Origin: an uncultured virus (IMG/VR IMGVR_UViG_3300007511_001983)
Taxonomy: Duplodnaviria; Heunggongvirae; Uroviricota; Caudoviricetes
Strand: one strand, 5' to 3'
Length of the DNA stretch: 64,000 nucleotides
Virus record (IMG/VR): IMGVR_UViG_3300007511_001983
Location: 1 to 64,000 of that record
The notes under the pieces were generated by a model. It was given only the letters and a program-made list of their open reading frames with translations, did not search any database and was not told where the DNA came from. Positions 1 to 64,000 of the stretch are shown here, in pieces. The position numbers and the translations under genes are program-made. The number at the start of each line of letters is the position of its first letter. Position 1 is the stretch's first letter.

Positions 1-2
1 AG

Positions 3-1766
3 CCATTTGAAAAAATGGATGGTCAAAATATTAATTTCACGGTTGACTCCGATGACAACATTCGACTAGCTCGAAACAAAGGAAACATCCAGGCAGGCGG
101 CTTAAGCACAGCTGAATATTCTGCAATGTGGAAAGATCATCCAGCACAAGAGTCATTTATGCGAGGATTCGAGGCAATCCAAGCAGTGCTCAGAGTCTTG
201 TCAAGCGAAGAGAAGCAATCTTTATTCGCCACCGGCAATAGATATCAAAACGCGGAGATCGTCTATCCCGAGGGAAAAAATATCATCAAGTACGATGCAC
301 CAATGATCCGTCTTCATGAGGCTGCAATCCTATTTGATCGTGAATCTGGATTGCAGGTTGAAAACGACCGCGAGGCTTTTGCAGTAGCAAAGAAGCTGGG
401 TGATATCATCGGTCATCTTAAAGTGGCAGTTCGAGGAGAAGAATGGCAAATCAGGAAGCCCAACAATGTAGTTCTTAACGTAATCAATCGGACTCATTTT
501 GAGACTGCTGCAAGCCGCTTAGAAACGCTAGCCGGCTACTACGTTACTCGCCCAATCTCTGACTGGGTTGAAAGCAAGATCAGGCCCGATCTTTTGCAGC
601 AAGGGCTAAATGAAAATGTCATCAATCATGTAGTCAATGCCATGCTGCGCAAGCAAGGTGCAATGACAGCTGTTCAAATCAAGAAGTTAGTTCCAAAAGA
701 TCAAAAGTCAATTGTGTCTCAATACGCAACAAAGTTGACTGCAGCTAAAAGAATCAAAGAGAAGACTGCAGATATCGAGATGATCATTAACGATTTCGCA
801 ATGGAGCTGCTAAGAGACATTCCCTCTGAGTTCGTTAATAATCACAACATCGAAGTTCAGAGAATACAAAGAGAATTACAGCAGTCAATTACGACACTAC
901 AACATGCAGCATCAGCCGGTGACATGTCTGCCAGGGACTTGCTAAGCAAACAAATGCCAAAGCTGGGAAGTGTATCAAAATTAACTTCATCGCTTGAAGG
1001 CATTGTATTTCAATATCCGAAAAACTCAGGCAGAATCTATAAGCTCACCGGTGCCTTTGCAATGACCAACCAGCTAATTGGGCGCGCAACCAGGATGAAT
1101 GTGCCGTCTGGCCCACTGGACAAAACAAAAGCTGCTTCTCAAAAGATTGCACTAATCCCAATGTCGGCCAAGCCCTATCACAAAGGTCATCATATGCAGG
1201 TTCGGCATGCATCGGCAACTTGTGATCATGTATATGTCTATGTTTCCCCTACAGACAGACAAAGAAAAGGAGAGCTCCCCGTCTTTGCCTCAAGCTTGAA
1301 GACATACTGGAGAGATCATATTATTCCAAGCTTGCCCGATAATGTAACTGCAATCACTACGGGATATTCTATGTTTGGCCTGAACCATCACCCGTTAGCA
1401 TCACCCGTGTCAGCTGTATACGCCCACCTTGAGTCTGCAGAATCTGCGGGAAGCAACAATACTTTCTACATATACTCAGATGAAAAAGATACAGGCAATG
1501 CATTCCCAGAAAAAAGCGTAATCAAAAGCGCATCATCATTGCATGCAAATAAGCAAATCAAGTTCCCGGGAGTCGAAGACAAAAATAGCTTGCCCAGAGT
1601 TGCCAGCGGTACAGAAGTCAGAAAAGCAGTGTCAGATAACAACTTTGATACATTCAGAAGCTTAATTCCCGATTTTATGTCAACCAAAGACAAACGAAGT
1701 CTGTTCACGATCCTCAGAATGCCAGAATCAAAAATGGGAAATCTAATGCCAATTTCAATGGGATAG
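3..1766 (+). CDS. 5'-truncated nucleotidyltransferase fusion: RNA-ligase-like (KxDG) N-domain plus C-terminal HxGH cytidylyltransferase-like domain
   Basis: Frame is open from nt 3 (PFEKMDGQN = ligase motif I KxDG); EGIV...YKLTG resembles motifs IV/V; C-terminal PMSAKPYHKGH and SGTEVR fit the HIGH/HxGH superfamily. Confidence 0.6.
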   Translation, partial: PFEKMDGQNINFTVDSDDNIRLARNKGNIQAGGLSTAEYSAMWKDHPAQESFMRGFEAIQAVLRVLSSEEKQSLFATGNRYQNAEIVYPEGKNIIKYDAPMIRLHEAAILFDRESGLQVENDREAFAVAKKLGDIIGHLKVAVRGEEWQIRKPNNVVLNVINRTHFETAASRLETLAGYYVTRPISDWVESKIRPDLLQQGLNENVINHVVNAMLRKQGAMTAVQIKKLVPKDQKSIVSQYATKLTAAKRIKEKTADIEMIINDFAMELLRDIPSEFVNNHNIEVQRIQRELQQSITTLQHAASAGDMSARDLLSKQMPKLGSVSKLTSSLEGIVFQYPKNSGRIYKLTGAFAMTNQLIGRATRMNVPSGPLDKTKAASQKIALIPMSAKPYHKGHHMQVRHASATCDHVYVYVSPTDRQRKGELPVFASSLKTYWRDHIIPSLPDNVTAITTGYSMFGLNHHPLASPVSAVYAHLESAESAGSNNTFYIYSDEKDTGNAFPEKSVIKSASSLHANKQIKFPGVEDKNSLPRVASGTEVRKAVSDNNFDTFRSLIPDFMSTKDKRSLFTILRMPESKMGNLMPISMG

Positions 1767-1794
1767 ATATTTATCTTCAGAGGCGGAGATAGAT

Positions 1795-2298
1795 ATGTAC
1801 GATTTTTTAGAATCCCATATGTGGGTTACATACTCACTAACAATGACAATGCTATTCCTTGGATTGCTTAAGACAAAGCTGCTTCACGGGCTCAAGCCCA
1901 TCATTATTGAGGGCAGCAAAATCCCAGCAATACTTTCATATATTGCTCCGCTCACAATCGGAGCCATCTCAATATTCCCATTCGTAATTGCGAGAGCCCC
2001 AAAAGGCACAATGTCTGAGACAACTCGACGACATGAGACAATACACTTCCACCAGACGATGGAGCTATTAATAGTCGGAATGCTAGCAATCTATTTGTAT
2101 GACTATTTTGTCGGGCTAATCAAATATAGAAACGATTGGGAAGGACAAAACAACTCCAGAGGTTGGCCGTATTTATCTGCAGGAAATAAGGCATATCATA
2201 GAACCCGCGCAGAGCAAGAAGCATATGAGTCAGAAGACATTGAGGATTACCTCGTTAATCGCAAACGCTGGGCATGGATCAAAAAATACAAGGTGTAA
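1795..2298 (+). CDS. Membrane-associated HExxH (zincin-like) hypothetical protein
   Basis: RHETIHFHQ and downstream EQEAY; hydrophobic segments; SD GGAG. Confidence 0.5.
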   Translation: MYDFLESHMWVTYSLTMTMLFLGLLKTKLLHGLKPIIIEGSKIPAILSYIAPLTIGAISIFPFVIARAPKGTMSETTRRHETIHFHQTMELLIVGMLAIYLYDYFVGLIKYRNDWEGQNNSRGWPYLSAGNKAYHRTRAEQEAYESEDIEDYLVNRKRWAWIKKYKV

Positions 2299-2321
2299 AT
2301 CGCACCAAGCTGCTGTATAAT
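2293..2321 (+). promoter_or_regulatory. sigma70-like promoter GTGTAA-17-TATAAT
   Basis: Motif recurs at several gene boundaries in the window. Confidence 0.6.
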
Positions 2322-2370
2322 ATAAATGATTCAATAAAGGGGTCAGAATACGGAGTCGACGTTATGTCGA

Positions 2371-2778
2371 GTGTACTATAAATTAAAAGCCATTGCTCAG
2401 AATTATTCTGAAAATGCACACAATTACAACATCTCAGCATGCGTCACAGTAGGCAAGACGAGGTTCTACGGCTGGAACAGCTATGACACTCATCCATTTG
2501 CCAAGCGTGAGCTCAAGTGTTCATCTACTGGCGAGAGCGTGGTAAGTTATTGCTACCATGCTGAGGTTCATGCACTTCAAAAGGCACTGAGGTTCACGCA
2601 GAAAATGAAATCCGCTGATATTGCGGTAGCAAGAGTTCTGGCAGATGGAAGCTTTACAATGGCAAAGCCCTGTGAACACTGCCAGGGTAAAATGAGAGAT
2701 ATTGGCATCAATCCATCAAAGATCAAGTATACGAATTGGGATGGAAACTTTGTTACGCTTAATTCGTATGAGTGTTGA
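2371..2778 (+). CDS. Zinc-dependent cytidine/adenosine deaminase-family protein
   Basis: HAE...AKPCEHC motifs. Confidence 0.75.
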   Translation: MYYKLKAIAQNYSENAHNYNISACVTVGKTRFYGWNSYDTHPFAKRELKCSSTGESVVSYCYHAEVHALQKALRFTQKMKSADIAVARVLADGSFTMAKPCEHCQGKMRDIGINPSKIKYTNWDGNFVTLNSYEC

Positions 2779-2804
2779 AAATCTACAAATCTCCTGGTTA
2801 TAAT
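2775..2804 (+). promoter_or_regulatory. sigma70-like promoter of dnaE-N (TTGAAA-18-TATAAT)
   Basis: TTGAAA 2775-2780, TATAAT 2799-2804. Confidence 0.55.
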
Positions 2805-2842
2805 CAAATACAAATCACTTATAAAGTGGGAAGGTAAATAAT

Positions 2843-4558
2843 TTGTCACATTCAGATACGAAAGGAGACTTCGGAAGCTTTGTGCGCCCCAATCGATTCG
2901 TCGGTTTACACGGGCACTCAGGCTTCTCGTAGTCGACTTACGACGGACTCGGCTACCCAGCTCAGCATATTGACTTCGTTCTTGACAACGGGATGGATTC
3001 ATGGGCTCTAACAGATCATGGACACGGATCAGGCCTCGCCCACGCCCGGAAGCACTTTTTAAAAATGCAAAAGGCCGGCCGCAAGTATCGGCAGGTATAC
3101 GGTGTTGAGTTCTACTTCGTCGAGGATCTCGATGTTTGGAAGCAAAACTACCTGGGTCACAAAGAAAAAGTCAAGGCTGAGAGAGATGCAAAGAAAGCTG
3201 AGAAGCTTGCAACAACCGATCTAAGCTCTGACAATGAAGATGATCTCAAATCTGAAGGACACACCATTGAGAATGAGGAGGAGTCAAAAGGCGGAGGTAA
3301 GGGGAAACCCGAATGGATGCGCCGCTATCACCTCGTAATCACTGCAAGAAACGCAGCAGGCCTAGCCAATCTTTTCACGCTAGTAAAGAGAGGATACACC
3401 GACGGCTTCTATCGGTTCCCACGAATTGACTTCAAGCTTCTCAAGCAATACAGCGAAGGTCTAACTGTAAGCTCAGCATGCATTGGCGGAATTACCGCAG
3501 GACGAACATTCCAGCAATTCCCGGGCGTTGATTTCATGGATCTTAAGCCTGATTTGCTAGATGACCCGTCAAAGATGAAGAATCTGATGGGTGTGCTCGG
3601 AAACATAACAGATCGGTTTGTCGATGCAGTAGGACAAGACAACTTCTTCTATGAGCTGCAGTTCAATAAGCTCCCAGCCCAGCATCTATCTAACCGTGCG
3701 CTTCTCGAACTACACGATCAGACGGGAATCGGGCTTATCACCACATGTGACTCCCACTATCCCGGCAAAGAATTATGGGAAGCCCGGGAGCTATATAAGA
3801 AGCTAGGCTGGATGGGAAATGATCCGTCACCTTTGCCGAAGTTCGACGAGCTAAAGTGTGAGCTTTATCCAAAAAATGCCTCAGAGGTGTGGGATGAGTT
3901 CGACCGCGACTGGCATGCCTATGACTTTTACAAAGGCAGGGAAGAGCTTATTAGAGATAGTGTAGAGAGGACACACGATATTGTCTGGGATCGTTATGAA
4001 GATGTATGGGTCGACTCTAAGGCTAAGCTACCAAACTATGCTGTGCCTCAAAAGGGACATGCATGCTATCCTGAGGCACCCAAAGATACACCCTTTCAGC
4101 AGCTTGGAAAGCTTGTAAAAGCAGCAATGATCAGTCATGATATGGCCGAAAAACCTGAGTATGTTGCGAGGATCAAAGAAGAGCTAGCTGACATTAAGTT
4201 CCTCGGATTTGAAAACTACTTCCTGACAATGTATGATGTTTTCCACTTGGCCGAGAAGAAAACTCTCTTTGGGCCTGGCCGCGGCTGCTTTTTACCTGAT
4301 ACACGTGTAAAAATGTCCGACGGATTAATGAACACAATTGAAGCAATTTCTCCCGGTGATCACGTAATTGACGCATACGGAGAAAGTCAAGAGGTTATAA
4401 AGAAGTTTGTATATGATATCGAGGAAGATATTGTTGAGCTTGAATTTGATGATGGTATCGTAATTAAGTGCACAGTAGATCATAAGTTCTTGACGTCAAA
4501 TCGAGGATGGGTTGAGGCTCAAAACTTAAGCGACGAAGATGTTATTGTTGATGTTTGA
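2843..4558 (+). CDS. dnaE: DNA polymerase III alpha, N-terminal half (PHP domain) ending in split-intein IntN; in-frame TAG at 2930-2932
   Basis: TTG 2843 with SD GGAAGG; FVGLHGHSGFS*STYDG, ALTDHG, GVEFY, DSHY, GPGRG then intein CFLPDT; the ORF track starts at 2993 only because of the TAG. Confidence 0.9.
4286..4555 (+). other. Split intein N-fragment (90 aa) of DnaE
   Basis: Block A CFLPDTRV, block B CTVDHKFLT, GWVEAQNL, then stop. Confidence 0.9.
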
Positions 4559-4619
4559 TATTTATAAATAGTTTAGTTATTCGACCCGGCCCGATATACT
4601 TATATTGAGAGGGCAAAAT

Positions 4620-5567
4620 ATGAAAACTCGAAAAACACTTTCAAAAGAAAACAAAAAATATATTGACAAACTTCTAGCAGGCAATGACCAGATGTTTATT
4701 AGTCAAGAGATGCTCGAAGTCATTAAGAAAGAAACTGGCCTGACAAGAATGGCGATAAAGCACCAGATATATGATCTTGAATTTGATTATAATTTTGGGT
4801 ATTCATGGGGTGAGTTTGATAACAAGACACCCGGAAAGGCACGAGTTTATTTTAGATGCAAGACGTGTAATTGCAAATACAGCATGTTAGCGATCAAGCT
4901 TAGAGGACGAACGTATAGCAACGACCCGATATGCCCAGATCACTATGCTAAGATTGTGACTTCGTCAAAAGTGTGGCGAGAAAAGAATAGAAGTGCACAG
5001 CTTGTTTCGCAAAATTTACCAGAGGCAAAAGAGAAGCAACGAGTTTCACAACTTCGACGACATGCACAGCCCGGAATGAAAGAAAAATATCGCCAGATCG
5101 GCTTAACACTGTGGAAAGATCCGGAGTATGCAAAAAGAGTATCAAGCTCACTTCGAGAAAAATGGAAAGATCCGGAGTATGCAAACAAGGTGATGAATAA
5201 CTCAAAGCAACAATATCATGGTAGCTACAGCGGAATGAGGTATCAAAGCTTAATTGAACTATCTTTTATTCTGTGGATGGTTAGTGTAAAAAGAAATATT
5301 GGGCGTTATAATCTAGAGGGAATAAAATGGGATGGAAACAGAAGCTATTATCCTGATTTTATTGTTGATGGAAATCTAATAGTTGAAGTCAAGGGGACCT
5401 TAAAGGGATTTATGTATCAAAGAGAAGACGAGATAAAGAGAAAGCAATCTGCTTTAATAGAGTGGTGCAAAGACAGAAAATATGAGCAAAGAATTGTTGT
5501 AAAGAAAGACATACCGAAAGAATTCTACGAGAAGGCAAGGAAAGTGCATGACAAAATTAATCTCTAA
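4620..5567 (+). mobile_element. Free-standing homing endonuclease (PD-(D/E)xK, TnsA-like) between dnaE halves
   Basis: YYPDFIV...IVEVKG; CxxC; WKDPEYA repeats; lies between IntN and IntC. Confidence 0.75.
5112..5185 (+). repeat. 23-bp exact direct repeat (TGGAAAGATCCGGAGTATGCAAA x2) encoding WKDPEYA
   Basis: Copies at 5112-5134 and 5163-5185. Confidence 0.85.
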
Positions 5568-5655
5568 AAAGCTTGTTCCGTATGATGGAAAAGTAATTGA
5601 CCTATGTGTTGAAAATTCACACACGTATAACGTTGAAGGAAAAGCAGTTCACAAT
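5548..5655 (+). other. Split intein C-fragment (36 aa) of DnaE
   Basis: Blocks F/G ending HN, followed by Ser+1. Confidence 0.9.
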
Positions 5656-8166
5656 TCAGGCGCCGGCAGTTTAGTCAATTACTTGCTAGGAATCACGCAG
5701 ATTGACCCGATTCCATACGGTCTACTTTGGAGTCGATTCCTCGGCAGACACAGGACATCGTGGCCGGATATCGACTCGGATGCAGGAGATCGAGATGCAC
5801 TCATTGATGCCGCCCGAGAGCTGTTTGGTAATGATGCTGTTATTCCCGTAAGCAACTTTAATACACTCAAGCTAAAGTCAATTGTCAAGGATGTTGCTAA
5901 GTTCTATGATGTTCCTTTTCAAGAGGTAAATATCGTCACAGGACCATTACAAGCTGACGTAGAGCCTCATGCTCGAGATGCTAATACTGAGAAGTCGGTA
6001 TTCGTTTTGACCCACGAGGATTGCATGAAGTATTCAGAGAAATATCTTGCTTTCATGACGAAATATCCGCATGTAGAAGATCATGTGAGCACGTTGTTTA
6101 TGGAGCAAAAATCAATTGGCCGTCATGCAGGCGGTGTTCTTATTGCAGATGCACGTGAGCTTGAGAAGACAATCCCACTAATCTCAGTTCGAGGTGACTT
6201 GCAAACTCCGTGGACTGAGGGAATGAACTTCAGAAACCTCGAAGATAATGGGTTCATTAAGTTTGATTTCCTCGGACTCACACTGATGAAAGATGTGGAA
6301 AATTGTATCCGAAGAATCCTCATTAAAGACGGGCAAAAGAATCCATCGTTTATGGATATCAAGGAATTCTTTGATAAAAACTTGAATTGTCGTACTATTA
6401 AGCAAGATGATCCAAGGGTATGGGAGAATGTATATCACCAAAAGAACTTTGCCCCAGGCATCTTTCAGTTTACTGCGCAAGGAGCTCGAAACTTCTGTAT
6501 GCAAGCTAAGCCTGAAAACATTGAGGAGCTCGGTGCAATCACAGCAATTTATCGACCGGGCCCACTGAAGGCAAATGTTCATATTGATTATGTCGCAGCA
6601 AAGAACGACCGAGACAATATCGTGTATGACCACCCAGTGATTGAGAAGATCCTCGGTGCAACTTGTGGATTCATCACGTTTCAAGAGCAGTTCATGACTT
6701 TGGCAGTGGAACTAGCAGGATTTACGCCCGGCGAATCTGATAAAATGCGTAAGACGCTGGTGAAGAAGTCGCTTGACACAATCGGCAAAAAAGGTTCAGA
6801 ACGTGATGCATTGCGCAAGAAGTTTGTTGAAGGTGCTGAGAGATTACATGATCTAGATCCGAAAATCACACATGCACTCTTCGACAAGATCGAGTTCTTC
6901 AGCCTGTATGGGTTTAATAAATCACATGCTATCTCTTACGCAATTGACAGTTACTACGCAGCATGGCTCTTTACTTATCACCCCAATGAGTGGATTGCAG
7001 CTGTTCTTCAATCTGAAAATGGAAGCCCGAAAAATCTGTCAAAAGCAATCCGCGAGGCAAAGGTTCTTGACTTCAAGTTCGAACAGTCAGACATCAACTA
7101 CTCGGGCATTGAGTGGGAATTTAACTATGAAAAGAACGCATTCATTCCGCCGCTAACCTCCATCAAAGGTTTGGGAAAGACGGCGATGGCAGAACTGATT
7201 AAGCATAGACCCTATGCGTCAGTCAAAGATCTGTTCTTTAATAAGCGCGGTGAATGGCGATTCTCAAAGGCAAATAAGACAACCTTCGGAGCGCTATGTC
7301 AAATTGAGGCATTCTCATCACTTGACGAGCTTGAAAGCGGAGATATTGAAAATCACCGACAGCTTTATCACTTGATTGTGGACAATTACGATAAAATCAA
7401 AAAAGCAAATGATGGAAAACAAAAGTGGTTGGATAAGCTTCCTGTCCTCGCTGAAAAAAATTATGAGGAGGTCAAAAAGATTATCAAGGTATTCGAAAAA
7501 TACAAGAATGAAGACACTGCATTAAAAATGAAGGCAGTTGTTGAAGATTCAAATGTCATGGATTGGAACTATATTGACAATCTTTCATCTGAGCTTAGGG
7601 TATACGAGCACAATCAGCCTCGACGACAGCTGCAAGTCGACAGATGCTTCACCCGCCTAGAAGAGAACACTGTAAAAAGAGATAAAATCTTAGATAGGCT
7701 TGATCAATATTTCGATCTCAAAGAAGCAATCAAGGATTATGAAGATATCGAAGACTGGGCAAGAGATGAAAAGATTCGGCTATATCAAGAGATCACGTCA
7801 GCAATCAATAACGAGCTTGTATTTCCGTCTGAAGTAATGGATAGAATCACGAGGACTGATATGCCGTCAGTATGTGAAATTGAGGGCGGCCAAAAGGCTG
7901 TGGCATGGGGTTGCATCGCCGAGGTTCAAAAGAAGAAGACGAAAAAGGGAAAAGATTTCTATCGTCTCAGAATGATCGATGAGCAAAACCGAAATTGCTG
8001 GCTCAGGGTTTGGGGTAAGTTCTTTGATTGGGGCGAAGAAAGAGGGCAGAAGGTTTATTATGAACCCCCTTCATTCTCTTATTGGTTGATGGAAGTTGAC
8101 GTCGATCCGAATTGGGGAGCATCTACTGCAGCATGGAAAATGAGAAGGATACCTCTTGTTGATTAA
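5548..8166 (+). CDS. dnaE: DNA polymerase III alpha, C-terminal half starting with split-intein IntC
   Basis: VIDLCVENSHTYNVEGKAVHN|SGAGSLV; PDIDSD catalytic motif, GRHAGG, KFDFLGL, IFQF, YRPGP, YGFNKSHA. Confidence 0.93.
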   Translation: MTKLISKKLVPYDGKVIDLCVENSHTYNVEGKAVHNSGAGSLVNYLLGITQIDPIPYGLLWSRFLGRHRTSWPDIDSDAGDRDALIDAARELFGNDAVIPVSNFNTLKLKSIVKDVAKFYDVPFQEVNIVTGPLQADVEPHARDANTEKSVFVLTHEDCMKYSEKYLAFMTKYPHVEDHVSTLFMEQKSIGRHAGGVLIADARELEKTIPLISVRGDLQTPWTEGMNFRNLEDNGFIKFDFLGLTLMKDVENCIRRILIKDGQKNPSFMDIKEFFDKNLNCRTIKQDDPRVWENVYHQKNFAPGIFQFTAQGARNFCMQAKPENIEELGAITAIYRPGPLKANVHIDYVAAKNDRDNIVYDHPVIEKILGATCGFITFQEQFMTLAVELAGFTPGESDKMRKTLVKKSLDTIGKKGSERDALRKKFVEGAERLHDLDPKITHALFDKIEFFSLYGFNKSHAISYAIDSYYAAWLFTYHPNEWIAAVLQSENGSPKNLSKAIREAKVLDFKFEQSDINYSGIEWEFNYEKNAFIPPLTSIKGLGKTAMAELIKHRPYASVKDLFFNKRGEWRFSKANKTTFGALCQIEAFSSLDELESGDIENHRQLYHLIVDNYDKIKKANDGKQKWLDKLPVLAEKNYEEVKKIIKVFEKYKNEDTALKMKAVVEDSNVMDWNYIDNLSSELRVYEHNQPRRQLQVDRCFTRLEENTVKRDKILDRLDQYFDLKEAIKDYEDIEDWARDEKIRLYQEITSAINNELVFPSEVMDRITRTDMPSVCEIEGGQKAVAWGCIAEVQKKKTKKGKDFYRLRMIDEQNRNCWLRVWGKFFDWGEERGQKVYYEPPSFSYWLMEVDVDPNWGASTAAWKMRRIPLVD

Positions 8167-8347
8167 AGTTGGTGACTTGGTAAAAATTATAAAAGTATCA
8201 ACAGTTGATGATACTCATCTAGGAAAAATAGGAGTATTGATAGTGAATAAGGGCGTTGACAATAGTGGGTATCCACTGGATAAGATTCTTGTTAATGGTG
8301 AAAAGATAAGTATATACCCAGATGGTTACGAGGTAATAGATGATTAA
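8156..8347 (+). CDS. Small KOW/SH3-like protein
   Basis: IKVGDLVKI...GKIGVL; same pattern as the 52-61 kb array. Confidence 0.55.
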   Translation: MLIKVGDLVKIIKVSTVDDTHLGKIGVLIVNKGVDNSGYPLDKILVNGEKISIYPDGYEVIDD

Positions 8348-9248
8348 GTTTCCGATAAACAAGATCTTCATCGAAGGCCCAGACCTTTCTGGTAAGTCAT
8401 CATTATATAGGTCAATTCATGAGAAATCAAAGTTCAAATGGAACATCGATGACAGATCAACGTTATCAATGTGTGTGTATGCAAACCAGTATGACCGAGA
8501 TGACTTCTATCTCCGCCAGAATCTAAGTTTAGAGCTTTCAAACCTGAACAATCACCTCGTGTTACTACTGCCAGATCTCGGCGTCATTCATGATAGATTT
8601 CTGGATCGCGGCGACGAGTTTCAAGATGCTGATTCATTAGTCGATCTTCACCATAGGTTTGCTAAAGAGTTTGAAAAGGTTTGCATGTTGCCAAACGTTC
8701 ATGCATTCACTTCCGGGACTGCTGAAGAGCAAGCATCAAAAGTCATTGAAAATCTTTGTGAGTGGGAAGCAAGAACACCCAGGCAGATCGGAAAGCTGGT
8801 AAATGAGTTTGCAAAGTTCTCACCCAATCGTGAATGCACCACAATGCAGTTTCACTTCTACGACGACGGGACATTCGAAGGAGTCAATGACAATATTGAG
8901 TTCACGCCCGGCGAAGAAGTATATTACGCCAAAATCCGCGGTAAGCTCATAGGAAAAATTGAGGATGAACTAGCAGGATTAAACTCATATATGCGCAAGG
9001 AAACCAAAACATCCCGAAGGTTCGTATTCGCAGGTGACGACTGCATATCATTTATTCAGGTGCTAGTCAGAGATGGATTAATGGATGTGCACTCAGTATT
9101 CAGGTCGTCAGATACCCAAAGAAAAACTGCAACTGACATTCAGCTCATTCATTACCTAGGCAGAGAGGCCGCCAAAATACTCAGATTGAACACAGATGAC
9201 TATCGATTCCGATTCCGATTTAACATAAACAGTGCACACGTAATATAG
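8340..9248 (+). CDS. dNMP kinase fused to a thymidylate-synthase-fold (dCMP hydroxymethylase-like) domain
   Basis: P-loop IEGPDLSGKSS and DR; C-terminal SRR, DCISFIQ, FRSSD...D, SAHV. Confidence 0.7.
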   Translation: MIKFPINKIFIEGPDLSGKSSLYRSIHEKSKFKWNIDDRSTLSMCVYANQYDRDDFYLRQNLSLELSNLNNHLVLLLPDLGVIHDRFLDRGDEFQDADSLVDLHHRFAKEFEKVCMLPNVHAFTSGTAEEQASKVIENLCEWEARTPRQIGKLVNEFAKFSPNRECTTMQFHFYDDGTFEGVNDNIEFTPGEEVYYAKIRGKLIGKIEDELAGLNSYMRKETKTSRRFVFAGDDCISFIQVLVRDGLMDVHSVFRSSDTQRKTATDIQLIHYLGREAAKILRLNTDDYRFRFRFNINSAHVI

Positions 9249-9260
9249 GTAGAACACACT

Positions 9261-9485
9261 ATGATCAACGGAAAGCATATTAACATTGATGAGCTCAAGT
9301 GGTATAAACTAGAGCGAGGAAGACATAGATCACAGCTTGTCATAAATATAGACAAGATTGTTGAGTGTATTAATAATGATTGCTGGTCAGCTGATCTAAA
9401 AGCAGCACTAGCCCAAGCACAATATGCATATGACTCTGCGTCTTTTACAGAATATAAAATAGAACTATTAGAGGACAAAGATTGA
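9261..9485 (+). CDS. Hypothetical protein
   Basis: In operon; overlaps next start. Confidence 0.5.
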   Translation: MINGKHINIDELKWYKLERGRHRSQLVINIDKIVECINNDCWSADLKAALAQAQYAYDSASFTEYKIELLEDKD

Positions 9486-9901
9486 CACAAAAAACAAAGA
9501 AAAAAATCTGGTCGGATTCATCAATACTCAAATCAATTAAAAACCCAACACCAGACTCATACGAAGTAAAAATCAAAGCTCCCGAAGTTACGTTCATGGG
9601 TGGAAAAAATAAGCCAGATTTTGCGTCTGTGTATTTAATTATGTATCCGCAAGATCATGTAGTTGAACTCAAATCTTTAAAGCTATATTTTTATCAATTC
9701 CGTGAAAAGCTCTTTTCATATGAAAGAATAATTAATGTAATTTATGATGATCTCATGAAAGTATACAAGCCAGAAAGATTAAGAGTAATGATAGATTTTA
9801 ATCCTCGAGGTGGAATATCATCAAGATTGACAATCGACTCAGACTGGAAATCTCGAGGCGGAAAAGATAAGTTTAAAAATTGGAATGAGAGCCCGTGGTA
9901 A
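9482..9901 (+). CDS. queF: QueF-like T-fold protein lacking the catalytic Cys
   Basis: PDFA, VELKSLKLY, PRGGI motifs; no Cys in the protein. Confidence 0.75.
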   Translation: MTQKTKKKIWSDSSILKSIKNPTPDSYEVKIKAPEVTFMGGKNKPDFASVYLIMYPQDHVVELKSLKLYFYQFREKLFSYERIINVIYDDLMKVYKPERLRVMIDFNPRGGISSRLTIDSDWKSRGGKDKFKNWNESPW

Positions 9902-10341
9902 AAAACAAGCTCAAAGTAGGATTCACATGCAGCAGTTTCGACCTATTGCATCCAGGGCACGTTGTAATGCTCAAGGATTGCAAGAATGTATGTGACTATT
10001 TGATTGTCGGGTTACAAACTGATCCAACGATTGACCGCAAGGACAAAAACAAGCCAATCCAGACATTCCGCGAAAGAGAGCTTATGATTCGCTCTATTAA
10101 GTACGTCGATGAGGTTGCCAAGTATGAGACTGAAGCAGAGCTTTATGAGCTAATCAAGGATTTAAATCCAGAAGTCAGAATTTTGGGAACCGACTGGAAA
10201 GACAAAGAGTTTACTGGGCATGATCTTGAAATTCCGATTCACTGGCACAATCGTGATCATGACTGGTCAACATCAGAATTAAGAAGTAGAATTTACCGAG
10301 TAGAGCTAGACAAAATGGAAAGATTAATGGGGCGTCTATGA
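9895..10341 (+). CDS. Glycerol-3-phosphate cytidylyltransferase-like (TagD family)
   Basis: SFDLLHPGH, GTDW, STSELR. Confidence 0.85.
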   Translation: MVKNKLKVGFTCSSFDLLHPGHVVMLKDCKNVCDYLIVGLQTDPTIDRKDKNKPIQTFRERELMIRSIKYVDEVAKYETEAELYELIKDLNPEVRILGTDWKDKEFTGHDLEIPIHWHNRDHDWSTSELRSRIYRVELDKMERLMGRL

Positions 10342-11267
10342 GTAGAAAAGCATTAGTAACAGGCGCAGCAGGATTCATCGGCTCAAACTTGGTTCGAAAG
10401 CTGCTTGAAGAAGGCTGGAGTGTCACGGGTGTCGACGACCTCAGCTCTGGGCATCTTGAGTTAGTTGAGGGTTGTAAGGGCCTCCGACTCATTGTCGATG
10501 ACTTTGCAGGAGCGCAAGCAATAGCTGAGATAGAAAGGGGCGACTACGATGTTGTGTTTCATGTCGCCGCAATCCCACGAGTAAGCTACTCAGTTGAGCA
10601 CCCATCAGAGACAACTCTGACAAATATCGCAAAGACAGTCAAGTTAATGGAAGCATGTCGAGGAACTATTGACAGGTTCGTGTTCTCATCGTCATCGTCA
10701 GTCTACGGCGGCGCCGAGATCATGCCTACACCGACTGATCACCCGCGAGATCCCAAGTCGCCATATGCATGGCACAAGTCGTCAATCGAAGATCTACTTC
10801 GAATGTTCGGCAACCTTCATGATTTTGACTCTGTGTGTCTGAGATACTTTAATGTCTTCGGCCCAAATCAATATGGTGACTCGCCGTATTCAACAGCTAT
10901 ATCTGCTTGGTGTCATGCAATCAAGCACGGAACGCCCCTTCGATCTGACGGAACTGGCGAGCAATCACGTGACATGTGCTATGTTGACAATGTAGTTGAC
11001 ATGAACATTCGGGCTGCAAATCACGCCGAGTCTTTAAGAGGAGAATCATTCAATGTTGCATGCGGAGATCGAACGACAAATAACGAAATCCTCGAGGCAC
11101 TAAAAGAGAGATTCGGAGATCTGGATATCAATCATGCACCACCCCGCCCCGGCGACGTTATGCACACCCAGGCAGATATCTCAGAGACAGAACGAGTATT
11201 TGGATACAAGCCGCTGGTAAAATTTTGGCCCGGGTTCCAGAAAACGCTAGAGTGGTGGGATATTTAA
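10338..11267 (+). CDS. NAD-dependent epimerase/dehydratase (extended SDR)
   Basis: TGAAGFIG, SSSSVYG, YAWHK, LRYFNVFGP. Confidence 0.9.
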   Translation: MSRKALVTGAAGFIGSNLVRKLLEEGWSVTGVDDLSSGHLELVEGCKGLRLIVDDFAGAQAIAEIERGDYDVVFHVAAIPRVSYSVEHPSETTLTNIAKTVKLMEACRGTIDRFVFSSSSSVYGGAEIMPTPTDHPRDPKSPYAWHKSSIEDLLRMFGNLHDFDSVCLRYFNVFGPNQYGDSPYSTAISAWCHAIKHGTPLRSDGTGEQSRDMCYVDNVVDMNIRAANHAESLRGESFNVACGDRTTNNEILEALKERFGDLDINHAPPRPGDVMHTQADISETERVFGYKPLVKFWPGFQKTLEWWDI

Positions 11268-11291
11268 TCATACCGACACGAGGATAATGAT

Positions 11292-11603
11292 ATGAAAATA
11301 ACTCTCGCTGAGCTAAGATGCTTAATTAAAGAAGCAATTGCTGATACAGGCGACTCTTTCGACCCACTTTCATTCCTAAGAAGATCAAGGAAGGTAAACT
11401 ATAAACCCCTACCAGATAGCATGCGACGAGAGTATGATGCAGCCACTACGATATTGAGCACCGCAAGTGATACAATGTCTCTTGAAGAGCTTATTCATTC
11501 ACTTGAAACCGACGAGAACCCCATAGAGAGATCTGCCGCTGATCCTCGGTATGCGCAGATTGAGCTAGCATGGATCGAGCACCAGCATGCACAGAAGGCA
11601 TAG
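11292..11603 (+). CDS. Hypothetical protein with MKIT..LR.LIKE leader
   Basis: MKITLAELRCLIKEAI; ATATTTAA upstream. Confidence 0.6.
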   Translation: MKITLAELRCLIKEAIADTGDSFDPLSFLRRSRKVNYKPLPDSMRREYDAATTILSTASDTMSLEELIHSLETDENPIERSAADPRYAQIELAWIEHQHAQKA

Positions 11604-11612
11604 CAACTTAGA

Positions 11613-12119
11613 TTGGAACTTTCCCTTGGGATAAAGAACAAAAAGATTAGGATCGCGTTCTACAAAGGGCCAATGAACTGGCGAACGTGGATTGTCAAGT
11701 GGCGAACTGGCGGAACATATACTCACTGTGAATTAGTGATGCCGTCAGGCGACTGTATTGGTATTTCACCAGAAGATTCACCGCCAAGAATCAGGATGAA
11801 GCGACAAGAACTACCCGATGATGATTGGGATTTCATCGACATAATGGTCGACAAGATCCAGATCATAAAGATCATTTCGTTTTTCAATAGCACATACGGG
11901 CATAAATACGACTGGTTCGGGATGGTGATGTCATATGCTTCGCCTTGGTTCATCAAACATGAGAGAAAATGGTACTGCAGTCAATGGATTGCGACGCTGC
12001 TCACAGTGTCTGATGTTTATTCATTTAACTATATCAAGATGTCGCCGACAAAACTATATGACATGCTGAGCATGAAAGTCAATAACGGATTAATCGACGG
12101 ATCAGTAGAAGATGCATGA
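11613..12119 (+). CDS. Permuted papain-like NlpC/P60 amidase (YiiX/YaeF-like)
   Basis: THCEL ... KYDW ... WYCSQ (His before Cys). Confidence 0.65.
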   Translation: MELSLGIKNKKIRIAFYKGPMNWRTWIVKWRTGGTYTHCELVMPSGDCIGISPEDSPPRIRMKRQELPDDDWDFIDIMVDKIQIIKIISFFNSTYGHKYDWFGMVMSYASPWFIKHERKWYCSQWIATLLTVSDVYSFNYIKMSPTKLYDMLSMKVNNGLIDGSVEDA

Positions 12120-12198
12120 TCTCTTTTCTAGCGAGTGGTTCAAAATTGCAATGGTTGCATTACTCATCATCGCTCTAAGGGCCTCGGGAAAGCAATAA
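12112..12198 (+). CDS. Possible 28-aa single-TM microprotein
   Basis: MHDLFSSEWFKIAMVALLIIALRASGKQ fills the gap exactly; its stop abuts the next ATG. Confidence 0.4.
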   Translation: MHDLFSSEWFKIAMVALLIIALRASGKQ

Positions 12199-12681
12199 AT
12201 GATATTAAGTTTAATTTTAGCTGCAAATATTTGTAATAGCCCAATAAAATTAAACACTGGGTATATTTCTTCCCATTATGGCCCGAGGCAAATGATTAAG
12301 AACGGCTTAGTGTCACACCACGACGGAGTTGATATTGCAGCAAAAGTTGGGACACCAATCTATTCAATTCAGGCAGGTAAGATAAAGTCAGTTCATATTC
12401 AAGACGATGGAGCAAAGATTGTCGACACTATTTCAGTTGATGATCAAGGTGTTTCCAGGATTATACGATATGCTCACCTAAGCAAATTTTCTGTCACAGA
12501 AGGTCAGCTTATTGAATCGGGTGGATTAATCGGTTATGTGGGAATGACTGGGAATACAACCGGCCCACACGTTCATATTTCAACAGCCCTTTATGTTCAC
12601 AATAAGGGTAAATACATTCATCAAAATCCCGAAAAAGTTTTAAACCTCTGTAAATACAAGGTGAAAATTGAGTATAAATAA
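12199..12681 (+). CDS. M23 family peptidase with signal peptide
   Basis: HDGVD, YAHL, TGPHVH. Confidence 0.88.
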   Translation: MILSLILAANICNSPIKLNTGYISSHYGPRQMIKNGLVSHHDGVDIAAKVGTPIYSIQAGKIKSVHIQDDGAKIVDTISVDDQGVSRIIRYAHLSKFSVTEGQLIESGGLIGYVGMTGNTTGPHVHISTALYVHNKGKYIHQNPEKVLNLCKYKVKIEYK

Positions 12682-12733
12682 AGCAGCTCTGTCAATCACT
12701 AGCAAGGTTTTTAAAAATAAATGAAAAAAAGAG

Positions 12734-12760
12734 GAAACCCTCTCGAAAAATGTCCGATAA
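12734..12760 (+). promoter_or_regulatory. sigma28/FliA-like promoter GAAA-N15-TCCGATAA
   Basis: One mismatch per box to TAAA-N15-GCCGATAA with exact spacing; upstream of the T3SS-like module. Confidence 0.4.
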
Positions 12761-12796
12761 TATAGATAGGAAAACAATTAATGGGAGGTTTTCAAA

Positions 12797-13621
12797 ATGG
12801 TAGTTGGAATTAATTCTCTTGGGACACGCGTTAATAAAGCAATGGATAATCTTGGTTACCCAGATGCAATTGGCGATATTGTCGGAGCCCAAACTGATCT
12901 TGCAACCTTTAACATCTCAGGCGCAGTTCAAAACTGGAAAGATCTATTCTCAGGAATGCCGACTGCAAAGTTTCTAACTAAACCATCTGATGCAATTGCG
13001 CGATCACGACAATTGCATAGTGACACATATGCAGCAGGTTCAGGTGGAACATTGGCTACTGCACTCCAAAAGATGGACGGCGAACTCATGGATCTTATGA
13101 AAGCTGCAGGTTCAAAAGTAGGTTCATTAATGAATCAACAAGGGAGTGGCCAAGCTGACCTTGGCGATCTGGTCGGCCCAAATGCACCAATTGAAGACCG
13201 AATTGCAGCTTTCTTGTTCAAGCAAATGAAGGAAAGCGATAAAGCTCTTGAAGCACAAATGAAGAAATACGAAGCTATCGGTAAATCTACCAAAAAGAAA
13301 TCGGGTGGATTCTTTGGTTCAATCAAATCTGCATTCAAATCAGTTGCATCATCTGCATTTTCAATCGGCGGAGGAGCGCTCGGCGGAATGATCGGCGGTC
13401 CAATCGGAACCAAACTCGGTTCTGCGTTCGGCGGCGGATTATTCGGCGGAATGTTCGGCAAGAAAAAAGCAGCTAGTAGTGACAAGGAACATTCAAAATC
13501 AGTAATGAACTTTAAGATTCAGCAATTGATGAACAAAAGGGCACAATTACATGACTTAATATCTAATGTTTTAAAAACGATGCATTCAATGAGCATGAAT
13601 TGCATTAGAAATATAAAATAA
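12797..13621 (+). CDS. T3SS-associated needle/translocator-like protein with glycine zipper
   Basis: Gly-zipper GGGALGGMIGGPIG; C-terminus QQLMNKRAQLHDLISNVLKTMHSMSMNCIRNIK is paralogous to the 14603 C-terminus. Confidence 0.55.
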   Translation: MVVGINSLGTRVNKAMDNLGYPDAIGDIVGAQTDLATFNISGAVQNWKDLFSGMPTAKFLTKPSDAIARSRQLHSDTYAAGSGGTLATALQKMDGELMDLMKAAGSKVGSLMNQQGSGQADLGDLVGPNAPIEDRIAAFLFKQMKESDKALEAQMKKYEAIGKSTKKKSGGFFGSIKSAFKSVASSAFSIGGGALGGMIGGPIGTKLGSAFGGGLFGGMFGKKKAASSDKEHSKSVMNFKIQQLMNKRAQLHDLISNVLKTMHSMSMNCIRNIK

Positions 13622-13636
13622 TAAATATTTATCAAT

Positions 13637-14599
13637 ATGTTAGTTGAAACATTTTACATAGTTCCGGCAGATGGAAAACAAAAAAACCCAAGAAAGAAGC
13701 TGGTTGCTAAATTTAGTTGTGATATATGCAGTGAAGAATTTCAATCTTCAAATTCAATAAAAAAGAAGATTAAAAGAAATAATCACTTTTGTTCTAAGTT
13801 TTGTTTCGGTGAATCTTTAAGAAATTCTGGTCATTTAAGACGACAGATAGAAGATACAAATTTAAAAAAGTATGGAGTAAAAAATCCTGCGTCACTCAAA
13901 GAAACTAAAGAGAAAATAGAGAACACTAGATTAAAAAAGTATGGTGTAAAGCACTTGATGCAATCGCAGGAATTCTTAGACAAGAGGGTTAAAACATATA
14001 TTAAGAATCTTGGTGTTGATAATCCGTCAAAATCAAAAGAAGTTCAAGATAAGAAGGTTATGACTAGCATAAAGAACCACGGAGCAACTCATCCGCACAT
14101 GAGTAAAAAAATACAAGAAAAATATAAGAAAACATGTAGGGAGAGGTTTGGTGTAGATAACCCGCTATCAAATAACAGGGTAAGAGAAAAATGCAAAGAA
14201 ACGCTTGTGAAAAGATATGGTGTAGAGTTTTCACTACAGTCTGACGAGATAATTGAAAAATTTTATAAAACAAAATTTGGAATATCAAGAAGCGACTACA
14301 TTGCACAACTGCCAGAGTTTGAAAACTACAAAAGAGAAGTAAGTAAGATCACAAACCAACAACCCATTCACTTGCTAGAAAACTCTAATAAAAATAGAGG
14401 TAAAGGTGAAGACGACTACCAGCTTGATCACATGTTTTCAAAGCGGGAAGGTTTTTTACAAGATATAGATTCAGAAATAATTGGAAATATATGCAATCTT
14501 GAATTCATCCCGGCAAGAGAAAATATATCAAAGGGAAAAGATTGCTCGATATCAAAAGAAGAACTAATAAAAAGATTCAACGAATCAGATAAGGAATAA
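13637..14599 (+). mobile_element. Free-standing HNH-type homing endonuclease with KKYGVxNP repeats
   Basis: Repeated (K/R)(Y/F)GV.NP units; YQLDH...NLEFIPARENISKG; AT-rich. Confidence 0.7.
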
Positions 14600-14602
14600 A
14601 AA

Positions 14603-15091
14603 ATGACCGGTATCAATAGATTAAACAGTGGAAATTCAATTCGAGTTAATTCGGCACCGCTTCATACCCGACAAACTGCAAGAAATGATTTTGGGTCACA
14701 GATAGGCCGCGGAGTTGCTAACGGTGCAAATGCTGTAGCTGGCGCTGTTGCAGTTGCTGCACCATTCGTCCCAGGCGGAGCGGTTGTAAGTGCTACCGTA
14801 AATCAAGCAGCAGGCGCCATCGGCAATTACGCCCCAGGTGGAACAATGAATACTCCGGGCCAGATGCCGGGACCAAATACCCAAATTGGTGCTGGTCAAG
14901 CCGGAACCTCAAGCACACAATCACTGATGGATCAAACTAAGCAAATGCAGGAGATGCAGATGTCGTTCAATCTACAATATCTAAATCTTCAAAATAAGAT
15001 GCAAAATGAGAATCGTCAATATAGTACTATCTCAAATGTCCTTAAAGCAAAGTCAGATACTGCTAAGAACGCAATAAATAATATACGCTAA
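14603..15091 (+). CDS. T3SS needle-subunit-like (SctF-like, myxobacterial type)
   Basis: C-terminus QYLNLQNKMQNENRQYSTISNVLKAKSDTAKNAINNIR resembles needle-protein C-helices. Confidence 0.65.
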   Translation: MTGINRLNSGNSIRVNSAPLHTRQTARNDFGSQIGRGVANGANAVAGAVAVAAPFVPGGAVVSATVNQAAGAIGNYAPGGTMNTPGQMPGPNTQIGAGQAGTSSTQSLMDQTKQMQEMQMSFNLQYLNLQNKMQNENRQYSTISNVLKAKSDTAKNAINNIR

Positions 15092-15093
15092 AA

Positions 15094-15501
15094 ATGGATA
15101 TCCCTGGTCTTAATATACAGATACCTGCAGTTAATCCTCAAGTATCACCACAGAATATATCTAAGAGTTTCCAGGATGTCCTTAGTGAAGGTTCGTCTTC
15201 TTCTACAATAGGTAATATATCTTCCACCCAAAAGATGACAGAAGTCACACCTACACCAAAACTCCGAGTAGACAAAACAGAAAATACAAACTTCAATAAA
15301 ATATTCTCAGGTTTGATATCTGGGCAAGGGAAACTCGACAAAATAATCAAGCTTGCAACCTCAGGAAAGTCATTCAGTCCTACCGAACTACTTGCAATTC
15401 AAGCAGGAGTTTATAAATTCAGTCAGGAACTTGAATTAACTTCAAAGGTGGTCGAAAAAGCAACTGATGGTGTTAAACAGACTTTACAGACTCAGGTATA
15501 A
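15094..15501 (+). CDS. T3SS inner-rod-like protein (SctI; YscI/HrpB2 family)
   Basis: SPTELLAIQAGVYKFSQELELTSKVVEKATDGVKQTLQTQV. Confidence 0.72.
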   Translation: MDIPGLNIQIPAVNPQVSPQNISKSFQDVLSEGSSSSTIGNISSTQKMTEVTPTPKLRVDKTENTNFNKIFSGLISGQGKLDKIIKLATSGKSFSPTELLAIQAGVYKFSQELELTSKVVEKATDGVKQTLQTQV

Positions 15502-15520
15502 ATCTTTCCTCGCATAGGGT

Positions 15521-15528
15521 ATATTTAT
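15521..15528 (+). promoter_or_regulatory. ATATTTAT putative late-promoter motif (representative copy)
   Basis: Also at 1767, 4558, 13625, 16682, 18833, 23452, 27685, 62833; variants at 4596, 11260, 36823, 38073. Confidence 0.55.
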
Positions 15529-15546
15529 TAATACCTTCCTCGGAGT

Positions 15547-15999
15547 GTGTATATGCAAATCAAGTTAAATGAATTACGTCAAATAATTCGAGAAGAACTA
15601 AGCAGAATCAATGAATCATCTGAACATGATCACGAAACGATTTGGGATAAAGCTGACGAAATGTTAAAGTCAGAACTATCTCCTGACGAGATAAGTCAGT
15701 TTATGGGTCTTGCTGCACTTTACGATGAAGGAAAAACATATACAGAAATTCAAGGTTGGCTTCGGTTTAGGCCTCAAATAAAGAGGCTTTTAATTTCAGC
15801 TGCTTTAGGAAACAAACCTAAATCAGTTAAAAAACATTTAAACCGTTTGTCAAAATATTTAGATGAGTATTTAAAAGTATCAAATCAATCTATTGACGAC
15901 CTTCAAGATGACGGCTGGGATTCTTTCGTTGGAATATCTGAAGAAATTATGTCTAATCCAATGAGTGCATCATTTTTAAAAAGGCGATGGAAGTCGTAA
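15547..15999 (+). CDS. Hypothetical protein with LRQIIREEL leader
   Basis: IKLNELRQIIREELSRINES. Confidence 0.6.
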   Translation: MYMQIKLNELRQIIREELSRINESSEHDHETIWDKADEMLKSELSPDEISQFMGLAALYDEGKTYTEIQGWLRFRPQIKRLLISAALGNKPKSVKKHLNRLSKYLDEYLKVSNQSIDDLQDDGWDSFVGISEEIMSNPMSASFLKRRWKS

Positions 16000-16005
16000 G
16001 ATACG

Positions 16006-16680
16006 ATGCCTAATATGAAACTAATAATGGAAAACTGGCGTGGGTTCCTAAAAGAATCCAAACACGACGTCAAAGTTCGTCACTTATCATTCGAAATGAT
16101 GCAATATATCAAATCAGGTGAAACAGAAGATCCATTCATAACTGACATAACAATCAAAAACCACAATCTAATCGATCCTGACGACGAGTTTGATGACCCT
16201 GAAACCTGGGACGACGTTGAGGTCACACTTGATGTCCTCCGAGATCCAGAGTGGGGAATTCCGTTCACATTAAACGGAGGAGCTTCAGGCGATGCTATCG
16301 AACTAAACTTGACAATAAATCCAGAATACGAACCAAACATCTGGTCAGATATCAATATCGAACTCCACGATGCCATCCGACACGAAATAGAGCATATAAC
16401 CCAGGATAGAAATCCAAGTAAAGGGCTAAAAGATTCACATCAGGAAAGCACACTTCCATATGCAGAATATCTTTTACTCCCACACGAAATACCGGCCTTC
16501 GTTAACGGCTTCAATGCCAGAAGGAAAAAAATGAAATCTACTTTAACTCAAGCTATAGATGATTTCTTGGTCAAGCATAGGGCAATGTTCACAAACGGCA
16601 AAGAAGACAAAGAAATAAAAAGAGTTAGACAGGTATGGCTCGACTGGGCAAAAGAAAACTTGCCTAACACACCAATGTAA
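16006..16680 (+). CDS. Zincin-like HExxH protein with MKLIMENWR leader
   Basis: RHEIEHITQ and HEIPAF. Confidence 0.55.
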   Translation: MPNMKLIMENWRGFLKESKHDVKVRHLSFEMMQYIKSGETEDPFITDITIKNHNLIDPDDEFDDPETWDDVEVTLDVLRDPEWGIPFTLNGGASGDAIELNLTINPEYEPNIWSDINIELHDAIRHEIEHITQDRNPSKGLKDSHQESTLPYAEYLLLPHEIPAFVNGFNARRKKMKSTLTQAIDDFLVKHRAMFTNGKEDKEIKRVRQVWLDWAKENLPNTPM

Positions 16681-16712
16681 GATATTTATTAAATGACTTC
16701 CGGGATTTTATT

Positions 16713-17918
16713 ATGACACTAAATGAAAATGACTTGCGATTGCTAATTAGATCTATTCTGCAAGAGCAAGAAGAGCCTGAAGAAGAAGAAGCGCTCGAAG
16801 TAGAGAAAGAAGATTTGACGCCGTTCGAGATGTCAACAGTTGCAAAAAACAAAGCAGCTATTTTCATACAAGTGCTGAAGTCATTAGGGCTCCCGGTCAG
16901 AGACAAACATGTTAAAGCAAGTATAAAATCTGGAGGCGAAATTCGGGTAGCAATAGATCAGGATGTTACAGAGCCCAAAACTGAAAAAGAGCTCCTGACT
17001 TTCGTCGAACTAGCATTCCAAAAAATACTAGGTAGAGATGTCGAAGTCGAAGTTCTCTCTCCGAATGAGGGAAGAAATACTAGCGGAACATATGCAGGAT
17101 ACAGTGTTGAAGGGCAACCACTAATTTCATTTGGGAATTCTGGATTTGGAAAATCGCAACGGGCCGGAGGGTTCGAATATGAAACAAGAATGGCAGAATT
17201 CCTTAAGGATGAAAACATAGACTTTAAAGCTGACGACAACATGAAGACGTCAGACATAGAGATAAACGGAATTATGATCGAACTCAAAAAACAAGATGCC
17301 GATGGTGGTTCACCAGCTCTTGTGTATGACTTCAACAAATCAGAATTTTATCCGAAGCGTAGCTCAAGTGCAAATAATTACCTTGTAGATATGATCAACT
17401 CAACATTTGACAAAGAAGAGACAAAGCGAAAACTTGATATCATCAAAAACAAAATCAACCTCGACGCTGCTACGCTCCAGTCAGTCACTATGGAGCAGTT
17501 TGAAACAATAGTTCAGCCTTTTCTAGAAAAAGAGGCAAATCAAAATGTATCTAATTCAAAAATTACCTCTGAAGACATAGCGATGTACTATAGAGAAAAA
17601 GGGGCTAAGTTTATTCAAATACGGGGCAAGGGATTATATCATATAGATGAAAAAAATGCTGCAACCCTAGGTGACGGAAGGAAGACATCGCTGTTTACTT
17701 TCCCGGACGACGTCGGTGCAGCAGTTACTTTTAGAAACTATCACGGTGCTCGCGCCCTCCGCCCAAGAATAAAGGGAAGTGCATTCAAGAAGCCGGAAAA
17801 CTCTCCCGTTAGCCTCGACAATCCTGAAGATCGTAAGCTTTTTGCAGCCTGGGCTGAGAAACAAAACCTCAACGAATCTACACAAAATCGCTGGGAACTT
17901 TTAGCGGGAATTAAGTAA
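16713..17918 (+). CDS. PD-(D/E)xK nuclease-like protein with leader and RWxLLAGI tail
   Basis: GFEYE...SDIEI...IELKK. Confidence 0.45.
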   Translation: MTLNENDLRLLIRSILQEQEEPEEEEALEVEKEDLTPFEMSTVAKNKAAIFIQVLKSLGLPVRDKHVKASIKSGGEIRVAIDQDVTEPKTEKELLTFVELAFQKILGRDVEVEVLSPNEGRNTSGTYAGYSVEGQPLISFGNSGFGKSQRAGGFEYETRMAEFLKDENIDFKADDNMKTSDIEINGIMIELKKQDADGGSPALVYDFNKSEFYPKRSSSANNYLVDMINSTFDKEETKRKLDIIKNKINLDAATLQSVTMEQFETIVQPFLEKEANQNVSNSKITSEDIAMYYREKGAKFIQIRGKGLYHIDEKNAATLGDGRKTSLFTFPDDVGAAVTFRNYHGARALRPRIKGSAFKKPENSPVSLDNPEDRKLFAAWAEKQNLNESTQNRWELLAGIK

Positions 17919-17968
17919 TAAATTTAAAAGACATGTGTTATAATCTTTCATAACGTATAGGAGAAAGC

Positions 17969-18811
17969 GTGAAAATCCAAGAGACTCTTGCCTACGAAGA
18001 TGTTCTACTCGTCCCCCAATACTCAGACATTAAATCCCGATCAGAATGTGACACATCAGTCACTCTCGGCTCCGGAGTCAATCTCAAGCTACCCATTATT
18101 GCATCATGCATGGACACGGTGACTGAAGCTGAGATGGCTGCAGCAATCGGTCTTATGGGTGGCCTCGGCGTCATCCACCGGTATAATTCGCCAGAGGAAC
18201 AAGCACAGCAAGTAATAAAAGCAATACAATTATCAGAGCATGAGGCACCTATTGCCGCAGCGATTGGAGTAACAGATGACTATTTTCACCGAGCAGACCT
18301 TCTTGTTAATGCTGGAGCCTCTGCTCTTTGCATTGATGTGGCACATGGTCACCACATTCTCGTAAAAGAGGTGCTAGAGGAGCTTCGTGCTACTCTGGGT
18401 GAGGATTTTTGCTTGATTGCAGGTAATGTTGCCACCCTCGAGGGAATTAACGACCTCGCTGATTGGGGGGCTAACGCAGTACGCTGCAACATCGGCGGAG
18501 GCTGCTTTGTTCCGGGTACAAAAGTTCGAACTGAAAACGGTTTAAAGAATATTGAAAATGTTAAAGTCGGTGATAGAGTCTATACACATACAGGAAATCT
18601 AAAGCCAGTTATTGATACATTAGCTTTTGATAGAAGTGAAGCAATAACTGTGATTAACGATATTGAATGTACATCAAATCATGAATTTTATGTCGTAAAC
18701 AGAGAAGATGTCGAACTTATCAATGAAAACAATATTCACGAGTATGCAAAGTGGATCGCAGCATATGATCTAGACGAACAGCAACATCTTTTAATAAAAA
18801 CATTGGAATAG
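17969..18811 (+). CDS. guaB: IMP dehydrogenase/GMP reductase N-half (no CBS) ending in split-intein IntN
   Basis: YEDVLLVP, SCMDTVT, GLGVIHR, DVAHGH, AGNV, NIGGG|CFVPGT. Confidence 0.9.
   Translation: MKIQETLAYEDVLLVPQYSDIKSRSECDTSVTLGSGVNLKLPIIASCMDTVTEAEMAAAIGLMGGLGVIHRYNSPEEQAQQVIKAIQLSEHEAPIAAAIGVTDDYFHRADLLVNAGASALCIDVAHGHHILVKEVLEELRATLGEDFCLIAGNVATLEGINDLADWGANAVRCNIGGGCFVPGTKVRTENGLKNIENVKVGDRVYTHTGNLKPVIDTLAFDRSEAITVINDIECTSNHEFYVVNREDVELINENNIHEYAKWIAAYDLDEQQHLLIKTLE
18503..18808 (+). other. Split intein N-fragment (102 aa), IMPDH-1-like
   Basis: CFVPGT...CTSNHEFYV; closely resembles the IMPDH-1 IntN as recalled. Confidence 0.9.
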
Positions 18812-18861
18812 GATCAAAATGTATCTACTTGTATATTTATATACATAGGGAGCCATATTCA

Positions 18862-19872
18862 ATGTGTAGTAAAGAAAAATATTGTAGAGAGTGCGGAGAA
18901 TCAATATCGAGCAAAAAAACATTTTGCGATTCGATTTGCTATGAGAAAAATAGAAAAGTTGATGATATAAAAAAGTGCAATTATTGCAAAGAAGACTTTG
19001 CTTGCCAGGGTTCTAGTCGGCTATACTGCTCTAAAGAATGCAGAACTAAAGGGACGAGAGTTAAAAATGGATATAAGAAAAAGCTCTGTCAAGAATGCAA
19101 AGAAGAAATATTGGGCCGCGGCACCAAATACTGTTCAAACAAATGCAAAGGGCTAGCAAAGGCTGGCAAGAATAACTCATTTTATGGCAAGAAGCACTCT
19201 AAAGAAACCAGGGAGAAGATAAGAAATGCTCTATCAGGAAAGCTATCCGGAGACAAAAATCCATTTTACGGCAAAATACACTCGGATGCTACAAAACAGA
19301 AGATAATTGATGGAAACAAAAAATTTAGAGAAGAAAATAAAGTCTTAGTTCTTGAAAGAACACTGCGACGTCTAGGTTTGACTGAAAGCAAGCTGGAGGG
19401 CCTGTGGCACACGTATTCGACCACACTCGAGTTTAACCAGAGTGATCTTAAAAGACTCGCGGGCAACATAGACATAAGATCGATTAAAAAATATTTGTTC
19501 TTTTTTAATATAGTTGATGAAGATGAATTTGAAAAAACTGTGCATAAGAAAAAGATGGGTCGAGCCGGATCTTCCCCTGAGCGACGATTATATGAAATGT
19601 TATGTGCTAAGTTTGGCAGGAGAAACATAAGTAGGCAATTTAAGATAGAGAGAAAGTTTTATGATTTTATAGTTTTTGGAAAATATTTGATAGAATATGA
19701 TGGTTATTACTGGCATAATAATTCAAAATCAAGAGACGATATTAAGGATGACATTGCAAAAAGAAGTGGATATCCTTTGTATCGAGTAAAAGAGCCAAAA
19801 AATAGAAGCGTTGATTTTATTGATGAAATAGAAAAAATTGAAGGGTTTATAAATGAAGTTCGAATTAGTTGA
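18862..19872 (+). mobile_element. Free-standing Vsr-like homing endonuclease with Cys-rich zinc repeats and NUMOD3 motifs
   Basis: CxxC/YCS repeats; FYGKKHSKETREKI; SSPE...YDF...IEYDGYYWH. Confidence 0.8.
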
Positions 19873-20464
19873 GTTTAAGAAGAGAATGAAGCACTATGAG
19901 GGAAAAGTTCATGACTTAACAGTTGAGGATGATCACTCGTATAATGTTGACGGCATTGTAGTGCACAATTCAATCTGCTCAACTCGCATCCAGACCGGCC
20001 ATGGCGTCCCAGGCCTGCAAACAATCTTTGACTGCTATCATACAGATCGAAACGTAGCAATCATTGCCGATGGCGGCATTAAAAACTCCGGAGATATCGT
20101 AAAAGCTATTGCTGCAGGCGCTGACGCTGTAATGCTAGGTTCACTTCTCGCAGGGACCGACGAAGCTCCCGGAGATATTGTCTACGTCGACGGCGAGAAG
20201 AGAAAGACGTATAGGGGTATGGCCAGCCCCGAAGCACAGTTCAATTGGCGAGGAAGAGCAAGTAGTCTTGAGGGGATTTCAACCACAGTGGCACATAAAG
20301 GCTCAGTGAGGGACATAGTTAGTAACCTAACACAAGGTTTGCGGAGTGGAATGTCATATTCAGGTGCTCGAACAATTACAGAGCTGCAACGACGTTCACA
20401 GTTTATCCGACAAACATCATCGGGAGCAAACGAAAGTGGAACACATATTCTCAATAATCACTAG
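19853..20464 (+). CDS. guaB: IMP dehydrogenase/GMP reductase C-half starting with split-intein IntC (39 aa, 19853-19969)
   Basis: [50 protein letters not shown]. Confidence 0.92.
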
Positions 20465-21167
20465 CTTTCTAGAGGTCATCGCACAAACGCTGGTCCCAAG
20501 GAAAGAAGCAGTCAAACTTAAGATAAAGAGCCTAGATAGTGTTGTAGAACCTGTCAAGGAGATTGAAGTGAAAAAGAAAGAACACAGGCAGCGATATCTG
20601 TGGATCCTGGATAACGGTCACGGCCACACAACGCCCGGAAAGCGCTCGCCCAAAATGAACGACGACCGCCAACTATTTGAATATGCATTTAACCGAGATG
20701 TTGTAAGAAGAATTACAGCACAGCTGGATTCACATGGTGTCGCATATTTCAACTTAGTAAAGTCGGACGATGATATGTCATTGCCTATGCGTGTTGCTGC
20801 ATCAACTGCAGCTGATGACCTAGGGCTTGCAAAACTATACATCTCAGTGCATGCAAACGCAGCAAGTGACAATTGGTCATCAGCATCCGGGGTTGAAACT
20901 TATTGCTGTCCCGGATCACCAACCGGTCATTCTTTGGCCGTGATATTCCAAAAACACATTGTTGAGCAAACTGGGTGGAAAGATCGAGGAGTCAAGAAAG
21001 CCAAGTTCTTTGTATTGAAAAAGACAACCATGCCCGCAATCTTAACTGAGAACGGATTCTTCACCAATCGAATCCAATGTGAACAAATGATGACAAATGA
21101 GTATAAAGATAAAGTGGCATATGCACACGTCAAAGCAATACTAGAAATAGAAGAAAAGGGAATCTAA
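20436..21167 (+). CDS. N-acetylmuramoyl-L-alanine amidase (Amidase_3), probable endolysin
   Basis: ILDNGHG, E, SVHANA, PAILTENGF; start placed at GTG 20436 with SD GGGAG. Confidence 0.85.
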   Translation: MEHIFSIITSFLEVIAQTLVPRKEAVKLKIKSLDSVVEPVKEIEVKKKEHRQRYLWILDNGHGHTTPGKRSPKMNDDRQLFEYAFNRDVVRRITAQLDSHGVAYFNLVKSDDDMSLPMRVAASTAADDLGLAKLYISVHANAASDNWSSASGVETYCCPGSPTGHSLAVIFQKHIVEQTGWKDRGVKKAKFFVLKKTTMPAILTENGFFTNRIQCEQMMTNEYKDKVAYAHVKAILEIEEKGI

Positions 21168-21355
21168 TGATTGAAATTGCGAATGAGAAAATCCTCAAGC
21201 TAGAGATCGCCAAGTTTTTGTGCGAGTTTCCAGAAAAGACTGTCAATCTAGACAGCGATGCTGCTGTAAGAATTATGTCATTTGAGCTCGCAAACTATCT
21301 CGTCAAGTCATTCACACCCTCAGAAGAGGCAACACAGCTGCGGTTTGACTTTTAG
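21167..21355 (+). CDS. Hypothetical protein
   Basis: Overlapping operon ORF. Confidence 0.5.
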   Translation: MIEIANEKILKLEIAKFLCEFPEKTVNLDSDAAVRIMSFELANYLVKSFTPSEEATQLRFDF

Positions 21356-21364
21356 GATCATCAT

Positions 21365-21937
21365 TTGAAATCACCGGAATTCAAGATATTTGTTGGCCCA
21401 ATGTTTGGATCAAAGACAACCCGTCTAATGGGTGCTGTTGATCGATACAAGTATCAAAATAGAAATGTCATTGCATTTAAACCGAGAATCGACAACAGGT
21501 ATAACGATTCTGAGATCACGACCCATAATGGCGGCAAGATCGATGCAGTAATTGTTGACAATGCTGAGTGTATCTATCAATATCTCGCTGAGTCAGATGA
21601 GATGTATGATGTCGTTGCTGTAGACGAAGCATTTATGATCGAAGGGATATCAGATGTTTTGCTCTGGTTGTTCAGCAAGGGAGTAACGGTTATTGTGTCT
21701 TCCCTTGATCTTGCAGCATCATGCAAACCGTTTGATGAGATTCAAGAGATGCTACCATGGGCCACACATATCGAAAAGTGCCCCGCTGTATGTCCAGTCA
21801 AAGATTGCGGCCAGGATGCTTATTATACCTATAAGAAAACGCAAGGTGGACCCGAGTTAGAAGTTGGTGGCGCAGAAATGTATGAACCGAGATGCTACTC
21901 ACACTACCCACAAATCAACAAGAGGGATTTTGAATGA
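21365..21937 (+). CDS. tdk: Thymidine kinase
   Basis: GPMFGSKTT, VDEAF, AVCPVKDC, VGGAEMYEPRC. Confidence 0.9.
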   Translation: MKSPEFKIFVGPMFGSKTTRLMGAVDRYKYQNRNVIAFKPRIDNRYNDSEITTHNGGKIDAVIVDNAECIYQYLAESDEMYDVVAVDEAFMIEGISDVLLWLFSKGVTVIVSSLDLAASCKPFDEIQEMLPWATHIEKCPAVCPVKDCGQDAYYTYKKTQGGPELEVGGAEMYEPRCYSHYPQINKRDFE

Positions 21938-22818
21938 TACCCAACCCTAGAGATGTTGACCTTGTCATCTATCATGCAAATTGCACTGACGGAATGGCAA
22001 GCGCATATTCAGCATGGAAACTGCTTGGCAATCGAGCTGAATATCTTCCATGCGCCCACGGCGGAACTATCCCAGAGGTCAAAGGAAAGAACGTAGCAAT
22101 ATGTGACTTTTCGTTTAAAAACGCTACAACAAAGAAGATGATCGAAGATGCCGAGTCGCTAGTAATACTCGATCACCACAAGTCAGCGATGGTTGAGCTG
22201 CATGATATCCCGGACGCAATCTTCAATATGGAGAAGTCAGGCGCAGTCATCACATGGGAATTCTTTCACCCTGGAAAAGAACCCCCAAAGTTTATAAAAT
22301 ATGTTCAAGACAGAGATCTTTGGACTTGGGCATTGCCACACTCGAGAGAGTTCTCAGCTGCTTTTGATATGATCCCGTTTGAGTTTGAGGCATTTGACAA
22401 CTTTCTCGATGATTCGGTATTTGATGATGCAGTTCGCCGAGGATCATATATTCTTGCATATTCAAAGACAGTGATCAAGAAGGTTGCATCAAAGGCTCTA
22501 CCAAGAAAGCTATCCGGAAACGACGCACTGGTTGTAAACGCATCTCATTGGATGTCAGAAGTAGGATCAGCACTGTCGCCCCATTGTGATCTTGCTGTCA
22601 TTTGGTATCACGACCACGAAGACAAGAAGATCAAGGTAAGCCTCAGGGCATTCCACGATAATATCGATGCATCAGAAATTGCCAAACAGTTCGGCGGCGG
22701 CGGCCACAAAGCCGCGGCAGGATTTACATACGAAGGCAACATCGAAGACCTGTTTGATAAGCCAAAACGGAAAGCAAAGAAGAAAAGTGAATCAGAAAAA
22801 TCAAAAGACAATTCGTGA
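21934..22818 (+). CDS. DHH/DHHA1 phosphoesterase
   Basis: YHANCTDG, DF, LDHH, SLR, GGGGHKAAAGF. Confidence 0.88.
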   Translation: MIPNPRDVDLVIYHANCTDGMASAYSAWKLLGNRAEYLPCAHGGTIPEVKGKNVAICDFSFKNATTKKMIEDAESLVILDHHKSAMVELHDIPDAIFNMEKSGAVITWEFFHPGKEPPKFIKYVQDRDLWTWALPHSREFSAAFDMIPFEFEAFDNFLDDSVFDDAVRRGSYILAYSKTVIKKVASKALPRKLSGNDALVVNASHWMSEVGSALSPHCDLAVIWYHDHEDKKIKVSLRAFHDNIDASEIAKQFGGGGHKAAAGFTYEGNIEDLFDKPKRKAKKKSESEKSKDNS

Positions 22819-23014
22819 ATCAATTCTCGTAGCTGCTGAGAATCTTAAGGGAAAGCTGCCACCCCATCCAAAGCATCCAACTGGAAGAAACGAATATGCG
22901 CACATCCCCAAAGTTATCAAAGATATAACTGGTCATTCATATAAAGATCTGCCTGATGAGTATTTCAATATTGTAATGGAAATCATAGACAAATGCGAAA
23001 GGAATCCGTTTTGA
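22787..23014 (+). CDS. Hypothetical protein
   Basis: LPPHPKHPTGRNEYAHI; probable GTG start within the 22667 ORF. Confidence 0.5.
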   Translation: MNQKNQKTIRESILVAAENLKGKLPPHPKHPTGRNEYAHIPKVIKDITGHSYKDLPDEYFNIVMEIIDKCERNPF

Positions 23015-23427
23015 CAAAAGGAGATAGGCCTTCATGGGACGATGTATGGATGAGAGTGGCCCGAACAATCTCGGAAAGATCAGTCGATAAAAAGCATCAA
23101 GTGGGGGCAGTGGTTGTAACAGAAGATAACACCCAGCTGCTTTCCCTGGGTTACAACGGTAACTACAAAGGGGGTCCAAATAGAACGGAATCTGATCAAC
23201 CTGGTGAATCTGGGCTTATACATGCAGAGGTCAATGCACTAATCAAGCTTGACTACAATAATCCGAAGGTCAAAAAGATGTATATATCCTTGTCGCCATG
23301 CAGAGCCTGTGCAAAGCTTATAGTAAACGCCGGAATATCAGAAGTTATATATGGAATTTTGTATAGGGACGCCACAGGGCTTGATATTCTCAGAGAAGCA
23401 GGAATTAAAATAAGATATTATGGTTAG
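22993..23427 (+). CDS. dCMP deaminase
   Basis: RPSWD, VGAV, GYNG, HAEVNA, SPCRAC; true start may be TTG 23011. Confidence 0.88.
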   Translation: MRKESVLTKGDRPSWDDVWMRVARTISERSVDKKHQVGAVVVTEDNTQLLSLGYNGNYKGGPNRTESDQPGESGLIHAEVNALIKLDYNNPKVKKMYISLSPCRACAKLIVNAGISEVIYGILYRDATGLDILREAGIKIRYYG

Positions 23428-23478
23428 TGATGCATTAAGCTGGAAAGCATCATATTTATAATCACGCAGGAGAGTAAT

Positions 23479-23745
23479 ATGTCGATTATGCTTACAAGAG
23501 AAAGAATTCTTAAGATTATTGAAGAAGAAAAGCAAAAATTAAAAGATGATAAATGTGATAGTAATAAGCATAATCTCGGAAAATCTCCCGATTTAATAGA
23601 TAGAGGCCTAAGAGTTTGTTGTAAAAAAAGTAGCAAAGAATATCATGTTACTAAAAAAACAGATGATGGCTTCGTCCTCTCAGGACCTGAGGGTCGAAAA
23701 AAAGTCACAACAAAAGAATTAATGAATAGCTATAAGTTAGGTTAA
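23479..23745 (+). CDS. Hypothetical protein with leader-like N-terminus
   Basis: RILKIIEEE; ATATTTAT and SD upstream. Confidence 0.55.
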   Translation: MSIMLTRERILKIIEEEKQKLKDDKCDSNKHNLGKSPDLIDRGLRVCCKKSSKEYHVTKKTDDGFVLSGPEGRKKVTTKELMNSYKLG

Positions 23746-23751
23746 AACTAT

Positions 23752-24438
23752 ATGAAAAAATCAGATGTAGCAAAAAATATACGCGAATCTTTAGGGATTA
23801 ATAATGACAAAATGCTAGAAGAGTCTTTGGTTGTTCAACCCAAACCTTTTTCCATCCCCACTGAGTCACTATCAGGAAAAAATATACGAAATCATTATAG
23901 TCTGTATGAGCAATATACAAAAGACTTTAATCAAATAAGCGCTGAGCTTGATGCAGCAGATAGAAATACTGCTTCATCTAACACATCTAAGTTTCGAAGT
24001 TTAAAAATTGATGAAACTTATAATCTAAACGCTACATATTTGCATGAACTTTATTTTGCTAATATTGGCGATCTTCAAAGTGAAATTACAATGGATACGC
24101 TTTCATTTATGCGCCTTGAAAGAGACTTTGGAAGTTTCGATGATTGGCAAAGAGACTTTGTAGCATGTGCAAAAGCTTCTCGATGCGGCTGGGTTATAAC
24201 CGGATTTAATGTCTATACACATACATACATGAACTATGTGATTGACTTACATTCTGTCAATGTTCCTGTGGGCGTAATCCCAGTCATAGCAATGGATGTA
24301 TGGCAGCACGCATACTATAGTGATTATTTAAAAGACGTGGCAAGCTATACAGTCAATATGATGAAAGAACTAAACTGGAACGTAATTGAGCAAAGATTTA
24401 AAAGAGCAGATGAAATAGCTCAGATCATGAGAGGCTAA
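23752..24438 (+). CDS. Fe/Mn superoxide dismutase-family protein
   Basis: NHYSLY, LHELYF, FGSFDDW, GW, MDVWQHAYY. Confidence 0.85.
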   Translation: MKKSDVAKNIRESLGINNDKMLEESLVVQPKPFSIPTESLSGKNIRNHYSLYEQYTKDFNQISAELDAADRNTASSNTSKFRSLKIDETYNLNATYLHELYFANIGDLQSEITMDTLSFMRLERDFGSFDDWQRDFVACAKASRCGWVITGFNVYTHTYMNYVIDLHSVNVPVGVIPVIAMDVWQHAYYSDYLKDVASYTVNMMKELNWNVIEQRFKRADEIAQIMRG

Positions 24439-24441
24439 AAA

Positions 24442-25098
24442 ATGAATGAAAAAGAATTGCGAAAATTAATATCAGAACAATTTTCAGGAATGATTTTAGA
24501 ACAAGCTGAAGAAGAGACACCAGAAGAATCTGAGGAGTCAGATAAAGATTCAGCTTTAGATTCTATAGATGATCAAATTGATGAACTTTTTTTACAGTAT
24601 GAAAAGCTCTCTCTTCCTAACGAAGAAGAGGCAATTCAAGAAATAGTTCAAAAATGCTCTCTTAGATTTATTCTAGAACAATCAGATGAAGATAAAACTG
24701 AAGAAGACAATGTTGAAGAGGAAGAATCTGAAGAAGATATAAAGGCAGATACTGAAGAAGCAGCTGAAGAAGCTGACGAGGTAGAAGAAGATGAAATTTC
24801 TGATGAAAACGAAGAAGAGATTCCGGAAATTGATATTACTACTTTTGCACTTAAGGTTGCACGCTTAGCTGAGTTACCTGAAAAAGTTTTGGACTTAAAG
24901 GCAGCTATTATCAATAGAGCTGTACAATATCTTGAAACAAACTATAATAAAAATGTTGCTGAAGATTTTGAAAGTGCGCTCATGGATAAGTTCCAACTCT
25001 CAGTCCCAGAAGCAGAAATTGAAAAAGTTATTGATGCTGATCTTCCTGCGCCTCCTGCAGTTGGTGCAGGATCCGGCGGAGGTGGCGCAGGAGGTTGA
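24442..25098 (+). CDS. Acidic hypothetical protein with leader
   Basis: ELRKLISEQ...ILEQ; Glu-rich. Confidence 0.6.
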   Translation: MNEKELRKLISEQFSGMILEQAEEETPEESEESDKDSALDSIDDQIDELFLQYEKLSLPNEEEAIQEIVQKCSLRFILEQSDEDKTEEDNVEEEESEEDIKADTEEAAEEADEVEEDEISDENEEEIPEIDITTFALKVARLAELPEKVLDLKAAIINRAVQYLETNYNKNVAEDFESALMDKFQLSVPEAEIEKVIDADLPAPPAVGAGSGGGGAGG

Positions 25099-25380
25099 GT
25101 GAGCAAATATCAAGATTTTGATCGTCGAAAATCTATTCACATAAAACTCTTTGCAGATACACATGCAAAGTTTAGGATAGAGCTGATGAAAAAAAAGCTG
25201 AGTATGCAAGAAGTAATCGAAGCTTTTGCGCAAAGAGTTGTTGCTGAAGATGGATTTGCATTACGAATGCTAGATACGATTGCAAGAAAGAAAAGAGACA
25301 AAGAAATAGAAAGATTATCATCAACAGATGTTGAGTCTCTTTTTGATGTAATTGAAGATAATCAAAGAATTGATGACTAG
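25099..25380 (+). CDS. Possible ribbon-helix-helix DNA-binding protein
   Basis: KSIHIKL...HAKFRI...LSMQEVIEAF. Confidence 0.4.
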   Translation: MSKYQDFDRRKSIHIKLFADTHAKFRIELMKKKLSMQEVIEAFAQRVVAEDGFALRMLDTIARKKRDKEIERLSSTDVESLFDVIEDNQRIDD

Positions 25381-25600
25381 AATGTTTAGAAAAACAAAAA
25401 AAATTAAAGAGCTTGAAAAAAGAATAAATGAATTAGAAAATCTTTGCATGCAACTTTCTACCAATTCATTAATGCTTACTAAGGAATTTGGACTTATGGC
25501 AGAAGCAATTAAAATCTTGCTAGAAAAACAGCAACTAATAGATGCGATAATAGATTCTAGATACAATGTTGTTAGAATTGATGATGATACTATCAATTAG
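25352..25600 (+). CDS. Coiled-coil hypothetical protein
   Basis: KELEKRINELE. Confidence 0.45.
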   Translation: MKIIKELMTRMFRKTKKIKELEKRINELENLCMQLSTNSLMLTKEFGLMAEAIKILLEKQQLIDAIIDSRYNVVRIDDDTIN

Positions 25601-25612
25601 CGGAGAAACAAA

Positions 25613-25804
25613 ATGGCAAAAGCATTCATAGATAAATATCTCAATAAGTTTGTATCACGTAAGTTCACTGTATGGTTGACAGCAACAGGACTTCTAGCTT
25701 TTGACAAAGTAGACGGGGATCATTGGGTATATGTTTCAATGATTTACATCGGCACCCAAGCAGTGATAGATGCATTCATTAGATGGAAGGGTAGTAACCA
25801 GTGA
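25613..25804 (+). CDS. Holin-like small membrane protein
   Basis: 63 aa; SRKF followed by two hydrophobic segments. Confidence 0.5.
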   Translation: MAKAFIDKYLNKFVSRKFTVWLTATGLLAFDKVDGDHWVYVSMIYIGTQAVIDAFIRWKGSNQ

Positions 25805-26205
25805 TATTATTCTTTAAAAAACTCTGGGAGCTAATTAAGAGATCCTGGCAGTTCATTGTAGGCTTTCTAATAGCAGTCATTGCAATTATCATAACTGCCG
25901 GCAAAAAAGACGAAGGATTTAAGGTTCTTAAGCGACTTCGGAAAGATGAAAAGACTCTCGATGAAAAGGTCAACGATATCCTCGAAGGAGTCGATGAAAG
26001 AAATAAGAGAATCGATGCTGAGACAAAAAAGAGGGTAGCTGAGATTGAAGACAAGCTAAAAGAAAAGAACGAAGAGCTTGAACAATCTAAGCGAGATGAG
26101 ATAGAAAAGATAGTACGTGAGACAGACGGTAATCCATCTGAGCTAGCAAAAAGATTGAGTGAGCTCACAGGTTTATCAGTTTCATCTAATAACGTAGAAT
26201 TATAA
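25801..26205 (+). CDS. N-terminally anchored coiled-coil protein (i-spanin-like)
   Basis: Single N-terminal TM, charged coiled coil. Confidence 0.45.
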   Translation: MILFFKKLWELIKRSWQFIVGFLIAVIAIIITAGKKDEGFKVLKRLRKDEKTLDEKVNDILEGVDERNKRIDAETKKRVAEIEDKLKEKNEELEQSKRDEIEKIVRETDGNPSELAKRLSELTGLSVSSNNVEL

Positions 26206-26221
26206 ATACGGAGATTACATT

Positions 26222-27244
26222 ATGAGTGAGTTTGATTTTATTGATGCATATGAAGAGCCGCAAGCAAACCTTGAGACACTTGCAGCAAATGTTGCAGAGT
26301 CAGCTATTAACTGTGCGTTCGTCGGCGTAGGCGGCGGAGGATGCAAGATTGCAAAGTCATTCTTAGATCTTGGCTTCACAAAGACAGTTCTTCTCAATAC
26401 GACGACTAAAGACTTCCAGACGGGCGTTGATCCAGATCACATGGTCGTTCTTCCTGGGTCTGATGGGCTAGCAAAGAATATTGAGCTTGGACGAAAGGTT
26501 CTGTCAGAGAACAGTGCATTTGTTGAGGATGCATTAAGGACTAAACTAGGCAAGGTTGACTGGTTGTTTGTTTGCGCCGGCGCCGGCGGAGGAACAGGAT
26601 CATCTGCATACACACTTGATCCGGTATTCAAGAGATTCCTTGAGACAGGAGAGGCGACAGGCAAGGTAGTCTATATCGTATCACAGCCATCAGCGCAAGA
26701 GAAACTGAATGCAACAATTAAGGCAAATGCAAAATCATTACATGCTGATGTAAAGAATGACCCACATATAATCATTGATAATGAGAAGCAATTAAATGCA
26801 TTTAGAGGAAAGGTCGGAGTATTGGGCTTATATCCTGCTGCTAACAAAGCATTTTCAAAGATGTTTTGGCAGCTGCTCAAGCTAGCTAGTGAACCATCAC
26901 CCGTCCAAGTATTTGATGGCAAGGATCTAGAGCGATTCCTCGCAGCCCCTGGTCGAATGATTGTAGGTTCTGCAATTTGTGCGCCCGGCCCAAACCTAGG
27001 TGTGCAACTCTATCAGTCATGTATTAATAACTCTCCTTGCCCTACTCCTTCTGGGCATGCTGAGACAGGTGTTCTTCTCCAGGTAATTACTGAGGATCAT
27101 GCAAACGATGCAAGCATAAGCGGCCACCTAGAGGCATCAGCTGCATATGTTGGCGGAAGAACTAACACACTATTTACTGGGATTTATGTTCGAGATGCTC
27201 TCCCAGGTTTGGTGACAGTCTTGGCTTTGGGTGGTCTTAAGTGA
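26222..27244 (+). CDS. Tubulin/FtsZ-family GTPase (PhuZ/TubZ-like)
   Basis: GVGGGGCKI, GAGGGTGS signature, IIDNE, FDGKD. Confidence 0.85.
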   Translation: MSEFDFIDAYEEPQANLETLAANVAESAINCAFVGVGGGGCKIAKSFLDLGFTKTVLLNTTTKDFQTGVDPDHMVVLPGSDGLAKNIELGRKVLSENSAFVEDALRTKLGKVDWLFVCAGAGGGTGSSAYTLDPVFKRFLETGEATGKVVYIVSQPSAQEKLNATIKANAKSLHADVKNDPHIIIDNEKQLNAFRGKVGVLGLYPAANKAFSKMFWQLLKLASEPSPVQVFDGKDLERFLAAPGRMIVGSAICAPGPNLGVQLYQSCINNSPCPTPSGHAETGVLLQVITEDHANDASISGHLEASAAYVGGRTNTLFTGIYVRDALPGLVTVLALGGLK

Positions 27245-27672
27245 GACTACTTTTAGTCGCCATTCTTTTAGTGGCACCCCATGCATCATATGCAGATTGT
27301 GCTGACCTGACGCCAAGAACACAAGGTCAACCTGCACCGTGTGATGGTGTGCACGTAAAGTCGTCAGCAGTTGCAAAGCTTATAGTAGACAAAGAAGTTG
27401 CTGCGCAGCAATGCCAAAACAGGGTAGATGCGCAAAAACAAACTAGCGAAACTATATGTGCGAGCAATCTTACAAAAAAAGACAATGAAATAACAGACCT
27501 CAAAGATATCCACAAGATAAAAGTAGATATCAAAGATTCACAAATCGATTTTTTGGTCGAAAGACTAGACAAGACCAATAACCCAAAATCAAGCTGGTGG
27601 TTCTCAGGAGGTGTATTGTCAGGAATTGCTTTGACAATGGCATCTGCATGGGCATTAAATCAGATAAAATAG
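27241..27672 (+). CDS. Exported coiled-coil protein with C-terminal TM (possible spanin component)
   Basis: Signal peptide; QGQPAPCDG; C-terminal WWFSGGVLSGIALT. Confidence 0.45.
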   Translation: MRLLLVAILLVAPHASYADCADLTPRTQGQPAPCDGVHVKSSAVAKLIVDKEVAAQQCQNRVDAQKQTSETICASNLTKKDNEITDLKDIHKIKVDIKDSQIDFLVERLDKTNNPKSSWWFSGGVLSGIALTMASAWALNQIK

Positions 27673-27720
27673 CAATGCTAGTCCATATTTATTTTGACTT
27701 ATCGTCCTTGGAGTAAATTA

Positions 27721-29628
27721 ATGGCTGTCAAGATTACTGAAAAAGCTTTACGAGATTTTGTAAAGACGCTGCTTTTAGAAGCACAAAATGAAAAAGAAGC
27801 TGAAGAAAAACTAGCTTTAGACCCTGCCCTTGTTGCAGAAGTTCCTTTAGATCAACCAGATACACCACTTGAGGCAGATCCGGTAGTTTTTGATCATACA
27901 CTCGGCCCACCTGTAGCTGATCCAAGCTATGTTCCAGAAGATTCTGATGCATTAAAAATCTCAATAGAAAAAATGCTAGATGATGTACCTGAAAAATCAG
28001 TTGGTACTGCATATAAAATTGTAAAGAAAACATTAGACAATATGCATAATGTAATTCGACAAAAAGCAGAAATTACTCCTGATAATGTATTTTCACTACA
28101 TGAGGCTACTGCGGCAGAAAAACTACTCTATCTAATATCAGAAGGATTCTACGACAACGTTGGTTCAATGCACGGCGCCGACGGATCAATGAGAAAAGAT
28201 GTTGCAAAGGCTGCATCATATGATGGCGGGTATGGTGAAGTAGATAGAGATGAAGACGAAGAAGATCTCGGTACTCAAGGAGGCATAAGAAAATCGTCAA
28301 CTGATTCATTGTCCTCTGTCGGAAAATCTGGTAATTTAGCTTCAAATATTACAATGGCAGATATTCGAAAGAATGTTGAAAGAATTAAAGCAGATGCTGT
28401 AGCCGCCGGAAAAGCTAGATCCGCTCCCGCGCAAAGTGTTATTTTCGATGGTCTCGCAAAAAGAATTCAAATTGCCAAAGAATTATTCCCTGGAAAGGCA
28501 GATGATATTGATCTTGCAATCGCCCAGGGAGATGATCTAGATACAGAGCTTACATTTAATGAGCTTGAGCAAGTTCACAATATATACATGACATCTCCTG
28601 AGTCTATAGCAATTGATGCATTCTACAAGAAACCTGCAAAGCCCAGCGAGGAAAATCTTCAAGCTTTGCTGGCAAGAGAAAAAGCAATAACAGGTCGTGT
28701 AAAAGATACACTATCATCAATTGAACAAGATATGATCAAAGATAATGACGGAGAACCTGTAGAATCACAAAATGTTTGGCACAAATACCAACAGTCAGAA
28801 GACGGCCGAGAACTAAAAAGAATTGCTACCAAGCTTCATCATCACAAAAAGCGCTCTAGAGATATCGATGCAATGCCTGGAACGTTTATTCCACCGTCAG
28901 CACAAACTGACGCCTCTTTAGCAGCACAAACTGCAGACTTGTTCGATATTGAAAAAGCAATGGGAACATCAGTTTTCAGAAATGTCAAAGACGAAGGATT
29001 TATGAAGCTAATGTTCGGCCTGTCTATTGGCCCGGATGCATTTGAAGAAAAATATGTTGAATTCGTAATAGCACCCCCGGAAGATGCTAAAAAGATAAAA
29101 TCTTTTCTTAGAAAACATACAGATGTTGATGAAATAATGGCAAATCCAGAAGAGGGCGGAGTTGAAAAAGTACTAGGACAGCTAAAAGATAAGCCTTCGA
29201 GTGAGGGAAAAGACAGCTTGCTTGATCAATATTTAGAGCTAGTCTTGCGCTATCTTGCATCTGATATGGAATTCCCTGGTGCCAAGTCATCAAAATTCCA
29301 CTTCAATAAGCAGAATGGCATCGAAGCACTATCAAAAGCTGTTGAAGGTCTAATTAGGCGCAAGGACAAAGGCAGTTATATGCATCTTAAGAAAATACTT
29401 GAAGATCCCATGAATGCAAAAGCAGTCAAAGGTCATCTTGGCAAAGACTGGAGAATGGAGCCGTTCCCAGAGAGCGAAGAAACAAAAGTATCATCTGAGA
29501 TTGAAGTCGAGCCTGAAGAGGCTAAGCCGAAAATCGTACGCAAGGGCAAAACATTCAGAAGAGCAGCAAAGAACGAAAACACAATCAATCTTGATAAGCT
29601 ACTAAGAGATGTATTAGGAAACTCATGA
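27721..29628 (+). CDS. Large hypothetical protein with leader (possible virion protein)
   Basis: MAVKITEKALRDFVKTLLLEA; ATATTTAT upstream. Confidence 0.55.
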   Translation: MAVKITEKALRDFVKTLLLEAQNEKEAEEKLALDPALVAEVPLDQPDTPLEADPVVFDHTLGPPVADPSYVPEDSDALKISIEKMLDDVPEKSVGTAYKIVKKTLDNMHNVIRQKAEITPDNVFSLHEATAAEKLLYLISEGFYDNVGSMHGADGSMRKDVAKAASYDGGYGEVDRDEDEEDLGTQGGIRKSSTDSLSSVGKSGNLASNITMADIRKNVERIKADAVAAGKARSAPAQSVIFDGLAKRIQIAKELFPGKADDIDLAIAQGDDLDTELTFNELEQVHNIYMTSPESIAIDAFYKKPAKPSEENLQALLAREKAITGRVKDTLSSIEQDMIKDNDGEPVESQNVWHKYQQSEDGRELKRIATKLHHHKKRSRDIDAMPGTFIPPSAQTDASLAAQTADLFDIEKAMGTSVFRNVKDEGFMKLMFGLSIGPDAFEEKYVEFVIAPPEDAKKIKSFLRKHTDVDEIMANPEEGGVEKVLGQLKDKPSSEGKDSLLDQYLELVLRYLASDMEFPGAKSSKFHFNKQNGIEALSKAVEGLIRRKDKGSYMHLKKILEDPMNAKAVKGHLGKDWRMEPFPESEETKVSSEIEVEPEEAKPKIVRKGKTFRRAAKNENTINLDKLLRDVLGNS

Positions 29629-30020
29629 GTAAAGATTTTTTTAAAAATCTAAGCAAAGATCTCCAGAAAAGTCATCTGGTAAAAAAGCCCTATACTTCTC
29701 GATTGTTAAGAGAAGTCTGTGTTAGTAAAAAATCAGCTGTGACAAAAGAATCCAATGAGTGGGAAATCTTAGAAAGCCCAAGAAGACTATCAAAGATCTA
29801 TAGCTTTAATAAAAGTACTCATGTAAAAGAGTTTATAAGCGAGATGATTGACTATCATTCTCGATATAAGCATGAAGGGGATATTCAAATTAATCAAAAT
29901 AAAGTTTTGGTTGAAGTTCATACAAAAGATTTAAACAATTTAACAGAACTAGACTATGAATATTCTAGAATGGCAGATTTGATTTACAAAGATATCGGAC
30001 ACTATAATGATGAACTCTAA
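29625..30020 (+). CDS. Pterin-4a-carbinolamine dehydratase-like protein
   Basis: W...LSKIYSF...F...H..DI...V.V.VHT...LTELD. Confidence 0.6.
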   Translation: MSKDFFKNLSKDLQKSHLVKKPYTSRLLREVCVSKKSAVTKESNEWEILESPRRLSKIYSFNKSTHVKEFISEMIDYHSRYKHEGDIQINQNKVLVEVHTKDLNNLTELDYEYSRMADLIYKDIGHYNDEL

Positions 30021-30378
30021 TGAAGAAAGATTTTTTGCATCAGAAAGTCTTGCAGGTATATTGTCACCCAATCTTTTAGAAGAACCAAAGACTCCCACAG
30101 GAAACTTTTCTTTAATAGTAAAAGACGAAAATTATAGTTTACAAACATACTCTGAAAACGGATCAAATATTTCAATAACTTTTGTATGTAATGATAACAT
30201 GCTATTCAATATTCTTGCGCTTGATAACAAAGAAATAAGTTTGCAATGTGGCGACAATAAATTATCTAGAGATTTAGCAGGATACGAAACAAGCTGGAAT
30301 ATAATTAAAGTAGATAATGAAACTTATGAAGTAAGTTTAGCATTCACAAAAAATCAGACGGGTTTAATAAATGGCTAA
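30007..30378 (+). CDS. Hypothetical protein
   Basis: Operon ORF. Confidence 0.5.
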   Translation: MMNSNEERFFASESLAGILSPNLLEEPKTPTGNFSLIVKDENYSLQTYSENGSNISITFVCNDNMLFNILALDNKEISLQCGDNKLSRDLAGYETSWNIIKVDNETYEVSLAFTKNQTGLING

Positions 30379-30592
30379 TAAAAATTCAAAAACTAAAACA
30401 GGCATTAAGAAGAAAAATGACGAGACGGCCTCGAGTCCGTTTGATAAATTTATCGACGACCAGATTAAAAGAGAACAAAAAAATACCCAACGACATGAAT
30501 CAATTGCTGATAAGGGAGAAACACCACAGCAAAGATTTAATAAGCGTTATCGTGAGACAGCAGCAAACAGAACTGTCTGGAGTAAAAAATGA
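30371..30592 (+). CDS. Basic hypothetical protein
   Basis: Overlapping operon ORF. Confidence 0.5.
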   Translation: MANKNSKTKTGIKKKNDETASSPFDKFIDDQIKREQKNTQRHESIADKGETPQQRFNKRYRETAANRTVWSKK

Positions 30593-31209
30593 GAAAAACA
30601 ATTACTACAAGCAAGCAACTAAAAGACTTTCTTTCAAATATCATTAGCAACAGTATTGTAATTGCAAAAGATGAATTAGATAAAATAAATGAAAACTCAT
30701 TTACCAGCCTTTTAGAGCAAGAATCAGCAGGACCTGAGGAAGAGCCAGAAGAGACTGAAGAAGTCGAGGAAGAGGTTGAGGAAGAGGCTGAGGAAGAAAA
30801 AAATCCGATGAAAAGAAAGCCAAAGGCTGACCTCGACAGACCAAAAGCAGGATCAGAGGTTCGACTCACGCACATTTTGTCAGCTGTTAATCAAATTAGA
30901 AGTGGCCGATCTTTAAAAGACCCAGATGTAAGAGAAGAACTTAAAGTATACTTTGACGGTCTAGATAACCCAGAAAGAATTGCTCTATCTGAGTTTTTAG
31001 ACGGCCTAACAGACGTTATTGTAAAAGGCGTGCCAGGAGACGAGGCAGAAGTGCCAAGTGAAGAAGTAAAAATGAAAGAACCTGAATCTTCAAAGGAAGA
31101 TAAAGACAATAAAATTGACGACGCATCCAAGAGTGAAAAACCCAAAGATGAAGAAAAGTCAGCTGCCCCGGCAGAAGACCTAACCCCACCCATTCAAGTA
31201 CGGAGATAA
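30589..31209 (+). CDS. Acidic hypothetical protein with leader
   Basis: KQLKDFLSNII...LLEQ; NQIRSGRSLKD. Confidence 0.55.
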   Translation: MRKTITTSKQLKDFLSNIISNSIVIAKDELDKINENSFTSLLEQESAGPEEEPEETEEVEEEVEEEAEEEKNPMKRKPKADLDRPKAGSEVRLTHILSAVNQIRSGRSLKDPDVREELKVYFDGLDNPERIALSEFLDGLTDVIVKGVPGDEAEVPSEEVKMKEPESSKEDKDNKIDDASKSEKPKDEEKSAAPAEDLTPPIQVRR

Positions 31210-31213
31210 TGAA

Positions 31214-31411
31214 TTGCAAATTACAACAATCGAATTAGGCGACGGAAACGTTTTAGAAGTCCAGCACACCCCGGGATTTATCCGCGAGGTATCAAAGTGG
31301 TCTGGGACATCTGCTGAAGAAGTTCAGCCTAATGATATTAAAGCATTCATTAGATCGTCATTTAAAATTGCCTTAGACACCGGCACACTGGAAAAAATAG
31401 AAGCAGTTTAA
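31214..31411 (+). CDS. Hypothetical protein
   Basis: Operon ORF. Confidence 0.45.
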   Translation: MQITTIELGDGNVLEVQHTPGFIREVSKWSGTSAEEVQPNDIKAFIRSSFKIALDTGTLEKIEAV

Positions 31412-31412
31412 T

Positions 31413-31700
31413 ATGGGCAAAGATCTACTCAGAGACATAATTCGAGAGGAGCTTAACTCTCTAGTTGAAGCCAAGATGCCCACCACAAGAGAGGGTAGTA
31501 AGGTTGTGTACGCCTCTGAGGATCATATCATGTCCCTTGAAGAAGATCTCCGGGAGCTTGTTTCAATTCGCGACCGTTCAACACGACGATCTACTGGTCG
31601 CTGGGCGTTGTCACGCGCCGTTGAAAGAGTTCGCACCGAGCTCAAAAGAGCAAAAAGGATCAAGGCAAAACAGGATCTATTGCTAGCCCAAGAAGACTAA
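31413..31700 (+). CDS. Hypothetical protein with LRDIIREEL leader
   Basis: DLLRDIIREELNSLVEA. Confidence 0.6.
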   Translation: MGKDLLRDIIREELNSLVEAKMPTTREGSKVVYASEDHIMSLEEDLRELVSIRDRSTRRSTGRWALSRAVERVRTELKRAKRIKAKQDLLLAQED

Positions 31701-31717
31701 AAATTATTTACAATCGT

Positions 31718-31746
31718 GTGTAAACTCCCTATAGATAGTGTATTAT
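31718..31746 (+). promoter_or_regulatory. sigma70-like promoter GTGTAA-17-TATTAT
   Basis: Recurring motif; SD AAGGAGG follows. Confidence 0.6.
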
Positions 31747-31769
31747 ATCTATGTTAAGGAGGTTCCCAT

Positions 31770-32114
31770 ATGACAAATAATAACTGGGTCCCAGAGATCA
31801 TGTACGAGGAAGGTTCCGAAGGAGCCAGCAATATCCCGTTTATTCAAGTTCCCGAGGACGAGGAGATGCCAAAGCTTCTCTTTATGTTCGAGAGCAGGAA
31901 TACCGGTGAGCTCGAGCCGGGCCCTGAAGGTGAAGAGATGCCTGTTTTTGAATGGGATCTACACCAATATGCAGATATGGCAATTCTTAAGGAGGCACTC
32001 CGACCAGAGTTGTTTGATGAAGTTCGTGTATCTCTAGGGTTGCAGCCGATGGCCGAGGCAGTTGAAGCTGGCCAAAAGATTTCCCAAAACGTTCGAACCA
32101 CGCTGGAAGATTAA
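31770..32114 (+). CDS. Hypothetical protein
   Basis: Strong SD AAGGAGG. Confidence 0.6.
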   Translation: MTNNNWVPEIMYEEGSEGASNIPFIQVPEDEEMPKLLFMFESRNTGELEPGPEGEEMPVFEWDLHQYADMAILKEALRPELFDEVRVSLGLQPMAEAVEAGQKISQNVRTTLED

Positions 32115-32935
32115 TGGAATATATCACTAAAGATGATATTCAATCTACACTTGTCAATATGCAAGAGTTTTATCAAGAGCTTAAAAATGTTTTTTTAAAA
32201 AGCAGAATGAACATTGAAGACAACCTCGGTCGAAGAAACATTCTTATGTCAATGGTTCAAGAAGAGTTTCTTGCTCGAACTCTTGATAAGCGCTATAATA
32301 AAGTTACTGCTGATGGCGCTCCCGGAAAAGCGGACATTGTAATCGAGGATCTAGATAAAGAGATCGAATGCAAGCTTACAACAATTACAAAGTCAGGTTC
32401 AATCAGTTTGCAGTCAGACTATGCTACACTTAAGCAAAAGGGATCGCTTGACTATATCTACTTTATTGCATCACCTGATTTTGAAAGCTTCTCTGTAATC
32501 TATTTTGACGGGCTAACAGTTGATGACTTTAGAAGTCTCTCTCCTGGCGCCAGAGGAAAAGTTGCCATGAAAAAGCATGAAGGCATGAAGAAGGCAAAGA
32601 TTCTATTTGGAAATGTTAAAAATAATAATGAGTCTGAAATTGAAAAGATTGATTCTCTTTTTGATGATGAAGCAAATCGACACAGAAAAAACATGAAAAG
32701 AATCAATGAGCTTAAGTGCAATCTATCATCACGTCTTGAGTCAAAAACAAACACTGGAGGAAGAGAGATTTCTGAGAAGGTTATTAGATCAACTGAGGCC
32801 AATCTAAAGAAAATTTTTGATCGCCAAGAAAGAGAAGTGGAAAGACATAGAAAGAAGATTTCTGTGCTAATGAATCGCAAATCTTATTGGTTGAGTCATC
32901 CAGGAAAATATTCTTTTCTGTTAGAAAAAGTATAA
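32114..32935 (+). CDS. PD-(D/E)xK restriction-endonuclease-like protein with coiled coil
   Basis: PGKADIVI...EIECKLT. Confidence 0.5.
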   Translation: MEYITKDDIQSTLVNMQEFYQELKNVFLKSRMNIEDNLGRRNILMSMVQEEFLARTLDKRYNKVTADGAPGKADIVIEDLDKEIECKLTTITKSGSISLQSDYATLKQKGSLDYIYFIASPDFESFSVIYFDGLTVDDFRSLSPGARGKVAMKKHEGMKKAKILFGNVKNNNESEIEKIDSLFDDEANRHRKNMKRINELKCNLSSRLESKTNTGGREISEKVIRSTEANLKKIFDRQEREVERHRKKISVLMNRKSYWLSHPGKYSFLLEKV

Positions 32936-32992
32936 CAATCTAATTCTACATAATAATTAGAATAGAGCGCCATTTTGCGCAAGGAGAAAATC

Positions 32993-33517
32993 ATGGATTT
33001 TAATGCAAAACGTTTATCATTGTTAGCAGGAATCGGAAACCCTGAAGATCGTCACGATATCGTGCAAGAACAAGCTCAGCAGCTTAATGAGTCAATTGAG
33101 GCTCGAAAAGTAGATGAGTCAGAGAGTGATGTTCGAATTGCAGTTCGTAGAACTATTCAAAAGATGATTGCTGAGGGCTCATTGTCGCCTAAGCAGCAAA
33201 AATCTTTAGATAGATTTGAGGATGCACTTCTTAAGGGAGCCGACGCAGAAGAAGATTCTGAAACAGGTGAGATTAAGATAAAGTTTGCTGCTGATGAAAA
33301 AGAAAAAGCCAATGAGTCTGATGATCCAGAAGAGCTTATTGATGCTGATCAAGAATTAGAAGCAGATGAAGAGGCCATCAAAGAAGTGGATGAATCTGAC
33401 GACGAAGCTGTAATCAGTGAAATGGAAGATGGTTCGCTTACTTTAGAAATGGGTGGCAAGACATACTCACTTAAAGAAATTCTTGCAGAAGTCGAAGACG
33501 ACGTAGAAGAGATTTAA
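32993..33517 (+). CDS. Acidic hypothetical protein with RLxxLAGI motif
   Basis: KRLSLLAGI, LNES; SD AAGGAG. Confidence 0.55.
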   Translation: MDFNAKRLSLLAGIGNPEDRHDIVQEQAQQLNESIEARKVDESESDVRIAVRRTIQKMIAEGSLSPKQQKSLDRFEDALLKGADAEEDSETGEIKIKFAADEKEKANESDDPEELIDADQELEADEEAIKEVDESDDEAVISEMEDGSLTLEMGGKTYSLKEILAEVEDDVEEI

Positions 33518-33544
33518 TAGTTAGTTTTTTAGTAAACAATCTGT

Positions 33545-33772
33545 GTGCTTATAGTATTATATGCCTATGGAGATTTACTAATGAAATTACACCCAAGTGC
33601 AGTTAAGCGTCTATTGAAAATGTATGATAATTTTGGCGGCTTTCGAGAAGAAACTAAGCTAAAGCAGGCTCTCGAGGCGCTAGATTTGTCATCATATTTA
33701 CAGCAAGCTCCCCCTAATGACGAGGTTTTAGTTTGCACAGATGAATTACAAGAGGCACTAAGGAACCTATAG
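33545..33772 (+). CDS. Hypothetical protein
   Basis: Likely start at the internal ATG 33581 with SD GGAG. Confidence 0.45.
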   Translation: MLIVLYAYGDLLMKLHPSAVKRLLKMYDNFGGFREETKLKQALEALDLSSYLQQAPPNDEVLVCTDELQEALRNL

Positions 33773-33773
33773 C

Positions 33774-34193
33774 ATGTCGTCATATGACGTCGGGCAAGTA
33801 GTCTATGTTGTATCTTATAAAAAGATGCAAGTTTTGCCCGTAGTAATATCAGAAGAAGTAATAAGAAATACGCTTGACGGAAAAAAAGTAACGTATCTTA
33901 TTAAGCGAGATCAAACTAGTAAAGTGTATAATCTTTCTGAGATTGATGGTAATATCTATAATAATATTGCTGAAGTAAAAAATGCATTAATAAAAAATGC
34001 TACTCATGCAATTAACGAAATTTGCAATATTGCTAAAAAATCATCTGAAGCTTTTGTTATTCCGACCGATTTAAAGCCTAGCGCACCAAAAGAAAGTCAA
34101 AATAAATCTCTTAATATTCCTACTGATGACGATATTAAAAGTTTTGTTTTAGATAATGGAACACGTGTAAATGTGAATATGGGAGATATTTAG
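33774..34193 (+). CDS. Hypothetical protein (KOW-like start)
   Basis: YDVGQVVYV. Confidence 0.5.
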   Translation: MSSYDVGQVVYVVSYKKMQVLPVVISEEVIRNTLDGKKVTYLIKRDQTSKVYNLSEIDGNIYNNIAEVKNALIKNATHAINEICNIAKKSSEAFVIPTDLKPSAPKESQNKSLNIPTDDDIKSFVLDNGTRVNVNMGDI

Positions 34194-34211
34194 TTTCAAA
34201 AGGAGAATCTT

Positions 34212-36830
34212 GTGGAACTTGATAAATTTACCCATATAGCTGCTGATATCATAATGTCAGCAATCAATACAGCAAAATCTAGTAAGCACGCACCAACGCC
34301 AGAATATTTACTGGCTGCGATGTTAGTAGCAAATGATAGCCCAGTCCCTTCTATGATGATAAGTCACAAGGTAGACAAAGATAGGGTTTATAAAGAAACG
34401 CAAGATCACCTTTCATCAATGGGCGTAGTAATAGACAGTGATCAAGATAGTAAAAATAATGTAATAAATGTGCATCCAAGATTTGTCGCATTGCTTGAAA
34501 GGGCTAAAAAGTCAGCACTAGATTCAGGGGATTCTTATATTGATACGATGACTGTGTTTAAGCAGTTCTATACAGAGGGAACGGGAAACAAAGCACTAGA
34601 AATTCTAAATTCAAATGGAATGACAATAGAAAAAGCAGTTGCTGCATATAAAAAAAATAGAGGCAACAAAAAGGTCGATACAAGAAAAGAAAGACAAAGT
34701 TCTCGGGCACTTAAAAAATATTGTTCTGACATGATTAAGTCGGCATCTGAGGGAGAGTTTGCCCCAGTCATTGGTAGAGAGTTTGAGACAAGAAGAGTTG
34801 TCCAAATTCTATGTAGAAAAACCAAAAACAATCCTGTTATTATCGGAGAATCCGGTGTAGGAAAAACAGCAATCGTTGAAGGTCTTGCACAAAGAATTCA
34901 TCGAGGCGAAGTACCAGATTTTTTAAAAGATGCAGAACTATATGAGCTAAAGATCTCGTCACTTATGGGCGGTGCCTCAGTTCGTGGAGCGCTAGAAGAA
35001 CGTGTTACAAAACTAATGGATGCAATTGCAGATTCTGAAAAGAACATTATTTTATTTATTGATGAGATTCACACCATCGGCACGTCAGTTGGAGGCGGAA
35101 GCGATACAACACTATCTAATCTTTTCAAGCCGGCTCTTAGTCGAAATAAAATTCGAATCATTGGAGCAACAACACTTGATGAATATAGAAAGTTCATTGA
35201 GACTGACAAGGCCTTAGAGCGAAGACTTCAATCTATCTTTGTAGAACCACCCTCAGTCAGAGAGTCAGTTGCTATTCTTCGAGGCCTCCGCGATACGTAT
35301 GAGGCATTTCACGGACTCAAAATTAAAGATGCATCACTTGTGACCGCCGCGGAGCTATCTGAGCGCTATATCACATTTAGAAACCTGCCCGACAAAGCAA
35401 TCGATCTTATTGATGAAGCACTTGCCAGAGTAAGATCTGAAAATGAAATGACGCCATCTGAGATGTCAGACTTGGCACAAAAGCTTTTGCTTCTTAAGAT
35501 TGAAATTAACTCACTTAAAAAAGAAGATGATGAAGATTCTAAGAAAGAGCTCGAGGAGCTTCAAAAAGAAAAAGCAAATACGCAAGAGCGGTATGACACC
35601 ATCGAAAGAAAGTTCAATACCGAAAAGGGTGTTGTAGAGAACTATCGAAAGGCCCGAGCAGCCAAGCTTAAGGTTGAGGCAAAGATGGCAGACGGAAGAG
35701 CTGGGGGTGAACACATGAATGACGTTTACAAACTCCAGACTGTTGACCTGCCCGAAGTTGAAAAGAATCTCGAGCAGGCGCAAAATGCATTCCAGCAGCT
35801 TCGACAAAACGGCGAGCTGCTAATCAAAGATGAGATTACTCCGATAGAGATCGCACAAGTCATATCAGATTGGGTAGGAATTCCTGCAGAGAGTCTATCA
35901 AAATCAGATCGAGAAAAACTAAATACGCTGCACGAAGATATCTCAAAACTAGTATATGGTCAAGAGGTAGCAACCAACGCAGTATGCAATGCAATAATCA
36001 GATCTCGTGCCGGGCTATCAGATGAGTCACGCCCAATCGGGTCGTTCTTATTCTTGGGCCCGTCAGGCGTAGGAAAGACGTGGCTAGCTAAGTCGCTGGC
36101 TAAACTAATGTTCGATGATTTTGAGCATGTAATCAGAATTGATATGTCAGAGTTCGGTGACAAACATACAGTATCTCGCCTAGTCGGAGCCCCTCCAGGA
36201 TACATTGGCTTTGAGCAAGGTGGGCAACTCACAGAAGCAGTAAGAAGAAGACCGTATTCTATCGTATTGCTTGATGAGATCGAAAAAGCCCACCCAGAAG
36301 TATTTGATATCTTGCTGCAGGTTCTTGACGACGGCCGGCTCACAGATGGCCAAGGTCGAGTGGTTAATTTTAAGAATACCATTATTATCATGACATCAAA
36401 TATCGGATCACACTTGCTTTTAAAATCCTTGCAAGAAACTGGTGAAGTATCAGACGATGTAAGAAATCAGGTTCTAGAACTATTGAAATCTAAATATCGC
36501 CCGGAGATCTTAAACAGAATTGATGAGATTGTTACGTTTGATCCGCTTGGAAAAGACTTGCTCAAAAAGATCGCAAATACATGTCTTGAAGAAGTTAAAC
36601 ATCGATTATCTAAAAAGAAGATTGACATAGAATGGTCGGATAGTTTGATATCGTATATTATGGAACAAGAGTATGATCCAGTTCAAGGCGCAAGAGGAAT
36701 GAAGTCTTACGTAAAGAAAAATGTAGAAACTCACATCGCATCAGCAATCGTTAAACACCATGATATAACTAAATTCAAGATTGATGTTGTTGAAAATCAA
36801 GTGAAAATTCAACCCGTAGAGGATATTTAA
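34212..36830 (+). CDS. clpB: ClpB-family AAA+ disaggregase
   Basis: KNNPVIIGESGVGKT, FIDEIH, coiled-coil M-domain, GPSGVGKT, RIDMSE, GAPPGYIG, LLDEIEKAH. Confidence 0.93.
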   Translation: MELDKFTHIAADIIMSAINTAKSSKHAPTPEYLLAAMLVANDSPVPSMMISHKVDKDRVYKETQDHLSSMGVVIDSDQDSKNNVINVHPRFVALLERAKKSALDSGDSYIDTMTVFKQFYTEGTGNKALEILNSNGMTIEKAVAAYKKNRGNKKVDTRKERQSSRALKKYCSDMIKSASEGEFAPVIGREFETRRVVQILCRKTKNNPVIIGESGVGKTAIVEGLAQRIHRGEVPDFLKDAELYELKISSLMGGASVRGALEERVTKLMDAIADSEKNIILFIDEIHTIGTSVGGGSDTTLSNLFKPALSRNKIRIIGATTLDEYRKFIETDKALERRLQSIFVEPPSVRESVAILRGLRDTYEAFHGLKIKDASLVTAAELSERYITFRNLPDKAIDLIDEALARVRSENEMTPSEMSDLAQKLLLLKIEINSLKKEDDEDSKKELEELQKEKANTQERYDTIERKFNTEKGVVENYRKARAAKLKVEAKMADGRAGGEHMNDVYKLQTVDLPEVEKNLEQAQNAFQQLRQNGELLIKDEITPIEIAQVISDWVGIPAESLSKSDREKLNTLHEDISKLVYGQEVATNAVCNAIIRSRAGLSDESRPIGSFLFLGPSGVGKTWLAKSLAKLMFDDFEHVIRIDMSEFGDKHTVSRLVGAPPGYIGFEQGGQLTEAVRRRPYSIVLLDEIEKAHPEVFDILLQVLDDGRLTDGQGRVVNFKNTIIIMTSNIGSHLLLKSLQETGEVSDDVRNQVLELLKSKYRPEILNRIDEIVTFDPLGKDLLKKIANTCLEEVKHRLSKKKIDIEWSDSLISYIMEQEYDPVQGARGMKSYVKKNVETHIASAIVKHHDITKFKIDVVENQVKIQPVEDI

Positions 36831-36834
36831 TAAT

Positions 36835-37173
36835 ATGGCAAGCTCAAAAAGTATATTAAGTGAACAAAAGTTTGATCGAGAGAGGTCAGATCTAATTCGC
36901 CCAATTGAGGCGCATTACCTCCTCGCGTATCCAAAAGGTGAGTTGCTTAATAATATTCTCACACGTGTACGAGTCCTCTCTGGCGTTGCGACAGTATACC
37001 AGCGTGATACAATTAAAAAGAAGACCGGAAGAAACTACGTTCCAATTGAAATTGGATTTGTAATGCCACCAGGCTACGGCGGCCGAGAAAAGTTTGAATC
37101 TGATTTAATAGAGTCTATTCGAAAGATAAAAGGAATCGGCTCTCTTTCGAAGATAAGAAAACAAACAAAATAA
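36835..37173 (+). CDS. Hypothetical protein
   Basis: ORF; ATATTTAA upstream. Confidence 0.5.
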   Translation: MASSKSILSEQKFDRERSDLIRPIEAHYLLAYPKGELLNNILTRVRVLSGVATVYQRDTIKKKTGRNYVPIEIGFVMPPGYGGREKFESDLIESIRKIKGIGSLSKIRKQTK

Positions 37174-37202
37174 GTGTAAACTCTAAAGCCGTGTGATAGA
37201 AT
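37174..37202 (+). promoter_or_regulatory. sigma70-like promoter GTGTAA-17-TAGAAT
   Basis: Recurring motif with TGn extension. Confidence 0.6.
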
Positions 37203-37218
37203 CTTGTCAGGAGATAAG

Positions 37219-38040
37219 ATGCGAATCACTATTTTAGATGGCTATAATTTACTTCACCGAGCTAGATCTGGGTTTATGAAGGGCGAACATGCAGTAACGT
37301 TCATGTTTTTTAGGTCTTTGCGGCCAATTATTGAAAAGCTTTCTCCTGATAAGGTATACTTTGTTCTCGAGGGAACTCCCAAAAAGAGAATTGAGCTTGA
37401 TGAAAATTATAAGGCTAATCGACGTATTGATGAGTCGGACCCTAAATACGAATCACTAATGTCATTCCTCAAACAAAAGGATGAGTGTATTGATCTTCTT
37501 GCAGAAGCATTTCCTTTTACTTTGGCAAGGCACCCCGATTTTGAAGCAGATGATATTATTGCACATTATGCTCGCAAGCATGCGAAAGATGATGTAACAA
37601 TCGTCTCAGGAGATTCAGACTTTATCCAGCTCCTAACCAATGACAACCCGCAGATCAAAATCTACCACCCAATTAAAAAAGAATATATTGAACCGCCCGA
37701 TTACAACTACCTTCACTGGAAGGCTATCCGAGGCGACGCAACCGATAACATTCCCGGAATTCCGCGTCACGGTGACAAGACTGCCGAAAAAATTGTAAGA
37801 GATGCATTTCTTCTGGGCAAGAAAATGGCAGACCCGGAATGGAAAGAGATCTTTCTCAGAAATTTGAGACTCATTAGAATCGATCCACTCACACAAAAAG
37901 AGGCGTCAGAAATTCTAACCAAAGAGGCAGGATTTAATTTGGACACTGCAAAGGAACAATTTAAAAACTGGGAATTTAGCTTTGCTACAAAAGAATCGAC
38001 GTGGGAAAAATATGTCAAGACTTTTAGCGTCTTGAAATAA
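37219..38040 (+). CDS. 5'-3' exonuclease / flap endonuclease (PolA N-term / T4 RNase H-like)
   Basis: LDGYNL, YKANR, EADD, SGDSD, GDATDNIPGI..HGDKTA. Confidence 0.92.
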   Translation: MRITILDGYNLLHRARSGFMKGEHAVTFMFFRSLRPIIEKLSPDKVYFVLEGTPKKRIELDENYKANRRIDESDPKYESLMSFLKQKDECIDLLAEAFPFTLARHPDFEADDIIAHYARKHAKDDVTIVSGDSDFIQLLTNDNPQIKIYHPIKKEYIEPPDYNYLHWKAIRGDATDNIPGIPRHGDKTAEKIVRDAFLLGKKMADPEWKEIFLRNLRLIRIDPLTQKEASEILTKEAGFNLDTAKEQFKNWEFSFATKESTWEKYVKTFSVLK

Positions 38041-38092
38041 ACATTTAACAAAGCACAGAGTAAATAATGTCTATACTTAAACTACAAGGAAG

Positions 38093-38356
38093 ATGGAAGT
38101 ATTGAAAAAGTTATTTAAAATTGTAACCAAAATAGTAAAAACAGGCAATGATACACAAGAAGTCAAAGTCCATATTTGTAAAATGGGTTGCGGGTATAGC
38201 GCAATGAAAGTTGATGAAAATTGGAAGAATTGTCCAGGATGCTCGTATAAGGAAAAGATTGATGAGCAAATTCTACGCCAGGGAACACTTCGAACTAAGT
38301 CCGGCGCGCCCAAGAGAAAAGGCGGAAATTTCCGCGAAGTAAACAAAGAAGACTAA
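38093..38356 (+). CDS. Small zinc-ribbon protein
   Basis: CKMGC...CPGC. Confidence 0.45.
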   Translation: MEVLKKLFKIVTKIVKTGNDTQEVKVHICKMGCGYSAMKVDENWKNCPGCSYKEKIDEQILRQGTLRTKSGAPKRKGGNFREVNKED

Positions 38357-38370
38357 GACGGAGTATTACA

Positions 38371-39174
38371 TTGCCCGAAGGACCAGAATGTAGACAGATG
38401 GCATTGCAAATGTCAGAGGATGTAAGCAATAAAAAGATTATTGACATCACAGTCTTAAGTGGAAGATATCTTAAAAATCCCGTCGAAGGAATGGAAAGCT
38501 TTCTTAAAGAGTCACCCATAAAAATCAGAGGCGTCGGAGTTCACGGAAAGTTTATCTTCTTTGTTCTTGACGATCAATGGACAATTTGGAGCACACTAGG
38601 TATGACCGGAGCTTGGTCAAGAGAAAAAGCTAAGCATGCCCGAATCAAGCTAGTTCTCGACGATGGACCGATCTATTATAATGATACACGAAACTTTGGC
38701 ACGATTAAGTTTGTCAAAGGGAAGAAAGAAATTGTTGACAAGCTTGAATCACTCGGCCCGGATATCCTGGCAGAGGAATGTTCCGACGAGTTGTTTGCCG
38801 AGAGAATCCAAAGTAAGCCGAAGAAAACAATTGCGCAAGCACTTATGGACCAGGCAGTAGTGTCAGGAGTTGGCAACTATGTGAAGGCGGAGGCTTTGTA
38901 TCTCGCTAAGGTTTCCCCTCATAGAACCTGCGGAAGTTTAACAGAAGCGGATCTGTATAACCTCAACACTGCTGTGCGCTCTGTCCTTATGTCATCCTTT
39001 GAATCTGGCGGAGCTACCATCCAGTCCTACAAAGATTTTCACGGAGACGTAGGAAATGCAACCCAAAATTTTGCAGTCTATGGACAGAAAAAAGATCCGC
39101 TAGGAAACGATGTCGTTAAGGAAAAAACCAAGGATGGACGAACGACACATTGGGTCCCGGAGGTTCAAGAATAG
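38371..39174 (+). CDS. Fpg/Nei DNA glycosylase with zincless finger
   Basis: PEGPE, GK, LGMTG, DTRNFG, LGPD, LMDQ..SGVGNY, GRTTHWVPEVQ with no finger cysteines. Confidence 0.9.
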   Translation: MPEGPECRQMALQMSEDVSNKKIIDITVLSGRYLKNPVEGMESFLKESPIKIRGVGVHGKFIFFVLDDQWTIWSTLGMTGAWSREKAKHARIKLVLDDGPIYYNDTRNFGTIKFVKGKKEIVDKLESLGPDILAEECSDELFAERIQSKPKKTIAQALMDQAVVSGVGNYVKAEALYLAKVSPHRTCGSLTEADLYNLNTAVRSVLMSSFESGGATIQSYKDFHGDVGNATQNFAVYGQKKDPLGNDVVKEKTKDGRTTHWVPEVQE

Positions 39175-39211
39175 CGTTTACTTGATTAGCATTTGAATGT
39201 AAGATTTCAAC

Positions 39212-39463
39212 ATGATTAACGTGACTCACATAGGCAGCGGCTCAATAAGCGAATATCAGATTGTAACAATGGAAAGCTCATCTTTTAAAACAGTTGCAGA
39301 CTTTGAAGCACTAGATACAAATATGATGTCGTTCTATAAGGTTTATAGAGATATCCTCTCAGTCACGTATAATGTTCGCCCACACGATCTTATACTTCTG
39401 CCAAAAATGAAATATATTTTAAAAAAATGGAGATCAGCAAATGATGACACTACCGGACAATAG
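39212..39463 (+). CDS. Hypothetical protein
   Basis: ORF after a TTTACT-17-TAAGAT promoter-like site. Confidence 0.45.
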   Translation: MINVTHIGSGSISEYQIVTMESSSFKTVADFEALDTNMMSFYKVYRDILSVTYNVRPHDLILLPKMKYILKKWRSANDDTTGQ

Positions 39464-39626
39464 TCAAGATCAGCTAAGGAAGCTCGGCATTTTAAACGAG
39501 AATGAAGTAGCAATTAAAGAAGGTGATTTATATGTTGCCAAGAACGTATTGACACAAGCCAGGCGAGCAATTGTAGTCCCACAAACAATGCTTGAGAACA
39601 CACAACGAAGAATACTAAGAGACTAA
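39441..39626 (+). CDS. Hypothetical protein
   Basis: SD GGAG; directly upstream of groEL. Confidence 0.5.
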   Translation: MMTLPDNSQDQLRKLGILNENEVAIKEGDLYVAKNVLTQARRAIVVPQTMLENTQRRILRD

Positions 39627-41982
<2,356 letters not shown>

Positions 41983-41993
41983 TATGTATTATT

Positions 41994-42176
41994 ATGAAGA
42001 AAAGCATTCTTTTAGCTTTCTATCCTATAATGATCTGTGTATGGTCACTATGCTTCATTCTTGACATTCTTTATTTGCCATTTTCTGAATTGAGATTAGC
42101 TTGGCCTGTATGTGCTGTATATTATGCAATACGCCTTCGTGATGTTAAAGAATGGAGTGATAAACTAGATGAGTGA
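41994..42176 (+). CDS. Small membrane protein
   Basis: Two hydrophobic segments. Confidence 0.45.
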   Translation: MKKSILLAFYPIMICVWSLCFILDILYLPFSELRLAWPVCAVYYAIRLRDVKEWSDKLDE

Positions 42177-42606
42177 TTGGCGATGCTTGAATGGCACTCC
42201 TCGAAATCTAAACAAGAGCTTGGAAGTTTATTTGAGGGAAGGATATAAAATACACGTCGGGTGCGACTCACATCAGTATGCAGACTATACACGACTTGTG
42301 TCAGTTATTTGTCTTCGAAAAGGACCCTACGGCGTTGTGACATATCGAAAAGTTCAAAATGAAAAATCGTCCCCTAGCATTTATATGAAACTTCAAAAAG
42401 AAGTGTTAGAATCTTTGGAAATTGCTGAGTTAGTATCTGAACTCGGTTTTGAAGATGTAACAGTTCACTTAGATATCAATCCAAATGATAAATTTCTTTC
42501 AAATAAATTTTATAAAGAATTTGTAAACATGGTTAAAGGTTGTGGGTATAAATGCATTACAAAACCCGACGCATTTGCAGCAGCTATTGCTGATATGTTT
42601 ACATAG
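42169..42606 (+). CDS. RNase H-like YkuK (DUF458) family protein
   Basis: VGCDSH, EV..S, VHLDIN, KPDAFAA..AD. Confidence 0.75.
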   Translation: MSDWRCLNGTPRNLNKSLEVYLREGYKIHVGCDSHQYADYTRLVSVICLRKGPYGVVTYRKVQNEKSSPSIYMKLQKEVLESLEIAELVSELGFEDVTVHLDINPNDKFLSNKFYKEFVNMVKGCGYKCITKPDAFAAAIADMFT

Positions 42607-42620
42607 TATAAGGAAAGAAA

Positions 42621-43010
42621 ATGAATAAATTACTAGAGTTGAGTCGACAAAGGATCCAAGCATTCGACGGATTAAAAGAAAACATCCAAAATATTGCCAG
42701 CAATATTCAGGAGGCTCAAAAATCTCATCTTGAAAGTGCCGAAAAAGAATCGTTAATAGATCTTGCTAATAAGTGGAATACATTAACTGCGCAGGATGCA
42801 AAAGAAAAAGGGCGTCAAGCAGGATATGCAGAAGCATGCAATGACTTTATGCCACTGATGCAAAATCTTTTTACTGTGCTCGATGAACAGCGAAATCAAT
42901 TACAAGAATTGTTTGAAGAGCTCTTAATTGAAGAAGCACAAGATGAAGTTATTGTCGAGGCTGAACCTGTCCCTTTAGTCTCGAAGCGTCGCTCAAAAAA
43001 GCAAAAGTAA
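42621..43010 (+). CDS. Coiled-coil hypothetical protein
   Basis: ORF with SD. Confidence 0.5.
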   Translation: MNKLLELSRQRIQAFDGLKENIQNIASNIQEAQKSHLESAEKESLIDLANKWNTLTAQDAKEKGRQAGYAEACNDFMPLMQNLFTVLDEQRNQLQELFEELLIEEAQDEVIVEAEPVPLVSKRRSKKQK

Positions 43011-43180
43011 CTAAGCTTGCATACTTTAAGTTATTTCAAATGAATTCACAAAAAAGATTTCATTTGCAAGCGCCTATACAACGTCTTCAAAATCATTTGC
43101 GCGCCGCAATAAATAGAGAAAAATCAAAAAATATCTAGAAGCGATTATTTATCTATAATCTATATAAAGGATAGAAAATT

Positions 43181-43609
43181 ATGAATGTATCTTCTTCTTA
43201 TAAACCTGCAGCAGGCGTCGTAGTTCTTCGTCACATGGATGGCAACTGGAATGTTTTATGCCTTAAAACACGAGCCGGCGATTTAGACTTAACAAAGGGG
43301 ATCATTGATCCAGGAGAAGACCCATTCGAAACTGCAATCAGAGAAGCCAAAGAAGAGGCAAATATATCTGATCTTGCATTTCCTTTTGGAAAAGATGTGG
43401 TTGAAACTGATGCCTGCGTAATGTATATCGGTGTTACAAATCAAGAGCCTGAGATCTTATCAAATCCTCATACTGGAATAAAAGAGCATGCCGGGTATGT
43501 GTGGATGCCAATTTTAGAAGCAGTAAATTCAAATAAAATAAAGAAATTTCTACAACCTGCAGTTGAACGAGCCTTTGAATTGACTTTAAAAGATAAACAG
43601 CGCTCTTAA
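43181..43609 (+). CDS. NUDIX hydrolase
   Basis: KGIIDPGEDPFETAIREAKEEANI. Confidence 0.88.
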   Translation: MNVSSSYKPAAGVVVLRHMDGNWNVLCLKTRAGDLDLTKGIIDPGEDPFETAIREAKEEANISDLAFPFGKDVVETDACVMYIGVTNQEPEILSNPHTGIKEHAGYVWMPILEAVNSNKIKKFLQPAVERAFELTLKDKQRS

Positions 43610-43643
43610 AAGTTATATAATAATAAATTAAGGAGATTTAAAA

Positions 43644-43826
43644 ATGAATCAAGATGAGATTAGTAAACTTGTTGGGCTTCGGAAGTATATTATTGAGTGT
43701 CATAACAATCTAGACGGAAAAGGGAATAATAACTCTTTAGTAAAACAGCATGATGTAGCATACGAATATTCTAGAATGATCAAGATGACAGACAGTATTT
43801 TAAAAGAATATGTAAATTTTGAATAA
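43644..43826 (+). CDS. Hypothetical protein
   Basis: SD AAGGAG. Confidence 0.55.
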   Translation: MNQDEISKLVGLRKYIIECHNNLDGKGNNNSLVKQHDVAYEYSRMIKMTDSILKEYVNFE

Positions 43827-43845
43827 TAAAAACGAGGATAAGTAA

Positions 43846-44280
43846 ATGGCATCTAGATGTAAAAATTCAATGGCAGTCAAAAACAAAAAGATAAAACCTG
43901 TATCTGCAGATGATATTGTCGAAACTAAAAGTGAAATAACTGCAATACCCAGATCTGAAATCAAGAATTCTAAAAAGCTTGTTTCAAAAAAGAAACCTGC
44001 TTCGAAGAAAAAGATTTCCAAAAAAGTATCAACAAATTGGGAAGATTCAAAGCCCGATAATCCTGCGGTTGAAAAAGCAGTAAATAAAATCTTAAAGCCT
44101 AAAGCAAAGAAAAAGGCTAAGGTTAACAATGCTCAAACTCCCGAGGATGCAATTATGCAATCTGAGGCTGTGACTCCTGATTTAGAAAAAGCTGTTGTTC
44201 CTAAAAAGAAGGCAGAAAGAAAGTCACCGGTACGTCGAGCAAAGAAAACAACCAAGAAAACAACCAAGAAAAAGAAGTAA
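43846..44280 (+). CDS. Lys-rich, histone-H1-like basic protein
   Basis: KK/KKTT-rich low-complexity sequence. Confidence 0.45.
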   Translation: MASRCKNSMAVKNKKIKPVSADDIVETKSEITAIPRSEIKNSKKLVSKKKPASKKKISKKVSTNWEDSKPDNPAVEKAVNKILKPKAKKKAKVNNAQTPEDAIMQSEAVTPDLEKAVVPKKKAERKSPVRRAKKTTKKTTKKKK

Positions 44281-44808
44281 ATGAGATTAAAAAGAGTCGC
44301 CGCCCCAGCCAGAATCTATAAAGATATCAAATCTCTGAGAGAGGGAATCCTCAAGACTGCAGAACCGTCAGAGGTTGTGGTTGCAACGTCAGGCGGATTT
44401 GATCCAATGCATGTAGGTCACTTGCGCTGTATTCAAGATGCTGCCGAGCTCGGTGATATCTTGGTTGTCATCGTCAATAGCGATGAATTTTTGCAACGAA
44501 AAAAAGGATTTGCATTCATGCCCCATCAAGAGAGAATGGAAATCATCGCCGGAATTGCAGGTGTTGATTATGTTGTGGGCTGGGACGATGGATCTCAAAC
44601 TGTGACAGGTGCATTAGATATCCTCCAGCCGGCGATCTTTGCCAAGGGCGGAGACAGAGATGCTGCGTCCAACGTTCCCGAGTATGATCTATGCGACAAG
44701 ATCGGCTGTGAGGTTAAGTTCAACATCGGCGGAGGTAAGATCCAGTCAAGCACCAACCTAATCAGTAACAGCGCCCTTCAATTTGAAACAGACGATAAAA
44801 AGAAATGA
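44281..44808 (+). CDS. Cytidylyltransferase-like nucleotidyltransferase
   Basis: SGGFDPMHVGH, FAKGGDR, KIQSST. Confidence 0.85.
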   Translation: MRLKRVAAPARIYKDIKSLREGILKTAEPSEVVVATSGGFDPMHVGHLRCIQDAAELGDILVVIVNSDEFLQRKKGFAFMPHQERMEIIAGIAGVDYVVGWDDGSQTVTGALDILQPAIFAKGGDRDAASNVPEYDLCDKIGCEVKFNIGGGKIQSSTNLISNSALQFETDDKKK

Positions 44809-45245
44809 AGCTAATTACATCATTCATATGTCTGACCAAAGATCTGGGCGTTCACAATAACCTCTTCGGGGGAGTCCTTTTGTCACATCTCGATCAAGCC
44901 GGCGGCGTTCTTGCAGCAGAGTCATGCCAGACTCCGAGAATGGTAACAGTCAAAATGGATGAAGTTGAGTTTTTACTACCGGTCAAGGCAGGAAACGTAA
45001 TTAAGATCTACGGTAAGGTTGCAGAATATGGCAACACGTCAATAACGCTGGAACTCGAGGCTCGAAAAGAATCTGCATACACAATGAAGCAAAAGGTTGT
45101 TTGCTCAACACGCATCAAGTTTGTTAGAATCGATGAAGATGGCGACCCAGTTCCGATCTCAGAGCGCGCCAAAAAGGGTGAATCACCTAGCACAACCCGG
45201 GAAAAATTAGAAGAAATTCAAAAATGGCGTGAAGGCCTAAAATAA
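44805..45245 (+). CDS. Acyl-CoA thioesterase (hotdog fold)
   Basis: NLFGG..L..LD.AG, VTV..D.V.F..PV..G, GNTSI. Confidence 0.85.
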   Translation: MKLITSFICLTKDLGVHNNLFGGVLLSHLDQAGGVLAAESCQTPRMVTVKMDEVEFLLPVKAGNVIKIYGKVAEYGNTSITLELEARKESAYTMKQKVVCSTRIKFVRIDEDGDPVPISERAKKGESPSTTREKLEEIQKWREGLK

Positions 45246-45256
45246 AGAACGGTAAA

Positions 45257-47746
45257 ATGTCAAAATATACAATTGATTTGAAGGACCTTCGTCTCACAGA
45301 CATTGAGAAGGTCGGCGGAAAGAGTGCCTCTCTGGGAGAGATGATTCAATCACTGTCTGAGATCGGTGTCAATATCCCGGGCGGCTTTGCAGTTACAGTC
45401 CAGGCATACAGAGACTTCCTCGCAGCTAATGGCCTCGAAGACAAAATCAGAAAGCTAATCGAATCATGCGACGTTGATGACCTTGTCCAGCTCAGGCAAA
45501 TTGGCACTCAGATCAGAGAGATGATTCGTCAGTGTGAGTTCCCAGATGATATGCGCGCCGAGATCAAGATTGCCTATGAGGAGCTCTCCCAGAGATATGG
45601 CCAGGATATCACAGATGTTGCTGTGAGATCTTCCGCCACTGCAGAGGATTTACCGGATGCCTCTTTCGCCGGCCAGCAGGAGACGTTTCTGAATGTTCGA
45701 GGCTGGAAGGGCGTTCTAACTGCAACCCGCAATTGCTTCGCGTCCCTCTTTACTGACAGAGCGATATCATACCGAACCACATTCAATTACGATCACTTCG
45801 ATGTAGGACTCTCAGCTTGCGTTCAAAAGATGGTCAGGTCAGATCTCGGAGCTTCAGGCGTCGCATTCTCGCTGGACACGGAGTCTGGATTCAAGGATGT
45901 AGTTCTCATTAACGGTTCGTGGGGTTTGGGTGAGATGGTGGTGCAAGGAGCTGTATCACCGGATGAGATGCTGGTATTCAAGCCTACACTAAAGAGCGGA
46001 TACACGCCGATCATTGAAAAGCGGATGGGTGACAAAGACAAGAAGATGATCTACTCTGACAACCCAGGTGAGAGAACAAAAATCATCTCTGTCTCACCTG
46101 ACCAGCAAGGATCATTTTGTATCGATGACGAGATGGTTCTCAAGCTAGCCGATTGGGTATGCAAGATTGAAACATACTACACAAACCTCCGCGGAACGTG
46201 GTGTCCGATGGATGTTGAGTGGGCTGTTGATGGTTTGACGCACGAGCTATATATCGTGCAAGCCCGCCCGGAGACAATCCACTCTCAACGCCAGCAAGAC
46301 GTGATAACTGAATATCATGTCAATGACCCGCTCCGCGCCAAACGCTTAATTGCAAAAGGTGTTGCAGTTGGTGATGGAATATCAACGGGTAAAGTTCGAA
46401 TCATGTATTCACTCGACGGCCGTGACGGCGGATCTGACGAGACAGATTTTGAACCCGGCGATGTGCTAGTGACAGAGATGACTGATCCAGACTGGGAGCC
46501 TATAATGAAAAAGGCAGCAGCCATCATCACCAACCGAGGGGGCAGAACCTGCCATGCAGCAATTGTCGCCCGTGAGATGGGAATTCCAGCAGTGGTCGGT
46601 GCCAAAGGTTTAGACAAAAGGCTTTCCACAAAATGCCTAAATGAAGGACAGATCGTTACCGTATCATGCGCTGAGGGAGACGTTGCCAATATTTACGACG
46701 GGATTGTGCTATATGAATCGTTAACCACAAAGCTGAGTGACCTGGCTGAGACCCATACACCGATCATGATGAACGTAGGATCACCCGACCAAGCATTTAA
46801 ATTTGCTGCCATACCCAATGCGGGAGTCGGCTTGGCGCGCGAAGAGTTCATCATCAACAACTACATTCAGGCACACCCGATGGCGCTGCTTAAGCATCGA
46901 GAAGTAGGCGACCCGGAGCTCACAGCAAAGATTGAAGATTTGACGAAGGGTTATGAAAGTGAAGAAGAGTTCTTTATCAAGCGTCTATCGTATGGTATTG
47001 CAAAGATCGCGTCAGCATTCTATCCCAACGAAGTAATCGTCAGGTTTAGCGACTTTAAATCCAACGAATACCGAGGTCTGCTAGGCGGAGAACACTTCGA
47101 GCCTACGGAAGAGAATCCAATGCTCGGCTGGAGAGGCGCATCACGCTATTACTCACCCGAATACCGAGAAGCGTTTGGGATGGAGTGCAAAGCCATTCGT
47201 CGAGTTCGCGAAAAGATGGGCCTGAAGAATGTGACAGTGATGATTCCATTCTGCCGAACAGTCGGCGAACTCCACAAAGTATATGATGTCATGAGTGCTT
47301 ACGGACTTGAACGAGGCCGAGAGGACCTAAAAGTATTTTTAATGGCTGAGCTACCATCCAACGTAATCCTTGCTGGTGAATTTGCAAAACACATTGATGG
47401 ATTCTCAATCGGAAGCAACGATCTAACGCAGCTTACTCTCGGCTTAGACAGAGACAGTGAGCTGGTCCAGCATCTCTACGATGAGAGAGATGACGCTGTA
47501 AAGAAGATGCTAGCAATGGTAATCTGTCAGGCTAAAGCCTGCGGTGTCAAAGTCGGAATATGCGGCCAGGGTCCATCTGATTTTCCAGATCTGGCAGCGT
47601 TCCTTGTTCTGCAGGGAATTGATTCAATTTCTGTGACTCCGGATAGTATGTTAAAGACCCGAAGGGCTATATATGATATAGAGCATAGAAATCTAATCCA
47701 AGGACGGAATAGAGAGTATAATAATCCCAACGAAGGAAATAAATGA
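45257..47746 (+). CDS. ppsA: Phosphoenolpyruvate synthase
   Basis: VGGK..SLGEM, AVRSSATAED, SFAGQQETFLN, QARPET, GGRTCHAAI, EENPMLGWRG, GICGQ. Confidence 0.95.
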   Translation: MSKYTIDLKDLRLTDIEKVGGKSASLGEMIQSLSEIGVNIPGGFAVTVQAYRDFLAANGLEDKIRKLIESCDVDDLVQLRQIGTQIREMIRQCEFPDDMRAEIKIAYEELSQRYGQDITDVAVRSSATAEDLPDASFAGQQETFLNVRGWKGVLTATRNCFASLFTDRAISYRTTFNYDHFDVGLSACVQKMVRSDLGASGVAFSLDTESGFKDVVLINGSWGLGEMVVQGAVSPDEMLVFKPTLKSGYTPIIEKRMGDKDKKMIYSDNPGERTKIISVSPDQQGSFCIDDEMVLKLADWVCKIETYYTNLRGTWCPMDVEWAVDGLTHELYIVQARPETIHSQRQQDVITEYHVNDPLRAKRLIAKGVAVGDGISTGKVRIMYSLDGRDGGSDETDFEPGDVLVTEMTDPDWEPIMKKAAAIITNRGGRTCHAAIVAREMGIPAVVGAKGLDKRLSTKCLNEGQIVTVSCAEGDVANIYDGIVLYESLTTKLSDLAETHTPIMMNVGSPDQAFKFAAIPNAGVGLAREEFIINNYIQAHPMALLKHREVGDPELTAKIEDLTKGYESEEEFFIKRLSYGIAKIASAFYPNEVIVRFSDFKSNEYRGLLGGEHFEPTEENPMLGWRGASRYYSPEYREAFGMECKAIRRVREKMGLKNVTVMIPFCRTVGELHKVYDVMSAYGLERGREDLKVFLMAELPSNVILAGEFAKHIDGFSIGSNDLTQLTLGLDRDSELVQHLYDERDDAVKKMLAMVICQAKACGVKVGICGQGPSDFPDLAAFLVLQGIDSISVTPDSMLKTRRAIYDIEHRNLIQGRNREYNNPNEGNK

Positions 47747-49575
47747 GAAACTCTATAAGAAACGCCAATCCAAGAACGTTGGGACTTTGGTTTATGGCCC
47801 TCGCGATAATTTTCTTTTTATTGTCATCGCCAGGACACAGAGATAGCAACGTAAGAAAAGTCAGCTATACTGAGATGATTCAACTTATTCAGGAGCTGCC
47901 CGCAGGGAAAGATTCAAAATCAACGCTAACGATTAGCGGAGATAGATGGGAACTGATACAGGATGACGACCCCGGAATCACAACCTCAGTAGGCCCAGTT
48001 ACAGAGGGCTTCCTTGATCTGGCACAAAAGCATCATCCGGGCCTAAAGCTGGTAATATCACCCAGAGAAACACCGTCGGCATTTTGGTCATTCCTGGGCA
48101 GCTTCCTTCCATTCGTTCTTATTTTTGGTATCATATTTTTCTTCGTCAAAAATATGACTAAAACACAAGGCAGGGCAATGGACTTCAATAAAAGCAAGCA
48201 TAAGATCATATTGCCAGGTGAAAATAAAAAGAAATTTTCTGACGTGGCTGGGTGTGATGAGGCAAAGGCAGACCTTGAAGAGGTTGTTGACTATCTCAAA
48301 GATCCAGCTAAGTATTATAAGCTCGGCGCCAAACTACCAAAGGGGATTCTATTAGCAGGCCCGCCCGGAACAGGCAAGACACTTTTAGCTCAGGCCCTCG
48401 CCGGCGACGCCGGCGTTCACTTTCTAACCATCTCAGGTTCAGACTTCGTTGAAATGTTTGTTGGTGTTGGTGCATCTCGAGTCAGAGATTTGTTTGAAGC
48501 AGCAGAGATGCTCGCGCCTGCCATTATATTCATTGATGAGATCGACGCCGTCGGTCGCCAGCGCGGTGCAGGCATGGGCGGAGGCAACGATGAACGTGAA
48601 CAAACACTCAACCAGCTCCTCGTCGGAATGGATGGCTTTGAAGAAAACAGCGGGATTATGGTTCTTGCTGCATCCAACCGACCCGATGTCCTCGATCCGG
48701 CACTTCTCAGACCCGGGCGCTTCGACCGCCGCGTTACAGTTGGTCGCCCAGACATTAAAGGCCGCGCAGAGATCCTGAGGATTCATCTCAGAGACATTCC
48801 GCTGGATCCAGGTGTAGATATTCAAGTCATAGCACGATCAACACCAGGGATGACAGGAGCAGATCTAGCTAATCTGTGCAATGAAGCAGCATTGAATGCG
48901 GCGAAGGACAATAGAGAGAAGGTAATTGATACTGACTTCGAAGTCGCCAGAGACAAAGTTACAATGGGATCCCCTCGAAAATCTATGATCATGTCTGATG
49001 AGCAAAAGCTAGCCACAGCAAGACACGAGGCAGGACATGCTGTCGTGGCATTCCATACAAAGACCTCAGATCCACTGCACAAGGTTACCATTATTCCTCA
49101 CGGCGGAGCACTCGGTTTGACAATGCAACTACCCGAAGAGGACAAGCATTGCTCAACACATGAAGAGTATGAAGACAGAATCAAGGTATTGCTCGGCGGT
49201 TATCTAGCTGAGAAGATGTATTACGGCGACAAGGGCTCAACAACAGGTGTCAAGAATGACCTCCAGCGTGTTAAGGCAATTGCTGCAAGCATGGTCAAAG
49301 AGTTCGGTATGTCGCCATTAGGCCCGATCTACAACGCCACCGGAAATGACAGCCCATTCTTAGGTCGAGAAATGGGGACAGCTAGAAAATCAGATCTGAG
49401 CGAAGTGGTTTCTGCCCGAATCGACAAGGAGATCCGGAACGTGATTGAATCATCTCTCGAAGCAGCACAAGATATTTTGACAAAGAACAAAGCAGTAATG
49501 GACAAGATGGTTGATGATCTGATGGAGCATGAAACGCTCAATGCAGACCAGCTTAATAAAGTTCTGTTAACATAA
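47743..49575 (+). CDS. ftsH: ATP-dependent zinc metalloprotease FtsH
   Basis: Two TMs, [26 protein letters not shown]. Confidence 0.95.
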
Positions 49576-49588
49576 AGAATGGATTGAA

Positions 49589-49921
49589 ATGAAGCTATCA
49601 TTAGATACTCTCTCCGGAGACGTAGTAAAAAAGACTGACGTATATACCGTCATCGACAACACAGAGCTAAACAATCTTGTTGTCTCAAAAACAATACTGC
49701 ATCCCGAAATGTCAACATCAGGGCACACACATAAAGGACAAGAAGAAGTATATCAATTTATCTCTGGGCACGGTCTTATGTATGTTGGCAAGGAGACATA
49801 TGATGTCAACTCGGGTGTTACAGTGCTTATTCCTGATGGCGAATTTCACAAAGTCGCCAACTCAAGTGAGTATGAGGATCTAGTATTTATTTGTGTTTTT
49901 GACGGCAATAGAAGTCATTAA
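49589..49921 (+). CDS. Cupin domain protein
   Basis: GHTH..QEEVY.F..G.G; IPDGEFH.V.N. Confidence 0.85.
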   Translation: MKLSLDTLSGDVVKKTDVYTVIDNTELNNLVVSKTILHPEMSTSGHTHKGQEEVYQFISGHGLMYVGKETYDVNSGVTVLIPDGEFHKVANSSEYEDLVFICVFDGNRSH

Positions 49922-49961
49922 TAATATAAAATCTTGATTATTAGACTATAATAAATCATAT

Positions 49962-50049
49962 GGAAAGTTGGCCGAGTGGTCGAAGGCGACGCATTAGAAA
50001 TGCGTTGAGGTGCAAGTCTCCGTGGGTTCGAATCCCACACTTTCCTCCA
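49962..50049 (+). tRNA. tRNA-Ser, anticodon AGA (49996-49998), encoded CCA
   Basis: Acceptor GGAAAGT/ACTTTCC; anticodon stem ACGCA/TGCGT with loop TTAGAAA; long variable arm; T-arm GTGGG-TTCGAAT-CCCAC. Confidence 0.9.
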
Positions 50050-50069
50050 ATTTCTCTGAAGGAGATCGA

Positions 50070-50837
50070 ATGAAGAAGCTCGTTTGTTATATGCTAATGT
50101 TCACAGGTTGCAATAGCGGCAATGATTCTGTCACGCAAGAGGTAAAGTCTGAATACTCATATGAAGATGAAATGGTTAGGGTCTACGCTGACGACGTCAT
50201 TCCAGCCATCAAGCTAAATGAGACTGAACAAAATACACGGGATGCTTCTGTAAAAGTCTTCACGCCCGGCATGGGAAGAGGATCAGGCTGCTATGTAACG
50301 TATAAGGGAACAAATCTTGTCATTACTGCCGCCCATGTAATCAATGACTCTAAGACTAATTGGTTTTGGGTTGTCAACAATAAGCAAAAGGTCAAAGCTC
50401 ACGCTGCTTATTTTAATGGTGCTGAGGACATTGCACTGCTAGCTGTTCCTGATGCAAAGATCGCTGATCCTGTCCCGCTTGCAGTAGAGAATACATATCC
50501 CGATATCGGTGAGGAAATAATCTACTCAGGCTGGCCAGGACACCATTCTCTCTTGACGATCCGCGGCGAAGTTGTAGGATATCAAAAAATCAGCAGGGGC
50601 AAAGAGAAGCTTGTCGTTCATACATACGGTTGGCCCGGGGCCTCGGGATCATGTTTCTTTAATGCAGCTGGGGCAGTTGTTGGTATCCTCGTAGCACTCC
50701 CGGTCGAAAGAGGATATGTTCCGCAGCTTCTTGAGAGCATGGTTTACGCAACCCCCATCAAACATCTGGATCTTGACAAGCTCGACAAGGCTCTTTGCAC
50801 CTTGCCTAAAAATGTTCGACCTGAGATGTGTAAGTAG
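50070..50837 (+). CDS. Trypsin-like serine protease, probable lipoprotein
   Basis: MKKL...FTGC lipobox-like; TAAHV, DIALL, GASGS; SD GGAG. Confidence 0.85.
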   Translation: MKKLVCYMLMFTGCNSGNDSVTQEVKSEYSYEDEMVRVYADDVIPAIKLNETEQNTRDASVKVFTPGMGRGSGCYVTYKGTNLVITAAHVINDSKTNWFWVVNNKQKVKAHAAYFNGAEDIALLAVPDAKIADPVPLAVENTYPDIGEEIIYSGWPGHHSLLTIRGEVVGYQKISRGKEKLVVHTYGWPGASGSCFFNAAGAVVGILVALPVERGYVPQLLESMVYATPIKHLDLDKLDKALCTLPKNVRPEMCK

Positions 50838-50843
50838 GCAATC

Positions 50844-51197
50844 ATGTTACTAGCATTTGTTCTCGCCACTTCACTCCCAGCATATCATCCAGCAGCGCCA
50901 ATAAAATGTGTTAAGTACATGCCGGGATCCAATAGTGTCATACCTGATAACGTCGCGTTTAGATATTCGCCCTCGCAATGGCGAGACAACCAGATGAGAT
51001 GCTATTGTGAAGTCGTCCGACCAATCGAAGGAAGATGCATCAGATCAGGCTACAGTAGATCGCAGTGTAAATCACGAACAACAACTTGGGTCAATGAGAA
51101 CTTCCAGATTGTGGATGCCAACAACAATCAAAATCAAGAAGGGCAAGGAAATAATGCAAGACGAAACTTTATCCTCAATATCAGTCCACGCCACTAA
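50844..51197 (+). CDS. Secreted Cys-containing hypothetical protein
   Basis: Signal-like N-terminus; several Cys. Confidence 0.45.
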   Translation: MLLAFVLATSLPAYHPAAPIKCVKYMPGSNSVIPDNVAFRYSPSQWRDNQMRCYCEVVRPIEGRCIRSGYSRSQCKSRTTTWVNENFQIVDANNNQNQEGQGNNARRNFILNISPRH

Positions 51198-51606
51198 AAA
51201 AGGCTTCGTGCTGATGGTGACTTTGATGATGCTAGTGATAATCTCTCTTGTAGCAACGATGTTGTGGCATTCGTCGAATACTGAGATGCTTATTGCAGGA
51301 AATTCTCGCAGAGCTATGCATGCAAAACACTCAGCATCGTCAGGTATTAATCATTTTATGGCAATGGATTTCTATGCTGACGACGTTTATGAAATGCTAG
51401 GCAATATGAACGAAGCACAAATTATTAATACTACGACAATCCCGGGAACAAAGCAATCATATGATGTGAAGGTTACTACATGCTGTGATCAAAATGGAAA
51501 TAGATTGCGCAACGGCCTATTCAAAGTAATCAGCTCAGGATATTATGGTAATATATCGGGATCACATGCTGTTCATGTCCTCGAAGCAACAATCAAAACG
51601 GAATAA
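51154..51606 (+). CDS. PilX-like type IV minor pilin
   Basis: KKG|FVLMVTLMMLVIISL...TEMLIAGNSR...A..SA.SG. Confidence 0.7.
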   Translation: MQDETLSSISVHATKKGFVLMVTLMMLVIISLVATMLWHSSNTEMLIAGNSRRAMHAKHSASSGINHFMAMDFYADDVYEMLGNMNEAQIINTTTIPGTKQSYDVKVTTCCDQNGNRLRNGLFKVISSGYYGNISGSHAVHVLEATIKTE

Positions 51607-51612
51607 AAAATT

Positions 51613-52434
51613 ATGAGTCAAATTGAATTAAATCTAAAACCCTGGTATCAAGATCTTTGTGATTATTACAGCGTATCCCCAGAGAAAGCCCTTGAGCTAG
51701 GAACAAGAGCAACAGGAAGAAAGCCAGATTTACCAGGATCAGATACATGTGAACCTGTAGCAGACATGACATTTGAAGATATCTGGGAAAGTAAAGATAG
51801 AAAATCTGTAAAAGATGTATTCCAGTTTTATAAAGATCAAGGCGCGTGGAGCGCGTTTAGACAGTGTGTTCGTCATAAAGATTTGGTGCAATTACATTTG
51901 AATTTTTTGGCGCCGTTCCTGTCGTCAGGAGCCCATGTATGTGAGTATGGCTCGGGTGTTGCCCCGTATATGAATACATTGTTGCAAGCAATCACATCAG
52001 AATCAGATTTAGATATATCAATTGCTGATGTTGATTGTGAGCACTTTAATTTTGCAAAGTGGCGTCTAGATAAGCTTTTGAAAGATAGAAATTTAAAAAA
52101 TGTAAATCTTTTCTCTCACACAATTCAGACAGACGATTTGCCGAAATTCCATAAAAACTTAGATTTGGTAACAATTTTTGAGGTTTTAGAGCATGTGCCA
52201 GATCCAGTCGCAGTTATTAAAAATCTTTATAAACAAATGAATGAAAGCTGTGTTCTTGTAGAGAATTTTATTCTAGCACCTGACGTTCTTGAAGGTGAAG
52301 AGTTTGAAGGACCGGATTTAAAATCCGCCGCATTATTGAGAGATGAGTATCTAGATTTTGTAGAAAAGAATTTTGATTTAATTACAAAAGAAGATGCTAA
52401 TCCTAATGCAACTCGTATTTGGAAAAAGAAATAA
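51613..52434 (+). CDS. Class I SAM-dependent methyltransferase
   Basis: VCEYGSGVA, ADV, FEVLEHVPDP. Confidence 0.8.
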   Translation: MSQIELNLKPWYQDLCDYYSVSPEKALELGTRATGRKPDLPGSDTCEPVADMTFEDIWESKDRKSVKDVFQFYKDQGAWSAFRQCVRHKDLVQLHLNFLAPFLSSGAHVCEYGSGVAPYMNTLLQAITSESDLDISIADVDCEHFNFAKWRLDKLLKDRNLKNVNLFSHTIQTDDLPKFHKNLDLVTIFEVLEHVPDPVAVIKNLYKQMNESCVLVENFILAPDVLEGEEFEGPDLKSAALLRDEYLDFVEKNFDLITKEDANPNATRIWKKK

Positions 52435-52449
52435 AATTGGGCAGTAAGG

Positions 52450-52722
52450 GTGTCGAAAGACAATAGTAAAAAAAGAATCCTCAAACCTGGCATGCTCGTC
52501 AAATGTGTTGCTGGTGATCTGAGTGTGCATGAAAACGCAGTCATTGTCCGCTATCTTGACGAGGTAGAAAAAGAAGATCTCAGCATGCTCACGAACGACA
52601 GAAGTTATTCCACGAGTGACGTCGTCGAGGTGCTGGTGTCTGACGGGCTGATCGTAGTTCACGAGATATACTGCAAGCCTTATGATATCAAAGTTCCGTG
52701 GGATCACGTATTTAAAGGCTGA
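52450..52722 (+). CDS. KOW/SH3-like array protein
   Basis: LKPGMLVK. Confidence 0.55.
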   Translation: MSKDNSKKRILKPGMLVKCVAGDLSVHENAVIVRYLDEVEKEDLSMLTNDRSYSTSDVVEVLVSDGLIVVHEIYCKPYDIKVPWDHVFKG

Positions 52723-52728
52723 GTATAT

Positions 52729-52756
52729 GTGCAAACTGCTCCTCATGTAGTATAAT
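52729..52756 (+). promoter_or_regulatory. sigma70-like promoter GTGCAA-16-TATAAT
   Basis: Heads the small-gene array; SD GGAGG follows. Confidence 0.6.
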
Positions 52757-52772
52757 CACTACGGAGGCAAAC

Positions 52773-52940
52773 ATGAAGCCAGGCACATTAATCAAGCTAT
52801 CAAGTTCTACCCGAAGGGTCGGTCGTAATGCTGGTCAAGTTGGCGTCATTGTAGGGTATGATCGCTTCTCGCAATTCAGGGTTTTGATCAATGGAGAAAT
52901 TATCAAATATCATGAAACCCAAATCGAAGAAGAACTTTGA
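52773..52940 (+). CDS. KOW/SH3-like array protein (55 aa, not in ORF track)
   Basis: MKPGTLIKL...GQVGVIV...FRVLINGE. Confidence 0.6.
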   Translation: MKPGTLIKLSSSTRRVGRNAGQVGVIVGYDRFSQFRVLINGEIIKYHETQIEEEL

Positions 52941-53176
52941 ACACTCCTCGCCACCCACCAATCCAAGCCGGCGATCTAATCGAATTCATCGGTAACGATA
53001 TAAGCAACTTCCGAAAAGGCGCCCAAGTAAAGCGAACCCTCGCTGTAGTTCTCACTGATGTCGATTCTGCTAACTGGTGGGATTACCGCGTAGACCTCCC
53101 CTGGGAAGGAACCAGGGTTAACGGTGTATATACTAGCCCTTATCACCCGGAGCTATTATCAAATGAAGAAGGGTGA
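52937..53176 (+). CDS. KOW/SH3-like array protein
   Basis: IQAGDLIEF. Confidence 0.55.
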   Translation: MNTPRHPPIQAGDLIEFIGNDISNFRKGAQVKRTLAVVLTDVDSANWWDYRVDLPWEGTRVNGVYTSPYHPELLSNEEG

Positions 53177-53360
53177 TATGATAAAGTTCCTCGACATCTC
53201 GTTCGAGAGTGGTCTAAAGTTTGTCATCCCATCAGGTCAAAGGATCGGGATCATAATCAGAGAATCGTCTGATAAATCCGAATATGACGTTCAATTCCAC
53301 GACGGAAAACGAATATGGGTCAACGCAGAAAACCTGGAGGTTGTAAGTGAAGCCCGGTGA
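53163..53360 (+). CDS. KOW/SH3-like array protein
   Basis: MKKGDMIKF. Confidence 0.6.
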   Translation: MKKGDMIKFLDISFESGLKFVIPSGQRIGIIIRESSDKSEYDVQFHDGKRIWVNAENLEVVSEAR

Positions 53361-53583
53361 TATCGTTAAATCAAATACGTCGTCAGCCCCCTGGTGGATG
53401 TCCGGTCAATGTGGGATCGTCACAGCATTTCACCCTTTGCCAAAGCCTTTACGTGATTATAGAAACAATAAAGACATCCAGCCAGGTCCAGCCGCTGATG
53501 TTAGGTGGTTAAAGAGCGGCCGCACAAGTAACACCTCAGTTTCAATGCTTGATATTGTTATGAGTAAAGATGAGAATCAATAG
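53347..53583 (+). CDS. KOW/SH3-like array protein
   Basis: MKPGDIVKS. Confidence 0.6.
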   Translation: MKPGDIVKSNTSSAPWWMSGQCGIVTAFHPLPKPLRDYRNNKDIQPGPAADVRWLKSGRTSNTSVSMLDIVMSKDENQ

Positions 53584-53586
53584 AAG

Positions 53587-53814
53587 ATGATTGATATTCA
53601 TTACAACGACTTCAAAACCGGAGACATGGTTCAAATGCTAAGCACGGATGCATTTGGTATCGTTACTGTAGTTGATGTTGATGATGCTGGCACAAACTTT
53701 TATTACGTTATGTGGATGTCTGGTGAAGATCTTGTTTCTCCGCCCTTCGAAGATATCGCGTGGGGTGAAGACTTGACTTTGATTTCGCGAGGAGACAAAA
53801 ATGAAAAAAGGTGA
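53587..53814 (+). CDS. KOW/SH3-like array protein
   Basis: FKTGDMVQM. Confidence 0.6.
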   Translation: MIDIHYNDFKTGDMVQMLSTDAFGIVTVVDVDDAGTNFYYVMWMSGEDLVSPPFEDIAWGEDLTLISRGDKNEKR

Positions 53815-54022
53815 TCTAGTCTGGGCGACAAGGGTGTGGTCTGGCAAGACTGGCACAGTTGGAATATGGAAAGAGGTTGAGCCTTTGCTGGCAGTAATCT
53901 GCGATGTTGATGTTTCACTTGAGTATGAAGAAGACGAATTAGGCTATAGGCTGTTGATTGACGGAAAGAAGAGCGATGCAATTTACTGCGAGTCAGATCT
54001 GGAGTTGGTAGAAAATGCTTAA
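53801..54022 (+). CDS. KOW/SH3-like array protein
   Basis: MKKGDLVWA. Confidence 0.6.
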   Translation: MKKGDLVWATRVWSGKTGTVGIWKEVEPLLAVICDVDVSLEYEEDELGYRLLIDGKKSDAIYCESDLELVENA

Positions 54023-54209
54023 ACCCGGCGATCTCGTTCAAATTAGAGACACCCCCTCGACTGGCCCATTCAAAGGTTTTGTTACTAAAGTTGAATCAGG
54101 GTTTTATAAGAGCCACGATGGGGTGTTTTGTTCTCGTCTAACAATCCTTTGGAGTGATGGTTCAAAGACTAGCGATCCTGAACCCTATGTTTGTAAGATC
54201 GATGTTTAA
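54015..54209 (+). CDS. KOW/SH3-like array protein
   Basis: LKPGDLVQI. Confidence 0.6.
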   Translation: MLKPGDLVQIRDTPSTGPFKGFVTKVESGFYKSHDGVFCSRLTILWSDGSKTSDPEPYVCKIDV

Positions 54210-54405
54210 GCCCGGAGACTTCATCAAAGTCAATATATCAGATCAACAATTCCTTCCAAGCTGGCTTCAAGGAAAACTTGCGGTAGTTATAAAAAAGAGG
54301 GATGCACAAGGACCCAGTGAAAATAATTTATACCGTGTTCTAATAAAGGGCGAGCAATGGGTCGTTGCTGAAAAACACTCGTGGAGGATCGATGAAAGAT
54401 TCTAA
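54202..54405 (+). CDS. KOW/SH3-like array protein
   Basis: MFKPGDFIKV. Confidence 0.6.
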   Translation: MFKPGDFIKVNISDQQFLPSWLQGKLAVVIKKRDAQGPSENNLYRVLIKGEQWVVAEKHSWRIDERF

Positions 54406-54637
54406 TAGCAGCCAGGCACTTGTCAAAGGCGACATGGTCAAATACACGGGAAACTGGGACGGTTCAAAGTTCAAGCATGGTATCGTTATTGAAGGGCCAT
54501 TCGTGATGGATTTTGCGTTCTCCGTTGCTGGAAAAGAAGCAGAACCTGAATTTGTCAATGTTAAGTGGTGGAAAACTGACGGAACAATCAGAACCCAGAC
54601 AGATTCAATCTATAATCTGGTGAAGGTTAATGAATAA
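54392..54637 (+). CDS. KOW/SH3-like array protein
   Basis: LVKGDMVKY. Confidence 0.6.
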   Translation: MKDSNSSQALVKGDMVKYTGNWDGSKFKHGIVIEGPFVMDFAFSVAGKEAEPEFVNVKWWKTDGTIRTQTDSIYNLVKVNE

Positions 54638-54638
54638 T

Positions 54639-54666
54639 GTGTAAACCGCAGAGGGTTACATATAAT
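54639..54666 (+). promoter_or_regulatory. sigma70-like promoter GTGTAA-16-TATAAT
   Basis: Internal to the array. Confidence 0.6.
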
Positions 54667-54685
54667 ACCTATAAAGGATTCATAT

Positions 54686-54961
54686 ATGAAAAAAGGTGAC
54701 TTAGTTTATTTCTCAGAAGTCAAAGCAAAGCCCGATGACTACATCAACTCTCCTCGATTCTGGTCTGACGAAGACGATCAAAGGATTCAGCCGGGCACAA
54801 AGGGCATGATCATATCCTCAGAGATCATAGAGTGCCCACCAGGTGATTTCGACCCTCTAAATGAGTTTCCATACACAGTATTCACTGTCCTTCTAGAAGA
54901 CGGTGTCATGACCCGTGGCTGGACAGCGGGGGCGTTGATCAAGCTCCCAGAGATCAAATGA
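54686..54961 (+). CDS. KOW/SH3-like array protein
   Basis: MKKGDLVYF. Confidence 0.6.
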   Translation: MKKGDLVYFSEVKAKPDDYINSPRFWSDEDDQRIQPGTKGMIISSEIIECPPGDFDPLNEFPYTVFTVLLEDGVMTRGWTAGALIKLPEIK

Positions 54962-55164
54962 TCATACAAGGCGACCTAGTCAGAATTCAAACCGGATTAC
55001 CTCCTTCACCGTATTACAATAGTGTTATGTCAAAAAAGGCATTTGAAAACCCAATGTTTGTTACAGGTTTAATCTTTAGATACGACCAAAAATTATACGC
55101 AAAAGTTTTAAATGCAGACAAGAAACTAATAGACGTCTATATCGAACATTTGGAGAAGATATAA
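54958..55164 (+). CDS. KOW/SH3-like array protein
   Basis: IIQGDLVRI. Confidence 0.55.
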   Translation: MIIQGDLVRIQTGLPPSPYYNSVMSKKAFENPMFVTGLIFRYDQKLYAKVLNADKKLIDVYIEHLEKI

Positions 55165-55331
55165 TGAAAAACACATTCAAACCGGGAGATCTTGTACAAA
55201 TGATGTTTGGGCCAGAACATGAACCCGGGATTATAGTTGAAAAATCAAACACCAGCTTATTTCGTGTGCTTATTAGTGGTGAAATCTATCGATCGTCTGA
55301 ATCAATGCTGACGCATGCCCAAGATGAATAG
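55164..55331 (+). CDS. KOW/SH3-like array protein (55 aa, not in ORF track)
   Basis: FKPGDLVQM...PGIIV...FRVLISGE. Confidence 0.6.
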   Translation: MKNTFKPGDLVQMMFGPEHEPGIIVEKSNTSLFRVLISGEIYRSSESMLTHAQDE

Positions 55332-55584
55332 GTTCACCCCCGGCGACCTAATCCAGGTATTCGACAATTCAGCCCTTGCAAACCGACAACCATATCCAGT
55401 TATCCATCCATATCACAAACAAAAGGGTATCGTAATCAAAACACTTGTAATCCAGGATCCCGAAAGGACATCATCATTCGACGCATTGATGAGCGCGATC
55501 TCGGGTGAATGGCTTGTAGAATGCTTGATTGATGGGGAAATTACCTCTATTGAACCAGAATATCTTAGGCTGGCAGATCAATGA
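55315..55584 (+). CDS. KOW/SH3-like array protein
   Basis: FTPGDLIQV. Confidence 0.6.
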   Translation: MPKMNRFTPGDLIQVFDNSALANRQPYPVIHPYHKQKGIVIKTLVIQDPERTSSFDALMSAISGEWLVECLIDGEITSIEPEYLRLADQ

Positions 55585-55796
55585 AACCAGGGGATCTTGT
55601 CTCATCAGCCATTAATCTGCTATATAGAGGAATAATCTTATCACGTGAAGAGGATGACTATAAACAAAATGATTCATACGATCAAACACACTCAGTTAAA
55701 AAGTTCGAAACGTTCCAGGTTTTCTGGTTTGCAGATCGAAAAATATTTAAACACTCACCGCAACAACTGATTCCTGTAAAAGATGTCGCCGAGTAG
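55581..55796 (+). CDS. KOW/SH3-like array protein
   Basis: MKPGDLVSS. Confidence 0.6.
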   Translation: MKPGDLVSSAINLLYRGIILSREEDDYKQNDSYDQTHSVKKFETFQVFWFADRKIFKHSPQQLIPVKDVAE

Positions 55797-55808
55797 ATAT
55801 AATAAAAA

Positions 55809-56060
55809 ATGGTGGGTTTCGTAACAATGTTCAAAGACGAGGAAGACAAACTGCAACCTGGTGATATGGTCAAGGTAGGATTCTTTCCGCCTCACAAAAA
55901 AGTCACTGGGCTATACATCACGACCGGCGTAATCGTCGAGAGGTTCAAGACAAAGGGTGATCGACTCGGGAAAGACAGGTTTAAAGTTCTCGTTGAAGGA
56001 AAGCTATTCAAGACACCTCACATCAAACTAATCGAGAAGATAGAAGATGAAGAGCTTTAA
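55809..56060 (+). CDS. KOW/SH3-like array protein
   Basis: LQPGDMVKV. Confidence 0.6.
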   Translation: MVGFVTMFKDEEDKLQPGDMVKVGFFPPHKKVTGLYITTGVIVERFKTKGDRLGKDRFKVLVEGKLFKTPHIKLIEKIEDEEL

Positions 56061-56244
56061 AAAAGGTGATCTGGTTCGGTCAATCATGTCACACTACTTC
56101 TCAACTGTCACGATTGAGGCTGGAGACATAGGGTTTGTTACAAAAATAAACGTAGAGCCAGGAATAACGACTGCGATCTGCCTAATCAACGGTGTCAATG
56201 ATACTGAGTTCTATTTTGAAGAGTTGGAGTTGGCAAATGGTTAA
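56047..56244 (+). CDS. KOW/SH3-like array protein
   Basis: FKKGDLVRS. Confidence 0.6.
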   Translation: MKSFKKGDLVRSIMSHYFSTVTIEAGDIGFVTKINVEPGITTAICLINGVNDTEFYFEELELANG

Positions 56245-56512
56245 AGGATCTTTCGTCAAAATAATGGATCAAAACGGATCTACTATCGATAGCAAAATCT
56301 ATATCGAAGAAGTGATCCCATACGAGATGCTAAAGAAAGAACCCGATAACGAACACATAAAAGATCGAGTTGTGTCTTGTCGTATGAAGATGACAACTTA
56401 TGATACTGAGGGAAAGCACTTCAATCACAGGCATCACGCAGTTCTTGCGGAAGGTCAAATAAAATACTATAATACGAGTTACTTCACATTGATGCCTGCG
56501 GAGGAATCATGA
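56237..56512 (+). CDS. KOW/SH3-like array protein
   Basis: MVKGSFVKI. Confidence 0.5.
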   Translation: MVKGSFVKIMDQNGSTIDSKIYIEEVIPYEMLKKEPDNEHIKDRVVSCRMKMTTYDTEGKHFNHRHHAVLAEGQIKYYNTSYFTLMPAEES

Positions 56513-56718
56513 ACAGAGGTGATCTCGTAAGATGCTACGTTCACCCTGATAAGTTCATCCACAAAAGCAAGATCAAAGATATCGTTGGTGTCTTGATTAG
56601 TCATAAAAGGTTTAAGTCGAAGATCACCAAAAACTGGGATAATGAGTTTCAAGTTTTGTCACAAGGTAAGATCCGACGAGTAACTACTGAGCTATATAAG
56701 ATTGAGAAAATAGAATGA
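56509..56718 (+). CDS. KOW/SH3-like array protein
   Basis: MNRGDLVRC. Confidence 0.6.
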   Translation: MNRGDLVRCYVHPDKFIHKSKIKDIVGVLISHKRFKSKITKNWDNEFQVLSQGKIRRVTTELYKIEKIE

Positions 56719-56945
56719 ACAACTACTTCCGTGGTGATATTATAAAGATAGTAGAGCTCTATCAGGACAGAGAGACGCTGTATTGGAATCCGATCAGAGA
56801 TACAGTAGGCTTGTTGTTGGAGGAAATCGACGATGATCTGATGCAGGTGTTGGTTGCTGGCAGAAAAGAGACACATGATATCGGGCGAGGGCCCTACACG
56901 AGATACAAAGTGGAAGTGATAAGCAAAGGAAACATCAATGAATAA
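56715..56945 (+). CDS. KOW/SH3-like array protein
   Basis: YFRGDIIKI. Confidence 0.55.
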   Translation: MNNYFRGDIIKIVELYQDRETLYWNPIRDTVGLLLEEIDDDLMQVLVAGRKETHDIGRGPYTRYKVEVISKGNINE

Positions 56946-57105
56946 CGAAGATAGAGAGACAGCATACTTGCACCAGGTCAGTGATATCCTGAATGAACTC
57001 CGAGATGTGCTAGCAGTAACACATGAGTATCACGGAGATCTGAGGTCCTTGCGCAAGCTGATGAATGAGTTTGATGATTGTAACTATGGTTCAAACCTTA
57101 GCTAG
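56938..57105 (+). CDS. Small hypothetical protein (55 aa, not in ORF track)
   Basis: MNNEDRETAY...; SD AAGGA; fills the gap. Confidence 0.45.
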   Translation: MNNEDRETAYLHQVSDILNELRDVLAVTHEYHGDLRSLRKLMNEFDDCNYGSNLS

Positions 57106-57343
57106 CTGGTACGTGTATCTGGTGAAATGTGGCGATGGTTCTCTTTACTGCGGTATCACGACAAACATTGAGCGACGATTAAAGGAACACAACTCCGGCT
57201 CAAAGGGTGCCAAATATACACGATCTCGCCGCCCAGTCAGCTTAGTTCACGTCGAGCCATCAGAAAACCGATCGACTGCATCACGCCGGGAGGCACAAAT
57301 CAAAAAGTTGACACGCAAGCAGAAAGAAGAGCTGATTAAATGA
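57065..57343 (+). CDS. GIY-YIG nuclease (YhbQ/UPF0213-like)
   Basis: YVYLVKC.DGSLYCGIT..IERRL.EHN...GAKYTRSRRPV. Confidence 0.9.
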   Translation: MSLMIVTMVQTLASWYVYLVKCGDGSLYCGITTNIERRLKEHNSGSKGAKYTRSRRPVSLVHVEPSENRSTASRREAQIKKLTRKQKEELIK

Positions 57344-58044
57344 CACGCAAATATAAGACTGAGCAGGTTTATTACAGTGATTGGAATGATAAACTCGCGC
57401 CAGGGCATGAAGATTACTGGAACAAGATTAGCATCATCGCTGAGTGGATCGGATATGCGCTGGAAGCATCAATCTCAGGCTATAGTCCGATGTGGAATCA
57501 TCTTGCAACCATCACAGTTCAGCAGACCAAAGAAAAGTTCGGCCAGGCAAGAGTACACACTAACCTTGCTACCCACGAACATGTTGAGCAGCAGTGGAAA
57601 GAAGACCTCACCGATGCCAAGGAAAAGAACAATAGATATCATCGATGGGTGTCCGGCGATCTTGATGAGGAGAACCACAAGGAAATCACGCCGCACATTC
57701 TCAGCTCATTTAAATACAATACCTACCCACTCGATGAACCTACACTTGAAGAGCATGAACAACAATGTCGTGAATATGATTCTGCGCATTATCGACACGT
57801 ATATCAGCAGGCATTTACACTCTGGCCTGAATATGAATACGCAATCTGGTCCGGCGCTGATCACCCCAACTACTTGTTCAATGATATCGAGGAGCTCGAA
57901 GAATACTATGCTAAGCAAGTCGATGATATAAATGAAAGTAGCTACCTAACTGACGATGACAAAGTTGTAGCAACTACCCGATACGAAGAAGAAAAGGCAT
58001 ATGCAATGACTGTCTGCAGGTTCGGAGATCAAAAGGATGTTTAA
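57340..58044 (+). CDS. Hypothetical protein
   Basis: QTKEKFG motif; overlapping operon ORF. Confidence 0.55.
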   Translation: MTRKYKTEQVYYSDWNDKLAPGHEDYWNKISIIAEWIGYALEASISGYSPMWNHLATITVQQTKEKFGQARVHTNLATHEHVEQQWKEDLTDAKEKNNRYHRWVSGDLDEENHKEITPHILSSFKYNTYPLDEPTLEEHEQQCREYDSAHYRHVYQQAFTLWPEYEYAIWSGADHPNYLFNDIEELEEYYAKQVDDINESSYLTDDDKVVATTRYEEEKAYAMTVCRFGDQKDV

Positions 58045-58198
58045 AGTCGGCGCCAAAGTTCACCACAAGTCAGCAACGCATCGAATCGGCAAAGTTATTC
58101 AGTCATGCGACTCGGGGCCCTGCAAAATTCTGTGGGAAGGAAATACAAAAGCAGTATGGATTCATGAGCATGCACTGATTCTTTGTGAGACCAAATGA
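58037..58198 (+). CDS. KOW/SH3-like protein (53 aa, not in ORF track)
   Basis: MFKVGAKVHH...IGKVI...ILW. Confidence 0.55.
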   Translation: MFKVGAKVHHKSATHRIGKVIQSCDSGPCKILWEGNTKAVWIHEHALILCETK

Positions 58199-58935
58199 GC
58201 ATAGGCAAGACAGTTAATGATCTGTATCAGCTCCTCGGGCTTGAGCATCCACGCATCTGGACCAAGTCAAAGATCAAGCACAATAAAATGGGAGGATATT
58301 CTGAGTGCAACTATATGCGACAAACCGGTCGATCTACGCTTAATTGTTTGACTGCGATTGCCCACTTGATGACGGGTGACGATGTCTTGATCCCTGTCCC
58401 AATCGCTCATAGTAAGCGAGTTCAATCCACATTTATTGAAAACATCCTAGCAAAGCTGTCAATCCCAGTCAAAAAATCAAAACGATCGTCAGGCTATCTA
58501 CAAATTGCGGATGGTGCACAAGTTCATTTTGCCTCAATGTCAAGATTGCGCAGATCAGGGGTCACTCATCAGACAGGCCTAGGCGAAGAGCTGAGAGGAA
58601 GAACTGTCGATGTAATCCTTCCAGACAATGCTCTCTTCGATATAATTAATACGACACCGGTGATTGAAGAACGACCCGACGAATTAGTGTTTCTTGACGA
58701 GTGTGAACGTGTATTAGATTACGAGAAAAGAACGATGATAGATACAAAAACATTCACAACAAATTATGGCGAGGTGTTCAGAAACGGTGACCTGATAGAA
58801 CACGGCGATTCAGCAGCAATGATCATAAATCTGTATGAAGGTCGATACAATATGACTGTCCTTATCGACGGCCAAAAGAGATCATGGGTTCGCCAAGATT
58901 TAAATTTGATGCTTAAATGCACTGACGAGGATTGA
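58195..58935 (+). CDS. Hypothetical protein with degenerate P-loop-like RQTGRS and C-terminal KOW-like unit
   Basis: MRQTGRST, LRGR.VD, FRNGDLIEH. Confidence 0.45.
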   Translation: MSIGKTVNDLYQLLGLEHPRIWTKSKIKHNKMGGYSECNYMRQTGRSTLNCLTAIAHLMTGDDVLIPVPIAHSKRVQSTFIENILAKLSIPVKKSKRSSGYLQIADGAQVHFASMSRLRRSGVTHQTGLGEELRGRTVDVILPDNALFDIINTTPVIEERPDELVFLDECERVLDYEKRTMIDTKTFTTNYGEVFRNGDLIEHGDSAAMIINLYEGRYNMTVLIDGQKRSWVRQDLNLMLKCTDED

Positions 58936-58960
58936 ACACCGACCACCCGTAGGTTATAAT
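58932..58960 (+). promoter_or_regulatory. sigma70 promoter TTGAAC-17-TATAAT
   Basis: Near-consensus; SD GGAGGT follows. Confidence 0.65.
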
Positions 58961-58980
58961 AATACATAATGGAGGTGTCT

Positions 58981-59463
58981 ATGGCTAACCTGAAGTGTAG
59001 CATTCTAACATCTGATCGTAAAGAGGAGTTCAAGGATGCATTCAAGCATGCTCGATCATTCTCAGACTACGACCTGACCCAGCATTCAGAGTCAGTATAC
59101 TTTGCAAACACCAAATCACCTTACCTTTTTTGGTCTCATGCCGACTACCCGCTGGTCCTAGCGGGCGATGGGCGCAAGACAAACTTAAGCAAGATCGGCA
59201 AGTTCACCGGCGGCATGGACGAGGTGATTGAAGCACTCGACGTCATGACCTTCTTGCTTACACGCGAGAACGCATACATTCTGCACCTCGACCCGCATAC
59301 CAAAGATCTCTATCGGACAATGGTGCCCAAGATCCGCAAGGTCCAGGTCACCAAAGAGCTCAAGGGCCTCAAGACGATGTCTGAACTCGAAGATCTGCGA
59401 GAGGTCAAACGAAAAGAATACGAGGCCAAGAAAGCTGACGCAGAGGCAGAAGTAGAGGCATGA
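58981..59463 (+). CDS. Hypothetical early protein
   Basis: ATG 58981 with SD GGAGGT. Confidence 0.6.
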   Translation: MANLKCSILTSDRKEEFKDAFKHARSFSDYDLTQHSESVYFANTKSPYLFWSHADYPLVLAGDGRKTNLSKIGKFTGGMDEVIEALDVMTFLLTRENAYILHLDPHTKDLYRTMVPKIRKVQVTKELKGLKTMSELEDLREVKRKEYEAKKADAEAEVEA

Positions 59464-59511
59464 CCCCGCAAGAACTAGTTGGTATCATTACACTAACAAT
59501 CATCGCCGGCA

Positions 59512-59811
59512 TTGCATTGCAGATTCACATACTCAGAATGCTGTCTCGCAAGAACAAAGACGACGATGAATCTAAATAAGAAGCAGCAGATTCTACTCGA
59601 CAACACGTTTGCAGATGCAAAAGAGTTCTTAGCAAATCGTGCCCCTCATCTGACAAAAGAGGATATCTCAAACGAGCTTAGGTGGTTCGGGCAATATGAT
59701 ATAATTGAAAAGAAAGCCGGATACCCTGAGTCACTCAAGCTTATGTGGTATTGGCGCGAGATGGCAGATGAATTGCTAGAAGGAATAGAAGAAGATGAAC
59801 AAAACCAATAA
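59512..59811 (+). CDS. Hypothetical protein
   Basis: Probable true start at internal MNLNKK. Confidence 0.45.
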   Translation: MHCRFTYSECCLARTKTTMNLNKKQQILLDNTFADAKEFLANRAPHLTKEDISNELRWFGQYDIIEKKAGYPESLKLMWYWREMADELLEGIEEDEQNQ

Positions 59812-60265
59812 GCAAAAGTTTAAAGACCTAGCTGATCTCGCTATAGAGATAGCAAAAGAAAACACTGTCCCATGGTTGAAGAGCCGAGTCACTGAACTTG
59901 AAGATGAGCTTTTGTGCATAGAGGGTAGTTTAATTGCTGAAGAGGGTGAAACGAGAGCTTTAAAAGGCGAGCTTGAGGAAGTTAATCATCTTTGGGCGAT
60001 CTGCAGTGACCGCCTCGACTGGCTCGAAGAAAAGATGGAAGTATATGAAAAGCATTCCGGCACCGTGCTAAGGATGCACTCAGATTACTACCGCGAGTTC
60101 TTTGACATCAAAGAAGATTATGCTTATAAAAGTTCAGGCAAATCCAGGCCAGCAAATACGGCAAGGGTAACGAAAGAATTCCAAATGATCCTGGACGACG
60201 GAATGGTTCGTGCAGCCAAAAAATGGGCAGGCAAAGATAGGGAAGGGGGTGATGAAGATGAGTGA
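59795..60265 (+). CDS. Coiled-coil hypothetical protein
   Basis: Operon ORF. Confidence 0.5.
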   Translation: MNKTNKQKFKDLADLAIEIAKENTVPWLKSRVTELEDELLCIEGSLIAEEGETRALKGELEEVNHLWAICSDRLDWLEEKMEVYEKHSGTVLRMHSDYYREFFDIKEDYAYKSSGKSRPANTARVTKEFQMILDDGMVRAAKKWAGKDREGGDEDE

Positions 60266-60491
60266 GATTCAAAAAGGAGATCTGGTGAGATTAACACCCA
60301 TTAATAATAACGATGTTCTATCCGTATTCACCGTGAACAGCTCTCCTATGATCGGAACTGTGATAGAACTTAACACAGAAACGGATGGAGGATTCTCGCT
60401 ATCTGGACATGGGCACGCAACATATCTGGCTGGTGGCGAGTTGAAAATCCTAGATAAGGGAATGTGGCGCGCGAAGAAAATAAAAGAATGA
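60258..60491 (+). CDS. KOW/SH3-like protein
   Basis: IQKGDLVRL...IGTVI. Confidence 0.55.
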   Translation: MSEIQKGDLVRLTPINNNDVLSVFTVNSSPMIGTVIELNTETDGGFSLSGHGHATYLAGGELKILDKGMWRAKKIKE

Positions 60492-60892
60492 GCGAGAGTA
60501 AAGAGATCAGCGATGTGCGATGGTTAGAACACGGCAAAGAAGGGTATCTGATGCAATTCTGCACAATAGATGATAAGGTACACCAGCGAGATCCTACAGA
60601 ATATTCAGTAATGATTATGAACGCAATGAGTACCCCCATGGATCTAGCGGTATTAAAAGAGGGAGGTGAGAATGGAGAACCACCCAGATTACCATCCCTA
60701 AATGATATCCCTTGGAGTGAACTTCACGATGGGTTCAAGGAGGCACTTCGTGAGTATAGGGTGTTCGGAGATGATACAAGGGTGATTCGTAGAATGTGGT
60801 TTCGTGAAGATAATGGTGATATAGTTCCAGTTATCGTTAAGAGTGAGAATAGTGTGGAAGTTGGTTTATTCGCCGAGGGCGTTGAGAAATGA
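60464..60892 (+). CDS. Hypothetical protein
   Basis: Operon ORF. Confidence 0.5.
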   Translation: MAREENKRMSESKEISDVRWLEHGKEGYLMQFCTIDDKVHQRDPTEYSVMIMNAMSTPMDLAVLKEGGENGEPPRLPSLNDIPWSELHDGFKEALREYRVFGDDTRVIRRMWFREDNGDIVPVIVKSENSVEVGLFAEGVEK

Positions 60893-61593
60893 GTGCCTCT
60901 GACGAAATCCTACACAATTACACCCTAAACATGGCCAAAGATCACGGCCCGTCATCATACAAAGATGACAAAATGCCCGGAACATATATGGCCGAAACCG
61001 ACGAAGATCAGATCGTGGAAGATATGCTCAACGCTGTCGTTAAGAAGGTTCGTAATCAGACACTAGAAGACCACAAAGAGTTCGGAGACATGTGGAACAA
61101 TCCAGTTAAAAATACTGACCCCAAAGAGATCTTCACCCCAAAGTTCGTCTCAATCCATAATGAAGATGCTAAGTTCTATCCCGTCAGCAAAGGTGACCTA
61201 GTTGAGATCCCGAATCCCGAAGATCCAAATGAAAGCTACAAAGGTGTTCTAATCGATATCTTGAAGCCAAATCCTGCCTGGATCCTCGATCAAAACGATC
61301 AAATGTCAGCGCCCTCAAGCTTGCCAGAAGATATTAAAAAAGCTATGAACGAATCATCTGGGCGTAGCGATAAACACGATATCTACTGGGAATTAAACGA
61401 CGATCAACGAACTGATAAGATGACTCACGAATCTTTGTATGAAGTTCTGGCAAACTCAAAAGTATATAGATTCAGATCAAACAAGATCCGAAAGGTTGGT
61501 GCAACTAAGCTTGTTAACGAAGAAGCCAAGATTGAACAACCCTCAGAGATGAGCTTTCACGGGATGATGGACGCAATGGGAATTACAGGATGA
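60889..61593 (+). CDS. Hypothetical protein with internal KOW-like unit
   Basis: VSKGDLVEI...KGVLI. Confidence 0.5.
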   Translation: MSASDEILHNYTLNMAKDHGPSSYKDDKMPGTYMAETDEDQIVEDMLNAVVKKVRNQTLEDHKEFGDMWNNPVKNTDPKEIFTPKFVSIHNEDAKFYPVSKGDLVEIPNPEDPNESYKGVLIDILKPNPAWILDQNDQMSAPSSLPEDIKKAMNESSGRSDKHDIYWELNDDQRTDKMTHESLYEVLANSKVYRFRSNKIRKVGATKLVNEEAKIEQPSEMSFHGMMDAMGITG

Positions 61594-61793
61594 TCAACTA
61601 CAGCTTCAAACCGGGTGATCTCGTATTCTATTATGCTGTAGCAACTCTCGACCCGAGAAATAACAAGCCAACATTCCTAATAAGCGAATGGGAAAACGGG
61701 TTCGTTGGCTTGATCGACGGGAAGAGGCACTACATAAATAAAAATTGCCTATGGCGAAGTCAATACATCAATAACAAGATTGTGTATAATTGA
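61590..61793 (+). CDS. KOW/SH3-like protein
   Basis: FKPGDLVFY. Confidence 0.55.
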   Translation: MINYSFKPGDLVFYYAVATLDPRNNKPTFLISEWENGFVGLIDGKRHYINKNCLWRSQYINNKIVYN

Positions 61794-61826
61794 AACTGTG
61801 ATATATAATATCTACAGAGGATACAG

Positions 61827-62075
61827 ATGAAGCAAACATTCTTTTTAGACGTTCGAACCCAAGAAGAACATGCCCGAAGCAATATTCCGGGAGACCTCAA
61901 CATCAGTTCAATCGAAATCCAGAACCACCTGACTGACCTACCGATGGACAAGACAATCTTGATCTACTGCCGATCCGGAAAACGTGCTGAATATACAAAG
62001 CATATTTTGTTAGCAAAGGGGTTTCAAGCTGAGAACGTTGGAACTGTAGAGGCTGCAAGGAAGTTGCATGACTAA
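61827..62075 (+). CDS. Rhodanese-like protein
   Basis: LDVRT..E....IPG; YCRSGKRA. Confidence 0.85.
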   Translation: MKQTFFLDVRTQEEHARSNIPGDLNISSIEIQNHLTDLPMDKTILIYCRSGKRAEYTKHILLAKGFQAENVGTVEAARKLHD

Positions 62076-62814
62076 GCTCCTCCTCTTGTCTGATCTTCAC
62101 TTCGAATTCCACCGTGACATGCCAGAGTTTGTCGAAGGCCTCGATAACGATGTGGATGTGCTGGTGTTGGCAGGTGATATCACTGTGAATGACCAGATCG
62201 AGGACACTCTGGGCTTGTTCTGTGGCCGGTTCGAAAACGTGGTATTTGTACCAGGCAACCACGAATATTATCACTCAAGCCCACAAGCAATCAGTGATAT
62301 CAGAGATCGATGCCTCAAACGCCATGCCAATCTTGACTGGCTCAATAATAACGTTGCAGTAATCAATGGACAGCGTTTCCTCGGGAGCACAGGTTGGTTC
62401 CGTGATCATCCGACAAACTTCCCTTACGAGCGCAACATGTCAGATTTTAACGTGATCAATGACTTCAAACCGTGGGTATACGAAGAGCAAGCAAGGTTTG
62501 AGCAGTTCCTCGAGGCAAACCTACAAGTTGATGATATCGTTGTGACCCACCACCTGCCGAGTGAGGTATGCATCGATGATTTTTTTAAAGGTTCGTTTTT
62601 GAACCGATTCTTCGCCTGTGACTATTCGAACTTGATTTATAGTCGAGGGCCAAAGCTCTGGATGTATGGTCACACCCATTTCGAACAAGATCAAACGATT
62701 AGTAACACAAGGCTGGTCTGCAATCCTCGGGGATATCCGCACGAAAGAAACGCATTTGATCCCAGCGATAACGGAAAACAAAGCACTTACACAGGTAAGC
62801 TAATTACTGTATAA
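62068..62814 (+). CDS. Calcineurin-like metallophosphoesterase
   Basis: SDLH, LAGD, GNHE, THH, GHTH, NPRGY. Confidence 0.9.
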   Translation: MTKLLLLSDLHFEFHRDMPEFVEGLDNDVDVLVLAGDITVNDQIEDTLGLFCGRFENVVFVPGNHEYYHSSPQAISDIRDRCLKRHANLDWLNNNVAVINGQRFLGSTGWFRDHPTNFPYERNMSDFNVINDFKPWVYEEQARFEQFLEANLQVDDIVVTHHLPSEVCIDDFFKGSFLNRFFACDYSNLIYSRGPKLWMYGHTHFEQDQTISNTRLVCNPRGYPHERNAFDPSDNGKQSTYTGKLITV

Positions 62815-62867
62815 TATTACTGCAGCAACCATATATTTATTTGTAGACACACCCGGGAGGGGTAATA

Positions 62868-63218
62868 ATGGAAATCAAAGCAAACACACTTCGTCAGATC
62901 ATTCGTGAAGAGCTATCAAAGCTAAATGAGCAACCAGCAGACGGAGCCAATGAGTTCTATTCTGCCAAGGTAGGATTGCTCACCCAACTTATGGACAATC
63001 TAGACGAAGCACATAGCGCACTTGATGCAGTTGCTGAGTTAGCACAGAGCCTCGCAGCACACGAGCAATCAGCCGCTGCAGAAGACGCTGAGTTTATGGA
63101 GCAAATGCTCAAGCTAGAAGATGACTCTGTAAATCATCGTGACAATTCACTTGACCCTGACCTAAGATATGTCAAGGGCGAGCTTGATGCAGTTCAGGCA
63201 ATGTTTCACGGGGAATAA
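62868..63218 (+). CDS. Hypothetical protein with LRQIIREEL leader
   Basis: TLRQIIREELSKLNEQ; ATATTTAT upstream. Confidence 0.6.
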   Translation: MEIKANTLRQIIREELSKLNEQPADGANEFYSAKVGLLTQLMDNLDEAHSALDAVAELAQSLAAHEQSAAAEDAEFMEQMLKLEDDSVNHRDNSLDPDLRYVKGELDAVQAMFHGE

Positions 63219-63224
63219 GAGAAA

Positions 63225-63842
63225 GTGAAAACAACACTCAGCAACCTTAGGCAGATCATTCGCGAGGAGCTCACACGAGTTCTGGCTGAAGCTGATAGTG
63301 ACGGTGACGGTGAACTTAGCCCTGATGAACTCAGGGACTTGGCAGACAAGCTCGACAACGACACGGTTGATATCGTTGATGTAGAAACCGGCGAGGTGCT
63401 TTACATCGGCGCCGGCACTCAAAGAGGTATACCTGCTGCCAAAGCCGATGAGTTTATCGAAAAGCTTAGGCTGTCCGTCATCGTCGACGACAAAGACGGA
63501 ACTGAACGAAGCATCGAGCTGAGCAAGGCCGATTTTGAAAAGCTTGAGGCGCACATCGATGATGTCTATGACAGACCCGAAAGAGAAAAGGCCGCTGCTG
63601 CCCGCAAAGCAGAGGAAGAACGGCTGGATCCCAGAAGGCTCAAAGACGAACTCAGTCGAAGAGCAAAGATCGCCGGCGAAGAATACATGGCGGACAATCC
63701 AGATGCAAGCCTTGAGGATGTAGCTTTAGATCTGGCTGCCTCGGTTCTATACTCATTTGAACAGGATGAGCAAGAAGAGCTTCGATACGCCTTTGACGAC
63801 GACGAATATCAGCTTAACTTGTACGCAGCAGAAAGCATGTAG
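63225..63842 (+). CDS. Hypothetical protein with LRQIIREEL leader and EF-hand-like loop
   Basis: NLRQIIREELTRVLAE; DSDGDGELSPDE. Confidence 0.6.
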   Translation: MKTTLSNLRQIIREELTRVLAEADSDGDGELSPDELRDLADKLDNDTVDIVDVETGEVLYIGAGTQRGIPAAKADEFIEKLRLSVIVDDKDGTERSIELSKADFEKLEAHIDDVYDRPEREKAAAARKAEEERLDPRRLKDELSRRAKIAGEEYMADNPDASLEDVALDLAASVLYSFEQDEQEELRYAFDDDEYQLNLYAAESM

Positions 63843-63850
63843 AAAATAAC

Positions 63851-64000
63851 ATGAAGATCACAAAAAGCAGACTACAACAGATCATTCAGGAAGAGCTCAA
63901 GAGAGTTTTGACTGAGAGCAGCGACTGGCACAGTGATGAACATGAAACGCTGGCTGATCGTAAATTTGCTGACAGAGATTGGGCACCACCCGAGGCTGAT
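63851..64000 (+). CDS. 3'-truncated protein with MKITKSRLQQIIQEEL leader
   Basis: Translated by hand; runs off the window. Confidence 0.6.
   Translation, partial: MKITKSRLQQIIQEELKRVLTESSDWHSDEHETLADRKFADRDWAPPEAD

Follow-up and report, generated by a model that had tools for sequence, protein, structure and literature searches.

Why would a phage encode proteins that end like the needle and inner-rod subunits of type III secretion systems (T3SS)? The question arises from an IMG/VR virus record (73.5 kb, ~15% complete), a fragment from an uncultured marine jumbo phage; its first 64,000 nucleotides, the whole stretch of DNA that was analysed, are called the window here. A first-pass annotation made from the letters alone had described three co-oriented genes with such tails, and the list of open reading frames (ORFs) contains all three on the + strand: gene A (12797..13621; 274 aa, ending in LISNVLKTMHSMSMNCIRNIK), gene B (14603..15091; 162 aa, ending in TISNVLKAKSDTAKNAINNIR) and gene C (15094..15501; 135 aa, with the tail SPTELLAIQ...KQTLQTQV), which starts 3 nt past the stop of B. 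No direct match of A, B or C reached a family cut-off. Their identification is built on profile links of a transitive kind, on profile alignments exact in register and on the genomic context, and the last of these is the strongest evidence for a T3SS reading.

Sequence relationships of A, B and C

Gene B has a conserved N-terminal domain that contains the AAPFVPGGAVVSA motif, together with a linker rich in Gly and Ser and, at the C-terminus, a needle-like helix. Judged from its sequence, it is most likely an SctF-type needle protein with an N-terminal extension. Alignment by hhalign to YscF/MxiH/EprI/EscF (P 2.3e-4, probability 44%) placed residues 127-162 of B on residues 52-87 of YscF with their ends aligned, and the C-terminal helix of A was likewise in register with the needle C-terminus; no significant likeness of B to SctI was found (P 0.76). 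The B HMM matched Myxococcota ORFs positive for the needle family PF09392 (E 2e-9 to 6e-5, Z=1e6; for L048, L049 and L050, E 2e-9 to 2e-5), and after a second iteration EscF, MxiH and EprI were the next-best matches among 4120 ORFs. Of 21 members of the B family, 0 matched PF09392 itself, with E allowed up to 1; a scan with it gave matches in 45 of 201 Myxococcota genomes (4 above the cut-off) and in 0 of 14 control genomes. The same family marks some look-alike clusters (PF09392 share 11-17%), and a NolX cluster (0.80) and an HrpA cluster (0.82) were also seen; all lie below 0.9 and are leads only.

The homologs of B (n=190) include those at five marine Myxococcota MAG loci (L002-L006), to which it is 63-64% identical. 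In a tree of the family, three phage sequences formed a clade (support 97/97) within an unresolved polytomy alongside cell clades; the tree resolves neither the donor clade nor the number of transfers. At two nearly invariant family positions B of the window has KAKSD in place of KTKHD, which the other phage B proteins retain.

Gene C is most likely an inner-rod protein of the SctI type, as far as sequence comparison can tell. It falls short of the curated cut-offs of the SctI families, scoring 17.5 bits against PF17001 (E 0.006; cut-off 32.4), where the matched part is its last 50 residues, and 15.2 bits against NF038054 (E 0.017; cut-off 39). All 13 of the 13 C-family members examined matched PF17001, each of them under the cut-off (best E 0.0025), and with a canonical SctI HMM the C-family ORFs ranked directly below the canonical ones among 4120 ORFs. 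By hhalign, C resembled YscI/MxiI/EprJ (P 1.3e-3, probability 18%) and showed no significant likeness to SctF (P 0.23). Thus B aligned with SctF and not SctI, and C with SctI and not SctF, and the profile likeness of C to rod proteins appears weak but specific when set against needle proteins. Residues 61-135 of C are 80% identical to Myxococcota proteins and its last 60 residues are nearly invariant between phage and cell; the Q-rich N-terminal ~30 residues of the host protein are missing from the phage form.

Gene A has a domain conserved at the N-terminus, a stretch rich in Lys, a hydrophobic segment and, at the C-terminus, a helix like that of SctF. The glycine zipper that had been noted in it is present as a Gly-rich run at about residues 170-222, and the C-terminal helix that it was said to share with B is borne out by BLASTP (E 8e-5) and by hhalign of the two families, in which the final 35 columns aligned with P 6e-7 (probability 92%). 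Against canonical SctF, residues 232-273 of A aligned to residues 45-86 of YscF, C-terminus on C-terminus (P 0.0034, probability 10%). Homologs of A (n=29) include forms of 352-371 aa that are 52-61% identical over 70-72% of A. On these alignments A is a phage form shortened from a ~367-aa Myxococcota protein, with ~95 internal residues missing relative to the longer forms. It also weakly matches the tape-measure family phrog_167 (E 3e-4). A is thus a larger protein in which a glycine-zipper membrane segment is joined to a C-terminal helix of the needle type found in B, and it may be a tip or translocator-like cap.

The proposal that these tails follow SctF and SctI patterns therefore holds in part: the tails indicate SctI for C and SctF for B and A, but none reaches a family cut-off and B is twice as long as a needle subunit. 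SctF is a small helix-turn-helix hairpin of ~70-90 aa, with needle subunits of 73-87 aa, against 162 aa for B and 274 aa for A. AF2 models built from family alignments had a mean pLDDT of 50.9 for B, with a single long helix at 104-161 and no hairpin, and of 48.9 for C; these models were too poor for comparing folds. Sequence searches of the PDB with B, C and their family profiles (E up to 10) returned unrelated matches and no needle or rod chain, and with the C profile the top PDB match, at E 0.048, fell in a low-complexity stretch and belonged to an ejection protein from a phage.

Homologs beside T3SS genes in Myxococcota

The resemblance to myxobacterial versions, which the first-pass annotation had suggested, was confirmed by homolog searches: the close cellular relatives of all three genes are almost all from Myxococcota. 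Of the 27 genome loci retrieved with C, 16 bear Myxococcota or Myxococcales in their titles and 6 bear Deltaproteobacteria. Among 201 sampled Myxococcota genomes the B family occurred in 160 and the C family in 155 (159 and 154 of 200 when the unpublished G196 is left out). It is from these gene donors only that we assign a host, and they suggest that the phage infects Myxococcota.

Furthermore, the cellular genes lie close to T3SS genes. Five complete 10-Mb Myxococcota chromosomes each have two B/C loci and two sctV genes, and the distance between a locus and an sctV gene is 6-18 kb throughout (5 of 5 chromosomes; 10 of 10 loci), and in one genome (G146) a single strand carries B, C, a 3.2-kb gap, sctR, sctS, sctU and sctV in that order. 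In three genomes (G001, G002 and G003) a second SctU gene, which is non-flagellar, has a cellular A homolog at a distance of 1-2 kb. Adjacency to a T3SS cluster is therefore seen for the host homologs of C and not for the phage genes, which have no T3SS core gene beside them. Another genome (G005) has B and C, no flagellin and one export set only.

In the operon of marine MAGs, a 79-aa gene, B, a TPR gene (138 aa), a 128-aa gene, a sigma gene and C follow one another and parallel yscE-F-G-H-I in order and size (YscE 66, YscF 87 and YscG 115 aa); the 10 kb around it contain none of the T3SS core genes. The 79-aa protein matched YscE by BLASTP at E 0.007, which is thin support, and had no relative in the PDB. 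The TPR protein was not significantly similar to YscG (P 0.25); among PDB sequences it matched only TPRs of generic or designed kind, YscY reaching E 0.86. The 79-aa and TPR genes are absent at the phage loci.

The cassette in phage genomes

Outside the window, A, B and C are contiguous in three other phage lineages (L068/L069, L070 and L071) with differing flanks, so that the cassette is present in 4 distinct viral sequences. One relative (G202; 235.7 kb, 70% complete) has a terminase gene (56.6 bits). Going by CheckV, the closed genome of the phage in the window would measure about 0.3-0.5 Mb. The cassette has a GC content of 0.38-0.45 compared with 0.60 for host genes, its proteins are 50-80% identical to those of Myxococcota, and contigs from a second study span its junctions at 99% or more (two studies in all). 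Close cellular homologs, phage-like composition and occurrence in several phage genomes are what is expected of host-derived auxiliary genes. The genes of the record all lie on one strand, include inteins and homing endonucleases, and also encode ClpB, GroEL, FtsH and PPDK. The phage DnaE is only ~30% identical to known phage DnaE.

The first-pass annotation had reported the window to be free of T3SS core genes, and our searches agree: a Pfam scan of the 70 window ORFs matched none, and a six-frame search for SctV (PF00771) and SctU (PF01312) was negative in 5 of 5 viral records. Because these records are fragments, 15-70% complete, absence of an export apparatus from the phages is not proven.

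Between A and B lies a fourth co-oriented ORF that the first-pass annotation did not mention (13637..14599, +; GC 0.32). It encodes a DUF7487/homing-endonuclease-like protein (PF24308, E 1.2e-27; phrog_3339, E 3e-20; phrog_12131, 'homing endonuclease'), and no such gene separates A from B in L068/L069, L070 or L071; it is an insertion and stands outside the cassette proper. Upstream of A, the reported M23 peptidase gene was recovered (12199..12681, +; PF01551, E 7.9e-20), whereas the NlpC/P60 call for 11613-12119 did not hold, since that ORF has no such Pfam match and matches phrog_1128 only. Nor is the adjacency of the M23 gene to the cassette kept in related phages: in L068 it lies 7 kb away, and in L070 and L071 the 8.6 kb upstream contained no such gene. 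The M23 gene is probably a neighbour and not a member of the cassette.

A sigma-28-like motif, GAAA-N15-TCCGATAA, is located 37 nt upstream of A (12734..12760, +) and is a lead only. It is the sole + strand match to [TG]AAA-N14-16-[GT]CCGATAA in the 73.5-kb record, and a similar GAAA-N15-ACCGGTAA precedes A in L068 and L070; host loci totalling 910 kb gave 0 matches to the strict motif. A host 'GCCGATAA' before C was considered as such a motif and proved instead to be where the sigma gene has its stop codon. When 11200-16200 was scanned for promoters and terminators, promoter-like sites were fewer than in shuffled sequence.

Possible roles during infection

The data show the homology links, that the cassette came from hosts, that it is conserved among phages and that its host homologs are linked to T3SS genes; export, joint assembly and the direction of any effect are inferred. 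On balance we lean, by a little, towards A-B-C being a rod/needle-like cassette from Myxococcota whose products would be exported via the host T3SS and built into it. During infection A, B and C would be produced from phage DNA, the host T3SS would recognise and export them, and their conserved C-terminal helices would let them polymerise on the rod and needle of the host or together with these. Since neither an export gate nor an ATPase, a chaperone or a sigma factor of that system is among the identified genes of the phage, the three proteins would act only via a host T3SS basal body. That a phage has copies of genes which myxobacteria keep next to their T3SS, and which look like parts of its needle and rod, suggests interference with this machine, or a supply of parts to it, in infection.

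Three readings would do without such a role. A/B/C and their Myxococcota relatives might be a lineage-specific helical family with another role and its own sigma factor, with a likeness to SctF and SctI that is convergent or too weak to mean anything. The direct family scores, which are all under their cut-offs, the lack of needle or rod chains among the PDB sequence matches, the poor AF2 models (pLDDT 51 and 49) and the marine MAG operon with no core gene within 10 kb speak for it, but we judge it improbable, given that 10 of 10 B/C loci are no further than 18 kb from sctV, one of the host loci being in line with sctR-S-U-V, that A homologs adjoin a non-flagellar sctU, that related ORFs exceed the PF09392 cut-off, and that the hhalign alignments are exact in register and tell needle from rod. 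That the proteins serve the phage's own ends, as virion or ejection proteins forming a trans-envelope conduit or filament independently of a host T3SS, seems to us very improbable. The weak phrog_167 match of A, the M23 gene upstream and the low-complexity match of the C profile to an ejection protein (E 0.048) fit this idea, as does the glycine-zipper membrane segment of A, which we take to resemble those of ejection proteins. However, the flanks of the cassette are non-structural and vary between phages, the M23 adjacency is not conserved, the C helix is nearly identical to that of the host and so indicates a host partner, and needle and rod proteins require an export gate for assembly. Finally, it is hardly credible that the segment is host DNA, whether through the assembly of a chimera, as the flank of a provirus or by mis-binning of a contig from a bacterium. 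An identical 56.8-kb contig is classed 'provirus' by IMG/VR, and the record has many cell-like genes (ClpB, GroEL, FtsH, PPDK); yet its GC content is well away from that of the host, its proteins share just 50-80% identity with host proteins, its genes have the single-strand layout with inteins and homing endonucleases, and 4 distinct viral sequences share the cassette, one of them carrying a terminase gene. A chimera in particular, of which the first-pass annotation had warned, is excluded by the phage-like GC, these 4 sequences and the contigs of two studies that span the junctions.

If the cassette does act on the host T3SS, the direction of its effect matters. Dominant-negative or capping forms of A, B and C would poison or plug the machine, which could mask a receptor against superinfection, halt costly predation or seal the envelope. 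We regard such sabotage as unlikely. Phage C without its Q-rich N-terminal ~30 residues, phage A without ~95 internal residues and the KAKSD of B in the window are what one might see in defective subunits; the chaperone, sigma factor and export genes are all absent from the phage; and the polymerisation helices are kept, as a poison subunit requires. Against this, one subunit would be enough for jamming, yet all three genes stay together in 4 phage sequences; KTKHD is intact in the other phage B proteins; and the near-invariant C-terminal 60 residues of C fit full function equally. We favour resupply or retooling of the T3SS over pure jamming, and tentatively propose, at rather less than even confidence, that the phage keeps a prey-lysing machine assembled and working while host expression fails, possibly giving it phage-specific properties. 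ClpB, GroEL, FtsH and PPDK on the phage fit such a host-maintenance strategy. The shortened phage forms of C and A could equally be decoys.

A bolder version of resupply, which we hold to be doubtful, is that jumbo phages of marine Myxococcota carry a full exported axial set (rod, needle and membrane-active cap) and build a phage-specified needle on the host basal body; the myxobacterial T3SS would then not be needleless, its rod and needle being the B/C family encoded in or near T3SS clusters. If true, a predation weapon would become a phage-controlled organelle, with the infected predator kept feeding or phage products exported, and this would be a new route for virus takeover of a bacterial nanomachine. 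In addition, A-B-C offers a genetic handle on the hosts of uncultured marine jumbo phages.

Relation to known secretion systems and phage cargo

B and A resemble SctF needle proteins (YscF, MxiH, EprI and EscF; PF09392) in their last 35-42 residues, which align end to end, and B further resembles them in preceding an SctI-like gene and, in hosts, in lying within a T3SS cluster. They are unlike SctF in their conserved N-terminal extension and Gly-rich linker, to which A adds a membrane-like segment, and in being phage-borne. C is similar to the SctI rod proteins (YscI, MxiI and EprJ) in size (135 aa against 97-127), in the common tail xPxELLxxQ...K...V..L and in its position behind a needle-like gene. 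In contrast to them, it scores about half the curated cut-offs, its family is confined to Myxococcota and their phages, and the host copy often sits behind a sigma-factor gene. FliE, the flagellar counterpart at the base of the rod, was faintly matched by 2 of 13 C-family members (E 0.084), and some hosts are flagellated. We rejected a flagellar reading of C, since the family is carried by a genome without flagellin (G005) and by 155 of 201 Myxococcota genomes; in G001 the flagellar cluster is on a separate contig from the B/C genes.

Published descriptions present the Myxococcus xanthus T3SS* and the basal 'Myxo' NF-T3SS (Abby & Rocha 2012) as lacking SctF, secretin and translocon (PMC3459982, PMC12075869), and give the needleless T3SS* a role in prey lysis (PMC12075869). 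Host homologs of B and C adjoin the sctV and sctRSU genes of this Myxococcota system; unlike the needleless scheme, the B/C family suggests rod and needle candidates that were overlooked. These host relatives are testable candidates for the missing parts and bear on how a needleless T3SS would deliver its cargo.

We found no earlier report of structural, self-assembling parts of a secretion machine on a phage, unlike T3SS effectors and host metabolic genes. No phage-encoded needle or rod protein was reported in the literature searched, and tblastn found no B homolog in 50,697 deposited phage records. Phages carry T3SS effectors, such as morons of the SopE type, and to our knowledge the known T3SS cargo of phages consists of effectors and never of structural subunits of the machine. 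The A-B-C cassette is nevertheless like these morons and other phage auxiliary genes in being host-derived, kept by the phage and presumably expressed to change the physiology of the host.

Organization of the cassette

The cassette comprises three plus-strand open reading frames (ORFs): gene A (12797-13621; 274 aa), gene B (14603-15091; 162 aa) and gene C (15094-15501; 135 aa), with 3 nt from the stop of B to the start of C. The first-pass annotation had described three co-oriented genes here, with distinctive C-terminal tails and a glycine zipper in A; the ORF listing shows that this observation is real, down to the coordinates, tails and zipper. The C-terminal part common to A and B was recovered by BLASTP (E 8e-5) and, between the two families, by hhalign (probability 92%, P 6e-7, last 35 columns). 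A profile search also recovered the proposed upstream M23 peptidase; the ‘NlpC/P60’ label for 11613-12119 was left unconfirmed, as phrog_1128 was the sole match and no such Pfam match was found. Profile matches placed a DUF7487/homing-endonuclease gene (13637-14599), previously unmentioned, between A and B.

B of the window carries KAKSD where the family, other phage copies included, has a nearly invariant KTKHD. A sigma-28-like motif, GAAA-N15-TCCGATAA, lies at 12734-12760, ending 37 nt upstream of A, and is the single match of its kind in the whole 73.5-kb record. Two other phages (loci L068 and L070) have a similar, conserved motif upstream of A, and no counterpart was found in the host loci searched.

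The cassette is carried by several phages

The window makes up bases 1-64000 of a 73.5-kb IMG/VR virus record, estimated by CheckV to be ~15% complete, and all sizeable ORFs of the window lie on the same strand. DnaE (Pol III alpha) is intein-split: a first piece (2993-4558) holds the PHP domain, an intein splicing domain and the first part of the NTPase domain, followed by a 320-aa ORF (4605-5567) and the rest of DnaE (5548-8166). An IMPDH/GMP-reductase-like gene is similarly divided into an N-terminal part with a Hint domain (17969-18811), a NUMOD3 homing-endonuclease ORF (18829-19872) and a C-terminal part (19853-20464), and looks like an intein with an endonuclease. A short IMPDH_C stretch cross-matches the beginning of DnaE_C (58% over 31 aa), perhaps from related intein ends. 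The window also encodes one tRNA, a weak tubulin/FtsZ-like ORF (26222-27244; PF00091 under cut-off) and, at 34212-49575, a series of maintenance genes resembling those of cells: ClpB (34212-36830), GroEL (39630-41225), a PPDK/PEP-synthase-like gene (45257-47746) and FtsH (47743-49575).

Scanning viral contigs, we found the cassette at five loci representing four distinct sequences, one locus being identical to the window and two identical to one another. In the three non-window lineages A, B and C follow one another with no endonuclease gene between them, and the flanks differ. The window and its cassette-bearing relatives have FtsH, a trypsin-like peptidase, a PilX_N protein and a methyltransferase in common; one relative of 235.7 kb is 70% complete and has a terminase large-subunit match above cut-off. 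The PilX_N-domain (minor-pilin-like) gene (window 51007-51606; L070:2799-3287; L068:12899-13327) lies near FtsH in all three and, in the window and L070, also adjoins the peptidase and methyltransferase. It gives this phage a second gene reminiscent of a surface apparatus; the presumed hosts deploy Tad or type IV pili alongside a secretion system of type III (T3SS).

A host-chromosome chimera, which the first-pass annotation had named as a risk to its reading, and host contamination are both excluded. Cassette GC is 0.42, 0.45 and 0.375, as against 0.60 in host homologs and 0.416 in the window, and identity to host proteins is 50-80%. Furthermore, 9000-19000 is covered at ≥99% by independent Logan contigs (two studies of marine or seawater metagenomes), which cross the borders between A, the endonuclease gene, B, C and their neighbours. 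A 56.8-kb contig identical to the window is labelled ‘provirus’ in IMG/VR and the window's own record ‘linear’; we read the former label as an effect of abundant cell-like genes, and the stretch examined showed no host flank of high GC.

SctV and SctU were found in none of the five viral records, the 70%-complete one included. Within the reach of these fragments, the earlier statement of a phage lacking injectisome genes stands. Homologs of the host 79-aa, TPR, 128-aa, sigma and SctU genes, described below, were likewise found neither in the 73.5-kb record nor in the 20-kb viral loci.

Relatives of A, B and C in Myxococcota

At E ≤0.01 we retrieved 338 relatives of C, 190 of B and 29 of A. The C alignment recovered 27 loci from species-representative genomes, of which 16 were titled Myxococcota/Myxococcales, six Deltaproteobacteria and five otherwise, bearing out the myxobacterial affinity proposed at first pass. 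Among the five, two Chitinophagaceae match the last 19-20 residues only and Solibacter the last 37. In the two Chitinophagaceae MAGs, very large ORFs (L027:6986-10360 and L028:8159-10279) have last ~20 residues resembling the C-termini of B and C.

Across residues 61-135, phage C and the MAG proteins share 80% identity; for phage B, identity to five proteins from marine MAGs is 63-64% over the full length. Relatives of A include forms of 352-371 aa, with cellular copies in four of five host genomes searched; phage A is shorter than these by ~95 internal residues. The B/C family is nearly pan-Myxococcota, B being found in 160 and C in 155 of 201 sampled genomes (E ≤1e-5; 159 and 154 of 200 leaving out one unpublished genome, G196). 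In the B tree, three phage sequences form one clade (97/97) within an unresolved polytomy with cellular clades, which points to no particular donor or direction.

Evidence on the proposed rod and needle identity

Host genomic context is the best evidence for T3SS identity. In the marine MAGs the operon runs from a 79-aa gene through B, a TPR gene (138 aa), a gene of 128 aa and a sigma-70-family gene to C, which parallels yscE-F-G-H-I in order and size; sequence support is thin for the 79-aa protein as YscE (E 0.007) and the TPR protein as YscG (P 0.25), and none of the T3SS core genes was found less than 10 kb from this operon. Four host genomes (G001-G004) have two FliP/SctR and FlhB/SctU sets each, one inside a full flagellar cluster; a fifth (G005) has one set and no flagellin, yet B and C are present. 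G001, G002 and G003 each have an A homolog at 1-2 kb from their non-flagellar SctU.

In G001, the marine MAG with the closest B/C homologs, the flagellar cluster (L034/L035; G001:C76:47000-86999) is complete, with MotAB, FliLMOPQR, FlhBAFG, FliA, FlgFGAHIJMNKL, FliW, several flagellins, FliD and FliS; the second SctR/SctU set is dispersed.

Five complete chromosomes of 9.7-10.1 Mb (G146, G150, G194, G161, G140) carry two B and two C genes apiece, one set as an operon of B, TPR, sigma and C, the other as an adjacent B-C pair in the phage-like arrangement. In each of the five, both loci lie near the two sctV genes, at ~6 kb and 16-18 kb; these chromosomes may be close relatives, and the two paralogous loci per genome give more independent observations. 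In G146 (C1:9555989-9564906) a single strand carries B, C, a 3.2-kb gap, sctR, sctS, sctU and sctV.

Direct tests fell short of curated thresholds. C matched the SctI families PF17001 (E 0.006, 17.5 bits; cut-off 32.4) and NF038054 (E 0.017), and PF17001 matched 13 of 13 C-family members, each under cut-off. B had no family match, and the SctF family PF09392 was found in none of 21 B-family members. Sequence and profile searches of the PDB returned no needle or rod chain, and the AF2 models were poor (pLDDT 51 for B, 49 for C).

Profile comparison used a canonical set of YscE, F, G, H and I, MxiH and MxiI, EprI and EprJ, and EscF, from three named records. By hhalign, B matched SctF (P 2.3e-4, probability 44%, B 127-162 on YscF 52-87) rather than SctI (P 0.76), and C matched SctI (P 1.3e-3, probability 18%) rather than SctF (P 0.23); these matches are cross-specific and in exact C-terminal register. 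A gave P 3.4e-3 against SctF. A transitive link between PF09392 and B is stronger. PF09392 matched at E ≤0.01 in 45 of 201 Myxococcota genomes (four above cut-off) and in 0 of 14 control genomes, and the B-family HMM matches four PF09392-positive ORFs of 144-149 aa (E 1.8e-9 to 6.4e-5, Z = 1e6). A second-iteration B HMM reaches cellular A homologs (8e-5) and, among 4120 ORFs, ranks EscF, MxiH and EprI next below the Myxococcota superfamily. The canonical SctF HMM reaches the 144-149-aa subfamily and not B proper, and with the canonical SctI HMM the C-family ORFs rank straight after canonical rods. The proposed SctF/SctI identity stands on context, transitive and profile evidence and draws no support from curated thresholds or structure; on the former basis, there is good support for A-B-C being divergent proteins of SctI/SctF type and myxobacterial origin.

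Proposed function and comparison with known systems

Rod and needle proteins assemble only once exported through the T3SS gate. Because this phage carries exported parts only, its proteins would have to act via the host's basal body. Phage and cellular C hardly differ over the C-terminal 60 residues, which argues for contact with a host partner. The phage proteins may resupply or retool the host T3SS, and we consider this more likely than plain jamming, since four phage sequences have kept the trio together and host-maintenance genes are among those the phage carries. The phage proteins might instead serve as decoys, a reading kept alive by the truncated N-terminus of phage C and the internal residues that phage A lacks. 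If the machine is indeed resupplied or retooled, a T3SS kept running could feed a long infection; a passage in PMC12075869 reports that the Myxococcus T3SS is required in prey lysis.

Literature searches on phages with SctF/SctI and phage-encoded needle proteins listed no paper describing a phage-borne needle or rod, and no B homolog was found in deposited phages. Passages in Abby & Rocha 2012 (PMC3459982) and Herrou et al. 2025 (PMC12075869) describe a myxobacterial system without SctF, secretin or translocon. Since B and C are so widespread in Myxococcota, and lie near each sctV in five chromosomes and in one case immediately upstream of sctR-S-U-V, rod and needle candidates may have been overlooked in the myxobacterial T3SS published as ‘needleless’.
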